From the NCBI GenBank assembly GCA_963709345.1, contig CAVPVX010000002.1, positions 224,001-288,000 of the forward strand: 64,000 bases of DNA, read 5' to 3'. The position numbers were made by a program, and so were the translations under genes. Numbering within the stretch: position 1 is the first letter of the stretch; every line of letters begins with the position of its first letter. Source of the DNA: an uncultured Actinomycetes bacterium. GTDB lineage: Bacteria; Actinomycetota; Thermoleophilia; UBA2241. The notes beneath the pieces are model-generated. The model saw only the letters and a program-made list of their open reading frames with translations, was not told where the DNA came from and did no database searches. Below are positions 1-64,000 of the stretch, one piece after another.

Positions 1-1174
1 CCGCTGCCGGCTCGGCCGAAGCTTCAGGCGCCGGATCGGCCGGCGCATCCGGCCCCTCGATCCGCTCCCGCACCTGCCGGTTCACGATCGCGCCGTCGCG
101 AGTGAGCACGCTGCCGGCCAGGACCTCGTCGTCCCAATCCAGCAGGAGCTCACCGTCCTTGATGAACGGCGTGAGGAAGTGCATGAGGTTACGCGCATAC
201 TGGTCGCTCGCGTGCACCGGCAGCATGCCCGGGATGTTGAGCGGGCCGTAGATGAACACACCGTTGGGATGGTTGTACTGCTCGCCGGGCCGGGTGAGCT
301 CGCAATTGCCGCCGCCCTCGGCGGCCATGTCGATGATCACCGCTCCCGGCTTCATCTTCTCGACCACATCGGCCGTGATCAGCTTCGGCGACGGCCGACC
401 CGGGATGGCCGCCGTGGTGATGACGGCATCGGCCTCGATGATGTGGCTGTCGACGACCCCCTTTGTTTTGGCCTTCTCCTCGTCGGTCAGTTCCCGCGCG
501 TAGCCGTCTTTCACCTCGGCGTCGATCCCGGTGTCGATGAAGCGGCCGCCTAGGGACTGCACCTGCTCGCGTGTCACGGCGCGCACGTCGTAGGCCTCCA
601 CGACCGCGCCGAGGCGCCGCGCGGTGGCGATGGCCTGGAGCCCGGCCACGCCGACGCCCAGCACGAGGACCTTGGCCGGGCGCAACGTGCCGGCAGGCGT
701 CGTGAGCATCGGGAAGTATCGGCCGGCCATGCACGCCGACATCAGCACCGCCTTGTAGCCGGCGATGGACGCCTGCGACGTCAGCGCGTCCATCGACTGC
801 GCCCGCGAGATGCGCGGCAGCAGCTCGAGAGCGAAGCTCGTTATGCCGCGGTCGCGCAGGGCCTTGATCGCGTCGTCCGCCTTGTAGGGCTGCAGGAGGC
901 CGATGACGACGGCGTCCCCGCGCATCATCTGCGTCTCGTCGGGTGACGGAGCGTCGACCTTCAGCACCACGTCGGCGGCGAAGACCTCCGCGGCCGAGTC
1001 GACGAGCATGGCCGCGCCGAACTCTTCGTCGCGGATGTGACTGAGCCGGCCGGCAGAGCGCTCGACGAGCACCTCCGCGCCCAGCATCACGTACTTCTCG
1101 GCGACCGCCGGAACGAGCGCTATGCGCGTCTCTCCGGTCGCCGTCTCTCTGGGCACGCCGATGCGAACGGCCAT
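1..1174 (-). CDS. pntA: NAD(P) transhydrogenase subunit alpha (3' end runs off window)
   Basis: Not in the ORF track because its stop lies outside the window. Read manually from ATG 1174: MAVRIGVPRETATGETRIALVP...RISRAQSMDALTSQASIAGYKAV...VLVLGVGVAGLQAIATARRLGA...GGNCELT. GGAGG RBS upstream. Confidence 0.93.
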   Translation of the reverse strand, partial: MAVRIGVPRETATGETRIALVPAVAEKYVMLGAEVLVERSAGRLSHIRDEEFGAAMLVDSAAEVFAADVVLKVDAPSPDETQMMRGDAVVIGLLQPYKADDAIKALRDRGITSFALELLPRISRAQSMDALTSQASIAGYKAVLMSACMAGRYFPMLTTPAGTLRPAKVLVLGVGVAGLQAIATARRLGAVVEAYDVRAVTREQVQSLGGRFIDTGIDAEVKDGYARELTDEEKAKTKGVVDSHIIEADAVITTAAIPGRPSPKLITADVVEKMKPGAVIIDMAAEGGGNCELTRPGEQYNHPNGVFIYGPLNIPGMLPVHASDQYARNLMHFLTPFIKDGELLLDWDDEVLAGSVLTRDGAIVNRQVRERIEGPDAPADPAPEASAEPAA

Positions 1175-1366
1175 CTATCCTCCCCCTCGGAGCGAGCCCC
1201 GTCAGGGGGCTCGTGCGATGCGTTCCCGCGGGCCTGCCGAAGAAAACCTCGTGCCGCCAGTAGAAACACGGCGACCGGGACGCTGGACCGGGGGCAGGCC
1301 GGAGCGTGGCACGGGGAAGCAAGGCCGGCGGCCGGCGGCGCAACCGCTCAGGCGAGGCCGAACGTC

Positions 1367-3169
1367 CTAGGAGCGAAGCCTGCGGACGGCGATCGACACC
1401 GAGCCGAGCCCCACATGCGTCGTGAGTACGGCGCCGGCGCGCACGACGGGCACGTCGCCACCGAGGTACTTGCGCAGACGGGCAGCCACGAACTCCGCGC
1501 CGGCCTCGTCGCCGCTGTGCACGACCATGGCGCGCGCGGGAGCGCCGGCGGCGTAGCGGACGGTGCGCTTGACGATGGCGTTCAGGGCGCGGTCGAATCC
1601 CAGCGCTGCGCCCCCCTTGCCTGCTTTGCCCGTCTCGTCGAACACGATGATCGGCGCCAGTTTCAGCCGCCCGAGCGTGCGCGCCAGACGCGGGCTCACG
1701 CGGCCGCCACGAACGGCGAAATCAAGCGACGCGACGGTGCCGAAGATGCGGATGTCGCGCTTGACGCGCTCGGCGACCGCCTCGACCTCGTCCAGGCTCT
1801 CGCCGGCGGCGATGGCTTCGCCGATCGCCTCAACGAGCAGTCCCGCACCGACGGAGACGCCACACGAGTCGATCACGCGGACGCGCTGCGGGTCGACCTC
1901 ACGCATTGCGGCTCGGGCGGACTGGACCGTGCCCGACATCGCGCCGGCGATGTGCACCGAGACGACGCCTTCACGGTACTCCAGCAGCCGGCGGTAGGTG
2001 CCGACGAAGTCGGCGACCGCCGGCTGGGACGACCGCGGGACTCCCGTACCGGCGACGATACGCTGGATGAACCCGTCGAGAGTGATGTCGACGCCGTCGA
2101 GGTACTCCTCGTCGCCGAGCGACAGCGTGAGCGGTACGGCGACGACGCCAAGCGCGAAGGCCGTCTCTTCCGGCAGGTCCGTGGTCGAGTCGGTGACGAT
2201 CGCGAGCGCCGACTCGCGCCCGGCAAGCTGCTGAAGCACCATATCGTCGATCTTGCTCCGCTCGATGGCCCCGAGCTCGGCAACCGACGCCAGGAAGTGC
2301 TGGGGCTCGTTCGTGTGGATGTGGACGCGGAGCCTGGTTTCGCCGCCGGCGACCACCAGCGAGTCGCCCAGACCCAGCACGCGAGCCATGACGGCGTCGC
2401 GCGAGAGAGTCGCCCCGTCACGCGGCGTCAGGAGCGCCTCGGTGCAGAAGCGGTAGGTGTCGTCGATCTCGACGTGATCGGCCGAGAACGGCGGCAGCCC
2501 ATGCGGCGAGGCCTCCGTCGGCACCCAGGCGGCCTCGTGGCCGCCGCGCAGGGAATCCATGAATCCCTCGAGGAAGTACACGAATCCCTGGCCGCCGGCG
2601 TCGACGACGCGGCTACGGGCGAGCACCTCGAGCTGCCGGGGCGTGGCGGCAAGGGCTTCGCGCGCCGCCACCAGCCCGCTGTGCATCAGGTCGGTGAAGT
2701 CCTCCTCGTGAGCCCGGCGGCCGAGCTCGTGCGACCACGCCTTGAGCACCGAGAGGATCGTCCCCTCGCGAGGATCCTGCAGGGCCGAGTAGGCCGACTC
2801 CGTGCCCCTCAGCGCAGCGTCGGCGAACTGTGGCCCGTCGACGCGTTGCAGGCGCTCCAGAGAGCCGGCGAGGCCGTGGAGGAACTGGGCGAAGATCGCG
2901 CCGGAGTTGCCGCGCGCGCCGTCGAGAGCGCCGTCGGCGGCGGCTCTTGCCGCGGCGCCCACCGCGTCGGGAGCGGCGCTCCCGAGGCGAGAGGCCGCCG
3001 CTTTGAGGGTCGCCGCGAGATTGGCGCCGGTGTCGGCGTCACGGACCGGGAAGACGTTGATGCGGTTGAGCGACTCCTGCTCGCGGACCACGGCGAGCGC
3101 GCCGGCACGCATCACACGCGAGAACACCGGGCCGTTCATCGTGCCGGCATCGTCGAGCACTCGAGCCAT
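1367..3169 (-). CDS. DAK2 domain / DegV fusion protein (FakA-FakB-like fatty acid kinase fusion)
   Basis: N-term LNRINVFPVRDADTGANL, GARGNSG, VVDAGGQG, RVHIHTNEP (DAK2/FakA); C-term IVTDSTTDLP, SSQP, SGTVQSA, GGRV, THVGLG (DegV). Confidence 0.9.
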   Translation of the reverse strand: MARVLDDAGTMNGPVFSRVMRAGALAVVREQESLNRINVFPVRDADTGANLAATLKAAASRLGSAAPDAVGAAARAAADGALDGARGNSGAIFAQFLHGLAGSLERLQRVDGPQFADAALRGTESAYSALQDPREGTILSVLKAWSHELGRRAHEEDFTDLMHSGLVAAREALAATPRQLEVLARSRVVDAGGQGFVYFLEGFMDSLRGGHEAAWVPTEASPHGLPPFSADHVEIDDTYRFCTEALLTPRDGATLSRDAVMARVLGLGDSLVVAGGETRLRVHIHTNEPQHFLASVAELGAIERSKIDDMVLQQLAGRESALAIVTDSTTDLPEETAFALGVVAVPLTLSLGDEEYLDGVDITLDGFIQRIVAGTGVPRSSQPAVADFVGTYRRLLEYREGVVSVHIAGAMSGTVQSARAAMREVDPQRVRVIDSCGVSVGAGLLVEAIGEAIAAGESLDEVEAVAERVKRDIRIFGTVASLDFAVRGGRVSPRLARTLGRLKLAPIIVFDETGKAGKGGAALGFDRALNAIVKRTVRYAAGAPARAMVVHSGDEAGAEFVAARLRKYLGGDVPVVRAGAVLTTHVGLGSVSIAVRRLRS

Positions 3170-3268
3170 CGTCGCCCCTCACTCCCCTGGTCGTCTGTCT
3201 CGCTGAGCCTTTGCCAGTCTACCCGGACGAGCGGCGCTAGACACGAGCTCCGCCGACCCGGGCCGCGG

Positions 3269-3775
3269 TCAGCCCACCGGAGGCGCTCCGATGGCCTTCA
3301 GCGCCTTGCGCGCCTCCGCGGCGACGTGAGCGTCAGGGTCGCCGAGCGCACGCCGCAGCGTGTCGGCGGCCGCCGGGTCGCCGATGCCGCCGAGGGCCTG
3401 GACGCAGAGCAGTCGCAGCAACGCATCGGGGTTGTGCATGGCGACGCACAGCGGCTTGACGGCGACAGGGTCACCCATCTTGCCGAGAACGTAGGCGGCG
3501 TCCTGGCGACGATGAAGGTGTCCTTCCTTGAGAACGAAGATCAGACGATCGCGAGCCGGCGGCCCGATGAGGATGAGCGCCTCGCGCGACGTGTTGAGTT
3601 GGACCATGTTCTTGGTCTGCAGGCGCTGGATGATCTTGTCCAGATAGCTCTCAAGAGACTGGAGCGCAGCCTCGCGAATGGCAGGGTCCTTCTTGTACTT
3701 GGCGGCGCGCACGAGGCCGTCGATCTTGCCGGCGGCGTCGAGCTTGGCCACGTTCGGTGGGCCGAACAACCCCAC
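3269..3775 (-). CDS. HEAT/PBS-lyase repeat protein
   Basis: GTG 3775 with GGAG RBS; repeated units RQDAAYVLGKMGDPVAVKPL and VQALGGIGDPAAADTL. Confidence 0.8.
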   Translation of the reverse strand: MGLFGPPNVAKLDAAGKIDGLVRAAKYKKDPAIREAALQSLESYLDKIIQRLQTKNMVQLNTSREALILIGPPARDRLIFVLKEGHLHRRQDAAYVLGKMGDPVAVKPLCVAMHNPDALLRLLCVQALGGIGDPAAADTLRRALGDPDAHVAAEARKALKAIGAPPVG

Positions 3776-3847
3776 GTGCGTCTCCTTTTTCACGGACCGG
3801 CGCCGCGACGGCACCCGAGGTGACAGTCTACCTCAGCCGGGCGTGGC

Positions 3848-4786
3848 CTACCGCAGGATCCGGTTGGCCACATCCAGGAGTCGTGCCGGGAGATCGCGGT
3901 AGGTCCGCACCGGGAAGACGTCGCCGTGCCCCGCATCGGCGAGCCGCCGGCACAGCCCCGGGTTCATCTTGTAGTCCTCGGTGAGCAGGACGAACAGCTT
4001 CGGGAAGCGATGGGCGAGCGGCAGCGGGTCGCCGCCGGCCGTGACGACGCCGTCGCTGATGAGCAGGCCGCTGCGCCGCGGGCTGCGGCCGCGCTCCAGT
4101 TCTGCTGCGCCGAGTTCCAGCGCGGCCGCGATGTTCGTGTAGCCGCGCACCGGCTGGTCGAGCATGCGTCGCACGACCTCCGTCGCGGGGTCGGGCACGT
4201 CGAGATGCGTCACGGCCGTCGCCTTGTCTTCGAACACGACCACCGACAGGTCCTCGGGGTGCAGCTTGAGCGCCAAGACCGCCGCGGCGACCGCGGCGAT
4301 GGCCATGTTCTCCCCCGACATGCTCAGCGACGTGTCGACCATGAGCACGACCTGGTGGCGGCGGTCGACCCGCCGCCGGACCACCCAGTCGCCCGGCTCC
4401 GGGTACGGCTTTCCGAGCAGGTTGTCGACCGTCGCCTCGACGTCGAGTTCGCCGGCGTACGGCTCGCGCAGCGGCTCGCGAATCGTGTGCGTGGCGCCCT
4501 TCAGCGGACCGACGAGGCGGGTGGCGCGCTGCAGCACAGCCCGCGCCGCCAGCCGCTCGGCGTAGAAGCGCAGGCCCGGGTCGCCGATGCGACAGCCGCT
4601 ACGCGTCAGGTTGATGGCGATCGTCCAGCCGTCGAGGTCGGGTACGTCGACGCGATAGCGATCGGCGAGCGCCGCGAGCGGTGCGTCGCCCGGAGGCGGC
4701 TCCGGCGCGCACGCCGGCAGCCCCCGGACCTCGACGCGCCCCTGGTGCCGCAGGCGCGCCCCGGAGAGGGCGCTCAGGCTTTTGGG
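3848..4786 (-). CDS. VWA (MIDAS) domain coding frame, -1 relative to the upstream AAA ORF; likely the C-terminal half of a ~618-aa frameshift fusion
   Basis: MIDAS VDTSLSM, GYTNIAAAL, LISDG. The frame is open and resembles the fused paralog upstream of its first start codon (GTG 4537), e.g. LADRYRVDVPDLDGW vs LADHLRLPVEELDGW. Confidence 0.8.
   Translation of the reverse strand, partial: PKSLSALSGARLRHQGRVEVRGLPACAPEPPPGDAPLAALADRYRVDVPDLDGWTIAINLTRSGCRIGDPGLRFYAERLAARAVLQRATRLVGPLKGATHTIREPLREPYAGELDVEATVDNLLGKPYPEPGDWVVRRRVDRRHQVVLMVDTSLSMSGENMAIAAVAAAVLALKLHPEDLSVVVFEDKATAVTHLDVPDPATEVVRRMLDQPVRGYTNIAAALELGAAELERGRSPRRSGLLISDGVVTAGGDPLPLAHRFPKLFVLLTEDYKMNPGLCRRLADAGHGDVFPVRTYRDLPARLLDVANRILR
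4308..4537. repeat. 230-bp direct repeat, copy 1
   Basis: Identical by eye to 6277-6506 (ttctcccccgac...gctgcagcac). Confidence 0.9.
4756..4786 (-). other. Candidate programmed -1 ribosomal frameshift cassette
   Basis: Minus strand: C CCA AAA (4786-4780, X XXY YYZ in the AAA frame), spacer GCCTGA containing the stop, hairpin GCGCCCT-CTCC-GGGGCGC (4773-4756). Confidence 0.65.
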
Positions 4787-5703
4787 GAGCCCGCGTCCGG
4801 CGCCAGCGCCACGTCCGGGTCTTCACCTCGCTCCAGAACCAGATCGAGGAGCTCGTCGAGGGCGGTGCCGAAGTCGGCGTCGATGTCGTCGCGCAGATCC
4901 ACGCGCGTCGTCAGAGCGGCTTCAGCCGCGCGGCGCAGCGTCTCGCGGCTCACCGGTCCGCAGGCGTCACGGTTCTCGGCCGAGAGCCGCTCGGCGATCG
5001 CCACCGTGGCGATGGCGCCCCGGACGGAGGCGCCTTTGCGAAAGCGCGGGTGCAGCCGCGTCGCCCGCGTGAGACGCACCGCGGTCTGCACCAGCGCCGC
5101 GTCACTCGAGCCCGTCTCGGCGACCACGATCGCCTGCTCCTCTTCGGCGCCCTGGTAGAGCAGGGCGAGGTGCTCGAAGCGATCGCGCAGCGCCTCCGAG
5201 AGGTGGCCGGTGGCGACGTACTCGACCGGGTTCTGCGTCGCCACCACCTGGAAGCCGTCGGCGGCACGCACCTCGCCGATGTGCGGCACCTGGACGAGGT
5301 GCTCGTCGAGCGCCGGCAACAGCACGTTCTGCACGGATTCGGGCATGCGGTTGAGCTCGTTGATGAAGAGCACGCGGCCGTCGCGCATCGCCTCGACCAA
5401 GGGGCCGGCGAAGAACGAGTCCTCACCGTACCCCTGCTTGAGCACCAGCGGTGGGTCGAACCAGCCGGTGAGCTTGCTCTCCGAATAGCGGTCGTCCCCG
5501 TCGACGCGCACCGTCTCGCGGCCGAGGTGGCTGCAGACGGCCAGAGCGACGGTCGTCTTGCCGACGCCCACTGGCCCCTCGAGCAGAAGGTGTCTGCCGG
5601 TCCCGAGCACGGCAAGGGCCGTCGCCAGTTCGCTCTCGCGCCCGACGATGCCGTGCTGCCGCTGGATGCTCTCGATGGGGGTCACGCGCTCCTCCTCGTC
5701 CAC
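4774..5703 (-). CDS. MoxR-like AAA+ ATPase
   Basis: HLLLEGPVGVGKT (Walker A), LFINELNR (atypical Walker B), VVATQNP, LSEALRDRF, ASVRG. Confidence 0.9.
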   Translation of the reverse strand: MDEEERVTPIESIQRQHGIVGRESELATALAVLGTGRHLLLEGPVGVGKTTVALAVCSHLGRETVRVDGDDRYSESKLTGWFDPPLVLKQGYGEDSFFAGPLVEAMRDGRVLFINELNRMPESVQNVLLPALDEHLVQVPHIGEVRAADGFQVVATQNPVEYVATGHLSEALRDRFEHLALLYQGAEEEQAIVVAETGSSDAALVQTAVRLTRATRLHPRFRKGASVRGAIATVAIAERLSAENRDACGPVSRETLRRAAEAALTTRVDLRDDIDADFGTALDELLDLVLERGEDPDVALAPDAGSPKA

Positions 5704-5789
5704 TGCCGTCCCGGCTGCGCTCGCCCACAGCGGGGACGACCGCCCTGCCAGTCTACCAACGCCCGGGGCCCGTCACAGCCCGCGGGCGG

Positions 5790-7664
5790 CTACCGCAAGA
5801 CCGCGTCGGCCACCTCGAGCATACGTCGCGGCAGCGCGGCAAAGCCGCTCACCCGCACCACCCCCCCGTCGCTCGCCCGCGCGACGGCCTCCCCGACCGC
5901 ACGTCGCGGCGAGATCCACACGCCTTCTCCGCTCGAGAGAGGCTCGTCCACGAGCAGGACGTGCAGCGCCCCGAACGACGCCGCCGCGGCACGGGGATCG
6001 GGACCGACCGTGTACACGCAGTCACTGACGAGCAGGCCGCTGCGACGCGGATCGCGGCCACGCCGCAACTCGGCGTGGCCGCGCTCGAGCGCGGCGGCGA
6101 TATGCGTCCCGCCACCGCACGGCGACGACAGCATGCGCCGCACGAATTCCGTGGGCGCCACGGACTCCCCGAAGCGGGAGATCGTACGCGCCTCGCCGGC
6201 GAAGAGCACGACGGAGAGATCGCCCGCATGCAGCTTGAGCGCCAGCACGGTCGCCGCCACCGTCGCCAGCGCCATCTTCTCCCCCGACATGCTCAGCGAC
6301 GTGTCGACCATGAGCACGACCTGGTGGCGGCGGTCGACCCGCCGCCGGACCACCCAGTCGCCCGGCTCCGGGTACGGCTTTCCGAGCAGGTTGTCGACCG
6401 TCGCCTCGACGTCGAGTTCGCCGGCGTACGGCTCGCGCAGCGGCTCGCGAATCGTGTGCGTGGCGCCCTTCAGCGGACCGACGAGGCGGGTGGCGCGCTG
6501 CAGCACGGCTCCGGCCGCGAGACGCTGGGCGCAGGCTTCCACGCGTGCGCCGGCCCCGCTCACCTCGCCGGCGCTGAGGGCGCCGGCCAGCCACCAGCCG
6601 TCGAGCTCTTCCACCGGCAGGCGCAGATGATCGGCCAGAGATCGCCGGTCGTCCAGCGCGTACGCGGGGGCGGCGTCGGCGGTCGTCGACCTGGATGCGG
6701 GCACTGGCGGCGCCCCCTGCGCCTCCCGGCGTACCTCCGCTCCTCCGTCCCGGCCCTCCGGGGGGGCGGCAGCCACGACGGCGTCCGGGTCTTCGCCGCG
6801 GTCGACGACCTTCGCCAGGACGTCGTCGAGCACGCCGGCGACGTCGAGGACGGCGCCGTCACGCACCTCGACGCGAGTCGTGAGGGCGGTGTGGACCGCG
6901 CGGCGCAGCATCTCGCGGCCGGTCCCGGCCTTGACGCGCTCCCCCTCGAGCCTCTCGGCGACGGCCACGGTGGCCGACGCGCCGCGCACCGAGGCTCCGC
7001 TATGAAGTTCGGGGTGCACACGCGTCGCCCGCGTGAGCCGCACGGCCGTGCGCACGAGCGCCGCGTTCGCGGAGCCGGTGTCCGCAGCCACGATGGCCGC
7101 CTCCTCGCCGGCGCTCTGATAGCCGAGGGCGAGGTGCTCGAAGCGGTCACGAAGCGCCTCCGAGAGCCCCCCTGTGGCCACGCGCTCCCCGGGATTCGCC
7201 GTCGCCACCACGAGAAAGCCCTGCGCAGCCCGCACATCGCCAAGACCCGGGACCTGTACCAGGCCCTCGTCGAGCGCGGGCAGGAGCACGTTCTGCACCG
7301 GCTCGGGCATGCGGTCGAGATCGTTGACGAGCAGAACGCCTCCGCTGCGCATCGCAGCCACCAGAGGGCCGGGCGAGAAGGAGTGCTCCCCGTAGCCGCG
7401 CACGAGCACGAGCGGCGGCTCGAACCAGCCGACGAGCCTGCTCACGGAGTAGCCGCCGTCGCCGTCGACGCGCAGCGTCGCGCGACCGAGGCCGTCGCAG
7501 ACGGCCAGCGCCACCGTCGTCTTGCCCACGCCGACCGGACCCTCGAGGAGCAGATGCCGCTCCCCGGCCAGAACCGCGCGGGCGATCGCAAGCTCCCTGT
7601 TACGCCCCACGATCACGCGCGGCGGCGGGACGGCCGCTCCCGCGCTCAGAACGTCGGCGTTCAC
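5790..7664 (-). CDS. MoxR-like AAA+ ATPase fused in frame to a VWA domain (624 aa)
   Basis: GPVGVGKT, LLVNDLDR, ATANP, LSEALRDRF; C-term VDTSLSM, GGTHIAAAL, LVSD. Confidence 0.88.
   Translation of the reverse strand: MNADVLSAGAAVPPPRVIVGRNRELAIARAVLAGERHLLLEGPVGVGKTTVALAVCDGLGRATLRVDGDGGYSVSRLVGWFEPPLVLVRGYGEHSFSPGPLVAAMRSGGVLLVNDLDRMPEPVQNVLLPALDEGLVQVPGLGDVRAAQGFLVVATANPGERVATGGLSEALRDRFEHLALGYQSAGEEAAIVAADTGSANAALVRTAVRLTRATRVHPELHSGASVRGASATVAVAERLEGERVKAGTGREMLRRAVHTALTTRVEVRDGAVLDVAGVLDDVLAKVVDRGEDPDAVVAAAPPEGRDGGAEVRREAQGAPPVPASRSTTADAAPAYALDDRRSLADHLRLPVEELDGWWLAGALSAGEVSGAGARVEACAQRLAAGAVLQRATRLVGPLKGATHTIREPLREPYAGELDVEATVDNLLGKPYPEPGDWVVRRRVDRRHQVVLMVDTSLSMSGEKMALATVAATVLALKLHAGDLSVVLFAGEARTISRFGESVAPTEFVRRMLSSPCGGGTHIAAALERGHAELRRGRDPRRSGLLVSDCVYTVGPDPRAAAASFGALHVLLVDEPLSSGEGVWISPRRAVGEAVARASDGGVVRVSGFAALPRRMLEVADAVLR
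6277..6506. repeat. 230-bp direct repeat, copy 2
   Basis: Identical by eye to 4308-4537. Confidence 0.9.
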
Positions 7665-7779
7665 GTCACGCCCCTCGCGCGAGGCACGGCGAGATCACGG
7701 CGGTGTGTCGCGTTCTGTCCGCACCCGTTCTCATGAGGCGCCTCCGTGAAGATGGTCGCAGAGTCGCACAGGTTCCCTC

Positions 7780-7809
7780 AGTATCGTGCGCAATCACACA
7801 CACAGTCAA
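7780..7809 (-). promoter_or_regulatory. Putative sigma70-type promoter for the AAA-VWA gene
   Basis: TTGACT-18 bp-GATACT on the minus strand. Confidence 0.4.
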
Positions 7810-7929
7810 CGATGGCCCGCTCCCACGCCGCCCACCCCGCCGCCGCGCGCCCGAGCCGCGCGATCGTGCGACGATCGGCTACTGCGACGTCGGGTATCGC
7901 CGCACACCCGCCTGCCGTACACTTCTGGG

Positions 7930-8703
7930 GTGATGCTGCCGCCCGACATCGGCCTGCCGACCGACGCCTGGTACCGGCGTCCTCTGGGCGAAGCGCTCGA
8001 GCGGGTCGCCCTCCGCGCCGAACTGGCGGAGATCTACTCGGCCGACGACCACAGCCTCCTCGCCGCCGACAACCGCCGCGCCGCGGCCGGGAGCGGCCTG
8101 CGGCTCACGGTGCACGGCCCCTTCGACGATGTCGAGACGGGTGCCACACGCGAGCGCGACCGAAGGTTCGCCATGCGTACGCACCGCCGCCACCTCGAAG
8201 CTGCGGCCGAGATCGGGGCGCTCACTTACGTGGTGCACCCCGACTATCGCGGCTGCAGCCTGCCCCGCGACCGAGAGGTGGTCGCGGCCCTGCAGAGGTC
8301 GATCGCCGAGTTCGAGGAGTGGCAGCGCGAGCTGGGCGTGCGCATCGTCATCGAGAACATGCCGGGCATCGGCTACTCGCACTTCGGCGCCCCCGGAGAC
8401 CTCGACCTCGGCGAGCTGGGGCTCGTCCTCGACACCGGTCACGCGGCGATCTGCGGCACCCTGCACGACTTCCTGAGCGAGCCTCGGGCGCGGTTGGCCC
8501 ACGTGCACCTGCACGACAACCGTGGCCCCGCCGACGCCGGCGACCCGCACCTGCCGCTCGGCAGGGGCATCGTCGATGTCGACGCCGTCATGCGCGCGGC
8601 GCGCGCCAGCGGCGCCACGGTGATCCTGGAAGTGCTCAGCGAGGAGAGCATCGCCGAGAGCGTGGCCTACATGGAGCACCGCGGTCTGCTCGCCGCCGGC
8701 TGA
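7930..8703 (+). CDS. Sugar phosphate isomerase/epimerase (xylose isomerase-like TIM barrel), paralog 1
   Basis: TVHGPF, VVHP, IENMP, LDTGHA, HVHLHDNRG, DPHLPLGRG, ILE. Start GTG 7930 or ATG 7933. Confidence 0.85.
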   Translation: MMLPPDIGLPTDAWYRRPLGEALERVALRAELAEIYSADDHSLLAADNRRAAAGSGLRLTVHGPFDDVETGATRERDRRFAMRTHRRHLEAAAEIGALTYVVHPDYRGCSLPRDREVVAALQRSIAEFEEWQRELGVRIVIENMPGIGYSHFGAPGDLDLGELGLVLDTGHAAICGTLHDFLSEPRARLAHVHLHDNRGPADAGDPHLPLGRGIVDVDAVMRAARASGATVILEVLSEESIAESVAYMEHRGLLAAG

Positions 8704-8758
8704 GCGGCGCCCCACGCGACACCCATGGCAACGTCACGGGTGGCGTCCCGCGCGTTCC

Positions 8759-10414
8759 TCAGCCTGTCAGCCCCTCGAACGGGCCGGCGGCGTATATCGG
8801 CCGCCCCGCGAACAGGGTGAGCTCCACGCTCGCGTCGGCGATCTCCTGCGGCGAGACGGCCAGGATGTCGCGGTCCATCACGATGAGGTCGGCGGCCTTG
8901 CCGGCCTCGATGGTCCCGGTCTCGTCCTCGATGCCGAGCGCGTAGGCGCCGTGAGCGGTCCAGCTCCGGACCATCTGGGCGACGGTGACGCTCTCCTCCG
9001 GCCACAGTGGCCCTTCCTGTGTCGCGTCGGCGGGGTCCCTGCGCATGACGCCGCGCTGGATCGCCTGCAATGGATCCGGCGGCGGCGGCACCGGGTAGTC
9101 GCTGGCCGAGGCGGCAACGATGCTGTGGTCCCAGAAGCTCCGCATGGGGTACTCCCGGTCGGCGCGCTCACGGCCCAGATACGGCACCTGGCGCTCGCGG
9201 TACAGTTCGTCCTTCTGGAACCAGTACGGCTGCGGCACCGCCACCACACCAAGCGCGGCGAAGCGCGGCAGGTCAGCGGGGTCGAGAAGCTGCATGTGCG
9301 TTATGAGCGGACGCTCGACGCGGCCGCCCGTGGCGCGGGCCGCGGCCTCGACGGCGTCCAGACAGAGCGCGACCGCGCCGTCGCCGATCGCGTGGTAGTG
9401 CAGCCGGAACCCGGCCAGGGCGGCGGCGACCGACGCCGCCTCGAGACCGCCGGCCGGCCACATGGGATCACCGCGAAAGCCCGGGCGGTCGGCGTACGGC
9501 TCCTTGAGGACCGCGGTGTGGCCCTCCACGATGCCGTCGGCGAAGAGCTTGGCCCAGGCAGCCGTGACCAGCGGGCCCGTGTGGCGGGCCCGTTCCACGA
9601 CGGCGGCGCGAACCTGCTCCTCGACGGGCGCGTCCTCACGGATCCAGAGCGACAAACAGTAGCGGGCCGTGAGCGAGTCCTCGGCCTGAAGGACCTCGTA
9701 GGCGTCGAGCGCGGCGTCCCTCCCCACCTCGAGCACGGCGTCCTGGACGGTGGTGAGCCCGAACGGAGCGGCCACCGTGCGCTGGAAGTGCAGGATGCCG
9801 GCGCGAGCTTCGTCCAACGTCGGCGCCGGCATCGCGCGGACAACGAGCGCGGCCGGTCCCTCACGTAGCGTCCCCGAGGGGGTCCCGTCGCCCAGACGCT
9901 CGATCACCCCGCTGGGCGGATCGGGCGTGTCCGTGTCGATGCCGGCCAGCCGCAGGGCGCGCGTGTTGGCCCAGACGGAGTGGTAGCTGTCGTCGTGGAG
10001 CATCACCGGCCGGTCCGGGACGAGCGCATCGAGCCCCGACGCGAGCGGGCCGCCGGGTGGCATGACGGCGTCGCTCCAGCCGAATCCACGGATCGCCGGC
10101 AGCTCAGGATGCTCCCGCGCGAACGCCGCCACGGCGTCCAGACAGGCGTTCATCGACTCGAGCCCGCCGAGCGCCAGGTCGGTGAGCTCCTCGGCGGCGG
10201 ACGAGGCGTGCATGTGCGAGTCGATGAAGCCCGGCAGCACGAGCCGGCCGCCGAGGTCGACGACCACGGCCCCGGGCCCTGCCAGGTCGGCGACGACGTC
10301 GTTCGTCCCCGTGGCCAGGATCCGGCCTCCGGCAAGGGCCACGGCCTCGCAGCGGGAGCCCGCGGCGTCCGCCACGTGCACGACACCGTTCGTCAGGATC
10401 ATGTCGACAGCCAT
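8759..10414 (-). CDS. Amidohydrolase family 3 (YtcJ-like)
   Basis: LPGFIDSHMH, KLFADG, HAIGD, SDYPV, GKAADL. ATG 10414 with GGAGG RBS. Confidence 0.9.
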   Translation of the reverse strand: MAVDMILTNGVVHVADAAGSRCEAVALAGGRILATGTNDVVADLAGPGAVVVDLGGRLVLPGFIDSHMHASSAAEELTDLALGGLESMNACLDAVAAFAREHPELPAIRGFGWSDAVMPPGGPLASGLDALVPDRPVMLHDDSYHSVWANTRALRLAGIDTDTPDPPSGVIERLGDGTPSGTLREGPAALVVRAMPAPTLDEARAGILHFQRTVAAPFGLTTVQDAVLEVGRDAALDAYEVLQAEDSLTARYCLSLWIREDAPVEEQVRAAVVERARHTGPLVTAAWAKLFADGIVEGHTAVLKEPYADRPGFRGDPMWPAGGLEAASVAAALAGFRLHYHAIGDGAVALCLDAVEAAARATGGRVERPLITHMQLLDPADLPRFAALGVVAVPQPYWFQKDELYRERQVPYLGRERADREYPMRSFWDHSIVAASASDYPVPPPPDPLQAIQRGVMRRDPADATQEGPLWPEESVTVAQMVRSWTAHGAYALGIEDETGTIEAGKAADLIVMDRDILAVSPQEIADASVELTLFAGRPIYAAGPFEGLTG

Positions 10415-10524
10415 CTCGCCTCCCGGGAAGCCTCGCGAAGTCTGCCGGTGACGATACAGGGTTGCGGCGCAGCACGTACAGCCCGTCGTGCCCGGAGCGG
10501 CCGCGCCGCCGTCCGGAGCGCGCG

Positions 10525-11583
10525 TCAGCGGCTGAAGCCGAACCCGAAGCCCGGGGGCTGCTCGAGCGGGAGCAGAGGGCTCAAAGGCACTCCCGCCCGA
10601 GCCTCGCCGTGGAAGTCCCGGGGGGCGACGTCGTTGGGTCCGCCGGCGTACAGCAGGCTGGCCAGCGCCTGGATCTGATCGCGCCCGACGCCGAGCTCGA
10701 ACTGACCGCCCCCGTAGAGGGTCACGCCGGCCGCCCGGGCGCGCGCGACGCAGTCGAACAGCGCGCTCAGGCTCCCGAACCGTGACGGCTTGATGTTGAG
10801 GTAACGCGGAGCGGCGGCGGCCGCGACCCGTACCGCGAGAGCTTCCACGTCGGCCCACGAGTGCACCGGCGCGTCAAAGCTGAAGCGCGCCTCCTCGCCG
10901 CGCAGCGCCTCGCGCGCCGGACCGTCGACGGCAGGGTCCTCGAGGATCGCGTCCGGGAACGCCGCCGCCACGAGGCGGTACTGCACCGGGTCCGGCGGGT
11001 TGTCGACCGGCGAGCCCTCGTAGAACGCCTTGAAGTCGAGCGCCCGCACGCGTCCCGTGGCCGCGATCTCGGCCATCAGACGGGCGTCCCACTCGGGTGT
11101 CGGGTCGAGCTTGAATTCGAGGCCCGGGTCCACGGCCAGCCACGGCTTGATGTCCAGCCGCGTGCTGAGGACGAAGCGGACGGGCGAGTAGGGAAGCCCG
11201 AGCGCCTCGCCCAGGCTGAGCTTCGCCTGCCGCAGGGCGAGGTCGAGCGCGGCGCTCTCGAAGCCCCAGCGCCGGTAGTGGCGAAAGAACTCCTGCTGCG
11301 GCGACCCGCCCGGGAACAGGTCGACGCCGCCCACATGCCGCGAGAAGCCGTCGAGCGACCACGAGCCGGCCAGCGAGAGAGCCGCCGGATAGTCGTCGTG
11401 GTCCTCGGCCGCGTAGGTCACGTCCTCGCCGCGGCCCTCCAGCCCGCCGCCGCTCAGGACGACCTCCGTCGTCACACGGCGGAAGCCGCTCGAGACGTCC
11501 AGCTCGCGACGCTCGACTCTGTAGCCGTCGACCTCCAAGCCGAGCCCCGCGAGATGCTCGTACAGGCCGGCGATCCCCGGCAC
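10525..11583 (-). CDS. Enolase-superfamily-like protein (mandelate racemase/epimerase-like)
   Basis: GRGEDVTY, ESAALDLAL, FKLD, LEDP, SFDAP, NIKPSRFG, YGGGQFELG. Confidence 0.7.
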   Translation of the reverse strand: MPGIAGLYEHLAGLGLEVDGYRVERRELDVSSGFRRVTTEVVLSGGGLEGRGEDVTYAAEDHDDYPAALSLAGSWSLDGFSRHVGGVDLFPGGSPQQEFFRHYRRWGFESAALDLALRQAKLSLGEALGLPYSPVRFVLSTRLDIKPWLAVDPGLEFKLDPTPEWDARLMAEIAATGRVRALDFKAFYEGSPVDNPPDPVQYRLVAAAFPDAILEDPAVDGPAREALRGEEARFSFDAPVHSWADVEALAVRVAAAAAPRYLNIKPSRFGSLSALFDCVARARAAGVTLYGGGQFELGVGRDQIQALASLLYAGGPNDVAPRDFHGEARAGVPLSPLLPLEQPPGFGFGFSR

Positions 11584-11683
11584 GCGTTCCCTGCGATCAT
11601 GGCGCGAGATGTCCATGCAGCCCTTGTACCCTCCCGGCGCGAATCACAGCCGCGCCCGGCGGCGTCTGGCATACTTGCGAGAC

Positions 11684-12448
11684 ATGCCTCCCCTCCCCGA
11701 CATCGGCATCTCGACCAGCGCCTGGTCGACGCACTCGCTGCCGTTCGCGCTCGAGCGCATCGCGAAACTCGCGCCGGCGGCCGAGATCCGCTCCTTCGAT
11801 ATGCACACGCTGCTCAGCAAGCGCAACCGCGTCGCCGCCCTGGCCGCCGGGCTCTCCTACACGGTCCACGGGCCGTTCGGCTACCGCGGACTGGGCGACG
11901 CGTCGGAGACCGCGAGACGCGCGGCGCTGGACGAGCACGCGCGGCATCTCGAGGCGGCGGCCGCCGTGAGCGCCCGCCTCTACATCGTCCACCCCGACTG
12001 GCATCCGGAGGTCACGCCGCGCGACTCCGTGGTGGTCGCCGCGCTGGAGCGCTCTTACGCGGAGCTCTACGACATGCAGGACGGGCTCGGGCTCGAAGTC
12101 GTGGTCGAGAACATGCCCGGCGCGGGCCACTCGCATTTCACGCAGCCCGGCGACCTCGACCTGCAGGGCCTCGGGCTGATCCTCGACGTCGGGCACGCAA
12201 GCATCAGCGGCTGTCTCGACGACTGGCTCACGGACCCGCGAGCCACACTGCGTCACCTCCACGTGCACGACAACGCCGGCGTCGGCGACGACGACGATCC
12301 ACACCTGCCGCTCGGCGCCGGCGTCGTGGACGCCGCAGCCGTGATACGCGCGGCGCGCGCGGCCGGGGCGTCCGTCGTCCTCGAGCACTACGACGAGTGG
12401 GCGGTGCTCGCCAGCCTCGCCCGCCTCCAGACGCTCGATCTGCTCTGA
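11684..12448 (+). CDS. Sugar phosphate isomerase/epimerase TIM barrel, paralog 2
   Basis: Same motif set as 7930-8703: TVHGPF, VENMP, LDVGHA, HVHDNAG, DPHLPLGAG. Confidence 0.85.
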   Translation: MPPLPDIGISTSAWSTHSLPFALERIAKLAPAAEIRSFDMHTLLSKRNRVAALAAGLSYTVHGPFGYRGLGDASETARRAALDEHARHLEAAAAVSARLYIVHPDWHPEVTPRDSVVVAALERSYAELYDMQDGLGLEVVVENMPGAGHSHFTQPGDLDLQGLGLILDVGHASISGCLDDWLTDPRATLRHLHVHDNAGVGDDDDPHLPLGAGVVDAAAVIRAARAAGASVVLEHYDEWAVLASLARLQTLDLL

Positions 12449-12642
12449 CCCCAGCCCTCCGTCGGATCTCGCCGGCGCCGGCGCCGAGGCCGCCGCTCAA
12501 TCTGCGAGCAGTTCGATCAGCTCTCCTTTGATGTCATGCAGCCGCTCCGGGATCACGCCGGCCGACGCCGCCCGTTTGATAGACTCGCCCTGCGCCGCTC
12601 CCGGCGCTCCACCGCACACGCCAACGACCGAAGGCGCACGCC

Positions 12643-13479
12643 ATGAGCCAGTCCTTCACGTACACGGGCACCAGCGACTACATCGCCGCGCCCGACCTCA
12701 TGCAGACCGTCAACGTCGCCGTGCAGCTCAGCCGCCCGCTGCTCATCAAGGGCGAGCCCGGCACCGGCAAGACCATGCTCGCCCAGAGCATCGCCCGCGG
12801 CCTCGAGATGCCCCTGCTCGTCTGGAACGTGAAGTCCACGACCAAGGCGCAGGACGGGCTCTACGTCTACGATACCGTGCAGCGCCTCTACGACGGCCAG
12901 TTCGGCGACCGCGACGTGAGCGACATCGCCCAGTACATCAAGCCCGGCAAGCTGGGCGAGGCCTTCGCCGGCGAGGAGCGCGTGGTGCTCCTCATCGACG
13001 AGATCGACAAGGCCGACCTCGAGTTCCCCAACGACCTCCTGTGGGAGCTCGACCAGATGGAGTTCCACATCCCCGAGACCCACGAGACGATCAAGGCGAA
13101 GCAGCGGCCGATCGTCCTCATCACCTCCAACGCTGAGAAGGAACTGCCGGACGCGTTCCTGCGCCGCTGCGTGTTCCACTACATCGAGTTCCCGGACGAG
13201 GAGATGATGGAGCGCATCGTGCGCGTGCACGTGCCGGAACTGGACAAGCGTCTGCTCGACCTCGCGATACAGGCCTTCTACTGGCTGCGCGACGTGCCCG
13301 GCCTGCAGAAGAAGCCCAGCACCAGCGAGCTCATCGACTGGGTGCAGGCGCTGGCGCGCGGCGGAGTCGACCCCAAGCAGATCGCCGCGCGCCTGCCCTT
13401 CATGGGCGTGCTTCTCAAGAAGGATCACGACGTCGACGTGGCCAACCGGGCGCTCGCGAGCGGCCGCGGCCGCAGGTAG
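12643..13479 (+). CDS. MoxR family AAA+ ATPase (stand-alone)
   Basis: KGEPGTGKT, LLIDEIDKADLEFPNDLL, TSNAEKELPDAFLRRC. Confidence 0.92.
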   Translation: MSQSFTYTGTSDYIAAPDLMQTVNVAVQLSRPLLIKGEPGTGKTMLAQSIARGLEMPLLVWNVKSTTKAQDGLYVYDTVQRLYDGQFGDRDVSDIAQYIKPGKLGEAFAGEERVVLLIDEIDKADLEFPNDLLWELDQMEFHIPETHETIKAKQRPIVLITSNAEKELPDAFLRRCVFHYIEFPDEEMMERIVRVHVPELDKRLLDLAIQAFYWLRDVPGLQKKPSTSELIDWVQALARGGVDPKQIAARLPFMGVLLKKDHDVDVANRALASGRGRR

Positions 13480-13510
13480 AGCGGGCCGGCCGCCGGACAA
13501 AGGGGAACGC

Positions 13511-13603
13511 ATGAGCGTGGGAGGCCTCGAGCTCTTCATCATCATCGTGGTCGCGATCGTCGTGGCCGTGCTCGTCCTGCGAGAGATCATGACGAAGCGC
13601 TGA
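13511..13603 (+). CDS. 30-aa single-pass membrane peptide
   Basis: AAGGGGA RBS, then MSVGGLELFIIIVVAIVVAVLVLREIMTKR*; GC3-rich codons; fills the MoxR-VWA gap. Confidence 0.65.
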   Translation: MSVGGLELFIIIVVAIVVAVLVLREIMTKR

Positions 13604-13617
13604 AACGCGGCGCGCTC

Positions 13618-14827
13618 TTGTTCACCGACTTCTTCTTCCTGCTGCGCTCCTACGGGGTGCCGGTCACGGTCACCGAGTGGCTCGCGCTCATGCGAGGACT
13701 CGCCATGGGCCTGGTGCCGACCGGCCTCGACCAGTTCTACGCCGTGGCGCGCAGCATCCTCGTCAAGAGCGAGACGTACTTCGATCAGTACGACCAGGCG
13801 TTCGCCCACATGTTCAAGGGCATCGAGACGCCCTTTGAGATCGAGGACGAGGTCTGGGACTGGCTCGCCAGCCCGCTCACCATGCCCGGGCTGACCGACG
13901 AGGAGCGCCGGCTACTGGCCGCCGCGCTCGACGACCTCGACCTGGAGGCGCTCCAGAGGTTGTTCGAGGAGCGCCTCAAGGAGCAGGACGAGGCCCACCA
14001 CGGCGGCAGCAAGTGGGTGGGCACCGGCGGTACCAGCCCCTTCGGCCACTCCGGCTATCACCCCGGCGGCATCCGTGTGGGCGGCGAGAGCCGCAACCGC
14101 TCCGCCGTCAAGGTGGCCGGCGAGCGCCGCTACCGCGGCTACCGCACCGACCAGGAGGTCGGCGTGCGGCAGTTCGAGCTCGCCCTGCGGCGCCTGCGTC
14201 AGCTGAGCTCGCGCAACGAGGGCGTACCCGACGAGCTCGACCTCGACGAGACCGTGGAAGAGACGGCGAGCAACGCCGGCCGCCTCAGCCTCGTCTGGCG
14301 CAAGAGCCGCAAGAACGCCGTCAAGGTGCTGCTGCTCATGGACGTCGGCGGCTCCATGCACGCGTATCTCCGCCTCTGCAGCCAGCTCTTCAGCGCCGTC
14401 GACCGCAGCACCCACTTCAAGGACCTGCGCACCTACTACTTCCACAATTGCGTCTACGACTGGCTCTACACGAGCACGCGTATGACGTCGTCGCGAGTCG
14501 ATCTCCACCCGACGCGTGCTCCAGGAGCTCCCCGGCGACTACAAGCTCATCATCGTCGGCGACGCGGCCATGGCCCCGAGCGAGCTGATGGCCAGCAACG
14601 GCATCATCTGGTGGGGTCACCTCAACGACGAGCCCGGAATCGAGTGGCTCAGGCGGCTGCGCACCCACTTCGACCACTCCGTGTGGCTCAACACCATCCC
14701 CGAGAGCGACTGGGACCACGCCTACGGAAGCGTCACGCTGCGCAAGGTTCGCGAGGTCTTCCCCATGTTCGAGCTCACGGTGGACGGGCTGACGGCGGCG
14801 ACGCGCAAGCTGATGGTCCGCTACTGA
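13618..14827 (+). pseudogene. VWA/CoxE-like partner of MoxR, interrupted by one extra base near 14494 (mutation or assembly error)
   Basis: GGSKWVGTGGTSPFGHSG, LMDVGGSM, YYFHNC. Removing one base gives MTSSESISTRRVLQELPGDYKLIIVGDAAMAP, joining ORF 14516-14827. Confidence 0.8.
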
Positions 14828-14928
14828 GGCGCGGCCGTGGCGGGCCGGCTCCGGACCTGCAGGCCGCCCCTGGCCGAACGTTCCATTGAGTACGGCGGCC
14901 GGGCGGCCGATACTTGCAGTGGCGAGCA

Positions 14929-16563
14929 ATGGCAGACCAGCGAAACGACATCGTGGCCGACGGATCCTCTTACGCGCTCGTCTGCAGTGACGGCGGGCCG
15001 GACGACGTCGTCCTCAGCGAGACCCTGGTGGCGCTCGCCGAGCAGATCGCCCGCGCGCTCGACTCCTTCGAATGCTGCATCTACGAGTACCTGCCGGAGC
15101 GCGAAGCGCTGCGCGCCCAGGCGATCTGGTCGCGGCGGCTCACGCAGCGCGACCGTGAGTGGATCGGCGAGGTGCACGCGCTCGACGAGATCCCCGACTT
15201 CGCGCGCGTCGTCGGCCGCCGCGAGGTCCTCGTGGCGTACCCCTACGACGACGTCGACGCCGCCACCTCGAGCTTCGACAGCATGGCCTACTGGGGCGAG
15301 CTGGCCGCGATCCGGGCGCCCATCGTGCACGGTGACGAGGTACTCGGCATCCTGGAGCTCACCGAGAAGACACGCGCGCGCACGTTCGACGAGCGGGACG
15401 AAAGGCTCATGCGCCAGATGGCGTCGCTCGCCGGGGTGGCGCTGCGCAATGCGCGCGTATCACGCGCGGCGGAGCAGCGTAACCGCCAGCTGACGGCCCT
15501 CATCGATTCATCGCGGGCGATGATCTCCACCCTCGACCTCGACGAGGTGCTCGACATCGTGTCACGCCAGGCGGCGCTGGCCCTGGACGCGGGCTCGAGC
15601 TACATCTACGGCTACGACGCCGAGGCCGAGGCCATGATATGGCTCGCCGAGTACCAGCGTGACCCCAGCCACGGCTTCGAGGAGCCTCTCGGCACCGTCT
15701 ACCCGCTCGCCGATCTGCCTCAGGACCTCGCCGTCGTCCGCACGCGGCGGCCGGTGGAGGTCCGCATCGACGACCCCGAGCTCGACGCAGTGACCCGGGA
15801 GCAGCTCGAGGACTGGGAGGAGCAGTCGTCGCTCATGGTGCCGCTTCTGGTGGGCGACGCCGTGGTCGGCGCCCTCGAGGTGAGCGAGGCCGACTACCCT
15901 CGTCGCTACACTGAGGAGGAGGTCGCCCTCTGCGTCGCCCTCGGGGAGCAGGCCGCCGCCGCAATCCACAACGCCCAGCTCTACAGCACGCTCCAGCAAC
16001 AGAAGGCCATCATCGAGCAGCAGGCGACGACCGACGGCCTGACAGGGCTCGCCAACCACCGCTACTTCTGGAAGCGGTTGCGCGAGGAGGCCGCTCGCGC
16101 TCGGCGGTACGACCACCCGCTGTCGCTCCTCATGCTCGACCTCGACGACTTCAAGGGCGTCAACGACCGCTTCGGCCATCCCGCGGGCGACCAGGTACTA
16201 CAGGCGGTCGGGGTCGTGCTGCGCGATCAGGTCCGCCAAGGCATCGACATCCCGGCTCGGTACGGCGGCGAGGAGTTCGCCGTCGTGCTCCCCTGCACCG
16301 AGTCCGTCATGGACGACGGCGCCACCCTCGACGGCGCGGTGACGACGGCGACGCGCATCCATCAGGCCATCGCCGATCTGCGCTCGCCGCTCGACGACGC
16401 CGCCTGGCCGGGGATCACCGCGAGCATCGGCGTCGCGACACTCCCGGTGCACGCCACCGACGCCGAAGACCTGGTCAGCAAGGCCGACCAGGCGCTCTAC
16501 CGGGCCAAGCGCCTGGGCAAGGACCGCATCGCCGTCTACGCGCCCGAGGACGAGCCCGGCTGA
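14929..16563 (+). CDS. GAF-GAF-GGDEF diguanylate cyclase
   Basis: Two GAF-like segments, TDGLTGLAN, DLDDFKGVNDRFGH, ARYGGEEF, ADQALYRAK. Confidence 0.92.
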   Translation: MADQRNDIVADGSSYALVCSDGGPDDVVLSETLVALAEQIARALDSFECCIYEYLPEREALRAQAIWSRRLTQRDREWIGEVHALDEIPDFARVVGRREVLVAYPYDDVDAATSSFDSMAYWGELAAIRAPIVHGDEVLGILELTEKTRARTFDERDERLMRQMASLAGVALRNARVSRAAEQRNRQLTALIDSSRAMISTLDLDEVLDIVSRQAALALDAGSSYIYGYDAEAEAMIWLAEYQRDPSHGFEEPLGTVYPLADLPQDLAVVRTRRPVEVRIDDPELDAVTREQLEDWEEQSSLMVPLLVGDAVVGALEVSEADYPRRYTEEEVALCVALGEQAAAAIHNAQLYSTLQQQKAIIEQQATTDGLTGLANHRYFWKRLREEAARARRYDHPLSLLMLDLDDFKGVNDRFGHPAGDQVLQAVGVVLRDQVRQGIDIPARYGGEEFAVVLPCTESVMDDGATLDGAVTTATRIHQAIADLRSPLDDAAWPGITASIGVATLPVHATDAEDLVSKADQALYRAKRLGKDRIAVYAPEDEPG

Positions 16564-16570
16564 CGCGCCC

Positions 16571-18196
16571 TCAGGGCTTCGCGCCGAGACAGTAGAACCA
16601 GCCGTCGCGGCAGCCGATGTAGATGCGGCCGTCCCAGATGACCGGCGTCGACTCGAAGGCGCCTTCGGCGAAGAACTGGTCGCGCTCGCTGAGGCTCACC
16701 GTCCAGTACATGCCGTCGCCGTTGGCGCTGGGGAGCGCGCCGGCGTCGCCCTTCTCGGCCGGCGCGTACTCGAGGTCGAAGAGGTGGACGCGCTGGTCGT
16801 AGCTGGCGGCCACCAGCGCGTCCTCTACGATGATCGGCGTCGAGATCGCGCCGCCGTTCCAGATCTTCGCCACCTGCACCGGCGTCTTGAGGCCGCGTTC
16901 GCGGTTCGGGCCCCGCACGGTGGCTTCGGCCATCGTGTCCTGCGACACCACGTAGAGGTACCCGTCGACGGCGCTGAAGGCGCAGAGGGCCGGGTACTGC
17001 CCGCCGGGGTTGTACTCGTCGTTGACCGCGGCCGAACCGACGATGCCGCCGTCCCAGTCCCCGATCTTGCGGTCGCCGGTCGGGAAGTACCACACGGCGG
17101 CCTCCGCCGCGGACTTCGCCGGATCGAGACACAGCATCCCGCCCTTGCCCTTGATGTACTCCTTCTCGACCGATTGCAGCAGCAGCCCGCGCTTCGTCGG
17201 CACCGGCGTCCCGTCGAGGTCCGAGCCGATGAAATAGTCCCAGACGACCTTGAGATCGGAGCGCCGGAGGCCGTACACGTGCCCGGCGCCGGAGGCGATG
17301 TACAGGTTCTCGCCGAGCGCCGAGGCCGACGACTCCAGAACAAGGTTGCGGCCGTGGCTCGCGGCGCGCTCGTCACCGAGGAGCAGTCGCTCGGCGAGGA
17401 CGACCGGCTTCTTGCCTTCCGCCCACTCCTCGGTCGCCAGCGGGTCGAGGGTGGTGAACCACCCGCTCTCGAGCCCGATGTAGAAGCGGCCGTCGTGGAA
17501 GAAGCCGCTGCCGTCGCAGTCACGGCTGTAGCAGCGCGTCTGCGGCACCGGCAGCCGCCACAACTCCTTGCCGCTCCCGAAGGTCATCGCCCGCAGCGGT
17601 GCGACGCTCTCATCGGCGAGCTTCAGCGGGTAGCCGCGGCGCGAGCCGGCGATCACGACGTACTTGTCGTCGGGGCCCGTCGGCGAGGGATTCCGGAAGA
17701 CCGACGGGCTGCTCTTGATGATGTCATCGAACTCGTACGTCCACACGACCTTGCCGGTCGTCGCGTCGATGCGCCGCAGCCGGTAGTCGTAGCCGCTCGC
17801 GATCACATAGGGCTTGCCGCCGTCGACGACGACGTTCGCCTGGCCCGTCCAGCCGCTTCCCGCCCACTTGCTGGGGGGATCGTCGTCGAGCTTGCCCGAG
17901 CTCCAGCCGCTCCCGAGCTTCACCTTCCAGAGCACGTCGAGACGCTTCGGCGCCGGTCCCAGCCCGTAGAACCGGCGCCCGTAGTTGCCGAGAAACGTGC
18001 CGACCTTGACGCCGTCTCCGGCGAGCTCCGGACGCGGCGGCGGCGAGATCGGGCCGGCCACGACCTGCGGCTGCTCGTCACCGCCGCAGCCGCAGCCGCC
18101 GCAGGCGGCGGCGCGCCAGACGACCAGCGCGAGCACGGCGACGAGGACGACGAGGGCGCCGCAGCGGCGGCGGCGCAGCTGGCACTGGCGCTGCAT
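16571..18196 (-). CDS. Exported PQQ-like beta-propeller repeat protein
   Basis: N-terminal hydrophobic segment; repeats DATTGKVVW, FESTPVIWDGRIYIGCRDGWFYCL. Confidence 0.75.
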   Translation of the reverse strand: MQRQCQLRRRRCGALVVLVAVLALVVWRAAACGGCGCGGDEQPQVVAGPISPPPRPELAGDGVKVGTFLGNYGRRFYGLGPAPKRLDVLWKVKLGSGWSSGKLDDDPPSKWAGSGWTGQANVVVDGGKPYVIASGYDYRLRRIDATTGKVVWTYEFDDIIKSSPSVFRNPSPTGPDDKYVVIAGSRRGYPLKLADESVAPLRAMTFGSGKELWRLPVPQTRCYSRDCDGSGFFHDGRFYIGLESGWFTTLDPLATEEWAEGKKPVVLAERLLLGDERAASHGRNLVLESSASALGENLYIASGAGHVYGLRRSDLKVVWDYFIGSDLDGTPVPTKRGLLLQSVEKEYIKGKGGMLCLDPAKSAAEAAVWYFPTGDRKIGDWDGGIVGSAAVNDEYNPGGQYPALCAFSAVDGYLYVVSQDTMAEATVRGPNRERGLKTPVQVAKIWNGGAISTPIIVEDALVAASYDQRVHLFDLEYAPAEKGDAGALPSANGDGMYWTVSLSERDQFFAEGAFESTPVIWDGRIYIGCRDGWFYCLGAKP

Positions 18197-18359
18197 GGAG
18201 CGGCGGCGCGGGGGCCGCCCGTGATTTCCGGCCGTGGTCTCGATGCGGCAACGATACTACGCGTGGATGCCGGCCGCCCGCGGAGCGGATAGGATGCGGG
18301 GGCTGGCCGGCGCAGCCGCACCGGCCGCACGACGACACACCATGACCGCGGAGGCACCC

Positions 18360-19427
18360 ATGGCGACCGACCTCGACCTGCTGCGCGAGCTCTGCGCGGC
18401 CCCGGCTCCCACAGGCTTCGAAGCACCGGCCCAAGAGGTCGTCCGGCGGCGCCTCGCTCCTCTCTGTGAGCCCCAGGGTGACCCGCTCGGCAACGTCTGG
18501 GGGTCCGTGGTGGCCGATGGCGCACCCGGCGTCGTCGTCACCGCGCACAACGACCAGATCGGCCTCATCGTCACCTACGTAGACGAGCACGGCTTCGTGT
18601 CGTTCGACAAGATCGGCGGCGTCGACCCCCAGCTCATGCCCGGCCGCAATCTCGTCGTGCACGCGGCCACTGGCCCCGTCCACGGCGTCGTCGGCCGCAA
18701 GCCTTCGCACAAGATGACCAAGGAAGAGCGCGCCAAGGCTCCCGACCTCAGCGACCAGTGGCTCGACATCGGCGCCTCGACGCGTGACGAGGCGCTGGGG
18801 CTCGTCCAGATCGGTGACCCCATCACCTTTCCCGCGCACTTCCTGCCACTCGCCGGCGGTCGCTACGCCTCGCCGGCCGTGGACAACCGCGCCGGCGTGT
18901 ACGTCTGTCTGCGCGCGCTCGAGCACTACGCGAAGGCGCCGGCGGCCGCCGCCCTCACCGCCCTCACCACCGTGCACGAAGAGACGACCTTCATGGGAGC
19001 CAAGGCGATGGCGATGCGCTGGCAGCCGGACGTGATCGTGGTCGTCGACGTCGACTTCGCCAGCGACGACCCGGGGATGGACGCCAAGAAGCTCGGCGGC
19101 GAGGTCAAGCTGGGCGCCGGCCCGGTGATCCACCGCGGCGCCGGCAGCAACCTCGCCCTCGTCGATCTCGCCGTCCAGGTCGCCCAAGCCGAGGGCATCC
19201 CGGTGCAGATCAAGGCGATGCCCGGCAGCACCTCCACCGATGCCGAGGAGTTCATGGCGTCGGGCCGGGCGGCGACGCTGTCGTTCAGCATCCCCGTGCG
19301 CAACATGCACTCAGCGTTCGAGGTCTTCCAGCCGGACGATGCCGAGGCGGGCGCCCTGCTGGCGGCCGCCGTCGCGCGGCGTCTTGCCGACGGCTGGGAT
19401 CGCGAGAAGCTGGTGCCGCGCGCCTAA
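18360..19427 (+). CDS. M42 family metallopeptidase (aminopeptidase)
   Basis: TAHNDQIG, KIGGVDP, AVDNRAG, VHEE, VDVD, STDA, RNMHS. ATG 18360 with GGAGG. Confidence 0.9.
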   Translation: MATDLDLLRELCAAPAPTGFEAPAQEVVRRRLAPLCEPQGDPLGNVWGSVVADGAPGVVVTAHNDQIGLIVTYVDEHGFVSFDKIGGVDPQLMPGRNLVVHAATGPVHGVVGRKPSHKMTKEERAKAPDLSDQWLDIGASTRDEALGLVQIGDPITFPAHFLPLAGGRYASPAVDNRAGVYVCLRALEHYAKAPAAAALTALTTVHEETTFMGAKAMAMRWQPDVIVVVDVDFASDDPGMDAKKLGGEVKLGAGPVIHRGAGSNLALVDLAVQVAQAEGIPVQIKAMPGSTSTDAEEFMASGRAATLSFSIPVRNMHSAFEVFQPDDAEAGALLAAAVARRLADGWDREKLVPRA

Positions 19428-19514
19428 GCCCTTCGCGGCGCTCGTCGAGCAACGGGCCGCGCGCTCGTCGACCGGCGAGTCCGGCCAGGTGCGCCGGTCC
19501 ATCGCCCGCCGGCG

Positions 19515-19955
19515 CTACCGGGCAGACGCCCGGAATCCGGCGATCAGCTGCTGCTTCTGCGTGTCTGAGAGGCGGGCGGCGCTGTGGGCGAGCCTGTACT
19601 GTAGCGGGGGCATCTCGCCGTCACTCACCATCTCTGCGGCCTGAGCCATGAGCCCGCCGCCGCCGACCGCCGGCCACTCCGAGAAGTTGAGGTGGTCGCG
19701 ACCCTCTGCGACGTCCCGGTAGACGAGCCACGACGCCGGGGCGATGTTCGCGTACCAGGGCCACACCGTCTCGTTGCTGTGGCAGTCAAAGCAGGCGCCG
19801 GCGGCCAGCGCCTCGGTCTGCGGGCTGTCCCACCGCGGCTCGCCGGTCACCGGCGGGCTGGTGTGGTCGCGGCCGTACGGGACCAGCTGGATAGCGCCGA
19901 AGCCCACGACGAGGACCGCGGCGACCCACACCAGGGTCTTCTTGCGTGGCAACAT
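19515..19955 (-). CDS. Heme-binding (Haem_bd-type) monoheme c-type cytochrome
   Basis: ACFDCHSNETVWPWY, GRDHLNFSEW, EMPPLQY; N-terminal membrane anchor. Confidence 0.85.
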   Translation of the reverse strand: MLPRKKTLVWVAAVLVVGFGAIQLVPYGRDHTSPPVTGEPRWDSPQTEALAAGACFDCHSNETVWPWYANIAPASWLVYRDVAEGRDHLNFSEWPAVGGGGLMAQAAEMVSDGEMPPLQYRLAHSAARLSDTQKQQLIAGFRASAR

Positions 19956-19957
19956 GG

Positions 19958-20587
19958 TCAGCCTCCCGGCTCGCTGCTCCCGGCGCGCGACAGCACGCCG
20001 CCGATGAAGTCTATCTCCGCCGGCGCGACACGGCTCCAGTAGGCGTCGTTGTGGCCGCCGGCCTCGAACCCGCCCGCCGGAGGCTCCGGCAACGACTCCG
20101 CGAACGCCGTGGCGGCGGCTTGGAAGGGATCCTTCGTGCCGCAGTCGATGCGCACCGGCAGGCCGCGCAGACGCTCCACGTCCGCGAACACGCCGTGGGC
20201 CGCGTAGTCTGCGGCGCCGTCGAACGCGTCGCCGACACCGGCGTCGTGCAACTGCCAGAGCGCCGGGCTGAGCGCGCCGACGCCGCGGGAGTCAGCGGGG
20301 CGCAACTCGGCGGCGCGAAGGGCGCCGTAGCCCCCTTGGACCAGCCCATGATCGCGATCGGCCCGCCTGACCCGAAGTCGCCGCGGAGCAGCGGGATGAA
20401 CTCGTCGAGCAGCATCGCCATGGCGTCGTCGCCGGCCTCACGGCCGTGCCAGTACGTGTCGCTCGCCTGCAGTGCCGCCACGGCGAACGGCGAGACCGGC
20501 TACCGTCACGCCGCCGCCGATCAGGAACTGGCGCCGAGTGACACCAGCCTCGGGAGCGAGCAGCGCGCCGGTCCGGTCCGGGCTCAT
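19958..20587 (-). pseudogene. Degraded exported alpha/beta-hydrolase (esterase)
   Basis: Three frames: Tat-like TRRQFL leader from ATG 20587; DTYWHGREAGDD...MGWSKG; then GYGAL...LSPALW...IDCGTKDPF...GGHNDAYW. The nucleophile elbow is split by a frameshift near 20330 and the N-terminal part looks deleted. Confidence 0.75.
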
Positions 20588-21724
20588 TCGCAGGCGGGCG
20601 CCGCCGTCCGTGCCGCCGGACCGGCCGCCAGCGGCCCGCTCTGCGGGGAGCGCAGCGCCGCGGCCAGCTGGCGCGCCATCTCCGGCTGCCACTTGGCGCG
20701 CCCGTGCGCCAGCAGGTGGAAGAGGTCGGCGAAGTCGTCGTCGTGCAGGTCCACCGCCCGCTCGATATGCAGGTACGGGACCCCGTAACGGGAGGCGAGC
20801 TCGCCCGCCCGGGCCCGGTACGCCGGCACGACGCCGGCCCAGTCGGGGCCGGCGGCCGAGGAGTTCAGGGGCTGGTCGTACAGCACGACGGCGAAGCCGC
20901 GCTCACGAGCCAGCTTCAGGACCTCCTCGAGCACGGCGAAGTTGTAGTCCGCGTACTTGCGGTACAGCTGCACGTCCTTCTCCAGCACGTAGAGGACGTT
21001 GCGCCGCTTGCCGAGGGGGAGGTGGCCCTTCGCCCCCGCCGGGTAGTAGTGCTTCTCGTACTCGAGCCGGAACCCCCACGGCACGCCGCTCGACGGGCGC
21101 TCGCGCAGGTACGAGCCGAGGAAGCTGAAGACGCCGGGCAACTCCCCGGTCGCCGGCGCTTCCTTGCCGTACAGCCGCGGCGAGAGCTCCGCCAGCCGCG
21201 GGCTTCGAAGGAGGAGCGGCTGGCCGGACAGCAGCCTCTGGTCACGCTCCGGCGTGCCGGTGACCCGGATGGGGGCGAGCCCGAGAGCCACGACCGCCGG
21301 CCCGGGCGGGAGATTGTCGATGAGCGTCAGCGACATGGCCATGCTCTGCTGGTGCGCGGCGAGACTCACCACCCGCAGCGGCTCGCCCGAGCCGCGCGAG
21401 ACCGCCGCCGCGAGAGTCTCCTCACTGATGATGCACTCCATCGTCCCCGAGCCGCCGAAGAGGTAGATCGTGCGCGTCTCCGGCGGATCCTCGCGGAGCT
21501 CCGCGATGCGGTACGAGAGGTGCAGGTAGTCGTCGTGGGTGATGCGCAGGAGGCGTCCCTTGTCGACCGCGGTTATGCCGCCGCCGAGCACCGCGGACTG
21601 GAAGGCGAGCAGGACGCCGACGGCGAGGGCCGCCGCCGCAACGAGCACCAGCGGGTTGCGCTGGCGAAAGCCACGGCCGAACCAGCGCCGCCTTCGCGTC
21701 TTCTGTGCTGCGGGTGGGACTCAC
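20584..21724 (-). CDS. DltD-like / SGNH-type extracytoplasmic acyltransferase, paralog 4 (5' end uncertain)
   Basis: YLFGGSGTME and DLFHL motifs. The RBS-preceded GTG 21724 is one base out of frame with the body; first in-frame GTG is 21648. Confidence 0.7.
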
Positions 21725-21755
21725 CCTTCGCTCCTCGTCTGCAGGCGCTATCGTC

Positions 21756-23003
21756 TCACCACGTATGACCAGTAAGCCACGCGAGCGGCAGACGCACAAC
21801 GTAGTACAGCACCTTCAGCGCCTGACGGAAGTCCGGCGTCGCCACGAAGGCGTACCCCAGGGCGACGTACAGGAAGGTCACGGGATAGCCGAGCCAGCGG
21901 ATGAACGGCTCGAACGCGGCAGCCCGCGGCAGCCCCGCCTTCTTACGCGCCTTGCGGCGCTTCTTCTTCCAGCGCTGGAAGGCGGCGACGACCACGAGGC
22001 CGGTGCCGTGATACAGACCCCACACCGTCCAGTTGAGGTCGACGTAGTGCCAGAGGCCCATGGTCAGCATGCTCGCGTACAGACCGAGCCAGGGCTTGCG
22101 GGTGAGCCCGAAGACCGGGAAGTAGACGTTGTTGCGCACCCAGCTGGAGAGGGAGATGTGCCAGCTGTGCCAGAAGTCGCTGAGGTTCTTCTGCAGGAAC
22201 GGCAGGTGGAAGTTCTCCATGATCCTGAAGCCGAACAGCGACGAGAAGCCGATGGCGAGGTCGGTGTAGGCGGAGAGGTCGAAGTACGCGCGCACGAAGA
22301 CGATGATGCAGAAGGCGAGCGGCCACCACGTCCCCACCTCGCCCGGGTTGAAATCGGTGCGCCCGATGGTCGTCGTGATCTTGCCGAAGAACATGACGAA
22401 GAGGAAGTCGACGACGAAGACCTTCTTGAAGTACCCGAGCGCGATGCGCCTGAGCCCCGTGTAGAAGAGCTGCCGGTCGAACTCGAAGCTGCGCTTGCCG
22501 TAGAACCCCTGGTACGTCTCGAGCGGGCCGGCCGGGAAGGTCGGGATGAACATCATGAACGCGCCGAGGCGCAGCAGCGAGTTGTCCTGAATCACGCCGC
22601 GCATGCAGTCGAAGACGTACTGCAGCAGGCGGAAGACGAAGTAGCTGATGCCGAGAGGCATCAGCAGATGAGAGACGACCCAGTCGCCCTCTCCCCACAC
22701 GGCGATCACCCCGCGCTGGCCGTACTTGCCGATCGCAAGGGTGATGAGAGCGATGAGGATCGCGATGAGCACGGCGCGGCTCCCGCGCAGGCGCTCGTGC
22801 CGATGCAACTCGACGAGCTGGTGGACGACCAGCACCAGCCCCACGGCCACGGCCGCGAATATCGGGTGGAGGACCGCCAGGATGCCGACGCTGAGGAGCA
22901 GCGTGAAGAGCAGGCGGTGCTTGTCGTTGCGCAGCGCCAGCCAGAAGACGACCAGGGCCACCGCGACGACCGGGATCAGGTACAACGTGAAGTAGATCTT
23001 CAC
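21756..23003 (-). CDS. MBOAT family O-acyltransferase (DltB/AlgI-like)
   Basis: PLGISYFVF, FPAGP, YFDLSAYTDLAIG, ENFHLPF, DFWHSWHISLSSW, GLWH. Confidence 0.95.
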   Translation of the reverse strand: MKIYFTLYLIPVVAVALVVFWLALRNDKHRLLFTLLLSVGILAVLHPIFAAVAVGLVLVVHQLVELHRHERLRGSRAVLIAILIALITLAIGKYGQRGVIAVWGEGDWVVSHLLMPLGISYFVFRLLQYVFDCMRGVIQDNSLLRLGAFMMFIPTFPAGPLETYQGFYGKRSFEFDRQLFYTGLRRIALGYFKKVFVVDFLFVMFFGKITTTIGRTDFNPGEVGTWWPLAFCIIVFVRAYFDLSAYTDLAIGFSSLFGFRIMENFHLPFLQKNLSDFWHSWHISLSSWVRNNVYFPVFGLTRKPWLGLYASMLTMGLWHYVDLNWTVWGLYHGTGLVVVAAFQRWKKKRRKARKKAGLPRAAAFEPFIRWLGYPVTFLYVALGYAFVATPDFRQALKVLYYVVRLPLAWLTGHTW

Positions 23004-24070
23004 CCGCTCTTCCCCTCCGTTCCCTCATCGTTCATGAGCCTCATGAGCGCGGCCGCCAGCGCACTCTGCCAGATGACGCGCCCCGGTTCCACCAGATGCG
23101 AGAGATCCTGGAAGTACGCGTCGGGGATCGCGACCGTCTCGTTCAGGTCGAGATACGGCGCGTCGTACTCTCGCGCGAGCCGCGCCACCGGCGCGCGATA
23201 CGCCCGCTGCGCGCGCTCGAAGCGGCCGCGGACGACGTCGGTGTTGAGCGGCAACTCGAGAAGGACGATGCGCACACCGCGATCGCGGGCCCGCCGGAGC
23301 AACTCCTCGAGCATGGCGAGATTGCTCGCGCGATTCTCCTTGAAGACCGGGTACCGGCGCGTGTTCCACACGCCGACGAGGCGCTCCTTGTAGCGCGTCG
23401 AGCGCGCCGAGTCCTCCGAGTAGCGATGCAGCTCGTACGGCGTGCTCGGCGGCTCGCCCTCGAGCAGCGCCGCACCGTGCGTTCGCGTCCAGTCGGTGAT
23501 ATACGACCAGATCCCCGGGAGGATCGTGTACTGATACCTCTGCAGGTCCCACTCGGCGGCGACGAACCGGCGCAGAGCGGGACTGCGCAGCAGAAACTCG
23601 CGTCCCTCCACCTGCTGCGCATTCTGCTCCCGGGTGGGAGTGAAACGTCCCAGATTGACGCCGACGAGCAGCCAGGCAGGCGTGTCGGGGACGGCCTCGA
23701 TCACGGCCATGGTCTGCGCGAAGTTCTGGTTCATGGAACCCAGGTCGTACGCGGCGACGCGAGGCCCGCCGAGCTCCTCTATCTCGGCGGCGAGACTCTC
23801 GCCGCTCACGATGGACTCGCGCGCGCTCGAGCCGCCGAGCAGGTACACGGCGGGCGTGCCCGGCGGGTCCCGCCGTGCCCTTCCCACCATCCATGAGACG
23901 TAGGTGAACGAATCCCTGGGATTCCGCAGGCAGCGGTCCAGCGGGACGCTGGTCCAGGACCCGCTCGTGAACAGCCATTGGAATCCGAGCAGCGCCGGGA
24001 CGAGCAGGATGGCGGCGACCAGCAGCACCAGGGGGCTGCGATTGAGGAAGCCGCGACGGAAGCTGCCCAT
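23000..24070 (-). CDS. DltD-like / SGNH-type acyltransferase, paralog 3
   Basis: N-terminal TM, YLLGGSSARE, ELPLN, YLDLN, FQDLSHL. Confidence 0.72.
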   Translation of the reverse strand: MGSFRRGFLNRSPLVLLVAAILLVPALLGFQWLFTSGSWTSVPLDRCLRNPRDSFTYVSWMVGRARRDPPGTPAVYLLGGSSARESIVSGESLAAEIEELGGPRVAAYDLGSMNQNFAQTMAVIEAVPDTPAWLLVGVNLGRFTPTREQNAQQVEGREFLLRSPALRRFVAAEWDLQRYQYTILPGIWSYITDWTRTHGAALLEGEPPSTPYELHRYSEDSARSTRYKERLVGVWNTRRYPVFKENRASNLAMLEELLRRARDRGVRIVLLELPLNTDVVRGRFERAQRAYRAPVARLAREYDAPYLDLNETVAIPDAYFQDLSHLVEPGRVIWQSALAAALMRLMNDEGTEGKSG

Positions 24071-25140
24071 CAGAGGGCCTCCCGCAGGGTCCCGTCGTCG
24101 TACAGGCGCGCGAGCTGCCGGGCGAGCTCGGCCTGCCAGACGACGCGCCCGTCGGGAAGGAGGTGCGAGAGGTCGAGGAAGTCCTCGCTCGGGATGTCGA
24201 CCTGCTCGTTGAAGTCCAGGTACGGCACCCCGTACTCGGCGGCGATCTCTCGCGTCGGCGTGCGGTAGGCGGTGAACGCCTCATCGAACGAGTCACCGAT
24301 GACCTCACGGTTGTAGGGCAGCTCCAGGAGCACCACGTCGAGCCCCTTCCGCTGCCCTTCAAGCACCAGGTCCCCGAGCATCGCCACGTTGAAGTCGAGG
24401 ACCCGCCGGAACGCCGGGTAGTACCGGCTCAGCCACTTCTGCACCAGGGCATCCTTGCGCTCCGATGACAGTGCTTTGCGGCCGTCGAACGCGTGCGGCC
24501 TGTACGGCCGCGGGCTCAGCCGGCCCTTGAACAGAAGGTCGTTCTCGCGCTGCTGTGCGTACGACGCCAGCGCCGAGAAGATGCCCGGGAGGATGGTGTA
24601 CGAGCGCCGGTGCTCGCCGGAGCGGGCGACCACCCAGTCCCGCAGCGAGTCGCTCTTGAGCAGGAGCTCCCGGCCGACGACCTGGTTGTAGTTGCTCTTG
24701 GGACTCGTGGTGAAGCGGCCGAGGTTCACGCCGATGAGGACGGTCGTCGGCGTGTCCGGCAGGTTGTCGACGATGGCCCAGCTCTGGGCGTAGCGCTGCA
24801 TCCGCGAACTGAGGTTGCGGGCGGCGATGGTGGGGCCTCCCGCGGCGCGCACGTCGCCGGCGAGGGAGGGACCGCTGACAATGGCCTCCCGGCCGCTGGA
24901 GCCGCCCAGCAGCGTCACGAGCGGCCGCTCCGGCGGCCGGCGCTTGAGCTCGCCGACCGTCCACGACACGTACATGTAGTCGTCCGTGGCGTTGCGCATC
25001 CAGCGCTGCACCGGCACGGCGCTCCAGGCGCCGCTGGTGAAGAACGCCTGGATGCCGAGGAGCGCCGGCACCAGCAGCGCGAGCGCCACGACGAGCACGA
25101 GGGGGCTCCGGTTGCCCAGCCCGCGACAGAAGCTTCTCAC
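24070..25140 (-). CDS. DltD-like / SGNH-type acyltransferase, paralog 2
   Basis: LLGGSSGRE, ELPYN, YLDFN, FLDLSHL. Confidence 0.72.
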   Translation of the reverse strand: MRSFCRGLGNRSPLVLVVALALLVPALLGIQAFFTSGAWSAVPVQRWMRNATDDYMYVSWTVGELKRRPPERPLVTLLGGSSGREAIVSGPSLAGDVRAAGGPTIAARNLSSRMQRYAQSWAIVDNLPDTPTTVLIGVNLGRFTTSPKSNYNQVVGRELLLKSDSLRDWVVARSGEHRRSYTILPGIFSALASYAQQRENDLLFKGRLSPRPYRPHAFDGRKALSSERKDALVQKWLSRYYPAFRRVLDFNVAMLGDLVLEGQRKGLDVVLLELPYNREVIGDSFDEAFTAYRTPTREIAAEYGVPYLDFNEQVDIPSEDFLDLSHLLPDGRVVWQAELARQLARLYDDGTLREAL

Positions 25141-26210
25141 TGCGGGACGCCGCCGTGCCCGGACGTCTCGCCCATGATCTCCACGACTTCCCGCGCGAGG
25201 CGGCGCTGCCAGACCGTGCGGCCCGACTCGACCAGGTGCGAGAGGTCGTGGAAGTCGCGGCTCGCGATGTCGAGCTCCTCGTTGAAGTCGACGTAGGGTA
25301 CCTCGTACTCGTCGGCCAGAGCCTCGACCGGCTCCCGGTACTCCTCGAGGGCGTAATCGAACCGATCGCCGACCACCTCGCGGTTCAGCGGGAGCTCGAC
25401 GAGCACGACATGCAGGCCGCGCTGCTCCGCGCGCACAAGGAGCTGCTCGAGCATGTCGACGTGAAAGGCCAAGTTACGCCTGAACCTGGGGTACCGCCTC
25501 GTGTTCCACACCTTGACCATGCGCTCCTTCTCGGCCACGGTGTGGTTGCCCTTCAGGTTGTACCGGTGCTGGCCGTAGGTCCTCCGCGGTATCCGGCCCA
25601 GGAGGAGCTCGCCGCCCTGCTCCTGGACGTGACTCGTGAGCTGGGAGAACACGCCCGGCAGGATCGTCGTCGTGTACTTGTACTTGCCGTACGTCTCCGC
25701 CACGTACTGCTGCAGAAAGCGACTCGGCAGCAGGAGCTCGCGGCCCTCCGACTGCTTGAAGCTGGCGCCACGGTCGGAGGTGAACCGCCCGAGCCCCAAA
25801 CCGACGATCAGATAGGTCGGCGTCGCCGGCACGTTGTCGGCCACCGCGAGACTCTGCGCGAAGTTCTGGTTCATGGACCCGAGATCCCACGCGGCGACGT
25901 CGGGACCGCCCGCCTCCCTGACGTCGGCGGCCAGGCTCGGGCCGCTGACCACGGCCTCTCGCGCCGCGGACCCGCCGAGCAGGTACACCGACGGCTTGTC
26001 CGGCGGATCGCGCTTGACCTTGCCGACGACCCAGGAAACGTACACGTAGTCGTCGCTGGACTTGCGCAGCCAGTACTCGAGCGGCACGGCCGTCCAGCGG
26101 CCGCTCGAGAAGCACTCCTCGACGGAGTAGAGCACGGGGACGAGAAACAGCAGCGCCGCAAGAAGGACCAGCGGGCTGCGATTGAAGAGACCCCGTCTGA
26201 AGCTGCTCAC
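25137..26210 (-). CDS. DltD-like / SGNH-type acyltransferase, paralog 1
   Basis: YLLGGSAARE, ELPLN, YVDFN, FHDLSHL. Confidence 0.72.
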   Translation of the reverse strand: MSSFRRGLFNRSPLVLLAALLFLVPVLYSVEECFSSGRWTAVPLEYWLRKSSDDYVYVSWVVGKVKRDPPDKPSVYLLGGSAAREAVVSGPSLAADVREAGGPDVAAWDLGSMNQNFAQSLAVADNVPATPTYLIVGLGLGRFTSDRGASFKQSEGRELLLPSRFLQQYVAETYGKYKYTTTILPGVFSQLTSHVQEQGGELLLGRIPRRTYGQHRYNLKGNHTVAEKERMVKVWNTRRYPRFRRNLAFHVDMLEQLLVRAEQRGLHVVLVELPLNREVVGDRFDYALEEYREPVEALADEYEVPYVDFNEELDIASRDFHDLSHLVESGRTVWQRRLAREVVEIMGETSGHGGVPQ

Positions 26211-27745
26211 CCCAGCTCCTCCGCGAGCAACGCGCGGAGCTCGGCACGGATGGCCTTGCCCGACCCCGTGCGAGGGATAGCCGGGACGGCGATCACGCGA
26301 CTCGGCAGCGATGCCGGCGGCAGGACGCCGCGAAGCTCGCGCAGCAGCCTCGAGGCCTTGAAGCCCTCGGGCTCGAGCGGGACGACGAAGGCCACGGGGA
26401 CGTGCCCGAGTATCTCGTCGGGCGCCGCCAGCACGGCGACGTCGGCGAAGCGGCCCAGACCCTGCAGCGCCTGCTGCACGTGCACGATGCTGACCTTCTC
26501 GCCGCCGCGCTTGATGATGTCGTCCTTGCGCCCGGCGATCCAGACGGCGCCACTCTCGTCGACGTGCCCGAAGTCGCCGGTCCTCAGCCCGTGCCCGGTG
26601 AGCGCAGCCGCGGTGATCTCGGGCTCGTCCAGATACCCCTGCATCAGCAGCGAGCCGGTGACGAAGAGCTCGCCGGTCTCGCCAGGCGCGGCCTCGGCGC
26701 CGTCCCCGCGCCGTGCCACGACGCGCATGTCGCCGATCGGCCGACCGACGGAGCCGACGCGCACGTCCAGGTCGGCCGGCGGCAGGATGCAGAGCCGGCC
26801 GCTCACCTCAGTGAGCCCGTACATGTTGAAGAGGCCGACGCCCGGGAGCACGCGGCGGAGCTTCTCGATGACGGGCAGCGGCAGGTGATCGCCGCTGCTC
26901 ACCCAGAAGCGGAACCCGTGCTCCCGCGGCTCGTCGAGCGGCTCCACGACGCGCACGAGGTGCGCCGGTGCGCCGCCGAAGCCGGTGCAGCCTTGCGCCT
27001 CCATCTCGTCGAGGAGCGCGGCGCCGAAGAAGAAGCCGAGCTGCCCGGCCACACCGCCGCCGTTCGCCAGCAGCGTGAGAAAGTGACAGATGCCGCTGGT
27101 GAAGTACGGCGGCGTGTTGATGAAGATGCGGTCGTCGGCCCGCAGCCCCAGCGTGAGCGCCACGTGACCGGCGTTGCTCGAGACCGCCCGGAGCGTCTGG
27201 CACACGCCTTTTGGCAGGCCGGTGGTGCCCGACGTGAACATGATCATCGCGAGTTCGTCCTCGCGCACCGCCTCGAGATCCGCCGGCGCGGCAGCCGGAC
27301 ACCCCGCCTCGCCACCGGGAGCGCGGACGCCCTCCACAAGCCCGTCGGCGCCGGCTACGACGACCAACTGAGCGGGCCCATTCGAGGTTATGGGGCAGGC
27401 GTCGTCGTCGGCGACCACGATCACGTCCGGCCGCGACTTCTCGATCAGCCAGTCGACGTCGGCTTGGGGAAGGCTCGTGTTCAGCGGCACCACGACCTGC
27501 CCCGCAAGCCAGGCGCCGAGCATGCCGATGAAGAAGTGGTCGTACTCCTCGAGCACGAGCGCGACGCGCGCCCCGCGCCCGCCCGCGGCCGCGCGCAGCG
27601 AAGTCGCGACCAGCGTGGCCCGCCGCACGGCCTCACCGTAGGTGTACGTGCGACCCCGAGTGCGGAGCAACGTATCGCCGGGCCGCTCGGCGGCCCAGCG
27701 GCGCAGACGCGCTACGGCATCGGTCATCAAGGAGGCTTGGGTCAT
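26207..27745 (-). CDS. Class I adenylate-forming (AMP-binding) enzyme
   Basis: FTSGTTGLPKG, YGLTE, TGDFG, GRKDDIIKRGGEKV, PRTGSGK. Confidence 0.92.
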   Translation of the reverse strand: MTQASLMTDAVARLRRWAAERPGDTLLRTRGRTYTYGEAVRRATLVATSLRAAAGGRGARVALVLEEYDHFFIGMLGAWLAGQVVVPLNTSLPQADVDWLIEKSRPDVIVVADDDACPITSNGPAQLVVVAGADGLVEGVRAPGGEAGCPAAAPADLEAVREDELAMIMFTSGTTGLPKGVCQTLRAVSSNAGHVALTLGLRADDRIFINTPPYFTSGICHFLTLLANGGGVAGQLGFFFGAALLDEMEAQGCTGFGGAPAHLVRVVEPLDEPREHGFRFWVSSGDHLPLPVIEKLRRVLPGVGLFNMYGLTEVSGRLCILPPADLDVRVGSVGRPIGDMRVVARRGDGAEAAPGETGELFVTGSLLMQGYLDEPEITAAALTGHGLRTGDFGHVDESGAVWIAGRKDDIIKRGGEKVSIVHVQQALQGLGRFADVAVLAAPDEILGHVPVAFVVPLEPEGFKASRLLRELRGVLPPASLPSRVIAVPAIPRTGSGKAIRAELRALLAEELG

Positions 27746-27762
27746 GCGCGGAGGTCCCGCCG

Positions 27763-28107
27763 TCAGAAGCCGACGTACCGGAACTCGGTCAGCTTGTTGC
27801 CCACGAGAACGGCGATCGTGATCGCCAGGAAGAGGAGGAACCAGAGCAGGGTCTGCAGACTCAGCCCGAGGCCGTAGAAGACCCAGCGCGTGCGTGGCTC
27901 GGCCGGTTCGTCGGCCGGCTCCTCGTCCCGGGCTTCCATTGCGTTCGGCTCGTCTGAGTCGGCGTCGTGAGCGCCGTCGGGAGCGGCGGGAACGTCGCCC
28001 TCGGCGCCGGGCTCGCGACCCTCGAGGTCGGAGGCGCCATCCGCGGCAGGAGGCGCGCCGTTCGCGACGACCTCGCCGGGAGCCTGTTCCTCGCTCGGCT
28101 CAGGCAT
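27763..28107 (-). CDS. DltX-like small membrane protein with C-terminal FxYxxF motif and acidic N-terminal extension
   Basis: Single TM helix followed by GNKLTEFRYVGF*; sits between the carrier protein and the ligase. Confidence 0.7.
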   Translation of the reverse strand: MPEPSEEQAPGEVVANGAPPAADGASDLEGREPGAEGDVPAAPDGAHDADSDEPNAMEARDEEPADEPAEPRTRWVFYGLGLSLQTLLWFLLFLAITIAVLVGNKLTEFRYVGF

Positions 28108-28348
28108 CGCCCGCCTTCTTGCGCGCCACGTAAGCTAGCATGTGGCTGACCGTGTCGAGATTCTCGTAGATGATATCCATGGGCTTCACCTTGATCGCGA
28201 ACGTCTCTTCGAGAAACGCGATCAGCGCCGTGAGGTTCATCGAATCGAGAAGCTGGTCGCGGAACAGAGACGTATCCGCGGTCACTTCTTCGTCGTCGAG
28301 TTCGGCCTCTTCGCGGATGAACTCCAGGATGGTGTCGGCGTCGGTCAT
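28100..28348 (-). CDS. Acyl carrier protein (DltC-like)
   Basis: 82 aa, acidic, LLDSMNL phosphopantetheine site, FLEETFAI, ENLDTV. Confidence 0.9.
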   Translation of the reverse strand: MTDADTILEFIREEAELDDEEVTADTSLFRDQLLDSMNLTALIAFLEETFAIKVKPMDIIYENLDTVSHMLAYVARKKAGDA

Positions 28349-28387
28349 GTGGGGTCCTTCACTGGTCGGGAGGCTGAGGGACCGCCT

Positions 28388-29074
28388 TCAGGTGCGCGTC
28401 CCCTGGCTGTACGAGAACCTCATGGGGCTGACGAAGCCGGTCGCCTCGACCCCGGCCTTGAACACCTTGGCCAGGGTGAACACGCGCTCCGCGGTCTGGA
28501 AGCCCTGCTCGAGGCCCCACTCGTCGCTGCGGATGTGGCCGCGGCCGCCGGCCCAGCCGTAAGCGCCGAACTGGCAGGTGCCGTCGCCGTTGCCGACGAC
28601 GAGGCAGCCGTTGCGCACGAAGGGCAGCCACGTGGCGATGATCGCCGTCTCGGCGCCGCCGGAGCGCCGCCCGGCGGTGGCCATGACGCCGACCGGCTTG
28701 TCGGCAAGCTTGAAGTCCTGGTGGCGCGGCACGCGCGTGCGCATGATGAACTTCGTGAACAGGTCCGAGGGAAGGCCGAAGTAGACCGGGGTGGCGACGA
28801 GCAGGCCGTCGGCGGCGATCATCTTCTCGAGCACGCCCTGGACGTCGTCCTCCTCGGCACGCACGCAGGGGATGAACTCCCCGGTGTCCTTCCTCTGGCC
28901 GCAGACGTTGCAGGCCTTGCAGGGCTCGACGTGGAGCGCGCGCAGGTGGACCACCTCGTGCTCGGCCTCGCCGGGGTAGGTGGCGTCGAGCTTCTCGAAC
29001 GCCGTCTCGAGCATGATCCCGCTGTTGCTGTTGTCTCGGGGGCTGCAGTCGAGCCCTATCAGTCGCACGGTCAT
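28388..29074 (-). CDS. Flavodoxin-like iron-sulfur flavoprotein / NADPH-FMN reductase family
   Basis: CSPRDNSNS, PCKACNVC, DDV, ATPVYFG, GRRSGGAE. Confidence 0.88.
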   Translation of the reverse strand: MTVRLIGLDCSPRDNSNSGIMLETAFEKLDATYPGEAEHEVVHLRALHVEPCKACNVCGQRKDTGEFIPCVRAEEDDVQGVLEKMIAADGLLVATPVYFGLPSDLFTKFIMRTRVPRHQDFKLADKPVGVMATAGRRSGGAETAIIATWLPFVRNGCLVVGNGDGTCQFGAYGWAGGRGHIRSDEWGLEQGFQTAERVFTLAKVFKAGVEATGFVSPMRFSYSQGTRT

Positions 29075-29270
29075 GCGTCGCGCTCCTCTCCGTGCACGTC
29101 CGCCCCGTCTGAGTTGAGGCGAATGGGATGGTCAGGCCCGCAGTCGCGTACGGGAGAGTGATTCTACCAGACGAACGCGGCCCTCGCGCCCGCCCGCGAG
29201 GTCGTGATGGCCCAGCGCTCCAAGGTGGCGGGCGAGGGAACGCCCAGGACCCGTAGGCTGGAGCGAGGGA

Positions 29271-29357
29271 TGGTGCCGGAGGTGGGATTTGAACCCACAC
29301 GCCCTTTCGGGCACCCGATTTTGAGTCGAGCGCGTCTACCAGTTCCGCCACACCGGC
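29271..29357 (-). tRNA. tRNA-Leu (anticodon CAA), CCA encoded
   Basis: GCCGGTGTGGCGGAACTGGTAGACGCGCTCGACT-CAA-AATCGGGTGCCCGAAAGGGCGTGTGGGTTCAAATCCCACCTCCGGCACCA; long variable arm; TAGAAT -10 at 29376-29381. Confidence 0.97.
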
Positions 29358-29488
29358 ACGGTGAGCCGTGCGGGGATTCTATCCTGCATGCTCGCCCGGC
29401 GCGACGACCGCCGGGCCGAAGGTCGGGTGAGGAGACGGCGTGCCTGACATAGGATGAGCACGTCCGGTCGGCGACGTAGGAGGGTTTC

Positions 29489-29956
29489 ATGCGCAGGGCT
29501 CTGTTCGTCTTGGCCGCGATCGCGATCGCGGCGCTCGTCATCGTCGGATGCGGCGGTTCCGAAGAGCCCGCGGCGAACGAGACGCCCGCCGCCCAGTCCC
29601 CGGCCGGCGACACCTGGACCACTGTCACCACGCTGCACTCGGACGACCCGCAGGAGATCAAGGGGCTCGACATCAGCGAACCGTTCACCGCCTCCGGCGA
29701 CGTCCGCTTCGTGGTCGATATGCCGGACGCCGGCGACGTGGACGGCGTGCTCGCCTTCGTGATGGCAGAAGACCAGGCCGGCGACGCCGCGTCCATCATG
29801 GAGGCCTTACGGGCCCTCCCGGACGCGCAGCAGCTGACGCTCATGCCGTCGCTCGGGGGCGAGGCTGTCGTGCCCGGCCTCGACGGCAGCTACGTGCTGG
29901 TCAGCTCGGTACCCAACGAGAAAGCCTGGTCCGTGGAGATCCAGACGCAGCAGTGA
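29489..29956 (+). CDS. Hypothetical lipoprotein
   Basis: AGGAGG RBS; signal MRRALFVLAAIAIAALVIVG-C lipobox; acidic mature part. Confidence 0.8.
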   Translation: MRRALFVLAAIAIAALVIVGCGGSEEPAANETPAAQSPAGDTWTTVTTLHSDDPQEIKGLDISEPFTASGDVRFVVDMPDAGDVDGVLAFVMAEDQAGDAASIMEALRALPDAQQLTLMPSLGGEAVVPGLDGSYVLVSSVPNEKAWSVEIQTQQ

Positions 29957-29982
29957 CGGCCGAGCACGATCGGCCGGCTCCA

Positions 29983-30029
29983 CACGAACGACCGGGGCGG
30001 CGCACTCTGCGCCGCCCCGGTCGTTCGTG
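29983..30029. terminator. Perfect 22-bp stem hairpin between convergent genes
   Basis: cacgaacgaccggggcggcgca-ctc-tgcgccgccccggtcgttcgtg. Confidence 0.8.
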
Positions 30030-30047
30030 CGTACGAGCTCGGTCGGA

Positions 30048-30743
30048 TCAGTACTGGGAGGCGAACGTCGTCGTCCACATCTGCGGACCCATGCCACGGC
30101 TCACGGCGTAGCAGGTCGCATAGATCTGCGAGCTGCCGTCGTAGATGCTGTCGTGGCGCCAGGGGTTCCAGCTCGCGGACCAGGTGCCGGTCCAGTACTG
30201 GAAGAGGCCCTTGAACGCAGTGGAGGAGCCGGCGAACCGCCGGCCGCCGGACTCGCGCATCATCATGCGATAGATGCCTGCGGCGTTCACGTGGTACTTG
30301 GCCGCCGCGATCTTGATGATCGGCAGCCAATTGCCACGCCGCTCCCACTCCGCGAGCCGCTGCTGCTGACGATACCGCTTCGCGAGCCGTTGCACCCGCT
30401 GCTTCCAGCGCTTCACGGCGCGGCGCTTGGCGACGACTTTCGCGCGAAGCTCCTCCAGCGACGGGGCGACCGTGGGGACGGGGTTCGGCGTGACGGGGTC
30501 GGCCGTCGCGCCGGCGCCGGCGGTCGCGGTGGTGGTGGCCGGGGTCTCGGCGACCAGCGCCGCCGCCAAGGCGGCCTGGGCACGGGCGAGGCGCTGGCGC
30601 GACTCGCGGAGGGAGTGCTTGGCGGCGCGGAGCTTGCCGCGCAGAGTGGCCGCTTCCGCCCGCTCGGGCAGCGCGGCGGCCACGAGAGCAGTGGCGATTA
30701 TGAGGAGTGCGGCGAGCGCGATCCAGCTCTTGAATCCTCTCAC
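30048..30743 (-). CDS. Secreted coiled-coil + lysozyme-like (SLT/Rpf-like) transglycosylase
   Basis: GTG 30743 with AAAGGA RBS; signal peptide ending AEA; MMRESGG, KGLFQY, TW, SQI motifs. Confidence 0.8.
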   Translation of the reverse strand: MRGFKSWIALAALLIIATALVAAALPERAEAATLRGKLRAAKHSLRESRQRLARAQAALAAALVAETPATTTATAGAGATADPVTPNPVPTVAPSLEELRAKVVAKRRAVKRWKQRVQRLAKRYRQQQRLAEWERRGNWLPIIKIAAAKYHVNAAGIYRMMMRESGGRRFAGSSTAFKGLFQYWTGTWSASWNPWRHDSIYDGSSQIYATCYAVSRGMGPQMWTTTFASQY

Positions 30744-30931
30744 AAGGTCCTTTCGACGCGATTTCCCGCGCGGGCAGCGGCAGAGCCTGTGCCCGGGGGC
30801 AGCCGGCGTCGGGCCGCGCGAGGCCCCGCACGCGAACGCCGCAAGAGGGAGAAAGGGAGAAAGCAGAGGGCGAACGGATGTGGGGGCGCGACAGACGCCT
30901 CGTTGTTCGTTCGATCGTGGAGTAAAGCAGG

Positions 30932-31573
30932 TCAGTCGCGCGGACGCAACCTGAGCGGGCTGCGCGCAGAGACTTCGACGATCCAGCCGAACACGTGGGA
31001 GCAGCTCCGCAGGACGATGAAGCCTGCCTCTTCCGCGAACCTCACCGTATCTCTGTCGAGCCGGCAGCCGCCGGCGAACGCCGCCCACGACGCCGCCGCC
31101 CGGGTCTGCAGACTGCGCGCCGGCTCCCAGGGCAGGTGCACGTGCTCGAGGAGAAGCAGCGAGCCGCCCGGCACGAGGACCCGGCGCAGCTCGGAGAGCG
31201 CCGCCGCCGGGTCGGTGACCGTGCAGAGACTGAAGACGCTCACGGCCGTGTCGAACGACGCCGCGCCGAACGGCAGTTCTTCGGCGCGGCCCTCCACGAA
31301 CGTGATGGGCGCGGCGGCGCCCGCCGCCCGCCGCCGCGCGCGCGCGACCATGCCGGCGTCGGGCTCCAGCGCCGTCACCGCGGCGCCGGGAGCGTACCAG
31401 CGCAGCTGGCTGCCCGTCCCGGCGCCGATCTCGAGCACGCGGCCGCGCGCCCGGGTTGCCAGGCGCCGCCGCCAGCCGCCGACAGCAGCGCGCTCGAAGG
31501 GCCACATGAACGCGTCGTACACGGCGGCGTGGCCGCCGGGCGGGGTTGAGATTCTCGTGTCTGTAGCCGACAC
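30932..31573 (-). CDS. Class I SAM-dependent methyltransferase
   Basis: VLEIGAGTG, AEELPF, FDTAV, LCTV, LRRVLVPGG, LLEHV, GGCRLDR. Confidence 0.9.
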   Translation of the reverse strand: MSATDTRISTPPGGHAAVYDAFMWPFERAAVGGWRRRLATRARGRVLEIGAGTGSQLRWYAPGAAVTALEPDAGMVARARRRAAGAAAPITFVEGRAEELPFGAASFDTAVSVFSLCTVTDPAAALSELRRVLVPGGSLLLLEHVHLPWEPARSLQTRAAASWAAFAGGCRLDRDTVRFAEEAGFIVLRSCSHVFGWIVEVSARSPLRLRPRD

Positions 31574-31650
31574 TAACGCCGTCCTTTCGCGTCCTCCGGT
31601 ACATGCCCCGCCGCCGGGCGCCACATGCATCGGGGCCCCGACGGGTGGCC

Positions 31651-32079
31651 ATGTCTCGTCTGTTCGATTTCACCAAGTACGATAAGGACGCGCCCGGAGC
31701 GCCGGTCGACCCGGAGCAGGCCGTCGAGCTCCGCCGCCTTGCCAATCTGTTCCTCGTCTCCGGCCTCACCCTCGTGCTGTTCATGATGCGCGCTCTCGCC
31801 GAAGGACTGGCGGTGACGTTCATCCCGGCCGGCGTCTACGCGGTCTGGGGCATCGTCCTGCTCACCGGCTGGGCCATGACGCTGGTGTACGGCGTCTACG
31901 TGACGTTCACGGCGCGACGCTGGGGCTGGTTCGCGCTGTGCGCCATCCCCTTCACGTGCGTGCCGTGCGCGGCGGCGTACGCGTGGGTCCGTCGCCAGGA
32001 GATCGAGCACGGCGTCCTCGGCGACCGGCCTGAGACTCCGGGGAGACAGCGGCGCGGAGGCCGCAGGAACAGACGCTGA
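31651..32079 (+). CDS. Hypothetical membrane protein
   Basis: About three hydrophobic segments; GC3-rich frame. Confidence 0.7.
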   Translation: MSRLFDFTKYDKDAPGAPVDPEQAVELRRLANLFLVSGLTLVLFMMRALAEGLAVTFIPAGVYAVWGIVLLTGWAMTLVYGVYVTFTARRWGWFALCAIPFTCVPCAAAYAWVRRQEIEHGVLGDRPETPGRQRRGGRRNRR

Positions 32080-32136
32080 AGGCGCAGGCGAGCGGGTCGC
32101 GACGCCACGCTCGCGCTCTGTGGTACGGTCGTCTGC

Positions 32137-33258
32137 TTGGGGTACGACCGGCGCGACTGGGGAGATGAGCCGATCAAGAAGACGATCCGCCACATCATCG
32201 TGTTCGTCGTCATCGTGGCGGCTCTGTACCTCCTGCTGCCGCGCCTCGTCGACACCGAGAAGACCTTCGGGTACGTCTCGCGCGCGAGTTACGCCCTGCT
32301 GGCGCTGGCGGTCGTCCTCGAGATCTTCGCCCTGCTGGGCTACGCGAACCTCTTCCGCTACATCCTGCGCGTCCTCGACATCCGCCTGCGACTCCACGAG
32401 GTCTTCGCGATCACGCTCAGCAGTCTGGCGGTGAGTCACATCTTGTCCGCCGGCGGTGTCGGCGGGTGGGTCGTCACCTACAACTCACTGCTCAAGCGCC
32501 GGGTGCCGCACGGCCTCATCTTCGTCGCCATCTCGGCGCAGCAGTTCTTCAACTACATCGTCCTGTGGTTCTTCTTCGCCCTGGCGATGGTCTACCTGGT
32601 GCTCGTGCGCGGCGGGCAGTCCATCGCCGGGTACCTGGTCGGCATCATCCTCATCGGCCTGATCCTCTGGCTGACTGTCTACGGCGTCTACCTCTACAAC
32701 CACCCGACGCGCATGCGTCTGCGCGTCGCGCAGCTTGCCCGCCTCGTGAACAGGGTGATGCGCCGCGAGGTCGTGGAGGAGCGCCACGTCGACGGGTGGC
32801 TCGACAACCTCTTCGTCGGCATGCGCCGCATGACGACCCACCACGGCTCGTTCCGCACCACGCTGCTGTTCGCCTGCGGCTTCTGGTTCTTCGACCTGCT
32901 CTGCCTGTGGTGCACGTTCGCGGCCTTCGGCTACACCATCGGCCTCGGCCACCTGCTTGTCGGCTACGTGGTGGCCTACTCGATCGGCACCCTCGCGCCC
33001 ACCCCGGGAGGATTGGGCGCCGTGGAGGGCCTCATGATCGCCCTCTACGCGAGCTTCGGCGTTCCCTCGGCGGTCGCCGTCGCGGTGGTCCTCGTGTACC
33101 GGATCATCAACTTCTGGCTGCCGATCCCGCCGGGCTTCATCGCCTACCTCGTAGTGCGCCCGGGCCGCCGCCGGGTCACCGAAGGCGAGGTCGAGGCGGC
33201 GGCGGGAGAGGCCGGTGCCGAGATCAGCGAGCGGACCCGCCGATCCGGTACACCTTGA
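32137..33258 (+). CDS. Lysylphosphatidylglycerol synthase TM-domain / UPF0104 flippase-like protein
   Basis: AGGVGG, APTPGGLGAVEG, VLVYRIINFWLP. Confidence 0.85.
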   Translation: MGYDRRDWGDEPIKKTIRHIIVFVVIVAALYLLLPRLVDTEKTFGYVSRASYALLALAVVLEIFALLGYANLFRYILRVLDIRLRLHEVFAITLSSLAVSHILSAGGVGGWVVTYNSLLKRRVPHGLIFVAISAQQFFNYIVLWFFFALAMVYLVLVRGGQSIAGYLVGIILIGLILWLTVYGVYLYNHPTRMRLRVAQLARLVNRVMRREVVEERHVDGWLDNLFVGMRRMTTHHGSFRTTLLFACGFWFFDLLCLWCTFAAFGYTIGLGHLLVGYVVAYSIGTLAPTPGGLGAVEGLMIALYASFGVPSAVAVAVVLVYRIINFWLPIPPGFIAYLVVRPGRRRVTEGEVEAAAGEAGAEISERTRRSGTP

Positions 33259-34873
33259 GTACCGGCCCGCGCTCGCCGGGACCGGGCCGGAACTCCTTCA
33301 CCAGCTCTGACTCGGCGTCCAGCCTGCGATAGAACTCGGCGGCCACCGGATACACCTCCGCCGCCGCAAGCACGCGCTCGAAGACCGCGCCGCTCACCAC
33401 GACGTACTCCACGCCCTGCGTGCGGAGCGCCGCCAGCTCCCTGGAGCCGTCGGGCGTGGCCGGAGCGGGCAGCTCGAGGCGCGTCACCTGGTAGGCCACC
33501 GCGTCGACCCCCGCGGTACGGTAGTCGGCCGCCGCCTCGGCACCCACGAGCGGCGGGCCGTGGGTCTCAACGGCGATCGACGTGCCCTGCGGCAGGTGCG
33601 TCTCGATCCACTGCTTGGCCACGACACGCATGTCCGGGCCGCTGAGCTCGCGATCGAACTCGATCGAGGCCGCGAGCGGCACGAGGAAGGCGGCGACCAG
33701 GACGGCCACCGCGAGCGGCACGACCGCGCGCCTCGCGCGCGGTCGCAGTCCCACCACTTCCACGATGAAGCGCATCGCGAGGACGATCAGCAGCGGGATG
33801 ATGGGCAGCAGGTAGCGGTCGGCCAGCGCCGTCCACGTCCCGATGTAGATGTAGTACCCGAGGACATACGGCACGACGAGCACGTCGAAGCGCGTACGGC
33901 GCCACAGCGCCCACCCGAGGCCGGCGACGCCCAGCCCCAGAAGGACGACGCCGAGCGCGCCACCGAGGTTCGTCGAGAGGTTGTACCAGAGCCCGTTGCC
34001 GGTGCTCTCGAACCCCAGCCACCCTCGCTCCATGATGCGGTTCTGGCGCACGAAGTCGGAGACGAAGCGCGGCGCGTCGAGCACCACGAACGGAGAGGCG
34101 ACGACGAAGGCGATGAGCATCGGCGCGTAGACACGGCTGGCGACGAGACGGATCCAGACGAATGCCGCGCGCGCGCCTGCGGCCACGCGCCGCGCCGCCT
34201 CCTCGCGGCACACGTACACGGCGGCGACCGTCGCCGGCAGCACCAGCATGCCGAGGTTGTACTTCGTCGACGTGGCCAGACCGGCGGTTACCGCCCCCCA
34301 GACGAGCCAGCGACGCCCGCCGCCGCCGACGGCCCGCTGCAGCAGCGCAAACGCGAGAAGCGAGAGCGCGACCGCCGTGACGTCCGTCACCGCCATGTGG
34401 GAGTAGGCGACGTGGAGCGGCACGACGGCGAGGAACAGGGCGGCGAGCAGGCCGGCCGGGCGGCCGAAGGCGACCCGGCCGAGCCGATACACGAGGTACA
34501 CCGACGCCGTGCCCATCGCCACCGACAGCAGCCGGCCGAGCAGGAAGTACGGGCCAGGGTCGACGACGAAGGCGACCTGCGACAGGAAGTTCCCCTGCCC
34601 CGCCGCCCACCAGACCGGCGCGGCGACGAGGTAAAGGGACCCGACCAGGTAGAAGAAGAAGGACGGATAGAAGAAGAACTGCGGGTTGACGTGCCCGCGC
34701 GCGGCCGCGAACGCCTTGGGGACGACGGTGCTCTCGTCGACGTTCACGAGGCTGTACGGCAGACCCCAGGTCACGCCCTTGAGGCGCAGCGCGAGGGCGA
34801 GCGCGAGCACTGCGAGGAGCAGGACTCCCGCGAGTCCGTGACGGCGCCACGGCCGCGCAACCGCTCGCCTCAC
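33224..34873 (-). CDS. GT-C fold glycosyltransferase (GT39/ArnT/PMT-like)
   Basis: NVDE, FFYPS, GRLLS, SHMAVTD, ATSTKYN, RYLLP. GTG 34873 overlaps the hisI stop. Confidence 0.85.
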
Positions 34874-35238
34874 CCGGCCTCCGGGTCGGGGCGCGTGACG
34901 GCGGCGGCGTTGGCGGCCTCGTGGAAGCAGCTGACGGCTCCCGTGTGGCACGCGGGCCCGGCGCACTCCACGGTCAGCAGAACCGTGTCGAAATCGCAGT
35001 CGAGCCGCGCCTCGACCACGCGCTGCGTGTTGCCGCTGGTGGCGCCCTTGTGCCAGAGCTCGCGCCGGCTCCGGCTCCAGAAATGCGCCTCGCCGCTGGT
35101 CAGCGTGGCCGCCATCGCCTCGGCGTCGGCGTAGGCGACCATCAGCACCTCACGGCTGCCCGCGGCCTGGACGACGCAGGGGACCAGTCCGTCGGCGTTG
35201 TAGCGCACCAGCTTGAGAAAGGCCTCGTGATCGATGAT
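34870..35238 (-). CDS. hisI: Phosphoribosyl-AMP cyclohydrolase (start uncertain: GTG 35208 or ATC 35235/35238)
   Basis: [46 protein letters not shown]. Confidence 0.93.
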
Positions 35239-35260
35239 GGTCTCCTCGCTCCCGCCCGGA

Positions 35261-35947
35261 TCAGGCGAGACAGCTCTGCATTATGGCGACACCGGCGCTG
35301 GTACCCACGCGGACGGCGCCGGCGTTGACCATGAGCTCCACGTCGCGCGCGGTCCGGATGCCACCCGACGCCTTGACGCCGATGTGCTCGTCGAGGCAGT
35401 CCCGCAACAACTCGACGTCGGCGACGGTAGCCCCGTGAGGGCCGCAGCCGGTGGACGTCTTCACGAAGTCGACGCCGGCCTCGGTGCAGATCAGGCACGC
35501 GAGGCGCTTCATCTTGTTCGAGAGGTAGCACGTCTCGATGATCGCCTTCACGATGACCTGGCCGCGCCCGCTGTTGACGCCGCGCACGCGGACGGCGCGG
35601 ACCACGCCGGCGAGCTCGTCGCGGACGAGTCCGAACTCGCCGGAGAGGAACGCCGGGACGTTGATGACCACGTCGACCTCGTCGGAGCCGCTCGAGAGGG
35701 CCTCGACCGCCGCCACCGCCTTGACGCGGGGAAGGTCGGCGCCGAACGGGAATGAGACGACCGAGCACACCTTGACGTCGGCGCCCCCCAGAAGCCTCGC
35801 GGCCAGCGGGACGAAGTGCGGGAACACGCAGACGGCGGCGAAGTGGTACTCCGCCGCCTCGGCGCAGAGGCGCTCGACGTCGGCGCTCGTCCCGTCGGCG
35901 CGCAGCAGCGTGTGGTCGATCGTCTTGGCGAGTTCTTCGGGGAGCAC
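35261..35947 (-). CDS. deoC: Deoxyribose-phosphate aldolase
   Basis: [43 protein letters not shown]. Confidence 0.95.
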
Positions 35948-36035
35948 GCCTCGGCCTCCGGGCGGCGGACGACAGAACGGCGAAGCGCCGCCGAGTATAC
36001 CAAACCGGGATCCCGCCTCTCCTTGCCCGCTTCCC

Positions 36036-36923
36036 TTACAGCAAGCGCTCGATGTAGCGCTCGTCGCGACGCCAACGCTTGCGCACCTTGACGCGCAGGG
36101 CAAGGAACACATGCACGCCGAGCACCGCCTCGATCTCGTGACGCGCGCCGCTGCCGACAGCCTTGACCACGCGCCCCCCCTTGCCGACCACGATCGCCTT
36201 CTGCGACTCCGTCTCGACGATGAGGCTCGCCTCGATCTCGACGAGCGGACGGTCGCTGCGCTCGGTGATCGAGACGACTTCTGCGGCGATGGCGTGCGGC
36301 ACTTCTTCACGGGTGAGCCGCAGCGCCTGCTCGCGGATGAGCTCGGCGACGAGCAGCTCCAGCGGCTGGTCGCTCCGCTGGCCCTCGGGAAAGTACACGG
36401 GGCCGGGCGGCATCGCCGCCGTGAGACGTGCCAGCACGTCGGCGAGCCCGTCACAGCGGAGCGCCGAGACGGCGAGGACCTCGCGGCCTCCCGAGAGAGC
36501 GCGCGCCTCGTCGAGGCGCGCGCCGAGGCGCGGCCCGTCGACGAGGTCGATCTTGTTGAGGACGAACACGGCGGGCACGCCGGCCGCGGCGACCGACTGG
36601 ACGATGTAGCGGTCGCCGGCGCCGAACTCCTCGGTGGCGTTCAGCAGCACGAGCGCCGCGTCGACCTCACCCAGGGCGTCGTCCACCGTCTTCTGCATGC
36701 GGCGCGTCAGCGAGTCGAACGGCTTCTGGAAGCCGGGCAGGTCGAGCAGCACGACCTGGCAGTCCTCGAGCGTGACCACGCCGGTGATGCGCCGCCTCGT
36801 GGTCTGCGGGTGATCGCTGACGATGCTCACCTTGCGCCCGACGAGCGCGTTGACCAGCGTGGACTTGCCGACGTTGGGGCGGCCGAAGAGGGCGACGAAC
36901 CCGCTGTGAAAGTCGTCAGCCAT
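36036..36923 (-). CDS. era: GTPase Era
   Basis: GRPNVGKSTL, QTTR, DLPG, NKID, EEVPH, KH domain. Confidence 0.96.
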   Translation of the reverse strand: MADDFHSGFVALFGRPNVGKSTLVNALVGRKVSIVSDHPQTTRRRITGVVTLEDCQVVLLDLPGFQKPFDSLTRRMQKTVDDALGEVDAALVLLNATEEFGAGDRYIVQSVAAAGVPAVFVLNKIDLVDGPRLGARLDEARALSGGREVLAVSALRCDGLADVLARLTAAMPPGPVYFPEGQRSDQPLELLVAELIREQALRLTREEVPHAIAAEVVSITERSDRPLVEIEASLIVETESQKAIVVGKGGRVVKAVGSGARHEIEAVLGVHVFLALRVKVRKRWRRDERYIERLL

Positions 36924-37329
36924 CGGCCGCGCCGCCGCGCCCCTGGAACGGAGCCGTCAGAAGATCCCGAAGCCGCACGACGCGAACGTCGCCGCCCGTC
37001 TTGGCCACGACCTCCGCATCGCCGAACTCGGCGAGCGCCTGCAGGCACATGCCGCAGGGCAGGCACTCGGAGCCGTCGGCGGCGGCAACCGCCACGTAAC
37101 GCACCTCGCGCTCGCCGAAGACGACCATGGCGGCGAGCGCGGCCCGCTCCGCGCAGAGACCGGCCGGGTACGACGCGTTCTCGACGTTGGCGCCGTGATG
37201 ACTGCGGCCGGACGGCCCTACCACCACGGCCCCAACGGCGAAGCCCGAGTACGGCGCGTAGGCTCGCTCGGCCACGGTGACGGCCTCCTGGAAGAGGATC
37301 CGCTCGGACAGCTCGGGAGCGCGGCTCAT
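36916..37329 (-). CDS. cdd: Cytidine deaminase
   Basis: AYAPYSGFAVGA, NVENASY, CAERAA, PCGMCLQ. Confidence 0.93.
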   Translation of the reverse strand: MSRAPELSERILFQEAVTVAERAYAPYSGFAVGAVVVGPSGRSHHGANVENASYPAGLCAERAALAAMVVFGEREVRYVAVAAADGSECLPCGMCLQALAEFGDAEVVAKTGGDVRVVRLRDLLTAPFQGRGGAADG

Positions 37330-38045
37330 GTCGGGTACCAGATCCTGAAGAGCAGGGCGGTGATGGCGATGCCGAGCGCCGCCCCCACCGCCACCTCCAG
37401 CAGGCTGTGGATGCCGGCCTGGACGCGGCTCTGGGCGACCAGCACCGCGAGGAACAGGGTGATCGCCGAGATCGGCAGCGCGAACGTGGTACTGGCGGCG
37501 ACGAAGGTCACCGCCACCCAGGCGGCGAAAGCGAGTGCCGCGTGCACCGAGGGCAGCCCTCCGCGAAACGCGGTGCCCCGGTGCGTCAGAGCCTTCAGAG
37601 CGATGGCGGCCAGCACGACGATGAAAAGGGCGATCACCGTGATGTCGATCGGCGAGCCGCGCAGCTTGCCGAGGATGGTGTACGGGACGCTGGTGATCTT
37701 GGCGTAGAAGACCAGATACGCGACGACCACCGCATTGACCGTGGCGATGAGCACCGCGCCGGCGGCCACGTCCTTGGCCACCTTGGCGCGCGGGTCGTCC
37801 TGATCGGTGACGAGATCGACGATGTGCTCGATCGCGGTGTTGAACATCTCGGTGATGAGCACGAACGAGATGGCCACGAACAGCGCGATCACCTCCAGGC
37901 GGGTGAGCGCGAAGAACAGGCTGGCGAGCAGCACCAGCGCCGCGATCCCGAAGTGGATCCACATGTTGCGCTCGAAGCGCAACGCGTGGACGATGCCGTC
38001 GAACGCGTAATTGAAGCTGCTGAGCAGACTACCGCGGCGCGACAA
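37326..38045 (-). CDS. dgkA: Diacylglycerol/undecaprenol kinase fused to PAP2-like domain
   Basis: SFNYAFDG, EMFNTAIE, AKDVAAGAV; C-term GGLPSVH, QSRVQAGIH. Confidence 0.88.
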   Translation of the reverse strand: MSRRGSLLSSFNYAFDGIVHALRFERNMWIHFGIAALVLLASLFFALTRLEVIALFVAISFVLITEMFNTAIEHIVDLVTDQDDPRAKVAKDVAAGAVLIATVNAVVVAYLVFYAKITSVPYTILGKLRGSPIDITVIALFIVVLAAIALKALTHRGTAFRGGLPSVHAALAFAAWVAVTFVAASTTFALPISAITLFLAVLVAQSRVQAGIHSLLEVAVGAALGIAITALLFRIWYPT

Positions 38046-38565
38046 CGAGCCCCTCCCACTCGACCTGTTCGAGCACCTCCGCCTGGCGAAGCGCCATCTG
38101 CCCGGCGTCGACCTCGTGGTCGTACCCGAGGAGGTGAAGCGCGCCGTGGGCGAGAAGGACGGCCAGCTCCAGAGCAGGCGGCAGGTCGTCGGCGCGCGCC
38201 TGGCGAACGGCCTGGCGCGCGCAGATCACGATGTCGCCGAGCAGGCGCGGCGGCCCGTCCGCGGCGGCCGCCGCCTCGTCGGAGGCGCCGCCGGCGCCGG
38301 CCTCCGCCGCAGGCGCGGGGCCTCCGGCGGCCGTCCCCGCCGGCCCGTCGGGCGCATCCTCGAGCGGGAACGAAAGCACATCGGTGACCTCGTCCCTGCC
38401 GCGATGCTCGCGATTGAGGGCACGGATGCGGCGCTCGCCGACGAACTCCACGGCGAGTTCCGCGCCGTGCACGCCCTCCGCGGTCAGCACGGCGGCGACG
38501 AGACGGGCGGCGACATCCTCGTCGACGGTCACGCGGGTCCGGTTGACGACCTCGACCAGGTTCAT
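38029..38565 (-). CDS. ybeY: rRNA maturation endoribonuclease YbeY
   Basis: TDVLSFP, LGDIVI, HGALHLLGYDH. Confidence 0.94.
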   Translation of the reverse strand: MNLVEVVNRTRVTVDEDVAARLVAAVLTAEGVHGAELAVEFVGERRIRALNREHRGRDEVTDVLSFPLEDAPDGPAGTAAGGPAPAAEAGAGGASDEAAAAADGPPRLLGDIVICARQAVRQARADDLPPALELAVLLAHGALHLLGYDHEVDAGQMALRQAEVLEQVEWEGLVVAPR

Positions 38566-39578
38566 CCCTCGTCCTCCCCGTCGCCGGCGCCGGCGGCGTG
38601 ACGCCGGGAGCGCGCCGCACCCACCTTGTCGTCGTGCTCCTTGTACGCATTGACGATGCGCTGCACGAGCTTGTGCCGGACGACATCGTGCCCGTCGAAC
38701 TGCACGACGCCGATGTCGTCGACGTCGTCGAGCACGTCGGCCACGGTCACCAGCCCGGACGTGCGGCTGTGCGGCAGGTCGATCTGCGTGACGTCGCCGG
38801 TGACGACCATCTTGCTGCCGAAGCCGAGCCGCGTGAGGAACATCTTCATCTGCTCCGGTGACGTGTTCTGCGCCTCGTCGAGGATGATGAACGAGTCGTT
38901 GAGCGTGCGCCCGCGCATGAAGGCCAGCGGCGCCACCTCGATCTCACCCTTCTCGATGAGCGCCGCGAGCTTCTCGCCGTCGATCATGTCATAGAGCGCG
39001 TCGAACAGCGGGCGGAAGTACGGGTCGACCTTCTCGCTCACCGTCCCCGGCAGGAAGCCGAGACTCTCCCCCGCCTCGACCGCCGGCCGCGTGAGGATGA
39101 TGCGGCCCACCTGCTTGCCGAAGAACGCGTTCACCGCCATCGCCGTGGCCAGATACGTCTTGCCGGTGCCGGCGGGCCCGATGCCGAAGGTGATCGTGTC
39201 GCGCCGGATGGCGTCGACGTACAGCTTCTGGTTCACGGTGCGCGGGCCGATCTGGCGGCCGCGGTGCGTCCAGATCACGTCGCCGTAGACCTCGCTCGGC
39301 TTGCCCGACGAATTGACGGCGATGTCCATCAGCGACTCGACGATCGCCGGGTTCAGCGGCCGGCCGCCGCGGATCACGGTGAGCAACTCCTCGATGGCCG
39401 CGCGGGCCTTCTCGACCGCCTCGGCCTCCCCCTCGAGGATGAGGACGTTGCCGCGGAGCGTCAGCTTGCAGGCGAGCCTCTGCTCAAGGATCTTGAGGTG
39501 GGCGTCGTGCTCCCCGGCCAGCGCCATGGCGATCTGGTTGCCGTCCAGATCGATGACGGCGCGCGACACCCGGGTCAC
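38562..39578 (-). CDS. phoH: PhoH family ATPase
   Basis: GPAGTGKT, RPAVEAGE, LGFLPG, AFMRGRT, DEAQN, GDVTQIDL. Confidence 0.95.
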   Translation of the reverse strand: MTRVSRAVIDLDGNQIAMALAGEHDAHLKILEQRLACKLTLRGNVLILEGEAEAVEKARAAIEELLTVIRGGRPLNPAIVESLMDIAVNSSGKPSEVYGDVIWTHRGRQIGPRTVNQKLYVDAIRRDTITFGIGPAGTGKTYLATAMAVNAFFGKQVGRIILTRPAVEAGESLGFLPGTVSEKVDPYFRPLFDALYDMIDGEKLAALIEKGEIEVAPLAFMRGRTLNDSFIILDEAQNTSPEQMKMFLTRLGFGSKMVVTGDVTQIDLPHSRTSGLVTVADVLDDVDDIGVVQFDGHDVVRHKLVQRIVNAYKEHDDKVGAARSRRHAAGAGDGEDEG

Positions 39579-39580
39579 GG

Positions 39581-40039
39581 TCAGCCTCCCAACCGGCCGC
39601 GGACCAGGTCGCTGAGCTGCTTGCCGTCGGCACGGCCGGCGACCTTGGGCTTGAGCCAACCCATGACCTTGCCCATGTCGCGCGGGGTCACCGCGTCGGT
39701 AGCCGCGACGGCCTCGTCCACCAAAGCCTCGAGCTCGGCGCCGGTGAGCTCCTCGGGCATGTAGCTCTTCAGGAGTCCCTCCTCGAACCGCTCCCGGTCG
39801 GCGAGGTCGGTGCGTCCCGCCTCGTCGTACAACTCCATCGCCTCCGCACGCCGCTTGCGCTCGCGCTTGAGGACAAGCAGTTCGTCCGCCTCGGTGGGCT
39901 GCCTGCGGCTGTCGATGCGCTCCTTCTTCAGCGCGGCCACGAAGGAGTTGAGCGCCTCGCGACGCTGCTTGTCGCCGGCCTTGAGCGCGGCCGTGGCATC
40001 GTCCTTGATGCGCTGTTCGATGACGCCGAGCTCTCTCAT
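39581..40039 (-). CDS. yqeY: GatB/YqeY domain protein
   Basis: ALKAGDK, AGRTDLA, YMPEEL, DMGKVMG, GRADGK. Confidence 0.9.
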   Translation of the reverse strand: MRELGVIEQRIKDDATAALKAGDKQRREALNSFVAALKKERIDSRRQPTEADELLVLKRERKRRAEAMELYDEAGRTDLADRERFEEGLLKSYMPEELTGAELEALVDEAVAATDAVTPRDMGKVMGWLKPKVAGRADGKQLSDLVRGRLGG

Positions 40040-40377
40040 ACCATGCCTCCCAGCGGTGCCCCGCCGATGATGTGCCAGTGCAGGTGCATGACCTCCTGGC
40101 CGGCGTCGGCGCCGGCGTTGGTGACCACGCGATAGCCGCTCCCGGCCACGCCGGCGGCGCGCGCCGTGGCGGCGATGAAGGCGACGAGACGCCCCGCGAC
40201 ATCGGCGCCCAGGGCGTCGATGTCGTCGAGCGACTCGTGGTGACGCCGGGGGATGACGAGCAGGTGGACCGGGGCGAGCGGTCGCGCGTCGCGGAACGCG
40301 AGGAACTCGTCGTCCTGCGCCACGACGTTCGCCGGGACTTCCCCGGAGGCGATCCTGCAGAAGATGCACTCGCTCAT
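40036..40377 (-). CDS. HIT (histidine triad) nucleotide-binding protein
   Basis: CIFCRI, AGQEVMHLHWHIIGG. Confidence 0.93.
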   Translation of the reverse strand: MSECIFCRIASGEVPANVVAQDDEFLAFRDARPLAPVHLLVIPRRHHESLDDIDALGADVAGRLVAFIAATARAAGVAGSGYRVVTNAGADAGQEVMHLHWHIIGGAPLGGMV

Positions 40378-40381
40378 CGCG

Positions 40382-41674
40382 TCACTCCTCCACGCTGCCG
40401 GCGACGCCGCCCGGGATCACTGTGTCCGCGACGGCGCCGACCAGCTCGCCGCGCCGCGCGGCCCCGCGCAGTGAATAGCGGATATAGTCCGAACTGTACC
40501 CGTTCCAGAGGCCGTCGCGCCGCTCTTCGACGAGGACCTCGGCCCTTCGCCCCAAGGCACCGCGGCGCGCGGCGCTGGCGGCCGCCGAGGCGGCCTCCAG
40601 CGCGCGGCCCATGCGCTCCTTGGCCAGCGCGGCCGGCACGGGCGGCAACTCCGCCGCCGCCGTCCCCGGCCGCGCCGAGTAGGCGAAGACGTGGACGCGC
40701 CCGAAGAGGCCACTCTCGATGGCCTCCAGCGTGCGCGCGAAGGCGGCTTCGTCCTCTGTCGGGAACCCGACGATCACGTCGGTGCTCAGCATACCGCCGC
40801 CGGGCAGGCGCTGCATGCCGGCGACGGCGGCGAGGTACTGCGCGAACGTGTAGGGACGGCGCATCGCCGCCAGCACGCCGTCGTCGGCCGACTGCAGCGG
40901 TACGTGCAGGTGGCGCGCGACGCGCGGGTGCTCCAGCCACTCCAGCAGCCGGGGAGTGACGTGGCGCGGCTCGAGTGACGAGAGACGGACCCGCCGGAGG
41001 CCGTCCAGCCCGGCGACCGCCTCCACCAGGTCGGGAAGACGCAGGCGGCCATCGCGCCAGGCGCCGAGGTCGATGCCGCTCAGCACCACTTCGCCGCAGC
41101 CGCGCACGAGCCCCCTACGGGCGGTCGCGAGCGCGTCGGCGAGCGGGATGCTGCACGGCTTCCCGCGCACGATCCGCACGACGCAGTAGGTGCAGGAGCC
41201 GGCGCAGCCGTCCTGCACCTTCAGCACCAGCCGGGTGCGCGAGCCGGCGGTCGCCGGCGCGGCGACCACCGGCTTCGGGGTCGCAGCGGCGGCGGAGCCC
41301 GACTGAGCAGCGGACACGGATGAGGCCGGCGGCGATGCTTCCCGCGCCGGCCCGGTGACGAGCCCGGCCGCCAGCGCACCCCAGTCCGGCCGGGGAACGA
41401 CGACCACCCCAGGGCCGGCGAACCGACCGGGGTCGAGCCGGGTGGCGCAACCCGTGGCGACGACCTGCGCGCCGCCCGACGCGACGCGCCGGACGAGACG
41501 GCGCGACTTGCGCTCTGCCTCAGCCGTCACGCAGCACGTGTGGACTACCACAAGGTCTGCGTCGCCACGCGCCGCGGCGACCTCGAGGCCCTGAGCTGCC
41601 AGAGCGGCGAGGGCCTGGTCGCCGTCCGCCTGGCTGATCTTGCAGCCGACGAACACCGCGGCGACCCTGGTCAC
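40382..41674 (-). CDS. mtaB: Radical SAM tRNA methylthiotransferase (MtaB-like)
   Basis: GCKISQ, TCCVT, KVQDGCAGSCTYC, HVPLQS, DVIVGFP, YSARPGT; follows prmA. Confidence 0.88.
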   Translation of the reverse strand: MTRVAAVFVGCKISQADGDQALAALAAQGLEVAAARGDADLVVVHTCCVTAEAERKSRRLVRRVASGGAQVVATGCATRLDPGRFAGPGVVVVPRPDWGALAAGLVTGPAREASPPASSVSAAQSGSAAAATPKPVVAAPATAGSRTRLVLKVQDGCAGSCTYCVVRIVRGKPCSIPLADALATARRGLVRGCGEVVLSGIDLGAWRDGRLRLPDLVEAVAGLDGLRRVRLSSLEPRHVTPRLLEWLEHPRVARHLHVPLQSADDGVLAAMRRPYTFAQYLAAVAGMQRLPGGGMLSTDVIVGFPTEDEAAFARTLEAIESGLFGRVHVFAYSARPGTAAAELPPVPAALAKERMGRALEAASAAASAARRGALGRRAEVLVEERRDGLWNGYSSDYIRYSLRGAARRGELVGAVADTVIPGGVAGSVEE

Positions 41675-42627
41675 GGACGTCTCACGAGGTGCGCCGTGAG
41701 CCACGTGCCGTCGTCGCGCCGCCCGGCCACGCGGTAGCCGGGGAAGGCGGCGACCGCCTCGTCTTCCTGAGCAACCAGGAGGCCGGCCAGCAGGACGTGG
41801 GTGGGTGGCTGCATACCGCGCCCGCCCTCGCCGCGCCAGCGCACGGCCAGCCGCAGGATCGGCCGCAAAGCTATGTTGGCCACCACGACGTCCGCCGCCG
41901 GAAGCAGGTAGCCCGGGTCGGTGGCGTCGCCGACCATGAACGTCGGCGCAAGGCCGTTCCTCGCCGCGTTCCCGGCGGCGGCGTGCACCGCCACCGCGTC
42001 GATGTCGACGCCCCACACCGGAGCGAAGCCGAGACGGAGCGCGGCGAACGAGACGACGCCGGATCCACTGCCGAGGTCGAGGAGCGACCCGAGGGGGATC
42101 GACTGGATCTCCTCGAGGCACTGCCGCGTACTCGCGTGCCCGCCGGTGCCGAAGGCGAGTCCGACCTCGACGACGACGTCGAGCAGGTCGTCGCGGGGCG
42201 GGTACCAGGGCGGGCGCACGTAGAGCCGCCCGATCTCGCGCGGGGTGTGGAAGCGGCGCCAGGCATCCTCCCAGCCAGGGGTCTGGCGGGACACCTCGAG
42301 GCGACCACGGGCGCCGATCCCCGACAGCTTCTCCGCGACTCCGGGCTCGGCCTCGGCGCCGTCCTCGAGCCAGAACACCAGCGTGTCGCCGCCGTCCTCC
42401 TCCTGCCAGCCGGCCGGCTGGAGCGCGACGATCGCCCCGACCGCCTCCGGGTGACGGTACTCGAGGACGGCCTCGGGCCGCGTTCTGGTCGCCGCGTCGC
42501 CCGACCAATCGTCGTCCGGATCCGCGCCGACCGCCGTGGACGCCGCCGGAACAGGGGCGGCCGACGGCCGCGCTCCCACCGGCGGCTCCAGACGAAGCGC
42601 GTACCGCGTGTACTGCGCCCGCCTCAC
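41671..42627 (-). CDS. prmA: Ribosomal protein L11 methyltransferase
   Basis: AFGTGGHAST, LLDLGSGSG, DID, VVANI. Confidence 0.9.
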   Translation of the reverse strand: MRRAQYTRYALRLEPPVGARPSAAPVPAASTAVGADPDDDWSGDAATRTRPEAVLEYRHPEAVGAIVALQPAGWQEEDGGDTLVFWLEDGAEAEPGVAEKLSGIGARGRLEVSRQTPGWEDAWRRFHTPREIGRLYVRPPWYPPRDDLLDVVVEVGLAFGTGGHASTRQCLEEIQSIPLGSLLDLGSGSGVVSFAALRLGFAPVWGVDIDAVAVHAAAGNAARNGLAPTFMVGDATDPGYLLPAADVVVANIALRPILRLAVRWRGEGGRGMQPPTHVLLAGLLVAQEDEAVAAFPGYRVAGRRDDGTWLTAHLVRRP

Positions 42628-43772
42628 GAGCGAAAGGCGGCGCGGACCTTGTCGATGAAGCTCTGGTCGGGCTCGTACGTCGTCTCACCGCTGAGCTCCG
42701 CGAACCGGTCGAGAAGGTCGCGTTGCTCGTCGGTCAAGCGGCGCGGGACGAGCACGTTCACCACGATCTTGAGGTCGCCGCGGCCGTGACCCTGGAGCAC
42801 CGGAACACCGCGGCTGCGATACGTCTTCACCTCGCCGGGCTGCGTACCAGGCGGCAGCGCCAATTCGATGTCGCCATCCAGCGCAGGAACACAGGTCGTC
42901 ATGCCGAGCGCCGCCTCTACCATCGTGACATCGAGCTTGAAGATGAGGTCGTCGCCGTCGCGCATGAAGTGCTCGTGGGGAGCGACGCCGATGGAGACGT
43001 ACAGGTCGCCGGGCCTGCCGCTCCGGGAGCCGGCGCCCCCCTCCCCGGCAAGCCGCAGACGCTGGCCGTCGGCGATGCCGGCAGGGACTTCGACCGACAC
43101 CGTACGCGTGCCGCGGATGCGGCACGTGCCGAGGCACGTCGCGCACGGCTCCTTGACGATGCTGCCCTGCCCGTGACACACGGTGCAGGTGCTCGTGCGG
43201 ATGAACTGGCCGAAGCCGCCCAGGCTCGACACTTCGCGCATGCGGCCGCTGCCGCGGCACTGCGGGCACGCCTCGCGATCGGTCCCCGCGCGCGCGCCGC
43301 TGCCGCCGCAGGTCTCGCAGGTGGCGTCGGCGGTGACTTCCACATCCCTGGTCACGCCGAAGACCGCCTCGGCGAACTCCAGGTCGAGCCGCGCCTCCAC
43401 GTCGTCGCCGCGCGGCGCGGGCGCTCCGCCGCTCGCCGCGCCCCACATCCCCCCCGCGTCGCGCAGGACGGAGTCGAACATGCCGCCGCCGAAGAAGACG
43501 TTGAAGAGGTCGTTGAAGCCGACGTGCTCGAAGTCCGTCATCTGGCGACCGCGCAGACCGTCGAAGCCGTAGCGGTCGTAGGCGGCGCGTGTGTCGGCGT
43601 CGCTCAGCACCTCATACGCCTCCGCCGCTTCCTTGAACTGCGCCTCGCAGTCGGGGTCGCCGGAGTTGACGTCGGGGTGGCATTCCCTCGCCAGCTTGCG
43701 GAAGGCCGTCTTGATCTCGCCGGCGTCGGCGTCACGCCGCACGCCGAGCACGTCGTAGTAGTCACGCTTCAC
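42624..43772 (-). CDS. dnaJ: Chaperone DnaJ
   Basis: J domain HPD, four CxxCxG repeats, C-terminal domain. Confidence 0.96.
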   Translation of the reverse strand: MKRDYYDVLGVRRDADAGEIKTAFRKLARECHPDVNSGDPDCEAQFKEAAEAYEVLSDADTRAAYDRYGFDGLRGRQMTDFEHVGFNDLFNVFFGGGMFDSVLRDAGGMWGAASGGAPAPRGDDVEARLDLEFAEAVFGVTRDVEVTADATCETCGGSGARAGTDREACPQCRGSGRMREVSSLGGFGQFIRTSTCTVCHGQGSIVKEPCATCLGTCRIRGTRTVSVEVPAGIADGQRLRLAGEGGAGSRSGRPGDLYVSIGVAPHEHFMRDGDDLIFKLDVTMVEAALGMTTCVPALDGDIELALPPGTQPGEVKTYRSRGVPVLQGHGRGDLKIVVNVLVPRRLTDEQRDLLDRFAELSGETTYEPDQSFIDKVRAAFRS

Positions 43773-43794
43773 AGGTCGCCCCAGTCGGGAGTGG

Positions 43795-44814
43795 TCACCA
43801 GATATCTTCCAGATAGGCGCTCAGGCCGTCGGCGGTCGCCCGCACGGTGGCGATGACGCGCTGGTAGTCCATGCGCGTGGGTCCGAGCACGCTCACAGTG
43901 CCGAGGTTGCGATTCGCGACCCCGTAGTTGGCCGCCACGAGCGAGCAGGCCCGGAGCGACGGCGGCGCCATCTCGTGACCGATGCGCAAGTACACCCCGT
44001 CCTCGCGCATCGCACCGGCCAGCAGCTCCAGAAGATTGTAGCGTTGTTCGAGCATCTCGAGCACCTCGTTCAGATGCCCCGTGCCCTCCCGCGTCAGGTT
44101 GTCGAGCAGGCGCGACGCCCCGCCGAGGTGCAGACCCTCCACATCGCCGACGCTCGGCGCTTCGAACGCAGGTCGCAGGCTCTCCAGGAAGGCGCGCTCC
44201 TTGGGCCGCAGATCGAGGCTCTCGAACACGGCGGCGACGTGCCTCGTCCCCAGCTGCGCACCGATGAGGCGCTCGTTGAGGTAGACGCGCGCGAACTCGG
44301 CCAGACCCTCGTCGACGGCGCCGGCGAAGTCGAAGATGCGCTTGGTCACCTGACCGGACGTCGTGATGAGCACGACCATGACCAAATGCGGCTGAAGCGC
44401 GAGGACCTCGATGTGGCGGAGGGAGGAGGTCGTCACGGCGGGAGCGGAGACCACGGCCATGAGCTCCGTGACGCGCGACAGCGCTTCGGCGGTCTCGCGC
44501 AGGGCGTCGTCGATCTCGCTGCGGGCGCGGTCACGCACCAGCGAAAGGGCCGGCGCGGCCTCACGCCGCTCGCCGACGACCACGTCGACGTAGTGCCGGT
44601 AGCCGGTGTCGGTGGGGACGCGACCCGCCGACGTGTGCGGATGCGCAAGCATGCCGATGTCTTCGAGGTCGGCGAGGTCGTTGCGGATGGTCGACGCGGC
44701 GACCCCGAGACCGAAGTGCTCACTGAGATGCTTGGAGCCCACGGGCGCGCCCGAGGCGATGTACTCCTCTATGACGGTCCTGAGGACCCGTTCCTGCCGT
44801 GCCGTGAGCGGCAA
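43795..44814 (-). CDS. hrcA: Heat-inducible transcription repressor HrcA
   Basis: PVGSK, STIRND, HTSAGRVPT, LGPTRMDY. Confidence 0.96.
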   Translation of the reverse strand: MPLTARQERVLRTVIEEYIASGAPVGSKHLSEHFGLGVAASTIRNDLADLEDIGMLAHPHTSAGRVPTDTGYRHYVDVVVGERREAAPALSLVRDRARSEIDDALRETAEALSRVTELMAVVSAPAVTTSSLRHIEVLALQPHLVMVVLITTSGQVTKRIFDFAGAVDEGLAEFARVYLNERLIGAQLGTRHVAAVFESLDLRPKERAFLESLRPAFEAPSVGDVEGLHLGGASRLLDNLTREGTGHLNEVLEMLEQRYNLLELLAGAMREDGVYLRIGHEMAPPSLRACSLVAANYGVANRNLGTVSVLGPTRMDYQRVIATVRATADGLSAYLEDIW

Positions 44815-44815
44815 C

Positions 44816-46069
44816 CTACCCCCTTAAATGCGGAGAGCGAAACAGGCGCACGCACACCTCGTTGGCCACGTGCCTCCCCTTTCGCGTCACGCGGATTGTA
44901 CCACTGTGCAGGGAAACCAATCCAGCCGCGATCAGAGGGGCCGCCGCGTCGTGATCGACGGCGACGTCGATCTCGGCGAGCGACACCCGCTCGCCGCTGC
45001 GTGCCGCAAGCAGCAGGCGTTCGCGAGCGCGCGTGGCCGCGTCGAGGCGCTCCACCTCACGCGGCGGGGGCGCGCCCGCCGCCAGCGTCGCCGCCCACGC
45101 CTCCGGCTCGGGGGCGTTCGTCCAGCGTCTCGCGCCCACAGTACTGACGGCGCCCGGCCCCAGACCGAGATACGGGCGGGCGCGCCAGTACGCCAGGTTG
45201 TGGCGCGCCTTGCGGCCGGGCAGCGCGAAGTTGCTGACCTCGTACCAGTCGTACCCGGCGCGCGAAAGCGACCTCACGACAAGCTCGTAGCGGTCGGCGG
45301 CGGCGTCCGTGCCTCCGTCTTCCGACTCCCTCATGCGCGCCGCGAGCGGGGTGCCCGGCGCGACCGTGAGCTCGTACCAGGAGACGTGATCCGGGCGCAA
45401 CGAGAGGACCGCGGCGATATCCGCCTCGACATCGTCTGGCGTCTGGCCCGGGATGCCGTGGATGAGGTCGATGCTCAGGTTCGCGACGCCGGCGTCGCGC
45501 AGGCGGCCGAACGCCTCGGCCGGATCAGCCTGCGTGCGCCGGCCCAGCGCCGCCCGCAGCTCAGGCGCGAAGCTCTGGGCCCCGAGTGACACGCGCACGC
45601 CACAAGCCGCGTCGCGCCCGCGGGCGAGGGGCGCGGCAGCCACCCACGCGGCGAAATCGACGTCGACGTCCTCTGGGTTCGCCTCGACGGTGACCTCGGC
45701 GCGAGGCGTCAGGCAGGGTCGGAAGAGCTCGAGCAGACGCTCGAGCCGGTGCGGCCCCAGCAGGCTCGGCGTCCCGCCGCCGAGGTAGAGCGTGTGGAGA
45801 CGGCGCACGTCGTATGCCGCCCGCTCGCGCTCCCACTCGGCGGCCACGCCGTCCACGAACGTGTCGAGGCGGCGGGCGGCCTCCGCCCCCGCCCGCCCGG
45901 ACCCGGCCGGCTGCATCCCGGCCGCGTTCATCGGCACGGAGGCGAAGTCGCAGTAGTCGCACTTCGCCCGGCAGAAGGGCACGTGGAGGTAGACGTGACG
46001 GACAGGGCCGGCGAACGCCGCGGGCACGCCGGCGCCGGCCGGCTCCGCGGCGCCGGGGGAGCCGCTCAC
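44816..46069 (-). CDS. hemW: Radical SAM heme chaperone HemW (HemN-like)
   Basis: YLHVPFCRAKCDYC, GGGTPS, EANP, YEVSNF, HNLAYW; lepA-hemW-hrcA context. Confidence 0.9.
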   Translation of the reverse strand: MSGSPGAAEPAGAGVPAAFAGPVRHVYLHVPFCRAKCDYCDFASVPMNAAGMQPAGSGRAGAEAARRLDTFVDGVAAEWERERAAYDVRRLHTLYLGGGTPSLLGPHRLERLLELFRPCLTPRAEVTVEANPEDVDVDFAAWVAAAPLARGRDAACGVRVSLGAQSFAPELRAALGRRTQADPAEAFGRLRDAGVANLSIDLIHGIPGQTPDDVEADIAAVLSLRPDHVSWYELTVAPGTPLAARMRESEDGGTDAAADRYELVVRSLSRAGYDWYEVSNFALPGRKARHNLAYWRARPYLGLGPGAVSTVGARRWTNAPEPEAWAATLAAGAPPPREVERLDAATRARERLLLAARSGERVSLAEIDVAVDHDAAAPLIAAGLVSLHSGTIRVTRKGRHVANEVCVRLFRSPHLRG

Positions 46070-46697
46070 GAGGTCGGCACCCAGAAGTAGAGCGCGCCGT
46101 CTCTCTCTTCGTCGAGCACGCCGCCGTTCTTCTCGATCGCCCGCCGGGAGGCGGCGTTGCCCGCATCGCAGTCGACCCGCGCCGGGTCGACGCCGAGGAC
46201 GGCGGCGAGCGGCAGCGCCGCGGCCAGCATGGCCGCGGCATGGCCTCGCCGGCGCGCCCGCGGCCGCACCTCGAAGCCGATGTTGCCGCCTTCCTGCAAG
46301 AGGTGGGGCGTCAGACGGTGACGGATCGCCAGCCGGCCGAGGTACTCGCAGCCGGCGACCCACCAGAGTACGGTCTGCGGCACGTAGCCGTCCGGCCATG
46401 ACTCGGATGGCGTGCCCTGCAGGGCGGCGACGTAGCGCACGGACTCGCCCGGCGAGCGTATGTCGGCACCGAGCGCCGCGACGTAGCGCGCGAACTCGGT
46501 GGGGTCCGCGAGCCTCAACTCCCCCAGTTCCACGTGCCGGCCCTCGGCGTGATACTCGCGCAGCGCCGCGAGGAACGAGACGTGGAAGACGGTGGAGGGC
46601 GCCTCGAAGTGCGGCTCAGCGGCCAGGCGGGCGACCAGCTGCGTGACGTCGGAGGCCGGCGCCGCAGGCTCGTCCGGCTCGCCCGAGCCGTCGCGCA

Positions 46698-46698
<1 letters not shown>
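46066..46698 (-). CDS. GNAT family acetyltransferase
   Basis: IRHRLT, GGNIGFEVRPRARRRGHA, NAASRRAIEKNGG. ATG overlaps the lepA stop. Confidence 0.85.
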
Positions 46699-48515
<1,817 letters not shown>

Positions 48516-48580
48516 GACCGCTAATGATACAGGCTCCGGGCGCGGCGGTCGCCCGGCGGCGGAGCGCTCGCGGCGCGGCG

Positions 48581-50164
48581 TCAGTCGACCGGCGGCGGCG
48601 CGGCCGGCCGGGAGCGGCGACGCACGATCTGGCGCACCACCGAGAGCTCTTCGAGCCGCAGGAGCCTGGCGAGCCCGAGATATGCGGCGGCGCCGGCCAA
48701 GACGGCGAGCGCGATCGCCGCGACGAGCCTGCCGAACCCACCGGCGGCGTAATCCTCGAGCGCCCACCAGACGCCGTACGAGACGGCCGCAAGCGCCGCG
48801 GCGCAGAGCAGGGCTCCGCCCGCTGCGCCGGCCATCTTGCGGCCGTCGATCCGCCCGACGTCGCGGCGCAGCAGAACGAAAAGGGCGACGAAGTTGACCG
48901 CCGACACAGTCGCCATGCTCAGGGTGATCCCCTGCACGCCGAGCGGCTTGTAGAGCAGCCAGCACAGCAGCGCGTTGATCGCCAGGTTGCCGAAGCTCAC
49001 GTACATCGGCAACCACGGCTTCTGCATGCTCTGGAAAGCGCGGTTCAGCATGATGTTGGAGTTGGCGAACACGAGGCCGACCGAGAACATGGCGAGCGCC
49101 GCGGCGACCTCCACCGTCGCCTGGGAGTCGAACTGACCACGCTCGTACACCATCCGCACGAAGGCTTGCGGCATCACCGCGAACCAGGCGACGAACGGCA
49201 GCGAGACGAAGACCATCTGCCGCACGCCGAGCGAGACCGTGTCACGGAATCGGACCTCGTCATGCTGTGCTGCGTAGCGCGACAGCGACGGGAACAGCAC
49301 CGTCCCGATGGTCACCGCGAAGATGCCCTGCGGGAGCTGGTAGAGGCGGAAGGCGTAGCCGATCTCCGCCGCGGCGCGATCGCTCACGAACTGCGCGAAC
49401 CAGGTGCCGATGAGGGCGTTGAAGTTGAGCACCCCGAGCGTGATCGTGATCGGGACCATGAGGAGCAAGACGCGGCGCAGCAAGGGATCGCCCAGCCCGA
49501 ACCGTGGCCACAGCCAGCGACCGCGATAGCGTGCGGCGCCGGCGAGGAGCACGACCTCCAGCACCGTCCCCACCAGCATGCCCCAGGCGATGGCGCTCAC
49601 CCCGAGCGACTCCTGGAACAACGCGATCGCGGCGATGATGGTGAGGTTCCAGACGATGGAGACGACGGCCGGCATCGTGAAGCGCTCGAACGAGTAGAGC
49701 ACGCCGCTGATCGCTCCCGCGAGGGAGAGGAACAGGATCGTGGGCACCAGGATGCGCAGAAGCTGCGCCGCGAGAGTCGCGTCGGCCGCCGTGGTGGTCA
49801 GTTCGGGGTAGACGAGTTCGGTCAGCGGGCCGGCGGCGAGCGCGAGCAGAGCCACCGCCACACCGACCACGACGACGATCAGCCCGAGCAGGTTGGCGGC
49901 AAGGCGATAGGCGCGCTCGCGGTCGCCCTTGGCCAGCAGCGAGGTGAAGACCGGCACGAACGCGGCGCTGATGGCCGCGTCGGCGAACAGCTGCTGCACG
50001 AGCTGCGGGATCACCGACACCGAGACGAAGATGTTGTAGCTCGGGTCGACTCCGTAGATCGCCGCGGTGATGACCTCGCGGCCCAGGCCGGTGAGACGGG
50101 AGATGGCTGTCGCCGCGGCGACGATGACCGCCGCGAGGGCGAGCTTGCGCTTGTGGTCGCTCAT
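48581..50164 (-). CDS. murJ: Lipid II flippase MurJ (MviN)
   Basis: [33 protein letters not shown]. Confidence 0.93.
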
Positions 50165-50286
50165 GAGTCCCTTGATTCGACCGCCGGGGGGCGCTTCTCC
50201 TGCCCGGCCGGCGCCGAGTCTAGCAGAGGGCGGCCTCGCCTCCCCGGCCGGCCGCCCTTACGCGGGTACGTCTGCGCCGGCCGGGC

Positions 50287-51465
50287 CTACTGAGCCCCAG
50301 GCGCCAGCCCGACCTTGCGTTTCAGCTCGAGCACCCGGAGCACCTTCGCCTCGGCCTCCGCCCTTGGGATTCGCCCGGACTTCATGGCCGCCGTCACGGC
50401 GTCGATGACCGGCCTCGGGTCTCCCGTGGCGAACAGCGCGAGGTCGGCGCCGGCCCTCAGCGCGCGCACGGCCGCGGCCGGCAACTTGAGGCCCACGGCC
50501 TTGGTCGTCGCGGCCATGGACAGCGAGTCGGTGATGATGACGGTCTCGTCGCCGGTTCGTTCGCGCAGGTACGCCAGGGCGCTGCGCGAGAGGCTCGCCG
50601 GAGTCTCATCCCCCGTGAGCCCCTTACTGCGCAGGTGACCCACCATCACCAGCGGCACACCGGCGTCGATCGCCAACTCGAAGGGCACCATGTCCTCGCG
50701 CCGCAGCAGAGAGAGCGAGGGGACGCGCGCGGCGCCGCTGTGCGTGTCGGTCGCCCAGCCGTGGCCGGGCCAGTGCTTGACGGTCGCGAGCACGCGGGAG
50801 GCCCGCAGGCCCGTCACCCAGGCGACGACGTGGCTTCCGACCACCTCGGGTCTGGCGGAGAAGCAGCGGTCGAGTGAGCTCATGTAGCGGCCGGGGACGT
50901 CCAGGTCGGCGACCGGCCCGAACACGACCGAGACGCGCAGCTTGCGCAGCCGGGCGCCGTACTCCTCGGCCGTCGCCCTGGTCTTCGCCGCGCTCCAGCC
51001 GCCCTGGACGCGAGCGGACGGCAGCGGATAGACCACGTCGCGCAGCCGCTGCACCTGCCCGCCCTCCTCGTCGCTGGCGATGAAGGGTTTGACGCCGTGG
51101 GGCGCGGCCTTGAGCACGGCTGCGAGGTCCCTGCCGATGCTGCTGCGCGCCCCGCCGCCGAGAACGACGATGCCGCCGATGCCCATCTTGGCGAACCTGC
51201 GACCGGTGAGCGGATCCGTCGCCGGCACGCTGCAGAAGACGAGCTGGGCGGCGAGCCGGCGGGCCGACCAGCCGGCGAGCTCCGAAGGCGCCGGCGGGCT
51301 CGGCGAGGTGGTCGGCGCAGGTGAAGAGACGACGGTCGTCGCTGCGGCGGCGCTCTCGTCGGCCGCCTCCGTCGCTCCCTGCGACGCGCAGCCGAGCGCG
51401 CCGGCCGCCACCGTCGCAACAGCCGTGAGCAGCAGCAGAATGGGGATGCCGCAGAGTCGTCTCAT
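50287..51465 (-). CDS. GH3 N-terminal domain lipoprotein (NagZ-like beta-N-acetylhexosaminidase)
   Basis: LGC lipobox; SDEEGGQVQRL, PVAD, KHWPGHG, DTH, MVGH, ITDSL. Confidence 0.88.
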   Translation of the reverse strand: MRRLCGIPILLLLTAVATVAAGALGCASQGATEAADESAAAATTVVSSPAPTTSPSPPAPSELAGWSARRLAAQLVFCSVPATDPLTGRRFAKMGIGGIVVLGGGARSSIGRDLAAVLKAAPHGVKPFIASDEEGGQVQRLRDVVYPLPSARVQGGWSAAKTRATAEEYGARLRKLRVSVVFGPVADLDVPGRYMSSLDRCFSARPEVVGSHVVAWVTGLRASRVLATVKHWPGHGWATDTHSGAARVPSLSLLRREDMVPFELAIDAGVPLVMVGHLRSKGLTGDETPASLSRSALAYLRERTGDETVIITDSLSMAATTKAVGLKLPAAAVRALRAGADLALFATGDPRPVIDAVTAAMKSGRIPRAEAEAKVLRVLELKRKVGLAPGAQ

Positions 51466-51492
51466 GCCGGCCGACGGTACCACCGGGTGCGC

Positions 51493-52446
51493 TCAGGAGC
51501 CAGCACCGCTCCCCCGTGCCACGGTCACGGCCACTCCCCCCCGTTTGTGTCCCTGCCCGACGTACCGGTGAGCCTCTGCCATCTCCTCCAGGGGATAGCA
51601 CCTGTCCACGACCGGCCTGATGTGACCGGCCTCGACCAGTTCCTTCATCGCCGCCAGTCTCCCCGAGTCCAGCTTGAGCGCGCCGTCGTCGATCGAGACG
51701 TACCCGTGCTTGCCGGGGACGCTCGCCCGGCAGGACTCCTTCAGTCTCGACGTCTTGGCCTCGCCGACCGCATCGAGTACGAAGTCGTACCTGTCGCCCG
51801 GCTCGAGCGCGTCGACCCTTGTGTAGTCGATGACGGTGTCCGCGCCCAGCGACCTCACCAGCTCCAGATTGGCCGTACTGCACACCCCGGTGACCTCGGC
51901 ACCGAGATGCTTGGCCCACTGCACCGCCGTCGTCCCCGACGTGCTCGATGCCCCGTAGACCAGCACTCTCTGGCCGCGCCGGATGTCGCCCCTCCCCATG
52001 TACTGCAGCGCCAGGAGCCCACCGTAGGCCGCCACGGTCGCTTCCTCGTACGAGAGGTTCGCCGGCTTCAGCGCCAGACACCCGTGTTTCGAGTCCGTCT
52101 CCTTCATGCACTTGTACTCGGCGTAGGCGCCGAGTCCGAAGCCGGTGAGGCCGTAGACCTGGTCGCCGGGCTCGAATCGCGTCGTGTTCCGGCCGACCGA
52201 GGTGATCTCGCCGGCCACGACCAGGCCGATGATCGGCTTGCGCGGTCTCGTGACGCCAAGCATCAGGCGCATGGGGATGCGCACCCGCAGCGGTATGTCA
52301 GAGCTGCGGATGAAGATGTCGCTGGCCGTCACGGCCGTGGCCATGACTCGTATGCATACCTCGTCGTCTTTGGGTCTGGGCCGTTCCACCTCTCGCAACT
52401 CGAGGACATCCGGTCCTCCGTATCTGGGACACACGATCGCTCTCAT
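51493..52446 (-). CDS. NAD(P)-dependent MDR-family oxidoreductase (alcohol dehydrogenase-like)
   Basis: YGGPDVLEL, GAYAEY, LGAEVTGVCS, AEAHRYV. Confidence 0.9.
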   Translation of the reverse strand: MRAIVCPRYGGPDVLELREVERPRPKDDEVCIRVMATAVTASDIFIRSSDIPLRVRIPMRLMLGVTRPRKPIIGLVVAGEITSVGRNTTRFEPGDQVYGLTGFGLGAYAEYKCMKETDSKHGCLALKPANLSYEEATVAAYGGLLALQYMGRGDIRRGQRVLVYGASSTSGTTAVQWAKHLGAEVTGVCSTANLELVRSLGADTVIDYTRVDALEPGDRYDFVLDAVGEAKTSRLKESCRASVPGKHGYVSIDDGALKLDSGRLAAMKELVEAGHIRPVVDRCYPLEEMAEAHRYVGQGHKRGGVAVTVARGSGAGS

Positions 52447-52625
52447 AGCGTTCCTCCAAGTCTGCCCATGAGGCGAGTCTACCGGGAGAGGCGCGGGCGG
52501 GAACCTCCCGATGGAGGTGGATGCGGTCGTCCATTTGAGGGATTTCGGGAGCGCGCGCTCCCTCCCTGGAGGTAGACCCGGGGCGTCGGTCCGGACTTCG
52601 GCGAGCCCATGCCCGCCGCCGTGGT

Positions 52626-52654
52626 TTGACCCGACTCCCCGCTCCCCCTAGCCT
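52626..52654 (+). promoter_or_regulatory. Putative sigma70-type promoter of the GH18 gene
   Basis: TTGACC-17 bp-TAGCCT. Confidence 0.55.
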
Positions 52655-52727
52655 CGGGGGCGGCAGGGTCGATCGTCGCGAACGCTTCGGTCGGCCGCAA
52701 CGCCCGCGCGGCAGGCAGGGACGTGAA

Positions 52728-53927
52728 GTGAACGGCGCTTCACAGACGAGCGGCAGGCACGACGGCGGCGAATCGCCTCGAGGATCAGAGCCGGGGCGCC
52801 CGCCTCGCGAAGAGCGGCGGGCGCGCCTGCGCCGACAGCGGCTCCTCGTGTTGGCAGCCGCGACCGGCGTCCTGGTCGTCGTGCTCGTCCTGCTGTTCAC
52901 CGTGGGACCGTTCGGCTCGCACCTGGACCGCCCCGGCGACCCGCCCCTCGGCTACCTGCGCGAGCCTCTCGGCGGCCGCCAGTACAGGGTCACCGCCTGG
53001 ACCCTCGGCGACGCCGCCTCGCTCAAGGCCGCGGCCGCGGCGGGCGCCGTCGACGAGGTCGACTTCGACTGGTACCACACGCAGGCTGACGGCAGCGTGA
53101 CCGCCGAGAGCGAGGATCCCGACCTGGTCGCAGCCGCCCGTGGCTACGACCTCAACCTGTTCGCCACGGTGACCAACTCGACCAGCTCCGGTGAGGCGTT
53201 CAGCCGGGATCTCGCGGCGGCGGTGCTGGCTTCGCCCGACCGCCGCCGCCGCTTCATCGACGATCTGCTCACCCTGGTCAGGGACATGGGCTACGACGGC
53301 GTCGACCTCGACTGGGAGGAGCTGCGGCCGGCCGACCGCGACCGCTTCTCAGAGCTCGTCGAGGAGCTCGCCGCCGCCCTGCACGCCGAGGAGCGCTTTC
53401 TCTCCATCGCCGTGATGCCCAAGACGTCCGAGCCCGGCGAGTGGGACAACCAGAAGTACGCCGACTGGAGCCGCATCGGCAAGGCCGTGGACGAGTTCAA
53501 GATCATGACCTACAGCTACAGCGGCCCGTGGGGCGACCCGGGTCCGCAGGCGCCGCTGGAGTGGGTCGACCGCGTGCTGACCTTCGCCGAGCGCAAGGTG
53601 CCGCCGGGCAAGATCTTCATGGGCGTACCGTTCTACGGGTTCGACTGGCACGGCGGCTCGGTCGCCACCGTCTCGGGGCACCGCGGCGCAGCGCTGGCCG
53701 AGACCTACGACGCCACCGTAAGCCGTGACCCCTCCTCACACGAGGCCACGATGACCTTCACCGACGGCGGCGAGACGCACACCGTGTACTTCCAGGACGA
53801 GAAGGCCGTCGCCGCCAAGCTCGCGGCGCTGCGCGCCGACCACCCCGACATCGCCGGCATCAGCCTCTGGGTGATGGGCCAGGAGGCCTCCGGCTTCTGG
53901 CCGCTCATCACACGCAAGCTGCGCTGA
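52728..53927 (+). CDS. Membrane-anchored GH18 glycoside hydrolase
   Basis: TM segment; YDGVDLDWE catalytic motif, IMTYSYSG, PGPQAP, MGVPFYGFDW, WVMGQE. Confidence 0.9.
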   Translation: MNGASQTSGRHDGGESPRGSEPGRPPREERRARLRRQRLLVLAAATGVLVVVLVLLFTVGPFGSHLDRPGDPPLGYLREPLGGRQYRVTAWTLGDAASLKAAAAAGAVDEVDFDWYHTQADGSVTAESEDPDLVAAARGYDLNLFATVTNSTSSGEAFSRDLAAAVLASPDRRRRFIDDLLTLVRDMGYDGVDLDWEELRPADRDRFSELVEELAAALHAEERFLSIAVMPKTSEPGEWDNQKYADWSRIGKAVDEFKIMTYSYSGPWGDPGPQAPLEWVDRVLTFAERKVPPGKIFMGVPFYGFDWHGGSVATVSGHRGAALAETYDATVSRDPSSHEATMTFTDGGETHTVYFQDEKAVAAKLAALRADHPDIAGISLWVMGQEASGFWPLITRKLR

Positions 53928-53973
53928 GCGTCACCGGGCTCTCGGACGGGGACAACATGCGTGGAGGGATGAG

Positions 53974-54831
53974 ATGGCCCAAGAGAAGATAGCGATCCTT
54001 GTCGACTCCTGCTCGGACGTTCCGGAGGAGCTCCGTCACAAGTACGGCATGTATGTGGTGCCGATGACGATCATCTACCCGGACGCGGAGTACTGCGACG
54101 GCGTCGACATACGGACCGATGACGTCTACGCGCGGTTCCCGCAGGAGATCCCCTCGACGTCGCTGCCGAGCCCGTCGGTCGTCGCGGATGCCTTCAAACA
54201 GATCAAGGCCGACGGCTACGAGAAGGTCGTGTCCGTCGCCATCTCCAGTGGGCTGAGCGGCACCTTCGAGATGCTCAGAAGCTTCGGCCCCGCCCCCGAG
54301 GGACTCGAGACCTGCTACGTCGACACGAAGAACATCGGCATCGGTAGCGGCTTCTCCGCCATACGTGCCGGCGAGCTCATCGAGCAGGGACTGCCGTTCG
54401 CCGAGGTGTGCCGCGAGGTCGAGAGCGCGGCACGGCACACCAAGCTCTTCTTCTGCGTCTCGACGCTCTCGTATCTCGTGAAGGGCGGCCGCATCGGTCT
54501 CGTCGCAGGCTTGGTGGGCAGCATCTTCGATCTGAAGCCCGTCATCTCGTGCAACGAAGACGGAATCTACTACACCGTGGCGAAGACGAGGGGGCGCAAG
54601 AAGTCGCTCCAACTGGCGCTCCAGAAGGCCGTCGAATACGCGGCGGGCGGCGAGGAGTACAACGTAGCGGTGATGCACGGAGCCGCGAAGCCGGAGGCCG
54701 ATGAGTTTCTGGCAGCCCTGAAGGCCCAGCTCCCGGACTTCCACCTCGCGATCGAGGGCCAGATAACCCCTGTGCTCGTCGTCCACACCGGCCCCGGCCT
54801 CATCGGCATCGGCATTCAGCGCCTGGCGTAG
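53974..54831 (+). CDS. DegV family fatty acid-binding protein
   Basis: VDSCSD, STSLPS, ISSGLSGT, KGGRIG, LKPVIS, HTGPG. Confidence 0.93.
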   Translation: MAQEKIAILVDSCSDVPEELRHKYGMYVVPMTIIYPDAEYCDGVDIRTDDVYARFPQEIPSTSLPSPSVVADAFKQIKADGYEKVVSVAISSGLSGTFEMLRSFGPAPEGLETCYVDTKNIGIGSGFSAIRAGELIEQGLPFAEVCREVESAARHTKLFFCVSTLSYLVKGGRIGLVAGLVGSIFDLKPVISCNEDGIYYTVAKTRGRKKSLQLALQKAVEYAAGGEEYNVAVMHGAAKPEADEFLAALKAQLPDFHLAIEGQITPVLVVHTGPGLIGIGIQRLA

Positions 54832-54850
54832 GTCGTGCCGCCCGCTGCCG

Positions 54851-55003
54851 TCAGACCTCGTCCGCGGTCACGGCGACGGCGAACGGCACGCCGAGCGCCT
54901 CGAAGTGCTTCTTCCCGCAGCGCACCTTGTCGGCCTCGCTGGTCCGCAGCTGCAGGAAGTCGCGCGTGCCCTTGGTCTCGCGGATGAGCTCCTGTCTTGG
55001 CAT
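54851..55003 (-). pseudogene. Remnant resembling the C-terminus of a type III restriction endonuclease (Res)
   Basis: MPRQELIRETKGTRDFLQLRTSEADKVRCGKKHFEALGVPFAVAVTADEV*; ETKG and K.CG.KHFEAL pattern recognised from memory. Confidence 0.65.
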
Positions 55004-55064
55004 GAGAGTACCACCACGATTCGATCGAGGTGGCTCCGGAGGTCCGCGTCCGCCTCCCCATCGT

Positions 55065-55094
55065 TTGCCCCCGCGCTCGCGCCCGTGATAGCAT
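55065..55094 (+). promoter_or_regulatory. Putative rpsT promoter
   Basis: TTGCCC-18 bp-TAGCAT with TG extended -10. Confidence 0.5.
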
Positions 55095-55162
55095 TTCGCG
55101 TCCGAACGCAGTCCCCACTGCCTCAGGAATCGTCACGCATCTAGCCTGATCGAAGGGATCAC

Positions 55163-55429
55163 GTGGCCAACATCAAGCAGCAGAAGAAGCGTATCCGCCT
55201 GGCCGCCAAGCAGCGGCTGCGCAACCGGCACACCAAGTCGACGCTCAAGACCCTGTTCAAGCAGCTCGAGAACGAGGTCGCCGAGGGTCAGGGCGAAGAG
55301 GCCGCGAAGACGGCCACTTTCCTCACCTCGCGCATCGACCAGGCCGCCGCCAAGGGCATCCTTCACAAGAACAACGCCGCCCACAAGAAGAGCCGCGTCG
55401 CGCACACCATCGCGCAGCTCTCTGCCTGA
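55163..55429 (+). CDS. rpsT: 30S ribosomal protein S20
   Basis: MANIKQQKKR, IDQAAAKGILHKNNAAHKKSR. Confidence 0.97.
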   Translation: MANIKQQKKRIRLAAKQRLRNRHTKSTLKTLFKQLENEVAEGQGEEAAKTATFLTSRIDQAAAKGILHKNNAAHKKSRVAHTIAQLSA

Positions 55430-55444
55430 GCGACGAGCTTCAGT

Positions 55445-55490
55445 AACGACGAAGAGGGCGGGCCGCGCGCGGCCCGCCCTCTTCGTCGTT
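55445..55490. terminator. Perfect 46-bp palindrome, likely bidirectional terminator
   Basis: aacgacgaagagggcgggccgcg|cgcggcccgccctcttcgtcgtt, between convergent rpsT and holA. Confidence 0.85.
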
Positions 55491-55573
55491 CTTGTTCCGC
55501 CGCACCGGCCGCTACGCCGGGTCTACCCCGGCCGTCCGGCCCCACGCGCCGAGCCGTCCGGCCCGGCTCCTGC

Positions 55574-56593
55574 TCAGGCGAGCAGTCGGGCCAGCGCCAG
55601 TTCCATCACCAGCCGTTCGCCGTCGTTCACGCCGCCCACCGACTCGAGCGTCGCCGGCGCCCTGCCACGCAGGCCGGCCTCGGCCTCGGCCAGCGCCCGG
55701 TAGGCGCGACCCAGGCGGCGCCGGTCGTACTGCTCGCGCTGTTCCAGAAGCTTCTTGGCGGCGAAGGGGTGCACCCCCAGTTGCTTCGCCGCCGTCGACT
55801 GGTCGGCATGCGGCAGCTGTGACGCGGAGTCGAGCTTCTCGATGTGCCGTTTGAGGCTGTAGAGCACACCGTTGGCGTCGTTCCTCGAGTTGCCCGCCGC
55901 GTACAGAGCCTCGAGCAGCCGGAAGCTCTGCCCGCGGTCCCGGTGCCCCACCGCGTCCATGAGGTCGAAGATCGCCGTATCGTCGTCGGGCGTGCAGATG
56001 GCGTCCACGTCCGCCTTGGTCGGCGCCTCACCTCGACAGTACACCGCGAGCTTCTCCAGTTCCCGCTCGAGCTGTTCCGACCTTCCCGGGTCCGCTCCGC
56101 AGCGTGCGAGCAGGTGCTCTGCGACCGGCCGGGCCAGGCGCATCCGGTGCTCCTTGGCGCGTCCGGCGACCCAGCCCGCCATCTCCCACTTCTTGGGCAG
56201 GTCGAAGGGCAGGACCGTGCCCGCCTTGGCGACTGCCTTGTAGAGAGCGTCGGTCTTCGCGAGCTTCTCAGCCTCGAAGGCGATGCACGCGTCCGGCATG
56301 GGATCCTCGATGTAGTCCACCAGCGCCTTGCGCTGGTTGACGCGGAGCTTGTCAGCCCGCAGCACGAGAATGAGCCGCATTCCGAGCGCGAGGCTGGGCG
56401 CCGCAGTCGCGTCGAGCACCTCCCGCAGCGACTCCGCGGTTCGGGCCGAGTCGACCTCGAAGGTCAGGACGTTGAGGTCGCTCCCTCCGTCCCTGATGAC
56501 CCGCAGTCGCAAGCGCTCCACAGCGTAGCGGACCTTGGGGCGATCGGTGCCGACGATGAGATACGCGGGCTGCAGCGGGTCTGAGGAGGCCAT
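55574..56593 (-). CDS. holA: DNA polymerase III delta subunit
   Basis: YLIVG, ERELEKL, IFDLMDAV, LGVHPF; convergent with rpsT. Confidence 0.9.
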   Translation of the reverse strand: MASSDPLQPAYLIVGTDRPKVRYAVERLRLRVIRDGGSDLNVLTFEVDSARTAESLREVLDATAAPSLALGMRLILVLRADKLRVNQRKALVDYIEDPMPDACIAFEAEKLAKTDALYKAVAKAGTVLPFDLPKKWEMAGWVAGRAKEHRMRLARPVAEHLLARCGADPGRSEQLERELEKLAVYCRGEAPTKADVDAICTPDDDTAIFDLMDAVGHRDRGQSFRLLEALYAAGNSRNDANGVLYSLKRHIEKLDSASQLPHADQSTAAKQLGVHPFAAKKLLEQREQYDRRRLGRAYRALAEAEAGLRGRAPATLESVGGVNDGERLVMELALARLLA

Positions 56594-56691
56594 CGTGCCG
56601 TGAGGATAGCACGCGGGCTCGACGCCCGGCCCGGCCCGCACTAGGATGCGGAGCGGCCGACGGCACCGGCCACAGACACCGGAGGGCCCGC

Positions 56692-58020
56692 ATGACGAAC
56701 CCAGCGCTGACAGTCGCCGCGAACGAGACGTCGCCGGCGCTCGTCGCGCTGCTCGCGGTCGTCGTCGTGGTGGAGTTGGGGCTGCTGGCGTGGGCGCTCG
56801 TCGACCTGTACCGGCGCCCGGCCGCGCAGATCAACGGCGGGAGCAAGATCCCCTGGCTGATCCTGTGCCTGCTGCTCCAGGTGATCGGGCCCGTCCTGTA
56901 CCTCGCGGTCGGCCGGGAGCGATCGGCGAAGGTGGCGGAGATCCCATCCCTCGGCGCCGCGGTCCCTCCGCCGCCGGCGGTCCGGGGCGTAGACGTGGAC
57001 GCAGTCGTCGACGCGCTCTTCGCGGGACCGGCGGCCGGGCCGGTGGGCGCAGCCGGCGCCATCCGCGACGAGCCGGACGGCGCAGCCGCCTCCGGCCCGG
57101 CCGTCGACCTCCGCGACGTGAGCAAGGCCTTCAAGGACTCGGTCGCGCTCGACGGCCTCACCCTGAGCGTGCCGCCCGGCTCCATCTATGGCTTCCTCGG
57201 CCCTAACGGCGCCGGCAAGACGACGACCCTGCGGATCCTCGCCGGCCTCGCCCGCGCCGACGCCGGGGTGGTCAGGATCCTGGGCAGCGACGTCGCCGGC
57301 GGCGGGGCCGACGCGCGCAGCCTGATCGGCTTTCTCCCCGACGTCCCGGCCTTCTACAAGTGGATGACGGCGCCCGAGTACCTGCGCTTCGCCGGCAGCC
57401 TGTTCGGCCTTTCGGGCGGCGAGCTCGACGACCGAGTGGCGGCGATGCTCGAGCTCGCCGGGCTGACCGGCGTGCGCACCCGGGTCGGCGGGTTCTCGCG
57501 CGGGATGAAGCAGCGTCTCGGCGTCGCCCAGGCGCTCATCCACGGCCCGCGGGTGCTGCTGCTCGACGAACCGACGAGCGCGCTCGACCCCATCGGCCGG
57601 CGCGACGTCCTCGACATGGTGGCATCGCTACGCGGGCGCACCACCGTCTTCTTCTCCACGCACATCCTCGCCGACGTCGAGCGCGTCTGCGACACGGTCG
57701 CGGTCATCGCCCACGGCAAGGTCGTAGCGCAGTCGGGCATCGACGAGCTGCGCAGCCGCAGAGGCGGCCTCAACCGCCTCAGCATCGCGGTCGACGACCC
57801 GCAGCGGCTGTGGGAGGGCCTCACGGGAGAAACGTGGCTACGCACAGTGGAGGTGGGTGAGTCCGGCGAGCTCCTCGTCACCTGCGACGACGTTGAAGCG
57901 GCGCAGCGCGAGCTGCCGGCCCTGGTGGGCCGGCTCGGCCTCGCGCTGCGCCGCTTCGGCGTCGACGAGCTCGACCTCGAAGACGTCTTCGTCGATCTCG
58001 TCGGGGAGGGCCGGCGATGA
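56692..58020 (+). CDS. ABC transporter ATP-binding protein with N-terminal PLDc_N membrane hairpin
   Basis: WALVDLYRR...KIPWLILCLLLQVIGPVLYLAVGR; GPNGAGKTT, FSRGMKQRLG, LLDEP, STH. Confidence 0.9.
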   Translation: MTNPALTVAANETSPALVALLAVVVVVELGLLAWALVDLYRRPAAQINGGSKIPWLILCLLLQVIGPVLYLAVGRERSAKVAEIPSLGAAVPPPPAVRGVDVDAVVDALFAGPAAGPVGAAGAIRDEPDGAAASGPAVDLRDVSKAFKDSVALDGLTLSVPPGSIYGFLGPNGAGKTTTLRILAGLARADAGVVRILGSDVAGGGADARSLIGFLPDVPAFYKWMTAPEYLRFAGSLFGLSGGELDDRVAAMLELAGLTGVRTRVGGFSRGMKQRLGVAQALIHGPRVLLLDEPTSALDPIGRRDVLDMVASLRGRTTVFFSTHILADVERVCDTVAVIAHGKVVAQSGIDELRSRRGGLNRLSIAVDDPQRLWEGLTGETWLRTVEVGESGELLVTCDDVEAAQRELPALVGRLGLALRRFGVDELDLEDVFVDLVGEGRR

Positions 58021-58781
58021 AGGGCTTCGCACCGTTCCTGCGCAAGGAGTTCGGCGAGACGGTCAAGACGTGGCGTCTCTGGGTCCTCCCCGGCTTCCTG
58101 CTGTTCGCGGCACTCAGCTCGCCGCTGGTCACGTATCTCATGCCGACGCTGCTCGACAGCCTCGGGACCGCGCAGCAAGGGCTCACCATCACCGTCGCCG
58201 ACCCGACCGCCCTGCAGGCCTATCTGGAGTACCTCGGCAATCTCGGCGAGCTCACGCTCTTCGCCCTCGTCATCGCCTACGGGGGCATCGTGAGCGGCGA
58301 GGTGCGCGGCGGCACGGCGGCGCTCACGCTGGCCAAGCCGCTCTCGCGCGCCTCCTTCGTCACCGGCAAGTGGCTCTCTCAGGCGGCGGTCGTCATGGTG
58401 GCTGCGGCTCTGGGGACGGTCATCTGCATCGGGTTGACGCAGCTGTTGTTCGACGGCGGCCCGTCGGGCCGGACGGTCATTGCCGTCGTCCTCTGGATCG
58501 CCTACGCGCTGATGCTGCTCGCCGTGATGGTGCTCCTCAGCGTCGAGCTCAAGGCGCCGGCGGCAGCCTCCGGGGCCGGCGTCGGCGTCTACGCCGCGCT
58601 GCTCGTGCTCGCGCAGTTCGAGGTCACAAGCGGCGCGACCCCCGCGGGCCTGCCGGCGGCGGGGTTTGCCATCGTTCGCAACGAGCCCGCGCAGTGGGCG
58701 GGACCTCTCGTCGCCACCGTCATCGTCACCGCCGCTTGCCTGGTGGCCGCCGTCCTCCGCTTCGAGCGGCACGAGATCTAG
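58017..58781 (+). CDS. ABC-2 type permease
   Basis: LRKEF, EVRGGT, KPLSR, GKW; multiple TMs; ATGA overlap with the ATPase. Confidence 0.88.
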   Translation: MKGFAPFLRKEFGETVKTWRLWVLPGFLLFAALSSPLVTYLMPTLLDSLGTAQQGLTITVADPTALQAYLEYLGNLGELTLFALVIAYGGIVSGEVRGGTAALTLAKPLSRASFVTGKWLSQAAVVMVAAALGTVICIGLTQLLFDGGPSGRTVIAVVLWIAYALMLLAVMVLLSVELKAPAAASGAGVGVYAALLVLAQFEVTSGATPAGLPAAGFAIVRNEPAQWAGPLVATVIVTAACLVAAVLRFERHEI

Positions 58782-58821
58782 CGCGATCGGCGCCGGGCCG
58801 CCTGCCACCGTCCCGGAGACC

Positions 58822-61194
58822 TCATCCTCCCCGCTCCGCCGTCACGTACAGCGCGCCCGCCTCGACCCACACCACGATGTCGCCGCGCTCGTCGGTACGC
58901 ACGAACGGGACGCCTCCTGCACCGAGCACGTCGAGCGCCTCCGATGCTGGATGCCCATGCCGGTTCTCGCCGACGGGGACCACGGCCAGTCGCGGCGCGA
59001 GCGCGCCGAGAAGGCCGGCGTCGAACCCCCCCGCGCTGCCGTGATGCGGCACGCCGACCACGACGCAGGGGGGCAGATCCAGGTTCTCGAGCACCTGCCC
59101 CTCCGCATCACCCGGCAGGAGCAGCCGGCGGCCGGCGAGCTCGACGACCACCACAAGCGCGTCGTCGTTCTCCTTCTGGTTCTGGTCGACGCCGGCGACC
59201 GGATCGGCAGCCAGGATCTGCAGACTCCAGCCGTCACCGCCCAGGCGGAGCTCCGACGCACACCGGCGCACATCCGTCCCCTCGGCGCGCATCCGGTCCT
59301 CGACCTCGTCGAGGGCGGCCGAGGGATCCTCCGGTTCCGGGAGCAGCGCTGCCGCGACGGGCAGGCCGCCGACGACGTCCTCGAGGCCCCCGACGTGGTC
59401 CGCGTGTCCGTGTGAGAGCACGAGCAGGTCGATCTCGCCGACCCCGTGCAGCTGCAGATCGCGGGCCAGCGGCTCGGGACCGGCGTCCACGAGGATCGTC
59501 GGGCCGTCGGGGATCTGCAGCAGGGTGGCCGCCCCCTCACCGACGTCGAGGAACGTGAGCGTCGGCCTGTTCGGCGGCCGCATGGGAGCCGGCGCCACGA
59601 GCAGAGCGGCCGCGACCAGTGTCGCCGTCGCGGTGACCAGCGCCGGCCATCGCCGGCGGTCGCGCGCGTAGGCGAGCACGCCGCCGCCGGCCCTCGTGGC
59701 AAGCGTGACCACCACGGCGACCTCCACGAGGAAGCCAACGACCAGGACAGACCGCAGCGTAACTCCCTGGTATTCGTAGACCGCTCCGGGCAGGCCGGCG
59801 AAGAAGTGCGACACCGCAAGCAGGAAGCCGATGAAGAGCCCGGCGGCGACGTTCAGTGGCGCCGACAGCCACTCGCTCACGAACCCCAGCAGCAGTGAGA
59901 GCATGCCGAGAAACATGATGGGGCCGAGCACGAAGCCGCCGGCGACGTTGGCCGGCACGCTGACGAGCGAGGCGGAGCCGAACGTCAGCATCGAGACGGG
60001 TGCGGTGGAGATGCTGGCCGCCGCCGTCACCCCCACCTGCTCGGGAAGCGGGCCCGGCAGGAACGAGACGGCGCGAATGAGCGGCCTGGCGAGCACCAGC
60101 AGGCCGACCACCGCACCGAACGACAGCTGGAAACTCACGTCGAAGAGGTTGTTGGGATTCACCGTGAGCAGCCACGCCGCCGGGGCGAGCCACAGCAGCC
60201 AGCCGTCGCTGGGACGCGAGGCGAGGATCGCGAGCAGCCCGCAGATGCCGGCGACCCCGGCGCGGACGATGGACGGCGACGCGCCGGTGAGCAACACGTA
60301 CGTTGCCACGACGGGCAACAGCAGCGCAGTTCGCAGAAGCCGGTGCATGCCGAGCAGCGCGAACGCGAACGACCACATCGTGCAGAGCAGCACCACATTC
60401 TCCCCCGAGACCGCCATGATGTGCAGCAGGCCGCTCTTGCGGAAGTCCTCGACGAGCGTCTCGTCGACACCCTCGTCGTCGCCGAGGACCATGCCTTGCA
60501 GCACGTCGCCGACGGGCGAATGCACGCCGGCGGCGAGATGCGCGCGCGACGCGAGGCGGAGCCGGTCGACCACGCCCTGGAGGCCGCCCCGTCGACCGAC
60601 GACGGCGAGGTCGGCGAAGTCGGCTTCGAGCAACACATGCTCTCCGCGCCGCCGCAGGTAGCGACCATAGTCGAACTCCCCCGGCTCGGGGTCCGGCAGC
60701 GGATCGACGCTCACGGAGGGTAGCCGCAGCAGCGCGCCCTCCGTCAGCGGCCCGGTCGGGTCGTGGCCGAAGGTCTGCCCCTCCTCAAGCCGCAGACGCA
60801 GGTGTGCGGGTTCGCTGAGCTCAACCCCGTTCACGCCGGTCACGCGCACCGCGAGCGTGACCTGATCCTCCTTGGCGGACGGAAGATCCGTCAGCACCGC
60901 CGCAAGGGCGACGTGCTCGCCGACATAGGGCGCCAGCGTGGAGCGGGCGATCGCGTCGAGGCGGGCGCCGCCGAGCACGGCGCCGGCGCAGACGAAGAGC
61001 ACGCAGAGGCCTGCGGCGGCTGCTGCGGGGGCGCGTCTGCCGAGCGCCGGCGCGCGGACCGACGCCACGAGCGCGCCGGCGGCCAGCGCGGCGGCCGCGG
61101 CCGCCAGCGCGAGCGGCGGCCGCCACGCCAGCGCCAGACAGAGGCCGGCGCAGTACCCGCCGAGCAGCAGATGCGGTGGAGCGGGCAGGCGCAC
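58822..61194 (-). CDS. comEC: DNA uptake channel ComEC/Rec2
   Basis: PGEFDY, SGLLHIMAVSGEN, PSIVRA, FQLSF, FLDVGEG, SHGHADHVGG, HHGS, GHP, RTD. Confidence 0.94.
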   Translation of the reverse strand: MRLPAPPHLLLGGYCAGLCLALAWRPPLALAAAAAALAAGALVASVRAPALGRRAPAAAAAGLCVLFVCAGAVLGGARLDAIARSTLAPYVGEHVALAAVLTDLPSAKEDQVTLAVRVTGVNGVELSEPAHLRLRLEEGQTFGHDPTGPLTEGALLRLPSVSVDPLPDPEPGEFDYGRYLRRRGEHVLLEADFADLAVVGRRGGLQGVVDRLRLASRAHLAAGVHSPVGDVLQGMVLGDDEGVDETLVEDFRKSGLLHIMAVSGENVVLLCTMWSFAFALLGMHRLLRTALLLPVVATYVLLTGASPSIVRAGVAGICGLLAILASRPSDGWLLWLAPAAWLLTVNPNNLFDVSFQLSFGAVVGLLVLARPLIRAVSFLPGPLPEQVGVTAAASISTAPVSMLTFGSASLVSVPANVAGGFVLGPIMFLGMLSLLLGFVSEWLSAPLNVAAGLFIGFLLAVSHFFAGLPGAVYEYQGVTLRSVLVVGFLVEVAVVVTLATRAGGGVLAYARDRRRWPALVTATATLVAAALLVAPAPMRPPNRPTLTFLDVGEGAATLLQIPDGPTILVDAGPEPLARDLQLHGVGEIDLLVLSHGHADHVGGLEDVVGGLPVAAALLPEPEDPSAALDEVEDRMRAEGTDVRRCASELRLGGDGWSLQILAADPVAGVDQNQKENDDALVVVVELAGRRLLLPGDAEGQVLENLDLPPCVVVGVPHHGSAGGFDAGLLGALAPRLAVVPVGENRHGHPASEALDVLGAGGVPFVRTDERGDIVVWVEAGALYVTAERGG

Positions 61195-61203
61195 GGCGCG
61201 CCC

Positions 61204-61857
61204 TCAGACCGTGATGGAGGCCTGCATGGACGCGAACTTGGCGTCGCCGATGCCCGGGACCTCCTTGATCTCCTCGATGGTCTTGAAGCCGCCGTTGGCC
61301 GTGCGATAGTCGATTATCTTCTGGGCCGTGGACGGCCCCACCCCGTCGAGCGCGTCGAGCTCCTCGAGCGACGCCGTGTTGATATTGACAAGCGCGCCCG
61401 AACCCGTGGAGCCCGCCGGAGCGGCGCCGAGCGCGCCGCCGGAGGATCCGTCCGGCGCCGCCGCAAGCGGCGCTGCTCCCCGCTCCGGGACGAAGATCTG
61501 CTGGCCGTCGGTCACCGGCGCCGCGAGGTTCACGGCGGCCAGCTCGGCCCTGGCCGTAGGGCCGCCGGCGAGCTCGAGTGCGTCGGTGACCCGCGCTCCC
61601 GCCGGCAGCCGCACGACGCCGGGCGAGCGCACGGCGCCGCAGACATAGACCATCACGTCCGGGGACGACGGCGACGCGGACGAACCGGCGGCCTGAGCCG
61701 CGTCAGGCGAAGGCGATGCCGCCACAGGGGCGAGCACGACGGCCTGCGCCCCGGAGGGTCCGGCCTGCCGCGGCAGCACGACGTAACGCACACCGACGGC
61801 GACGACCACCGCGGCGACGGCGACGTAGGCGATGATCTGACGTCGAGAGAGCTGCAC
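61204..61857 (-). CDS. comEA: ComEA DNA-binding protein
   Basis: TM, SLBB ([14 protein letters not shown]), HhH (VNINTAS, GVGPSTA, VPGIG). Confidence 0.93.
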
Positions 61858-62043
61858 GGCCCACCTCCGGCGCCATGATCGCTGAGGGAAGGACGGGCGC
61901 CGGAGGCGCGTCCGGCGCCCGTCGCGATGCAGGCTACGGCAGGGGTCGGCGCCGCGCATCGCCCCCCAGGGGCGATTTCACGGGGTGACCGGGACTGGAG
62001 TATCGTGGCCCGCGAAGCGATCACGCGACTGCGAGGAGACGGC

Positions 62044-62469
62044 ATGACGAGCAAAGCGCTGTTCACCGACGACGAGTGGCACACGCTCCAGTGGGCCGTG
62101 ACCGACACGATGGCCTACGTCTCGATGGCGGACTCCGGCTTCTGGGACACCTTCAAGGAGGCCACCGCGGCGGCGAAGTTCATGGCGAAGGCCAAATCGG
62201 ACACCGGCAGCCCTCTGGTCCACGATCTGGCGGGCGACATCAAGGTCGGCCGCGACAAGCAGGTCACGCACGATCGTGCGGACATGGCCGGTGAGGTCGT
62301 GGCGCGTGTGAAGCAGGCCGCCGACATCGTCGCCGCCAAGTCGCCGACCGACCTCGCGGCCTTCAAGAGCTTCCTCCTCGGCATCGCGCAAACGACCGCC
62401 GAGGCCACCAAGGGCGTCGGCCCGCACGAGGCCACGGCGCTGGCGAAGCTGCAGGACGCGCTGTTCTGA
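62044..62469 (+). CDS. Hypothetical helical protein
   Basis: GAGGAG RBS; FTDDEW, AEATKGV; GC3-rich frame. Confidence 0.75.
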   Translation: MTSKALFTDDEWHTLQWAVTDTMAYVSMADSGFWDTFKEATAAAKFMAKAKSDTGSPLVHDLAGDIKVGRDKQVTHDRADMAGEVVARVKQAADIVAAKSPTDLAAFKSFLLGIAQTTAEATKGVGPHEATALAKLQDALF

Positions 62470-62529
62470 GCGGCGGGCTGCCGCCCCCAGCGGCAGGGCG
62501 GGCCGGCCGCCGAAGCCGCGCCGGCCCGC

Positions 62530-64000
62530 CTACCGCACCACGAAGTTGACCAGCTTGCCGGGCACGAAGATCTCCTTGACGACCTGCTTGCCGTCGAGGA
62601 AGCGCGCGGCATTCTCCGCGGCGCGCGCCTGCGCGAGCACGTCGTCCTTCTCCGCGTCCACCGGCACCTCAAGACGGTCGCGCAGCTTGCCGTTGACCTG
62701 CACGACGACGGTGACGACCTCGTCGGCGGCGAGCTCCTCGTCCCAGGCGGGCCACGGCGCATCGAGTACGGTGTCGCCGTGCCCGAGAAGCTCCCACACC
62801 TCTTCGCCGATGTGCGGCGCCATCGGAGCCACGAGCAGCGTCATGGCGGTGACCACCTCGCGCCATTGCGCCAGCGTGAGCGCGCCGCGCGCGCCTCCCC
62901 ACACGTCGAGCACCTCGTTCTGCAGCTCCATGAGCGCCGACACGGCGGTGTTGAAACGGAAAGTCTCCATGTCGCGCGTGACCTTACGGATGGTCTTGTT
63001 GAGCGTGCGCAGGACCTGGCGGCCCTTCTCGGCCTCGGCCTCGTCCGCCGCCACCCCGCTCCCCTGCGCCTCGACCACCTCGGCCACGAGGTTCCAGAAG
63101 CGGCTCAGGAAGCGCAGGCATCCCTGCACCCCGCGGTCGCTCCAGGCGACGCTCTGCTCGAACGGGGCGATGAAGAGTTCATAGACACGCAGCGCGTCGG
63201 CCCCGTACTGCTCCACGACGCTGTCCGGCGTGACGACGTTACCCTTGCTCTTGCTCATCTTCTGGCCGTCCTCGGCCTGGATCATGCCCTGGTTACGCAG
63301 GCGCGCGTAGGGCTCGCCGAAGCTCACGTAGCCGGCGTCCTGCGCCACCTTGCAGAAGAAGCGCGCATACAGCAGGTGCATGACGGCGTGCTCGGCGCCG
63401 CCCACGTACAGGTCGACCGGGAGCCAGTACTCGGCCTTCTCGCGGTCGAAAGCGGCCGTCTCGTCGTGCGGCGACGCGTAGCGGAAGTGGTACCAGCTCG
63501 AGCAGGCGAAGGTGTCCATGGTGTCGGTCTCGCGCAGCGCCGGTCCGCCACACCCGGGGCAGATGGTGCGCACCCACTCCTCGGCGCGCGCCAGCGGCGA
63601 ACGGCCGTCGTCGGTGGGGTGGAAGTCCTCGAGGTCGGGCAGCAGTACTGGGAGCTGGTCGACGGGCACCGGCACGGCGCCGCACTTCTCACAGTGGACG
63701 ATCGGGATGGGCGCGCCCCAGTAGCGCTGGCGGCTGATCAGCCAGTCCCTGAGCTTGAAGTTGACCTTCTTGCGCGCAGTGCCGCGCTCGCCGAGCCACT
63801 CGACAACGGCCTCGAACGCCTCGCCCGGCGCCGCCATGCCGTCGAACCGGCCGGAGTTCACCATGACGCCGTCGCCGGTGTAGGCCTCGGCGAGAGTCCC
63901 CTGCGCTCCGCTCGCCGGCGCGATCACCTCGACGATCGGGATCTCGAACTGCGTGGCGAACTGGAAGTCGCGCTCGTCGTGCGCCGGCACCGCCATGATG
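62530..64000 (-). CDS. leuS: Leucine--tRNA ligase (C-terminal part; 5' end outside window)
   Basis: MAVPAHDERD, DWLISRQRYWG, GGAEHAVMHL, KMSKSKGN, VQVNGKLR. Confidence 0.98.
   Translation of the reverse strand, partial: IMAVPAHDERDFQFATQFEIPIVEVIAPASGAQGTLAEAYTGDGVMVNSGRFDGMAAPGEAFEAVVEWLGERGTARKKVNFKLRDWLISRQRYWGAPIPIVHCEKCGAVPVPVDQLPVLLPDLEDFHPTDDGRSPLARAEEWVRTICPGCGGPALRETDTMDTFACSSWYHFRYASPHDETAAFDREKAEYWLPVDLYVGGAEHAVMHLLYARFFCKVAQDAGYVSFGEPYARLRNQGMIQAEDGQKMSKSKGNVVTPDSVVEQYGADALRVYELFIAPFEQSVAWSDRGVQGCLRFLSRFWNLVAEVVEAQGSGVAADEAEAEKGRQVLRTLNKTIRKVTRDMETFRFNTAVSALMELQNEVLDVWGGARGALTLAQWREVVTAMTLLVAPMAPHIGEEVWELLGHGDTVLDAPWPAWDEELAADEVVTVVVQVNGKLRDRLEVPVDAEKDDVLAQARAAENAARFLDGKQVVKEIFVPGKLVNFVVR

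What the first reader, a model, noticed from the sequence alone, without database searches (positions are those of the whole stretch)
3848..5703. MoxR AAA+ and VWA frames linked by a canonical -1 programmed frameshift signal: one gene, two subunits
Seen: the AAA ORF ends TCC CCA AAA GCC TGA. The heptamer C CCA AAA (4786-4780) is an in-frame X XXY YYZ slippery site, followed by a 6-nt spacer and a GC hairpin GCGCCCT-CTCC-GGGGCGC. The -1 frame is open for about 80 codons with no ATG/GTG/TTG before 4537, yet part of that stretch aligns with the linker of the adjacent fused paralog (LADRYRVDVPDLDGW..ERLAARAVLQR vs LADHLRLPVEELDGW..QRLAAGAVLQR). A -1 shift gives 618 aa against 624 aa for the paralog. 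Known: E. coli copA shifts -1 at CCCAAAG, and some chlD chelatase genes (AAA+VWA) make short and long subunits by frameshifting. Inference: this gene makes mostly free AAA protomer plus a minority AAA-VWA fusion, setting hexamer-to-adaptor stoichiometry. I am not aware of this being described for MoxR-type systems. Caveat: other indels in the window may be assembly errors.
Basis: partly seen in the sequence, partly recalled or inferred. Interest (0 to 1): 0.85.

Follow-up and report, generated by a model that had tools for sequence, protein, structure and literature searches.

The report
Frameshift-joined ATPase and VWA gene
What looks like two neighbouring genes is very probably one gene in which some ribosomes slip back one base at a conserved slippery site, so the cell makes a short ATPase and a long ATPase-plus-adaptor protein; the trick is known from chlorophyll/B12 chelatase genes but is seen here in a different ATPase family across a whole bacterial phylum.

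Summary
On the minus strand an AAA+ ORF (5685/5703..4774) ends TCC CCA AAA GCC TGA. The VWA/MIDAS coding frame continues in the -1 frame from the heptamer C CCA AAA (4786-4780) to 3848, with no ATG/GTG/TTG before 4537.

It is not an assembly error. Contigs from 4 runs of 4 studies bridge the site without a gap. In the organism's own family, 57 of 59 loci (58 genomes, 9 genera) keep heptamer + G + one codon (two in one locus) + stop, with the VWA part in the -1 frame. The heptamer is C CCA AAA in 46 loci and A AAA AAA in 11, although AAA and CCA are rare codons in these genes.

The same layout recurs across Actinomycetota: 69 of 80 more distant loci, mostly with G GGA AAA G, plus an A9 run in one related family. 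A stem of at least 5 bp starts 4-10 nt after the heptamer at 95 of 118 sites, against 21% of control positions. In-frame fusions exist in relatives.

Best reading: a programmed -1 ribosomal frameshift gives a 303-aa ATPase and a 612-aa ATPase-VWA protein. No product was observed, and the stoichiometry role is inferred.

The closest known case is frameshifted chlD. This protein is MoxR/NorQ/CbbQ-like, not ChlI/ChlD. Earlier notes of this scan report the same trick, with poly-A sites, on other genomes.

The parts
4774..5685 (-). Zero-frame ORF for the short product: a MoxR/NorQ-like AAA+ ATPase of 303 aa (309 aa if the GTG at 5703 is used)
   Evidence: ORF. Pfam AAA_5 2e-23, AAA_3 1.6e-14; nearest solved chains are midasin, NorQ, 2r44 and CbbQ. 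Orthologs align from residue 7 of the 309-aa ORF. GAGGAGG precedes GTG 5685.
4780..4786 (-). Slippery heptamer C CCA AAA in X XXY YYZ phase, always followed by G
   Evidence: sequence; present in 57 of 59 own-family loci, as CCCAAAA in 46 and AAAAAAA in 11; positions A3-A6 of the heptamer and the following G are invariant in 57 of 57; the 8-mer occurs only 3 times on both strands of the 3.11-Mb genome.
4774..4776 (-). Zero-frame stop TGA, one codon after the heptamer
   Evidence: the layout heptamer + GNN + stop (TGA, TAG or TAA) holds in 56 of 57 loci; L062 has two codons before the stop.
4756..4773 (-). Candidate stimulatory hairpin: 7-bp stem with one G-U pair and a 4-nt loop, starting 6 nt after the heptamer
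   Evidence: fold, not significant on its own; relatives carry hairpins of different sequence at the same spacing, with stems of at least 5 bp at 95 of 118 sites against 985 of 4720 control positions.
3848..4780 (-). -1 frame part of the long product (310 codons plus stop): about 100 aa of linker, then a VWA domain. Base 4780 is read twice.
   Evidence: frame open from 4822 to 3848. VWA_CoxE 2.2e-11, VWA_2 2.9e-09; tblastn homology in orthologs starts at residues 11-14 of the frame, at the heptamer.
4322..4336 (-). MIDAS motif D-T-S-L-S (DxSxS) of the VWA domain
   Evidence: residue 163 of the -1 frame. It is also present in the paralogs.
5790..7664 (-). Tandem paralog directly upstream: an in-frame AAA-VWA fusion of 624 aa
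   Evidence: Fused paralogs appear as single 612-626-aa alignments in 9 other genomes.
4308..4537 (-). 230-nt tract identical to the paralog (6277-6506 region), flanked by 52-73% identity: probably gene conversion
3269..3814 (-). HEAT-repeat protein gene directly downstream, a conserved neighbour in close relatives
   Evidence: HEAT_2 4.3e-16; tblastn finds it in 46 stored loci, all of the own family.

Best explanation
This is one recoded gene. Ribosomes translating the AAA+ ATPase frame reach C CCA AAA with tRNA-Pro on CCA in the P site and tRNA-Lys(UUU) on AAA in the A site. Most probably a GC-rich hairpin starting 6 nt further on holds them there. Ribosomes that stay in frame add one alanine, stop at TGA, and release a 303-aa MoxR/NorQ-like ATPase. 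Ribosomes that slip back one base re-pair on CCC and AAA and carry on in the -1 frame through a linker of about 100 aa into a VWA/MIDAS domain, giving a 612-aa ATPase-VWA protein. Shown by comparison: the signal and the frame relation are conserved and under selection across Actinomycetota. Inferred: both products are made, they co-assemble through their shared ATPase part into one ring, and the slip rate therefore fixes how many rings or protomers carry a tethered VWA adaptor. Frameshifted chlD and dnaX are thought to work the same way. The client of the machine is unknown.
For: (1) Own family. The -1 relation between the AAA and VWA frames holds in nearly all loci. 57 of 59 unique loci from 58 genomes in 9 genera carry heptamer + G + NN + stop, as do 3 further second copies.
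(2) Two different canonical heptamers occupy the same position: CCCAAAA in 46 loci and AAAAAAA in 11. This changes the peptide from S-P-K to R-K-K but keeps the site slippery.
(3) The codons used are rare. Outside the site, Lys AAA is 10 of 250 and Pro CCA is 19 of 688 in these ORFs. CCCAAAAG occurs 3 times in the 69.5%-GC genome.
(4) There is no conserved start. The first ATG/GTG/TTG in the -1 frame varies from +41 to +254 or lies far upstream. The -1 codon overlapping the stop is CTG in TGA loci but CTA or GTA in TAG/TAA loci. In 19 more distant loci the -1 frame opens no more than 12 nt before the heptamer.
(5) Wider phylum. The A9 run GAT AAA AAA AAA G plus stop occurs in 4 loci of family f4 at about 35% identity, with the -1 peptide conserved from the run onward. 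Of 80 loci returned by the GTDB species-genome scan, 69 are of the -1 type. Of the 67 that were scored, 55 have G GGA AAA, 3 G GGG GGA, 2 A AAA AAA and 1 C CCA AAA.
(6) Structure. A 36-nt window after the site is among the most stable 5% of windows in the same gene in 32 of 57 loci, and the most stable 10% in 41 of 57. A perfect stem of at least 5 bp starts 4-10 nt after the heptamer at 95 of 118 sites, against 985 of 4720 control positions. For stems of at least 7 bp the figures are 35 of 118 against 182 of 4720. There are 44 distinct stem sequences, and the start offset is 6 nt in 66 sites.
(7) Natural in-frame fusions exist: the tandem paralog, ortholog L052, which sits inside a frameshift-type clade at 99% SH-aLRT, and loci L081-83, L088, L097, L101 and L108.
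(8) There is no indel. Contigs of 4 runs from 4 studies bridge 4774-4786 with 0 gaps.
(9) The genome has tRNA-Lys UUU and tRNA-Pro UGG.
Against: No protein or RNA evidence exists; no RNA run was found. The window's own hairpin is not more stable than shuffles (z = -0.63). RNAalifold gave no consensus for 28 own-family sequences. For 38 Acidimicrobiia-type sequences it gave an invariant GCCCC/GGGGC stem with 0 covarying pairs, so within those groups the conserved bases could also reflect a peptide constraint. Support for structure rests on different stems in different lineages and on my own positional control. 6 of the 67 scored distant -1 loci have none of the listed heptamers. The genomes are related, so the counts overstate independent support. 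Efficiency, and therefore which product is the majority, is unknown. The stoichiometry function is inference by analogy. The tree is the quick version (careful search unfinished), and one row, L164, was mislabelled as fused.
Confidence: 0.82

Rival explanations
1. These are two separate genes. The VWA protein is started independently by translational coupling or re-initiation at or near the ATPase stop, from a non-canonical start codon such as the CTG that overlaps the TGA. The heptamer is incidental.
For: Adjacent MoxR and VWA genes are the usual arrangement in related systems (NorQ/NorD, CbbQ/CbbO; from general knowledge). In TGA loci the -1 codon overlapping the stop is CTG, and in L015 it is GTG. 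Two distant loci, L072 and L087, have a start codon soon after the stop.
Against: No start codon is conserved: the overlapping codon is CTA or GTA in TAG/TAA loci, and the first ATG/GTG/TTG is scattered. -1 frame homology begins at the heptamer. The rare-codon heptamer is invariant, and it is replaced only by other X XXY YYZ heptamers. In Acidimicrobiia-type loci the stop lies 19-52 nt after the heptamer, yet the heptamer and hairpin are still kept. In-frame fusions occur in relatives.
Confidence: 0.08
2. The frame break is a sequencing or assembly error, or a recent inactivating mutation (a pseudogene), in what is really an in-frame fusion like the paralog.
For: The site contains short homopolymers (C4, A4). 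The genome is a metagenome-type assembly of 11 contigs. Other loci of the set do show extra frame breaks (L016, L020/L028, L045, L189). L124 has one A fewer.
Against: The same break at the same place occurs in 57 of 59 own-family loci and 69 of 80 distant loci from independent assemblies. 4 runs from 4 studies show no gap at the site. The stop codon lies exactly one codon after the heptamer, and both halves are conserved as protein.
Confidence: 0.02
3. The shift happens during transcription. RNA polymerase slips on the A run and makes a fraction of mRNAs with one extra A, which encode the fusion in frame.
For: Relatives carry A7 to A9 runs. Slippage on runs of 9 A is known for dnaX of Thermus (PMC3711429, passage).
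Against: The window and most loci have only four A's within C CCA AAA G or G GGA AAA G. That is far shorter than the runs reported to slip. These sites are in heptamer phase with a hairpin at ribosomal spacing.
Confidence: 0.04

Closest known systems
Frameshifted chlD (fs-chlD) 'magnesium/cobalt chelatase' genes (Antonov et al. 2013, PMC3711429, passages read; Kuznetsov et al. 2022, PMC9227772, abstract, introduction, table and passages read; Antonov 2020 MBE, not held, known only through these citations)
   Same: One gene has an AAA+ module, a linker and a VWA domain. A conserved -1 shift site sits at the end of the AAA+ module with a structure downstream. The short product is the ATPase alone and the long product is ATPase-VWA. 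Fused in-frame relatives exist. Some carriers lack the chelatase large subunit.
   Different: The protein family differs. TIGR02442 scores only 19-22 bits against a cut-off of 779, and a six-frame search of the genome gives no match at E <= 1e-5. The profile search of PDB ranks midasin, NorQ, MoxR 2r44 and CbbQ first, CobS lower, and no BchI/ChlI in the top 60. No CobN/ChlH is found in the genome. The validated chlD sites are A-rich runs of 7-11 A; this lineage mostly uses C CCA AAA G or G GGA AAA G in 70%-GC DNA.
dnaX tau/gamma of E. coli (-1 shift at A AAA AAG with a 3' hairpin; PMC3711429, passages)
   Same: A -1 frameshift at an X XXA AAN heptamer with a downstream hairpin produces two forms of an AAA+ subunit. 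The two forms share an N-terminus and enter one complex in a set ratio.
   Different: In dnaX the shifted product is the short one. Here the shifted product is the long one. The proteins are unrelated beyond the AAA+ fold.
MoxR-class AAA+ with VWA partner: NorQ/NorD, CbbQ/CbbO, and MoxR proteins such as PDB 2r44
   Same: The ATPase sequence is closest to these: NorQ 7e-13, 2r44 5e-09 and CbbQ 5e-09 with one sequence, and 9e-25, 3e-24 and 2e-19 with the profile. The partner is a VWA domain with a DxSxS MIDAS motif.
   Different: In those systems the two proteins are encoded by separate genes with their own starts (general knowledge, not tested here). Here they share one start and are split by recoding. 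Walker B reads I-N-E-L-N-R, with Asn where Asp is usual. The client is unknown.
copA / CopA(Z) of E. coli
   Same: A -1 frameshift on a C CCA AAN-type heptamer gives two products from one gene (review PMC5009743, passages; the copA heptamer itself is recalled, not seen in a call).
   Different: In copA the shift gives a short chaperone, and the full-length protein is the zero-frame product. The proteins are unrelated.

Membership tests
-1 programmed ribosomal frameshift cassette | X XXY YYZ heptamer in the zero-frame phase, inside the overlap of the two frames | tested here: met
   C CCA AAA at 4786-4780, 10 nt before the end of the zero-frame ORF. The -1 frame is open from 4822.
-1 programmed ribosomal frameshift cassette | Heptamer conserved in relatives beyond what the peptide and codon usage require | tested here: met
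   57 of 59 own-family loci; 61 of 67 scored distant -1 loci. Four heptamer types share one position. AAA is 10 of 250 Lys codons and CCA is 19 of 688 Pro codons elsewhere in these ORFs.
-1 programmed ribosomal frameshift cassette | Downstream RNA structure 5-9 nt after the heptamer | tested here: inconclusive
   Positional enrichment is 95 of 118 sites against 21% of controls, with 44 different stems. However, the window's own fold has z = -0.63, and two RNAalifold runs found no covarying pair.
-1 programmed ribosomal frameshift cassette | -1 frame encodes the continuation of a protein that is one chain in relatives | tested here: met
   The in-frame paralog, L052, and seven fused distant loci.
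-1 programmed ribosomal frameshift cassette | Trans-frame product observed | not testable with these tools
   No RNA run was listed, and no proteomics tool is available.
fs-chlD / ChlD-BchD-CobT chelatase medium subunit | Matches the chelatase subunit models (TIGR02442; ChlI-type Mg_chelatase domain over its length) | tested here: not met
   TIGR02442 scores 19.4 and 22 bits against a cut-off of 779.45. PF01078 matches only residues 25-59, the P-loop. The genome-wide search gives no match at E <= 1e-5, while 13 of 14 control genomes match.
fs-chlD / ChlD-BchD-CobT chelatase medium subunit | Partner large subunit CobN/ChlH in the genome | tested here: not met
   PF02514 was not found in G000 (98% complete), while 5 of 14 control genomes match. 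Kuznetsov 2022 reports some fs-chlD carriers that also lack it.
fs-chlD / ChlD-BchD-CobT chelatase medium subunit | AAA+ - linker - VWA architecture, with the shift site at the end of the AAA+ module | tested here: met
MoxR / CbbQ-NorQ-GvpN class AAA+ (Pfam AAA_5/AAA_3) with VWA partner | AAA_5 or AAA_3 above the Pfam cut-off, with the nearest solved relatives in this class | tested here: met
   AAA_5 83.4 bits (cut-off 22) and AAA_3 54.3 bits (cut-off 27). NorQ, 2r44, CbbQ and midasin lead both PDB searches. NCBIfam GvpN and MadB score far below their cut-offs, so the protein is a member of neither.
MoxR / CbbQ-NorQ-GvpN class AAA+ (Pfam AAA_5/AAA_3) with VWA partner | Intact nucleotide-binding motifs and a MIDAS motif in the VWA partner | tested here: met
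   Walker A is GPVGVGKT. Walker B region is LFINELNR, with the Glu kept and Asn in place of Asp; other lineages have LYIEELNR. ATQNP and DRF motifs are invariant or nearly so. MIDAS is DTSLS. The motif names come from general knowledge.
MoxR / CbbQ-NorQ-GvpN class AAA+ (Pfam AAA_5/AAA_3) with VWA partner | Known client or pathway | not testable with these tools
   The neighbours differ between lineages: a HEAT-repeat gene here, and two Zn-alcohol-dehydrogenase-like genes in an Ilumatobacteraceae locus.

The most novel reading that the evidence does not exclude
A programmed -1 frameshift may be the ancestral, phylum-wide way in which Actinomycetota build a MoxR-class AAA+ ring that carries a sub-stoichiometric, covalently tethered VWA/MIDAS adaptor. 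On this reading the slip rate, set by the heptamer type and the hairpin, is the device that fixes ring-to-adaptor stoichiometry. The repeated switches between frameshift and in-frame fusion would show lineages retuning that ratio. This would be the first recoding event described for the MoxR/NorQ/CbbQ class, and it would turn the chlD case into a general rule for AAA+-VWA machines.
Probability: 0.35. Interest if true: 0.7.

Novelty: new member of a known kind. Interest (0 to 1): 0.55.

Why it matters
If this is right, thousands of actinobacterial 'AAA family ATPase' and 'VWA domain protein' gene pairs are mis-annotated. The VWA ORF is either cut short to an internal start or left without one. 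MoxR-class remodellers insert metal centres and activate enzymes, but how many adaptors sit on each ATPase ring is generally unsettled. A gene that encodes the ratio in a slip site makes that question directly testable, by mutating the heptamer or the hairpin and reading out both assembly and function. It also adds a GC-adapted set of bacterial shift sites (C CCA AAA G, G GGA AAA G, G GGG GGA G, each with a hairpin 6 nt downstream). These could be used to train frameshift predictors, which are currently biased toward poly-A sites.

Tried and rejected
RNA evidence: the look-up of sequencing runs listed no RNA holder, so nothing can be said about expression. No run held half of the sampled words. 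Only contigs were laid, not raw reads.

RNAalifold: the run on 28 ungapped own-family sequences returned no structure, because stems of different length fall out of register. The run on 38 Acidimicrobiia-type sequences returned an invariant 5-bp stem with no covariation. I therefore replaced this approach with a positional hairpin count against control positions.

Literature: Antonov 2020 (MBE) is not held. Supplements are closed, so I could not check whether the GeneTack clusters or the Chelatase DB already include this family under the name chlD.

Degenerate-ATPase idea: I asked whether the fused paralog is a degenerate ATPase, as BchD is. Only the window's copy and one other have V-N-D-L-D-R; 8 others have the normal N-E-L-N-R. 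Rejected.

SD-like stimulator: a G-rich or GGAGG-like tract lies 4-9 nt upstream of the heptamer in many loci. I did not test it, and the spacing is shorter than in dnaX.

Script errors found and corrected: the classification called L164 and L180 'fused', but inspection shows both are frameshift type. L164 therefore carries a wrong label in the tree.

Tools not used: structure prediction and complex prediction. No claim here rests on a fold or on a docking result.
Full report
**1. What is in the window**

All of the following is on the minus strand. An ORF runs from GTG 5703 to TGA 4776-4774. The more likely start is GTG 5685: it follows GAGGAGG, and orthologs begin to align there. The ORF ends TCC CCA AAA GCC TGA. 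Pfam calls it AAA_5 (2e-23) and AAA_3 (1.6e-14).

The frame one base back is open from 4822 to 3848. Pfam calls it VWA_CoxE (2.2e-11) and VWA_2, and it has a D-T-S-L-S MIDAS motif at 4336-4322. Its first ATG/GTG/TTG is at 4537, 81 codons after the heptamer.

The heptamer C CCA AAA (4786-4780) is in X XXY YYZ phase. It is followed by G, one codon, the stop, and then a 7-bp hairpin at 4773-4756. A -1 slip would join 302 zero-frame codons to 310 codons of the -1 frame. That gives 612 aa (618 aa from the upstream GTG), against 303 aa for the unshifted product.

Directly upstream lies a tandem paralog (7664-5790) that encodes the same architecture as a single 624-aa chain.

**2. Is it an artefact?**

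No. Contigs from four public runs of four different studies bridge 4774-4786 with no gap relative to the window (records 4, 9, 10, 14). One of these could be the source sample.

The stronger argument is that the same break recurs in independent assemblies. I collected 59 unique loci from 58 genomes of the organism's own family, spanning nine genera. The ATPase is 65-96% identical to the window's across these loci, and the VWA part 54-96%. In nearly all of them the VWA homology lies in the -1 frame relative to the ATPase, and it begins at residues 11-14 of that frame, which is at the heptamer.

Of the 59 loci, 57 carry heptamer + G + NN + stop. The two exceptions are informative:
- L019 is an ATPase-only extra copy.
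- L052 is a natural in-frame fusion with no heptamer.

Three further second copies in other genomes also carry the motif. A few loci have additional frame breaks elsewhere (L016, L020/L028, L045, L189). These look like ordinary assembly errors or decay. They show what a non-conserved break looks like.

**3. Is the signal under selection?**

- *Two heptamers, one position.* The heptamer is C CCA AAA in 46 loci and A AAA AAA in 11, at the same position. The encoded peptide therefore changes while slipperiness is kept.
- *Invariant bases.* The four A's and the following G are invariant in 57 of 57 loci, while flanking positions vary.
- *Rare codons.* Elsewhere in the same ORFs, AAA is 10 of 250 lysine codons and CCA is 19 of 688 proline codons. 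The 8-mer occurs only 3 times on both strands of the 3.11-Mb, 69.5%-GC genome.
- *Fixed stop position.* The zero-frame stop (TGA, TAG or TAA) lies one codon after the heptamer in 56 of 57 loci.
- *No conserved start for the VWA frame.* The first canonical start lies anywhere from +41 to +254, or far upstream. The -1 codon that overlaps the stop is CTG where the stop is TGA, but CTA or GTA where the stop is TAG or TAA.

**4. Beyond the family**

*Family f4.* Homologs at about 35% identity in another family of the same class have GAT AAA AAA AAA G, followed shortly by a stop. The -1 frame opens inside the A run, and its peptide is conserved from the run onward, upstream of any ATG (4 loci).

*Phylum sample.* A search of 401 genomes found further homologs. 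Many have G GGA AAA G near the end of the ATPase ORF; seven are in-frame fusions.

*All GTDB species genomes.* A scan with an alignment of the ATPase returned 80 loci. All carry Actinomycetota titles: Ilumatobacteraceae, Acidimicrobiia, Microthrixaceae, Geodermatophilus, Pseudonocardia and others. My script classed them as follows:
- 67 as -1 type.
- 7 as 'other'. Six of these are loci that end too soon to judge. L124 has one A fewer at the site.
- 3 run off the locus.
- 1 as +1.
- 2 as fused. Inspection showed both of these (L164, L180) are in fact -1 type with G GGA AAA G.

The corrected total is 69 of 80. Among the 67 scored loci, 55 use G GGA AAA, 3 G GGG GGA, 2 A AAA AAA, 1 C CCA AAA, and 6 use none of these. 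In 19 loci the -1 frame opens no more than 12 nt before the heptamer. That pins the place where the frame change must happen.

**5. The hairpin**

On its own, the window's hairpin is unremarkable for such GC-rich RNA (z = -0.63).

Across loci, the 36 nt after the site rank among the most stable 5% of windows from the same gene in 32 of 57 loci, and among the most stable 10% in 41 of 57.

A stricter count asked for a perfect stem starting 4-10 nt after the heptamer:
- Stems of at least 5 bp: 95 of 118 sites, against 985 of 4720 random positions in the same loci.
- Stems of at least 7 bp: 35 of 118 sites, against 182 of 4720.
- 44 different stem sequences were seen.
- The stem starts at offset 6 in 66 sites.

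Different lineages have quite different stems, for example GCGCCCC/GGGGCGC, GGGACGC/GCGTCCC, CGGCCGCCGC/GCGGCGGCCG, and a 14-bp stem in L062.

Against this, RNAalifold found no consensus in one aligned set and an invariant, non-covarying 5-bp stem in another. I therefore rate the structure as likely but not proven.

**6. Mechanism**

The genome encodes tRNA-Lys(UUU) and tRNA-Pro(UGG). On C CCA AAA these tRNAs can re-pair one base back, on CCC and AAA. The lysine tRNA re-pairs perfectly. The same logic holds for G GGA AAA and A AAA AAA. [quoted passage not shown]

The most economical reading is a classical simultaneous-slippage -1 frameshift, aided by the hairpin. Transcriptional slippage is unlikely on four A's, though it may contribute in relatives with A7 to A9.

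What is shown is conservation. What is inferred is that both proteins are made, that they share a ring through their common ATPase part, and that the slip rate sets the share of protomers carrying a tethered VWA domain.

A quick maximum-likelihood tree of 61 ATPase sequences interleaves fused and frameshift forms. At least 4 changes are forced by well-supported branches, and L052 sits inside a frameshift clade at 99%. This fits the idea that the frameshift product and the fused protein are functionally equivalent. The tree's careful search did not finish, and one label (L164) was wrong.

**7. What family is it?**

By sequence, the ATPase is closest to midasin AAA domains, NorQ, the MoxR protein 2r44 and CbbQ. 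CobS ranks lower, and no BchI/ChlI appears among the best 60.

NCBIfam's cobaltochelatase model scores 19-22 bits against a cut-off of 779. The same model finds nothing in the whole genome at E <= 1e-5, and no CobN/ChlH is present. So this is a MoxR/NorQ/CbbQ-class ATPase with a CoxE-type VWA domain. It is not a ChlD.

The client is unknown. A HEAT-repeat gene follows it in close relatives, but the neighbours differ in other lineages.

**8. Comparison with what is known, and novelty**

The principle is published for 'magnesium chelatase'/chlD genes. There, an AAA+ protein and an AAA+-VWA protein come from one gene by a -1 shift at the domain boundary. Reporter efficiencies of 10-63% were measured on A7-A11 runs (PMC3711429, passages). 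The arrangement is distributed over many phyla, including carriers without any chelatase large subunit (PMC9227772).

I found no paper that links frameshifting with MoxR-class ATPases: searches gave listings only, none relevant. I could not read Antonov 2020 or any supplement, so the family may already be listed there under another name.

Earlier notes of this same scan report frameshift-joined MoxR-like ATPase and VWA genes, with poly-A sites, on other genomes. One of those loci shares 17 of 88 short words with this ATPase.

I therefore file this as a new member of a known kind. It is a well-supported, phylum-wide recoding site in a second AAA+-VWA family, with GC-adapted heptamers. It is interesting to recoding and AAA+ specialists but not a new principle.

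Noticed in passing
window 4308-4537 versus 6277-6506 (minus-strand genes): The frameshifted gene and its tandem fused paralog share a 230-nt tract of exact identity, flanked by 52-73% identity. It looks like recent gene conversion between the two VWA parts, or less likely an assembly collapse. The tract happens to start at the GTG at 4537.
   Followed up: partly
L072 (G257) and L087 (G533), at the ATPase stop: In two distant homologs the ATPase and VWA frames are the same frame, separated by a single TGA (...EPG-stop, then the frame stays open). This could be stop-codon readthrough, or two genes with a start shortly after the stop (GTG at +9 in L087, ATG at +60 in L072).
   Followed up: no
L071, L073, L074, L075 (family f4); L077: Relatives at about 35% identity use a run of nine A's (GAT AAA AAA AAA G) instead of the C CCA AAA heptamer. 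L077 has TAA followed by seven A's and a +1 frame relation, perhaps a length variant or an error in the run.
   Followed up: partly
L052 (G194): This is a natural in-frame fusion of the otherwise frameshifted ortholog, with no heptamer. It sits inside a clade whose other members (L051, L054) keep the frameshift.
   Followed up: partly
window 3269-3814 (minus strand): A HEAT-repeat protein (PBS-lyase-like repeats) is encoded directly downstream. The gene is kept there in the two closest genera. It is a possible client or partner of the ATPase-VWA machine.
   Followed up: partly
L133 65-2458 (Ilumatobacteraceae record): Two Zn-dependent alcohol-dehydrogenase-like genes lie directly upstream of the frameshifted ATPase gene on the same strand. 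The context differs from the window's, which hints at lineage-specific clients.
   Followed up: no
window 5790-7664; L192: In the fused paralog of this genome and of one other, the Walker B region reads V-N-D-L-D-R instead of the N-E-L-N-R found in 8 other paralogs. This copy may be a weakened ATPase.
   Followed up: partly
own-family loci, 4-9 nt upstream of the heptamer: Many loci carry a G-rich or GGAGG-like tract just upstream of the slippery site. It may be a Shine-Dalgarno-like stimulator or merely coding sequence.
   Followed up: no
L124: An Ilumatobacteraceae locus has GGGAAAG (three A's) where its relatives have GGGAAAAG. This changes the frame relation. It is probably an assembly error or a broken copy.
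   Followed up: no

Follow-up and report, generated by a model that had tools for sequence, protein, structure and literature searches.

The window, by which we mean the whole 64,000-nucleotide stretch of DNA analysed here, carries a conserved operon of uncultured members of the lineage Thermoleophilia that probably encodes a carrier-dependent MBOAT/acyl-tyrosine/SGNH pathway, built like the Dlt system and handling an acyl group other than D-alanine. The Dlt pathway (DltX, DltA, DltB, DltC and DltD) carries out teichoic acid D-alanylation in Firmicutes. As the preliminary description had proposed for dltXABCD, the parts of the two systems correspond one-for-one: each of the five kinds of Dlt part appears to have a counterpart in the operon, namely an adenylating enzyme together with a small carrier, an MBOAT that lacks a fused motif, a separate FxYxxF microprotein and an SGNH protein with Ser/His/Asp and an N-terminal anchor. 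They differ in that the ligase of the operon resembles acyl-CoA synthetases and is without the Asp for binding an alpha-amino group, its SGNH proteins have no sequence-level similarity to DltD and number from zero to five in two clades where Dlt has one, a conserved Cys-rich flavoprotein gene is added, the microprotein is longer than DltX and the host is a member of Thermoleophilia. In the portion of PMC12148441 (2025) available to us, the non-Dlt MBOAT-SGNH pathways have neither a carrier protein nor a DltX-like microprotein, and Dlt is so far the sole pathway of this kind described with a carrier and a separate acyl-shuttle microprotein. We found no description of a system such as the present one in the literature searched; a wider survey in the Dlt mechanism literature is possible. 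If our reading is true, the carrier-fed design is tied neither to D-alanine nor to Firmicutes.

Eight minus-strand ORFs lie at 20584-28348, all of them where the preliminary description had placed an operon with mostly overlapping start and stop codons; overlaps are indeed found at five of the seven junctions (8, 4, 4, 1 and 4 nt), and GC3 is 0.81-0.94 across all eight. The operon begins one gene earlier than had been described, with a flavoprotein gene that precedes the carrier gene by 39 nt, and thus comprises nine genes in the order flavoprotein, carrier, microprotein, ligase, P1, P2, P3, MBOAT and P4 (Table 1), where P1-P4 denote the SGNH paralogs. The arrangement of the eight ORFs is not due to chance, since the gene order recurs in related contigs and the C-terminal hexapeptide of the microprotein is kept in all 68 microprotein ORFs. 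In addition to the flavoprotein gene, the broken start of P4 and the variable number of paralogs (0 to 5) had been overlooked.

Table 1. Genes of the operon and their positions in the window
Gene product	Position	Strand	Length	Features
Cys-rich FMN-reductase-like flavoprotein	28388..29074	-	228 aa	First operon gene; PF03358 FMN_red, E 6.2e-21
Acyl carrier protein	28100..28348	-	82 aa	Ser36 in LLDSM; PF00550, E 3.7e-10
DltX-like membrane microprotein	27763..28107	-	114 aa	C-terminal ...LTEFRYVGF, Tyr111
Adenylate-forming ligase, acyl-CoA-synthetase-like	26207..27745	-	512 aa	PF00501, E 3.8e-63; PF13193
SGNH paralog P1	25137..26210	-	357 aa	Ser81/Asp322/His325; N-terminal anchor; rare third lineage, upstream clade
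SGNH paralog P2	24070..25140	-	356 aa	In the 'second before the MBOAT' orthogroup of the upstream clade
SGNH paralog P3	23000..24070	-	356 aa	In the 'directly before the MBOAT' orthogroup of the upstream clade
DltB-like MBOAT	21756..23003	-	415 aa	His282 and His319; PF03062, E 4.8e-14
SGNH paralog P4	20584..21724 (ORF 20584-21648)	-		Downstream clade; GTG start 21724-21722, then frame break

The neighbourhood survey covered 79 sources (78 loci and the window), of which 52 are well covered, having at least 6.5 kb upstream and at least 2.5 kb downstream of the MBOAT. The core of flavoprotein, carrier, microprotein, ligase and MBOAT is present in 50-52 of these 52 loci (microprotein 52, ligase 52, carrier 51, flavoprotein 50), and at least one SGNH paralog is found in 50. 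The genes therefore do occur together in related genomes, as had been anticipated, although this co-occurrence partly reflects kinship, because the loci, retrieved by two MBOAT peptide patterns, all come from one related MAG group in which the whole neighbourhood is syntenic. The number of SGNH paralogs per well-covered locus ranges from 0 to 5 and is mostly 2-3, which puts the four of the window at the high end; a single paralog occurs in 12 of the 52 loci, both clades have at least one member in 37, and in two (L057 and L058) no paralog was found within 10 kb.

The microprotein combines an acidic N-terminus with a single hydrophobic helix, and its start ATG overlaps the stop of the carrier gene. 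Its C-terminus follows the pattern F-R-Y-V-[GR]-F throughout (FRYVGF in 65 ORFs and FRYVRF in 3), always as the final residues. This ending fits the DltX 'acyl shuttle' motif, which is given as FxYxxF with an invariant Tyr in the part of PMC12148441 accessible to us and as FLYFGF for the B. subtilis type in an excerpt of PMC11035591. A Pfam search with the microprotein returned no match beyond chance level, so its likeness to DltX is one of motif and topology, not of sequence family. The MBOAT scores 52.8 bits against PF03062 (cut-off 27), and in a profile search of the PDB, chains of DltB were its sole matches (6bug, 4.3e-39; 8jem, 6.7e-39), with both WH motifs aligned. All of 16 sequences have His282, His319 and His332, and the first two of these residues align with the two WH motifs of DltB, whose key residues are His289 and His336 in the same excerpt of PMC11035591. 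FxYxxF is not found at the MBOAT's C-terminus, which reads ...LTGHTW; the motif sits on a separate gene. For PatA/PatB and similar systems, the section of PMC12148441 at hand describes an MBOAT that passes the acyl group via the Tyr of FxYxxF to the Ser of an SGNH transferase. In those systems the motif forms part of the MBOAT chain itself, on two additional helices, and carrier and ligase are absent. With PatA/PatB, which perform peptidoglycan O-acetylation from acyl-CoA, the operon would share the route from the MBOAT through Tyr to the SGNH Ser, whereas it differs from AlgI/PatA-type systems by its carrier (51 of 52 loci), its ligase (all 52) and the ending of its MBOAT. The automatic JGI name for the MBOAT relatives is AlgI.

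In the case of the carrier, the PF00550 match and Ser36 in LLDSM agree with DltC at the functional level, as a small carrier with a Ser for phosphopantetheine. All NCBIfam ACP and DltC models stay below their cut-offs, general ACP models outscoring those for DltC (NF003464, 30.9 vs 68 bits; TIGR01688, 18.7 vs 52.35), and the second-best match is an ornithine-lipid ACP model. The flavoprotein has four Cys residues (Cys52, Cys55, Cys58 and Cys70) that are invariant in 20 orthologs. Its best PDB sequence match, 7d38 'Cd1' (6.6e-11), extends over the N-terminal ~105 residues only, and its predicted model is poor (pLDDT 52.4). That this protein tailors or supplies the acyl group is a guess.

The nature of the acyl group can be approached through the ligase. 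Its PDB matches are headed by FadD5 (1.8e-47) and FadD13 (6.6e-45), both ranking above DltA (1.6e-28), and the DltA model is absent from its 25 best NCBIfam matches. In the A4 region it reads PPYFTSG where FadD5 has PLFH, and a Thr is aligned to the Asp of the F-D motif found in the amino-acid-activating domains of LgrA, an NRPS. Among the 62 orthologs (of 65 ORFs) that could be anchored in this region, PPYFTSG is found in 61 and PAYYTSG in one, and Asp is found in none. The absent Asp argues against an alpha-amino acid as the likely substrate without telling which acid takes its place. The FadD5/FadD13 ranking, the Thr in place of Asp and the lack of DltA among the best NCBIfam models mark the ligase as not DltA-like, in agreement with the preliminary description. 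Source annotations, too, call relatives of the ligase acyl-CoA synthetase, never DltA. Like ACP-loading ligases, the enzyme is encoded beside a carrier. Fatty acyl-AMP ligases (FAALs) carry a specific insertion that blocks CoA; when the ligase is aligned with FadD5 or FadD13, it shows no large insertion.

Could the operon nevertheless be an ordinary dlt operon, with a divergent ligase that activates D-alanine and a teichoic-acid-like polymer as the target? The same five kinds of parts, DltB as the only solved relative of the MBOAT and the still significant match of the ligase to DltA would be in line with this, but the closer relationship to FadD5/FadD13, the replaced Asp, the low scores of the equivalog models (157 vs 375 bits for the DltB model TIGR04091 on the MBOAT, and those of DltC on the carrier) and a flavoprotein gene without a dlt counterpart make it very improbable. 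A lipid or small-molecule pathway, in which a membrane glycolipid or secreted metabolite would be acylated instead of a wall polymer, deserves somewhat more consideration. The fatty-acyl type of the ligase and the ornithine-lipid model among the carrier matches would suit it, as would the absence of a polymer synthesis gene within the operon. However, no PKS, NRPS or other biosynthetic genes are present near the operon, one member of the family carries a fused pectate-lyase-like beta-helix, a hint of a polysaccharide, and the combination of a microprotein, a DltB-like MBOAT and an anchored SGNH protein has so far been described for envelope polymers, at least in the part of PMC12148441 that we could consult. 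On balance, we consider such a destination unlikely.

All four paralogs of the window, like 37 relatives from both clades, have GGS and DxxH without exception. Over 37 sequences of both clades, Ser81, Asp322 and His325 are likewise invariant and Asn276 is nearly so. An N-terminal membrane anchor is common to all four paralogs, and G7, P13, L14, A19, P185 and G186 are near-invariant across them. The AF2 model of P3 (pLDDT 87.5, pTM 0.86) has an N-terminal helix at residues 13-35. A fold search with this model gave 11 PDB matches at E <= 0.001, including DltD, whose chains, from four entries, make up the top six (E 3.6e-6 to 2.1e-4), with TM-scores that are low (0.30-0.37). Among solved structures, the best match is DltB for the MBOAT and DltD for P3. 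With the block I Ser and the block V DxxH present and the fold predicted, the paralogs appear to belong to the SGNH superfamily, and the Ser, His and Asp residues expected of them are conserved. The comparison with DltD gave a different outcome for sequences: the Pfam DltD model does not match any of the four paralogs at E up to 1, Lipase_GDSL_2 stays under the gathering score in all of them (E 2.3e-6 for P3), and a 30-sequence paralog profile found nothing relevant among PDB sequences, the best match (0.34) being a shikimate dehydrogenase. In the nearest Atlas clusters, DUF1574, LB_356 or DltD is assigned to a minority of members. The term 'DltD-like', as used previously for the four paralogs, therefore holds for their predicted fold and topology only; the window does contain four of them, but four is not the typical number.

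Since DltD is followed in the fold search by many SGNH esterases (probability 1.00) and by thioesterases, with target-normalised TM values of up to 0.66, one might ask whether the paralogs act as esterases in trimming or recycling the modification, with transfer left to the MBOAT-microprotein pair itself. This seems improbable. Translational coupling ties the paralogs to the MBOAT, their predicted docking fits a transferase accepting the acyl group from the microprotein, and DltD and PatB, which have the same fold and partners, are transferases according to the portion of PMC12148441 available.

The phylogeny of 136 full-length paralogs separates a downstream clade (48-row core, support 100) from an upstream clade (79 rows, support 99). 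P4 falls into a 30-row clade (support 100), P3 into a 24-row clade (support 99) and P2 into a 20-row clade (support 96), 19 rows of which are labelled u2; P1 pairs with L071_u2 (support 99). In this tree, P2, P3 and P4 each belong to an old orthogroup.

When the MBOAT, a 48-aa microprotein and P3 were co-folded, as had been suggested, the prediction had a score of 0.72, whereas the best control reached 0.36. Of 157 solved complexes, 116 attain the mark applied, as do 2 of 215 mismatched pairs, a calibration that is only rough because custom alignments were used. The runs have 94% or more of their contacts in common, and the partner pLDDT is 87 or higher. P3 is predicted to make contact through residues 1-27 and 184-196, segments that hold the near-invariant positions of the paralogs. 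The signal comes mostly from helix-helix packing of P3 and the microprotein, because the control with a replaced MBOAT still reaches 0.36.

AlgJ and AlgX are thought to act in series in alginate acetylation, and AlgX is a soluble protein with a CBM. The AlgI/AlgJ/AlgF/AlgX system resembles the operon in having more than one SGNH-like protein beside one MBOAT; it differs in that the operon is without AlgF, has four paralogs that are all anchored, none being soluble with a carbohydrate-binding module, and would use a carrier thioester, not acetyl-CoA, as the donor. By analogy, the two SGNH clades might act in series, one accepting the microprotein's acyl group and the other placing it on the polymer, with extra copies of the upstream clade as variants of a step. 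Such a relay, also considered in the preliminary description, would be consistent with two deep clades tied to gene position, with the representation of both in 37 of 52 loci and with the identity of merely 32-34% between P4 and P1-P3. It fits less well, though, because all four paralogs share the N-terminal anchor that is predicted to face the microprotein. They also keep the 184-196 loop, co-folded onto the microprotein as well, none resembles a soluble end transferase, the full Ser/Asp/His set is found in both clades and one paralog suffices in 12 of 52 loci. We therefore regard the relay as unlikely, if the least so of the alternatives to the carrier-dependent pathway.

For that pathway, the parts, their conservation and motifs and the predicted fold and docking lead us to infer the following chemical steps, acyl group and acceptor. 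The ligase would adenylate a carboxylic acid without an alpha-amino group, most likely a fatty or other aliphatic or aryl acid, and load the acyl thioester onto Ser36 of the carrier. At the cytoplasmic face, the carrier would then give up its acyl group to the MBOAT (His282, His319), which would pass it to Tyr111 in the FRYVGF ending of the microprotein at the outer face. This acyl-tyrosine would in turn hand it to Ser81 of a membrane-anchored SGNH paralog, where Asp322 and His325 accompany the Ser, and the paralog would use it to esterify a hydroxyl group on an envelope polymer or glycolipid. Because the paralogs share one docking anchor, they are most likely alternative end transferases on one MBOAT-microprotein core, and may serve different acceptors or positions. 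It is tempting to speculate further that the operon is a branching acyl-export hub, in which one carrier-fed MBOAT with its microprotein supplies interchangeable, anchor-docked SGNH transferases, each for a different envelope acceptor or position. In such a hub, which we propose only tentatively, the non-amino-acid acyl group might be redox-tailored by the flavoprotein, and the number of outputs might be tuned from 1 to 5 by gene duplication and loss within Thermoleophilia. If so, one export core can serve several transferases. The operon would also be a natural system in which to ask by what means acyl-tyrosine shuttles select an SGNH partner, what the largest acyl group is that a DltB-like MBOAT can pass and what decorates the envelope in Thermoleophilia, a lineage widespread in soil and digesters for which we know of no description of wall chemistry.

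One of the four paralog genes departs from the others at its start. Compared with the nearest relative, L001, the window carries an extra C at 21718-21716, which breaks the frame of P4 after codon 2.

On the minus strand of a window with a G+C content of about 70%, nine genes with GC3 values of 0.81-0.97 occupy positions 20584-29074 (table below). The preliminary description had recognized, at 20584-28348, a minus-strand operon of eight mostly overlapping genes, and this observation is correct, since all eight ORFs are present there and five of the seven junctions among them overlap (by 8, 4, 4, 1 and 4 nt), the remaining two being gaps of 17 and 31 nt. The flavoprotein gene, which precedes the carrier gene by only 39 nt, also belongs to the operon, so that the eight genes become nine. 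Directly upstream of it lies a tRNA-Leu gene on the same strand, which marks the upstream boundary of the operon. A promoter and terminator scan of 19000-30000 gave no promoter-like and two terminator-like sites, not above shuffled sequences.

Genes of the operon and neighboring features, with the number of well-covered loci (see text) in which an equivalent was found
Feature	Position	Strand	Characteristics	Well-covered loci
LPG_synthase_TM protein; PMT_2/GT-C-type glycosyltransferase	32137-34966	+; -	3-6 kb upstream of operon	
Long open ORFs	29838-31835	both	no clear GC3 signal	
C-terminal 260 residues of the minus-strand ORF	30048-30830	-	hydrophobic segment and Ala-rich stretch	
tRNA-Leu	29271-29357	-	anticodon CAA	
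FMN_red-like flavoprotein	28388-29074	-	PF03358, E 6.2e-21	50/52
Carrier protein	28100-28348	-	PF00550, E 3.7e-10; Ser36 in LLDSM	51/52
Microprotein (DltX-like), 114 aa	27763-28107	-	C-terminus ...LTEFRYVGF	52/52
N-terminal stretch of microprotein	27910-28107	-	acidic, Pro/Ala-rich	
Adenylate-forming ligase	26207-27745	-	PF00501, E 3.8e-63	52/52
P1, ~356 aa	25137-26210	-	SGNH paralog	
P2, ~356 aa	24070-25140	-	SGNH paralog	
P3, ~356 aa	23000-24070	-	SGNH paralog	
MBOAT	21756-23003	-	PF03062, E 4.8e-14	
P4	20584-21648 as listed; true start further up	-	SGNH paralog	
Esterase remnant	19958-20499	-	PF00756, exported	
Haem_bd protein	19515-19955	-	N-terminal hydrophobic segment; PF14376, E 1.1e-34	

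The operon is real and conserved, beyond a chance arrangement. Metagenomes and MAGs supply every close relative of P3, the MBOAT and the ligase; those that are named belong to Thermoleophilia or Actinomycetota and bear the labels 'hypothetical protein', 'AlgI', 'MBOAT family' or 'acyl-CoA synthetase'. GTDB species genomes were scanned with two peptide patterns from the MBOAT alignment of this clade, which confirmed 93 stretches, 80 of them kept as 78 loci. Thermoleophilia, Actinomycetota or Actinomycetes stands in the title of nearly all of these, Armatimonadota in two and Bdellovibrionota in one. We searched the window and the 78 loci, translated as stop-to-stop ORFs, with paralog and MBOAT profiles and with the window's other proteins, and regarded 52 of the 79 sources as well covered (at least 6.5 kb upstream and at least 2.5 kb downstream of the MBOAT). 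Co-occurrence of the genes in related genomes, which had been proposed as a check, was borne out: core parts are found in 50-52 of the 52 loci, and at least one SGNH paralog in 50. The wider neighborhood is syntenic too (M42 peptidase in 45 loci, PQQ-like propeller in 32, LPG_synthase_TM protein in 34), so that among these MAGs co-occurrence in part reflects kinship. Kinship alone is argued against by the five-gene core, which is kept down to 54-62% MBOAT identity in loci (L048-L066) whose paralogs are displaced or absent. The two loci titled Armatimonadota (L027, L068) carry near-typical copies with 76-82% MBOAT identity, and their titles may be a binning matter. The locus titled Bdellovibrionota (L076, 1-5117) was dropped as an outgroup, its ligase, MBOAT and SGNH genes being present only as fragments; the MBOAT is shortened, the SGNH gene is a piece, and an unrelated GTPase-like gene lies in between.

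By analogy, the operon would work like the Dlt system. Its ligase does not qualify as a DltA, however, and its MBOAT and carrier protein do not qualify as DltB and DltC by the equivalog models. Leaving the 2023 DltX-mechanism paper aside, the literature searched describes no carrier-fed non-Dlt system of MBOAT, microprotein and SGNH protein. A profile of 16 MBOAT sequences matched no PDB sequences other than DltB chains (6bug, 4.3e-39; 8jem, 6.7e-39). The two WH motifs are aligned at His282 and His319, the counterparts of His289 and His336, named as key residues in the accessible part of PMC11035591. Like DltB, this 415-aa protein has no FxYxxF motif fused at its C-terminus, in contrast to PatA- and AlgI-type MBOATs as characterized in the accessible text of PMC12148441. 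The DltB equivalog model scores 157 bits on it against a cut-off of 375; the MBOAT resembles DltB, but NCBI's standard does not admit it as a DltB ortholog.

The ligase had been described as distinct from DltA, and this holds. Its nearer solved relatives are the fatty-acyl-CoA synthetases FadD5 (1.8e-47) and FadD13 (6.6e-45), with DltA at 1.6e-28, and among NCBIfam models a long-chain fatty-acid-CoA ligase subfamily scores best, although every model stays below its cut-off. In adenylation domains the Asp of the F-D motif holds the alpha-amino group of the substrate. When both LgrA adenylation domains were aligned, this Asp faced the Thr of the ligase motif PPYFTSG. Among 65 ligase ORFs, 62 could be anchored, and these have PPYFTSG in 61 cases, PAYYTSG in one and Asp in none. 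The substrate is most likely a carboxylic acid without an alpha-amino group.

The microprotein fits the DltX pattern at its C-terminus. Its last six residues are FRYVGF in 65 and FRYVRF in 3 of 68 matching ORFs, one hydrophobic helix precedes this motif, and in the last 48 residues of 17 diverse copies L40, E42, F43, R44, Y45, V46 and F48 are invariant. According to the accessible text of PMC12148441, DltX has an 'acyl shuttle' motif FxYxxF, whose Tyr takes D-alanine from DltB and hands it to DltD; in that of PMC11035591 the motif is FLYFGF. The F-R-Y-V-[GR]-F consensus fits FxYxxF, the likeness being one of motif and topology only. No Pfam family matched the microprotein, and the 17 C-termini gave only chance-level Pfam matches at E up to 10. 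It is the N-terminal stretch that brings the window's copy to its full length; the stop-to-stop ORFs of most orthologs have only 78-90 codons.

P1-P3, encoded upstream of the MBOAT gene, share 48-52% identity among themselves and 32-34% with P4, encoded downstream. The ectodomain pI values of the four (6.0-8.7) follow no obvious pattern. None of the four matched an NCBIfam family, their only Pfam match was a sub-threshold one to Lipase_GDSL_2 (best 2.3e-6), and a profile of 30 paralogs found nothing relevant, and no DltD, among PDB sequences. The AF2 model of P3 (30 sequences) is confident (pLDDT 87.5, pTM 0.86); in it an N-terminal helix at 13-35 leads into an alpha/beta domain that carries a helical insert. 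Its top six PDB matches are all DltD chains (6o93, two of 6pfx, 7dxm, two of 3bma; E 3.6e-6 to 2.1e-4), with low TM-scores of 0.30-0.37, followed by CgnD and many SGNH esterases. Across 37 sequences from both clades of the paralog tree G37, G80, S81, P128, R142, G186, H215, D322 and H325 are invariant, so every paralog keeps Ser, Asp and His. The expected SGNH fold with a Ser-His-Asp triad is therefore matched by the predicted P3 fold and by S81, D322 and H325. The term 'DltD-like' used in the preliminary description stands for predicted fold and topology, through which alone the paralogs appear related to DltD, and does not extend to sequence.

The paralogs form a sizeable, unnamed SGNH family of their own. 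In the Atlas, P3 adjoins unnamed clusters, a minority of whose members carry DUF1574, LB_356 or DltD. In a profile search of 1.84 billion representatives, 2979 proteins had E <= 0.001, 279 of them E <= 1e-30, and none of 16 sampled members reached the Pfam gathering score for an SGNH family. Two of those sampled, both distant members, are fused to other domains, P0281 (766 aa) to a pectate-lyase-like beta-helix and P0350 (569 aa) to RCC1 repeats; these fusions are a weak hint that the family acts on polysaccharides.

Four paralogs, as first described, are indeed present in the window but are not the rule, since the number of equivalents in the 52 loci ranges from zero to five: none in 2 loci, one in 12, two in 20, three in 16, four in the window only and five in L030 only. 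In the latter (8859-15614), one paralog lies upstream and four downstream of the MBOAT. In L025 (1-6914), a second flavoprotein-carrier-microprotein-SGNH set directly follows the MBOAT. A FastTree tree of 136 paralog ORFs spanning the profile almost end to end separates a downstream-of-MBOAT clade (48-row core, support 100), including P4, from an upstream clade (79 rows, support 99), including P1-P3, with the position labels taken from stop-to-stop ORFs and partly wrong, as the tree output shows. P3 and P2 fall into well-supported orthogroups of 24 and 20 rows, and P1 into a rare third lineage of three rows. The most divergent loci have single paralogs on long branches near the base of the downstream clade. 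It is likely that one SGNH gene gave rise to two, followed by further duplications of the upstream type.

The MBOAT, the last 48 microprotein residues and P3 were co-folded, each with an alignment, alongside three controls. The complex scored 0.72 and the best control 0.36. Of 157 solved complexes 116 attain that score mark, as do 2 of 215 mismatched pairs, a calibration that is only rough because the alignments were made for this analysis. At least 94% of contacts are shared between runs, and partner pLDDT is at least 87. Contacts involve P3 residues 1-27 and 184-196, microprotein residues 7-37 and MBOAT residues 178-204. The control scoring 0.36 kept P3 and replaced the MBOAT, so most of the signal comes from packing of P3 against the microprotein helix. 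As for solved counterparts, the structures that the accessible part of PMC11035591 gives as its own are limited to apo, DltB/C and inhibitor forms. The P3 contact segments hold G7, P13, L14, A19, P185 and G186, nearly invariant across the paralogs. Since near-invariant positions of all paralogs thus fall within these segments, the model leads us to favor a scheme in which every paralog docks, as an alternative to the others, on a single core, rather than a relay that ends in a free transferase.

The flavoprotein has an FMN_red domain, in which Cys 52, 55, 58 and 70 are invariant in 20 orthologs. This spacing is reminiscent of iron-sulfur flavoproteins. The only notable solved relative is 7d38 'Cd1' (6.6e-11), an entry that accompanies a study of a flavone ene-reductase from a gut bacterium (PMC7862272), in whose main text, as far as accessible, 'Cd1' does not appear; the lead was not built upon, as the match spans only ~105 residues. 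The AF2 model (pLDDT 52.4) was too poor for a fold search and was set aside. From its conserved place as the first gene, one may guess that the flavoprotein prepares or tailors the acyl group.

Further upstream, the LPG_synthase_TM and PMT_2/GT-C-type genes, syntenic in 34 and 24 loci, are possible candidates for envelope-polymer genes. Relatives of both ORFs at 29838-31835 are found in 34-43 loci, and the C-terminal part of the minus-strand one matched no Pfam family.

At the other end of the operon, P4 orthologs begin ~25 codons upstream of 21648. There the window has GTG (21724-21722) followed by CCC (21718-21716), compared with CC in the nearest relative, L001, and this extra C breaks the frame past codon 2; the next in-frame start is the GTG at 21648, within the anchor helix. 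The break may be a homopolymer assembly error, the alternative being a real lesion. In the esterase remnant, a Tat-like RRQFL signal runs straight into the final ~175 residues, which are split over two frames. Other loci have intact PF00756 orthologs of ~330 aa behind the operon; 20 of the 52 well-covered loci, the window counted, contain a match, and the esterase could be a de-acylase of the operon's own modification. The start of the Haem_bd gene abuts the end of the esterase remnant, and 11 of the 52 loci carry a Haem_bd protein on the downstream side of the operon.
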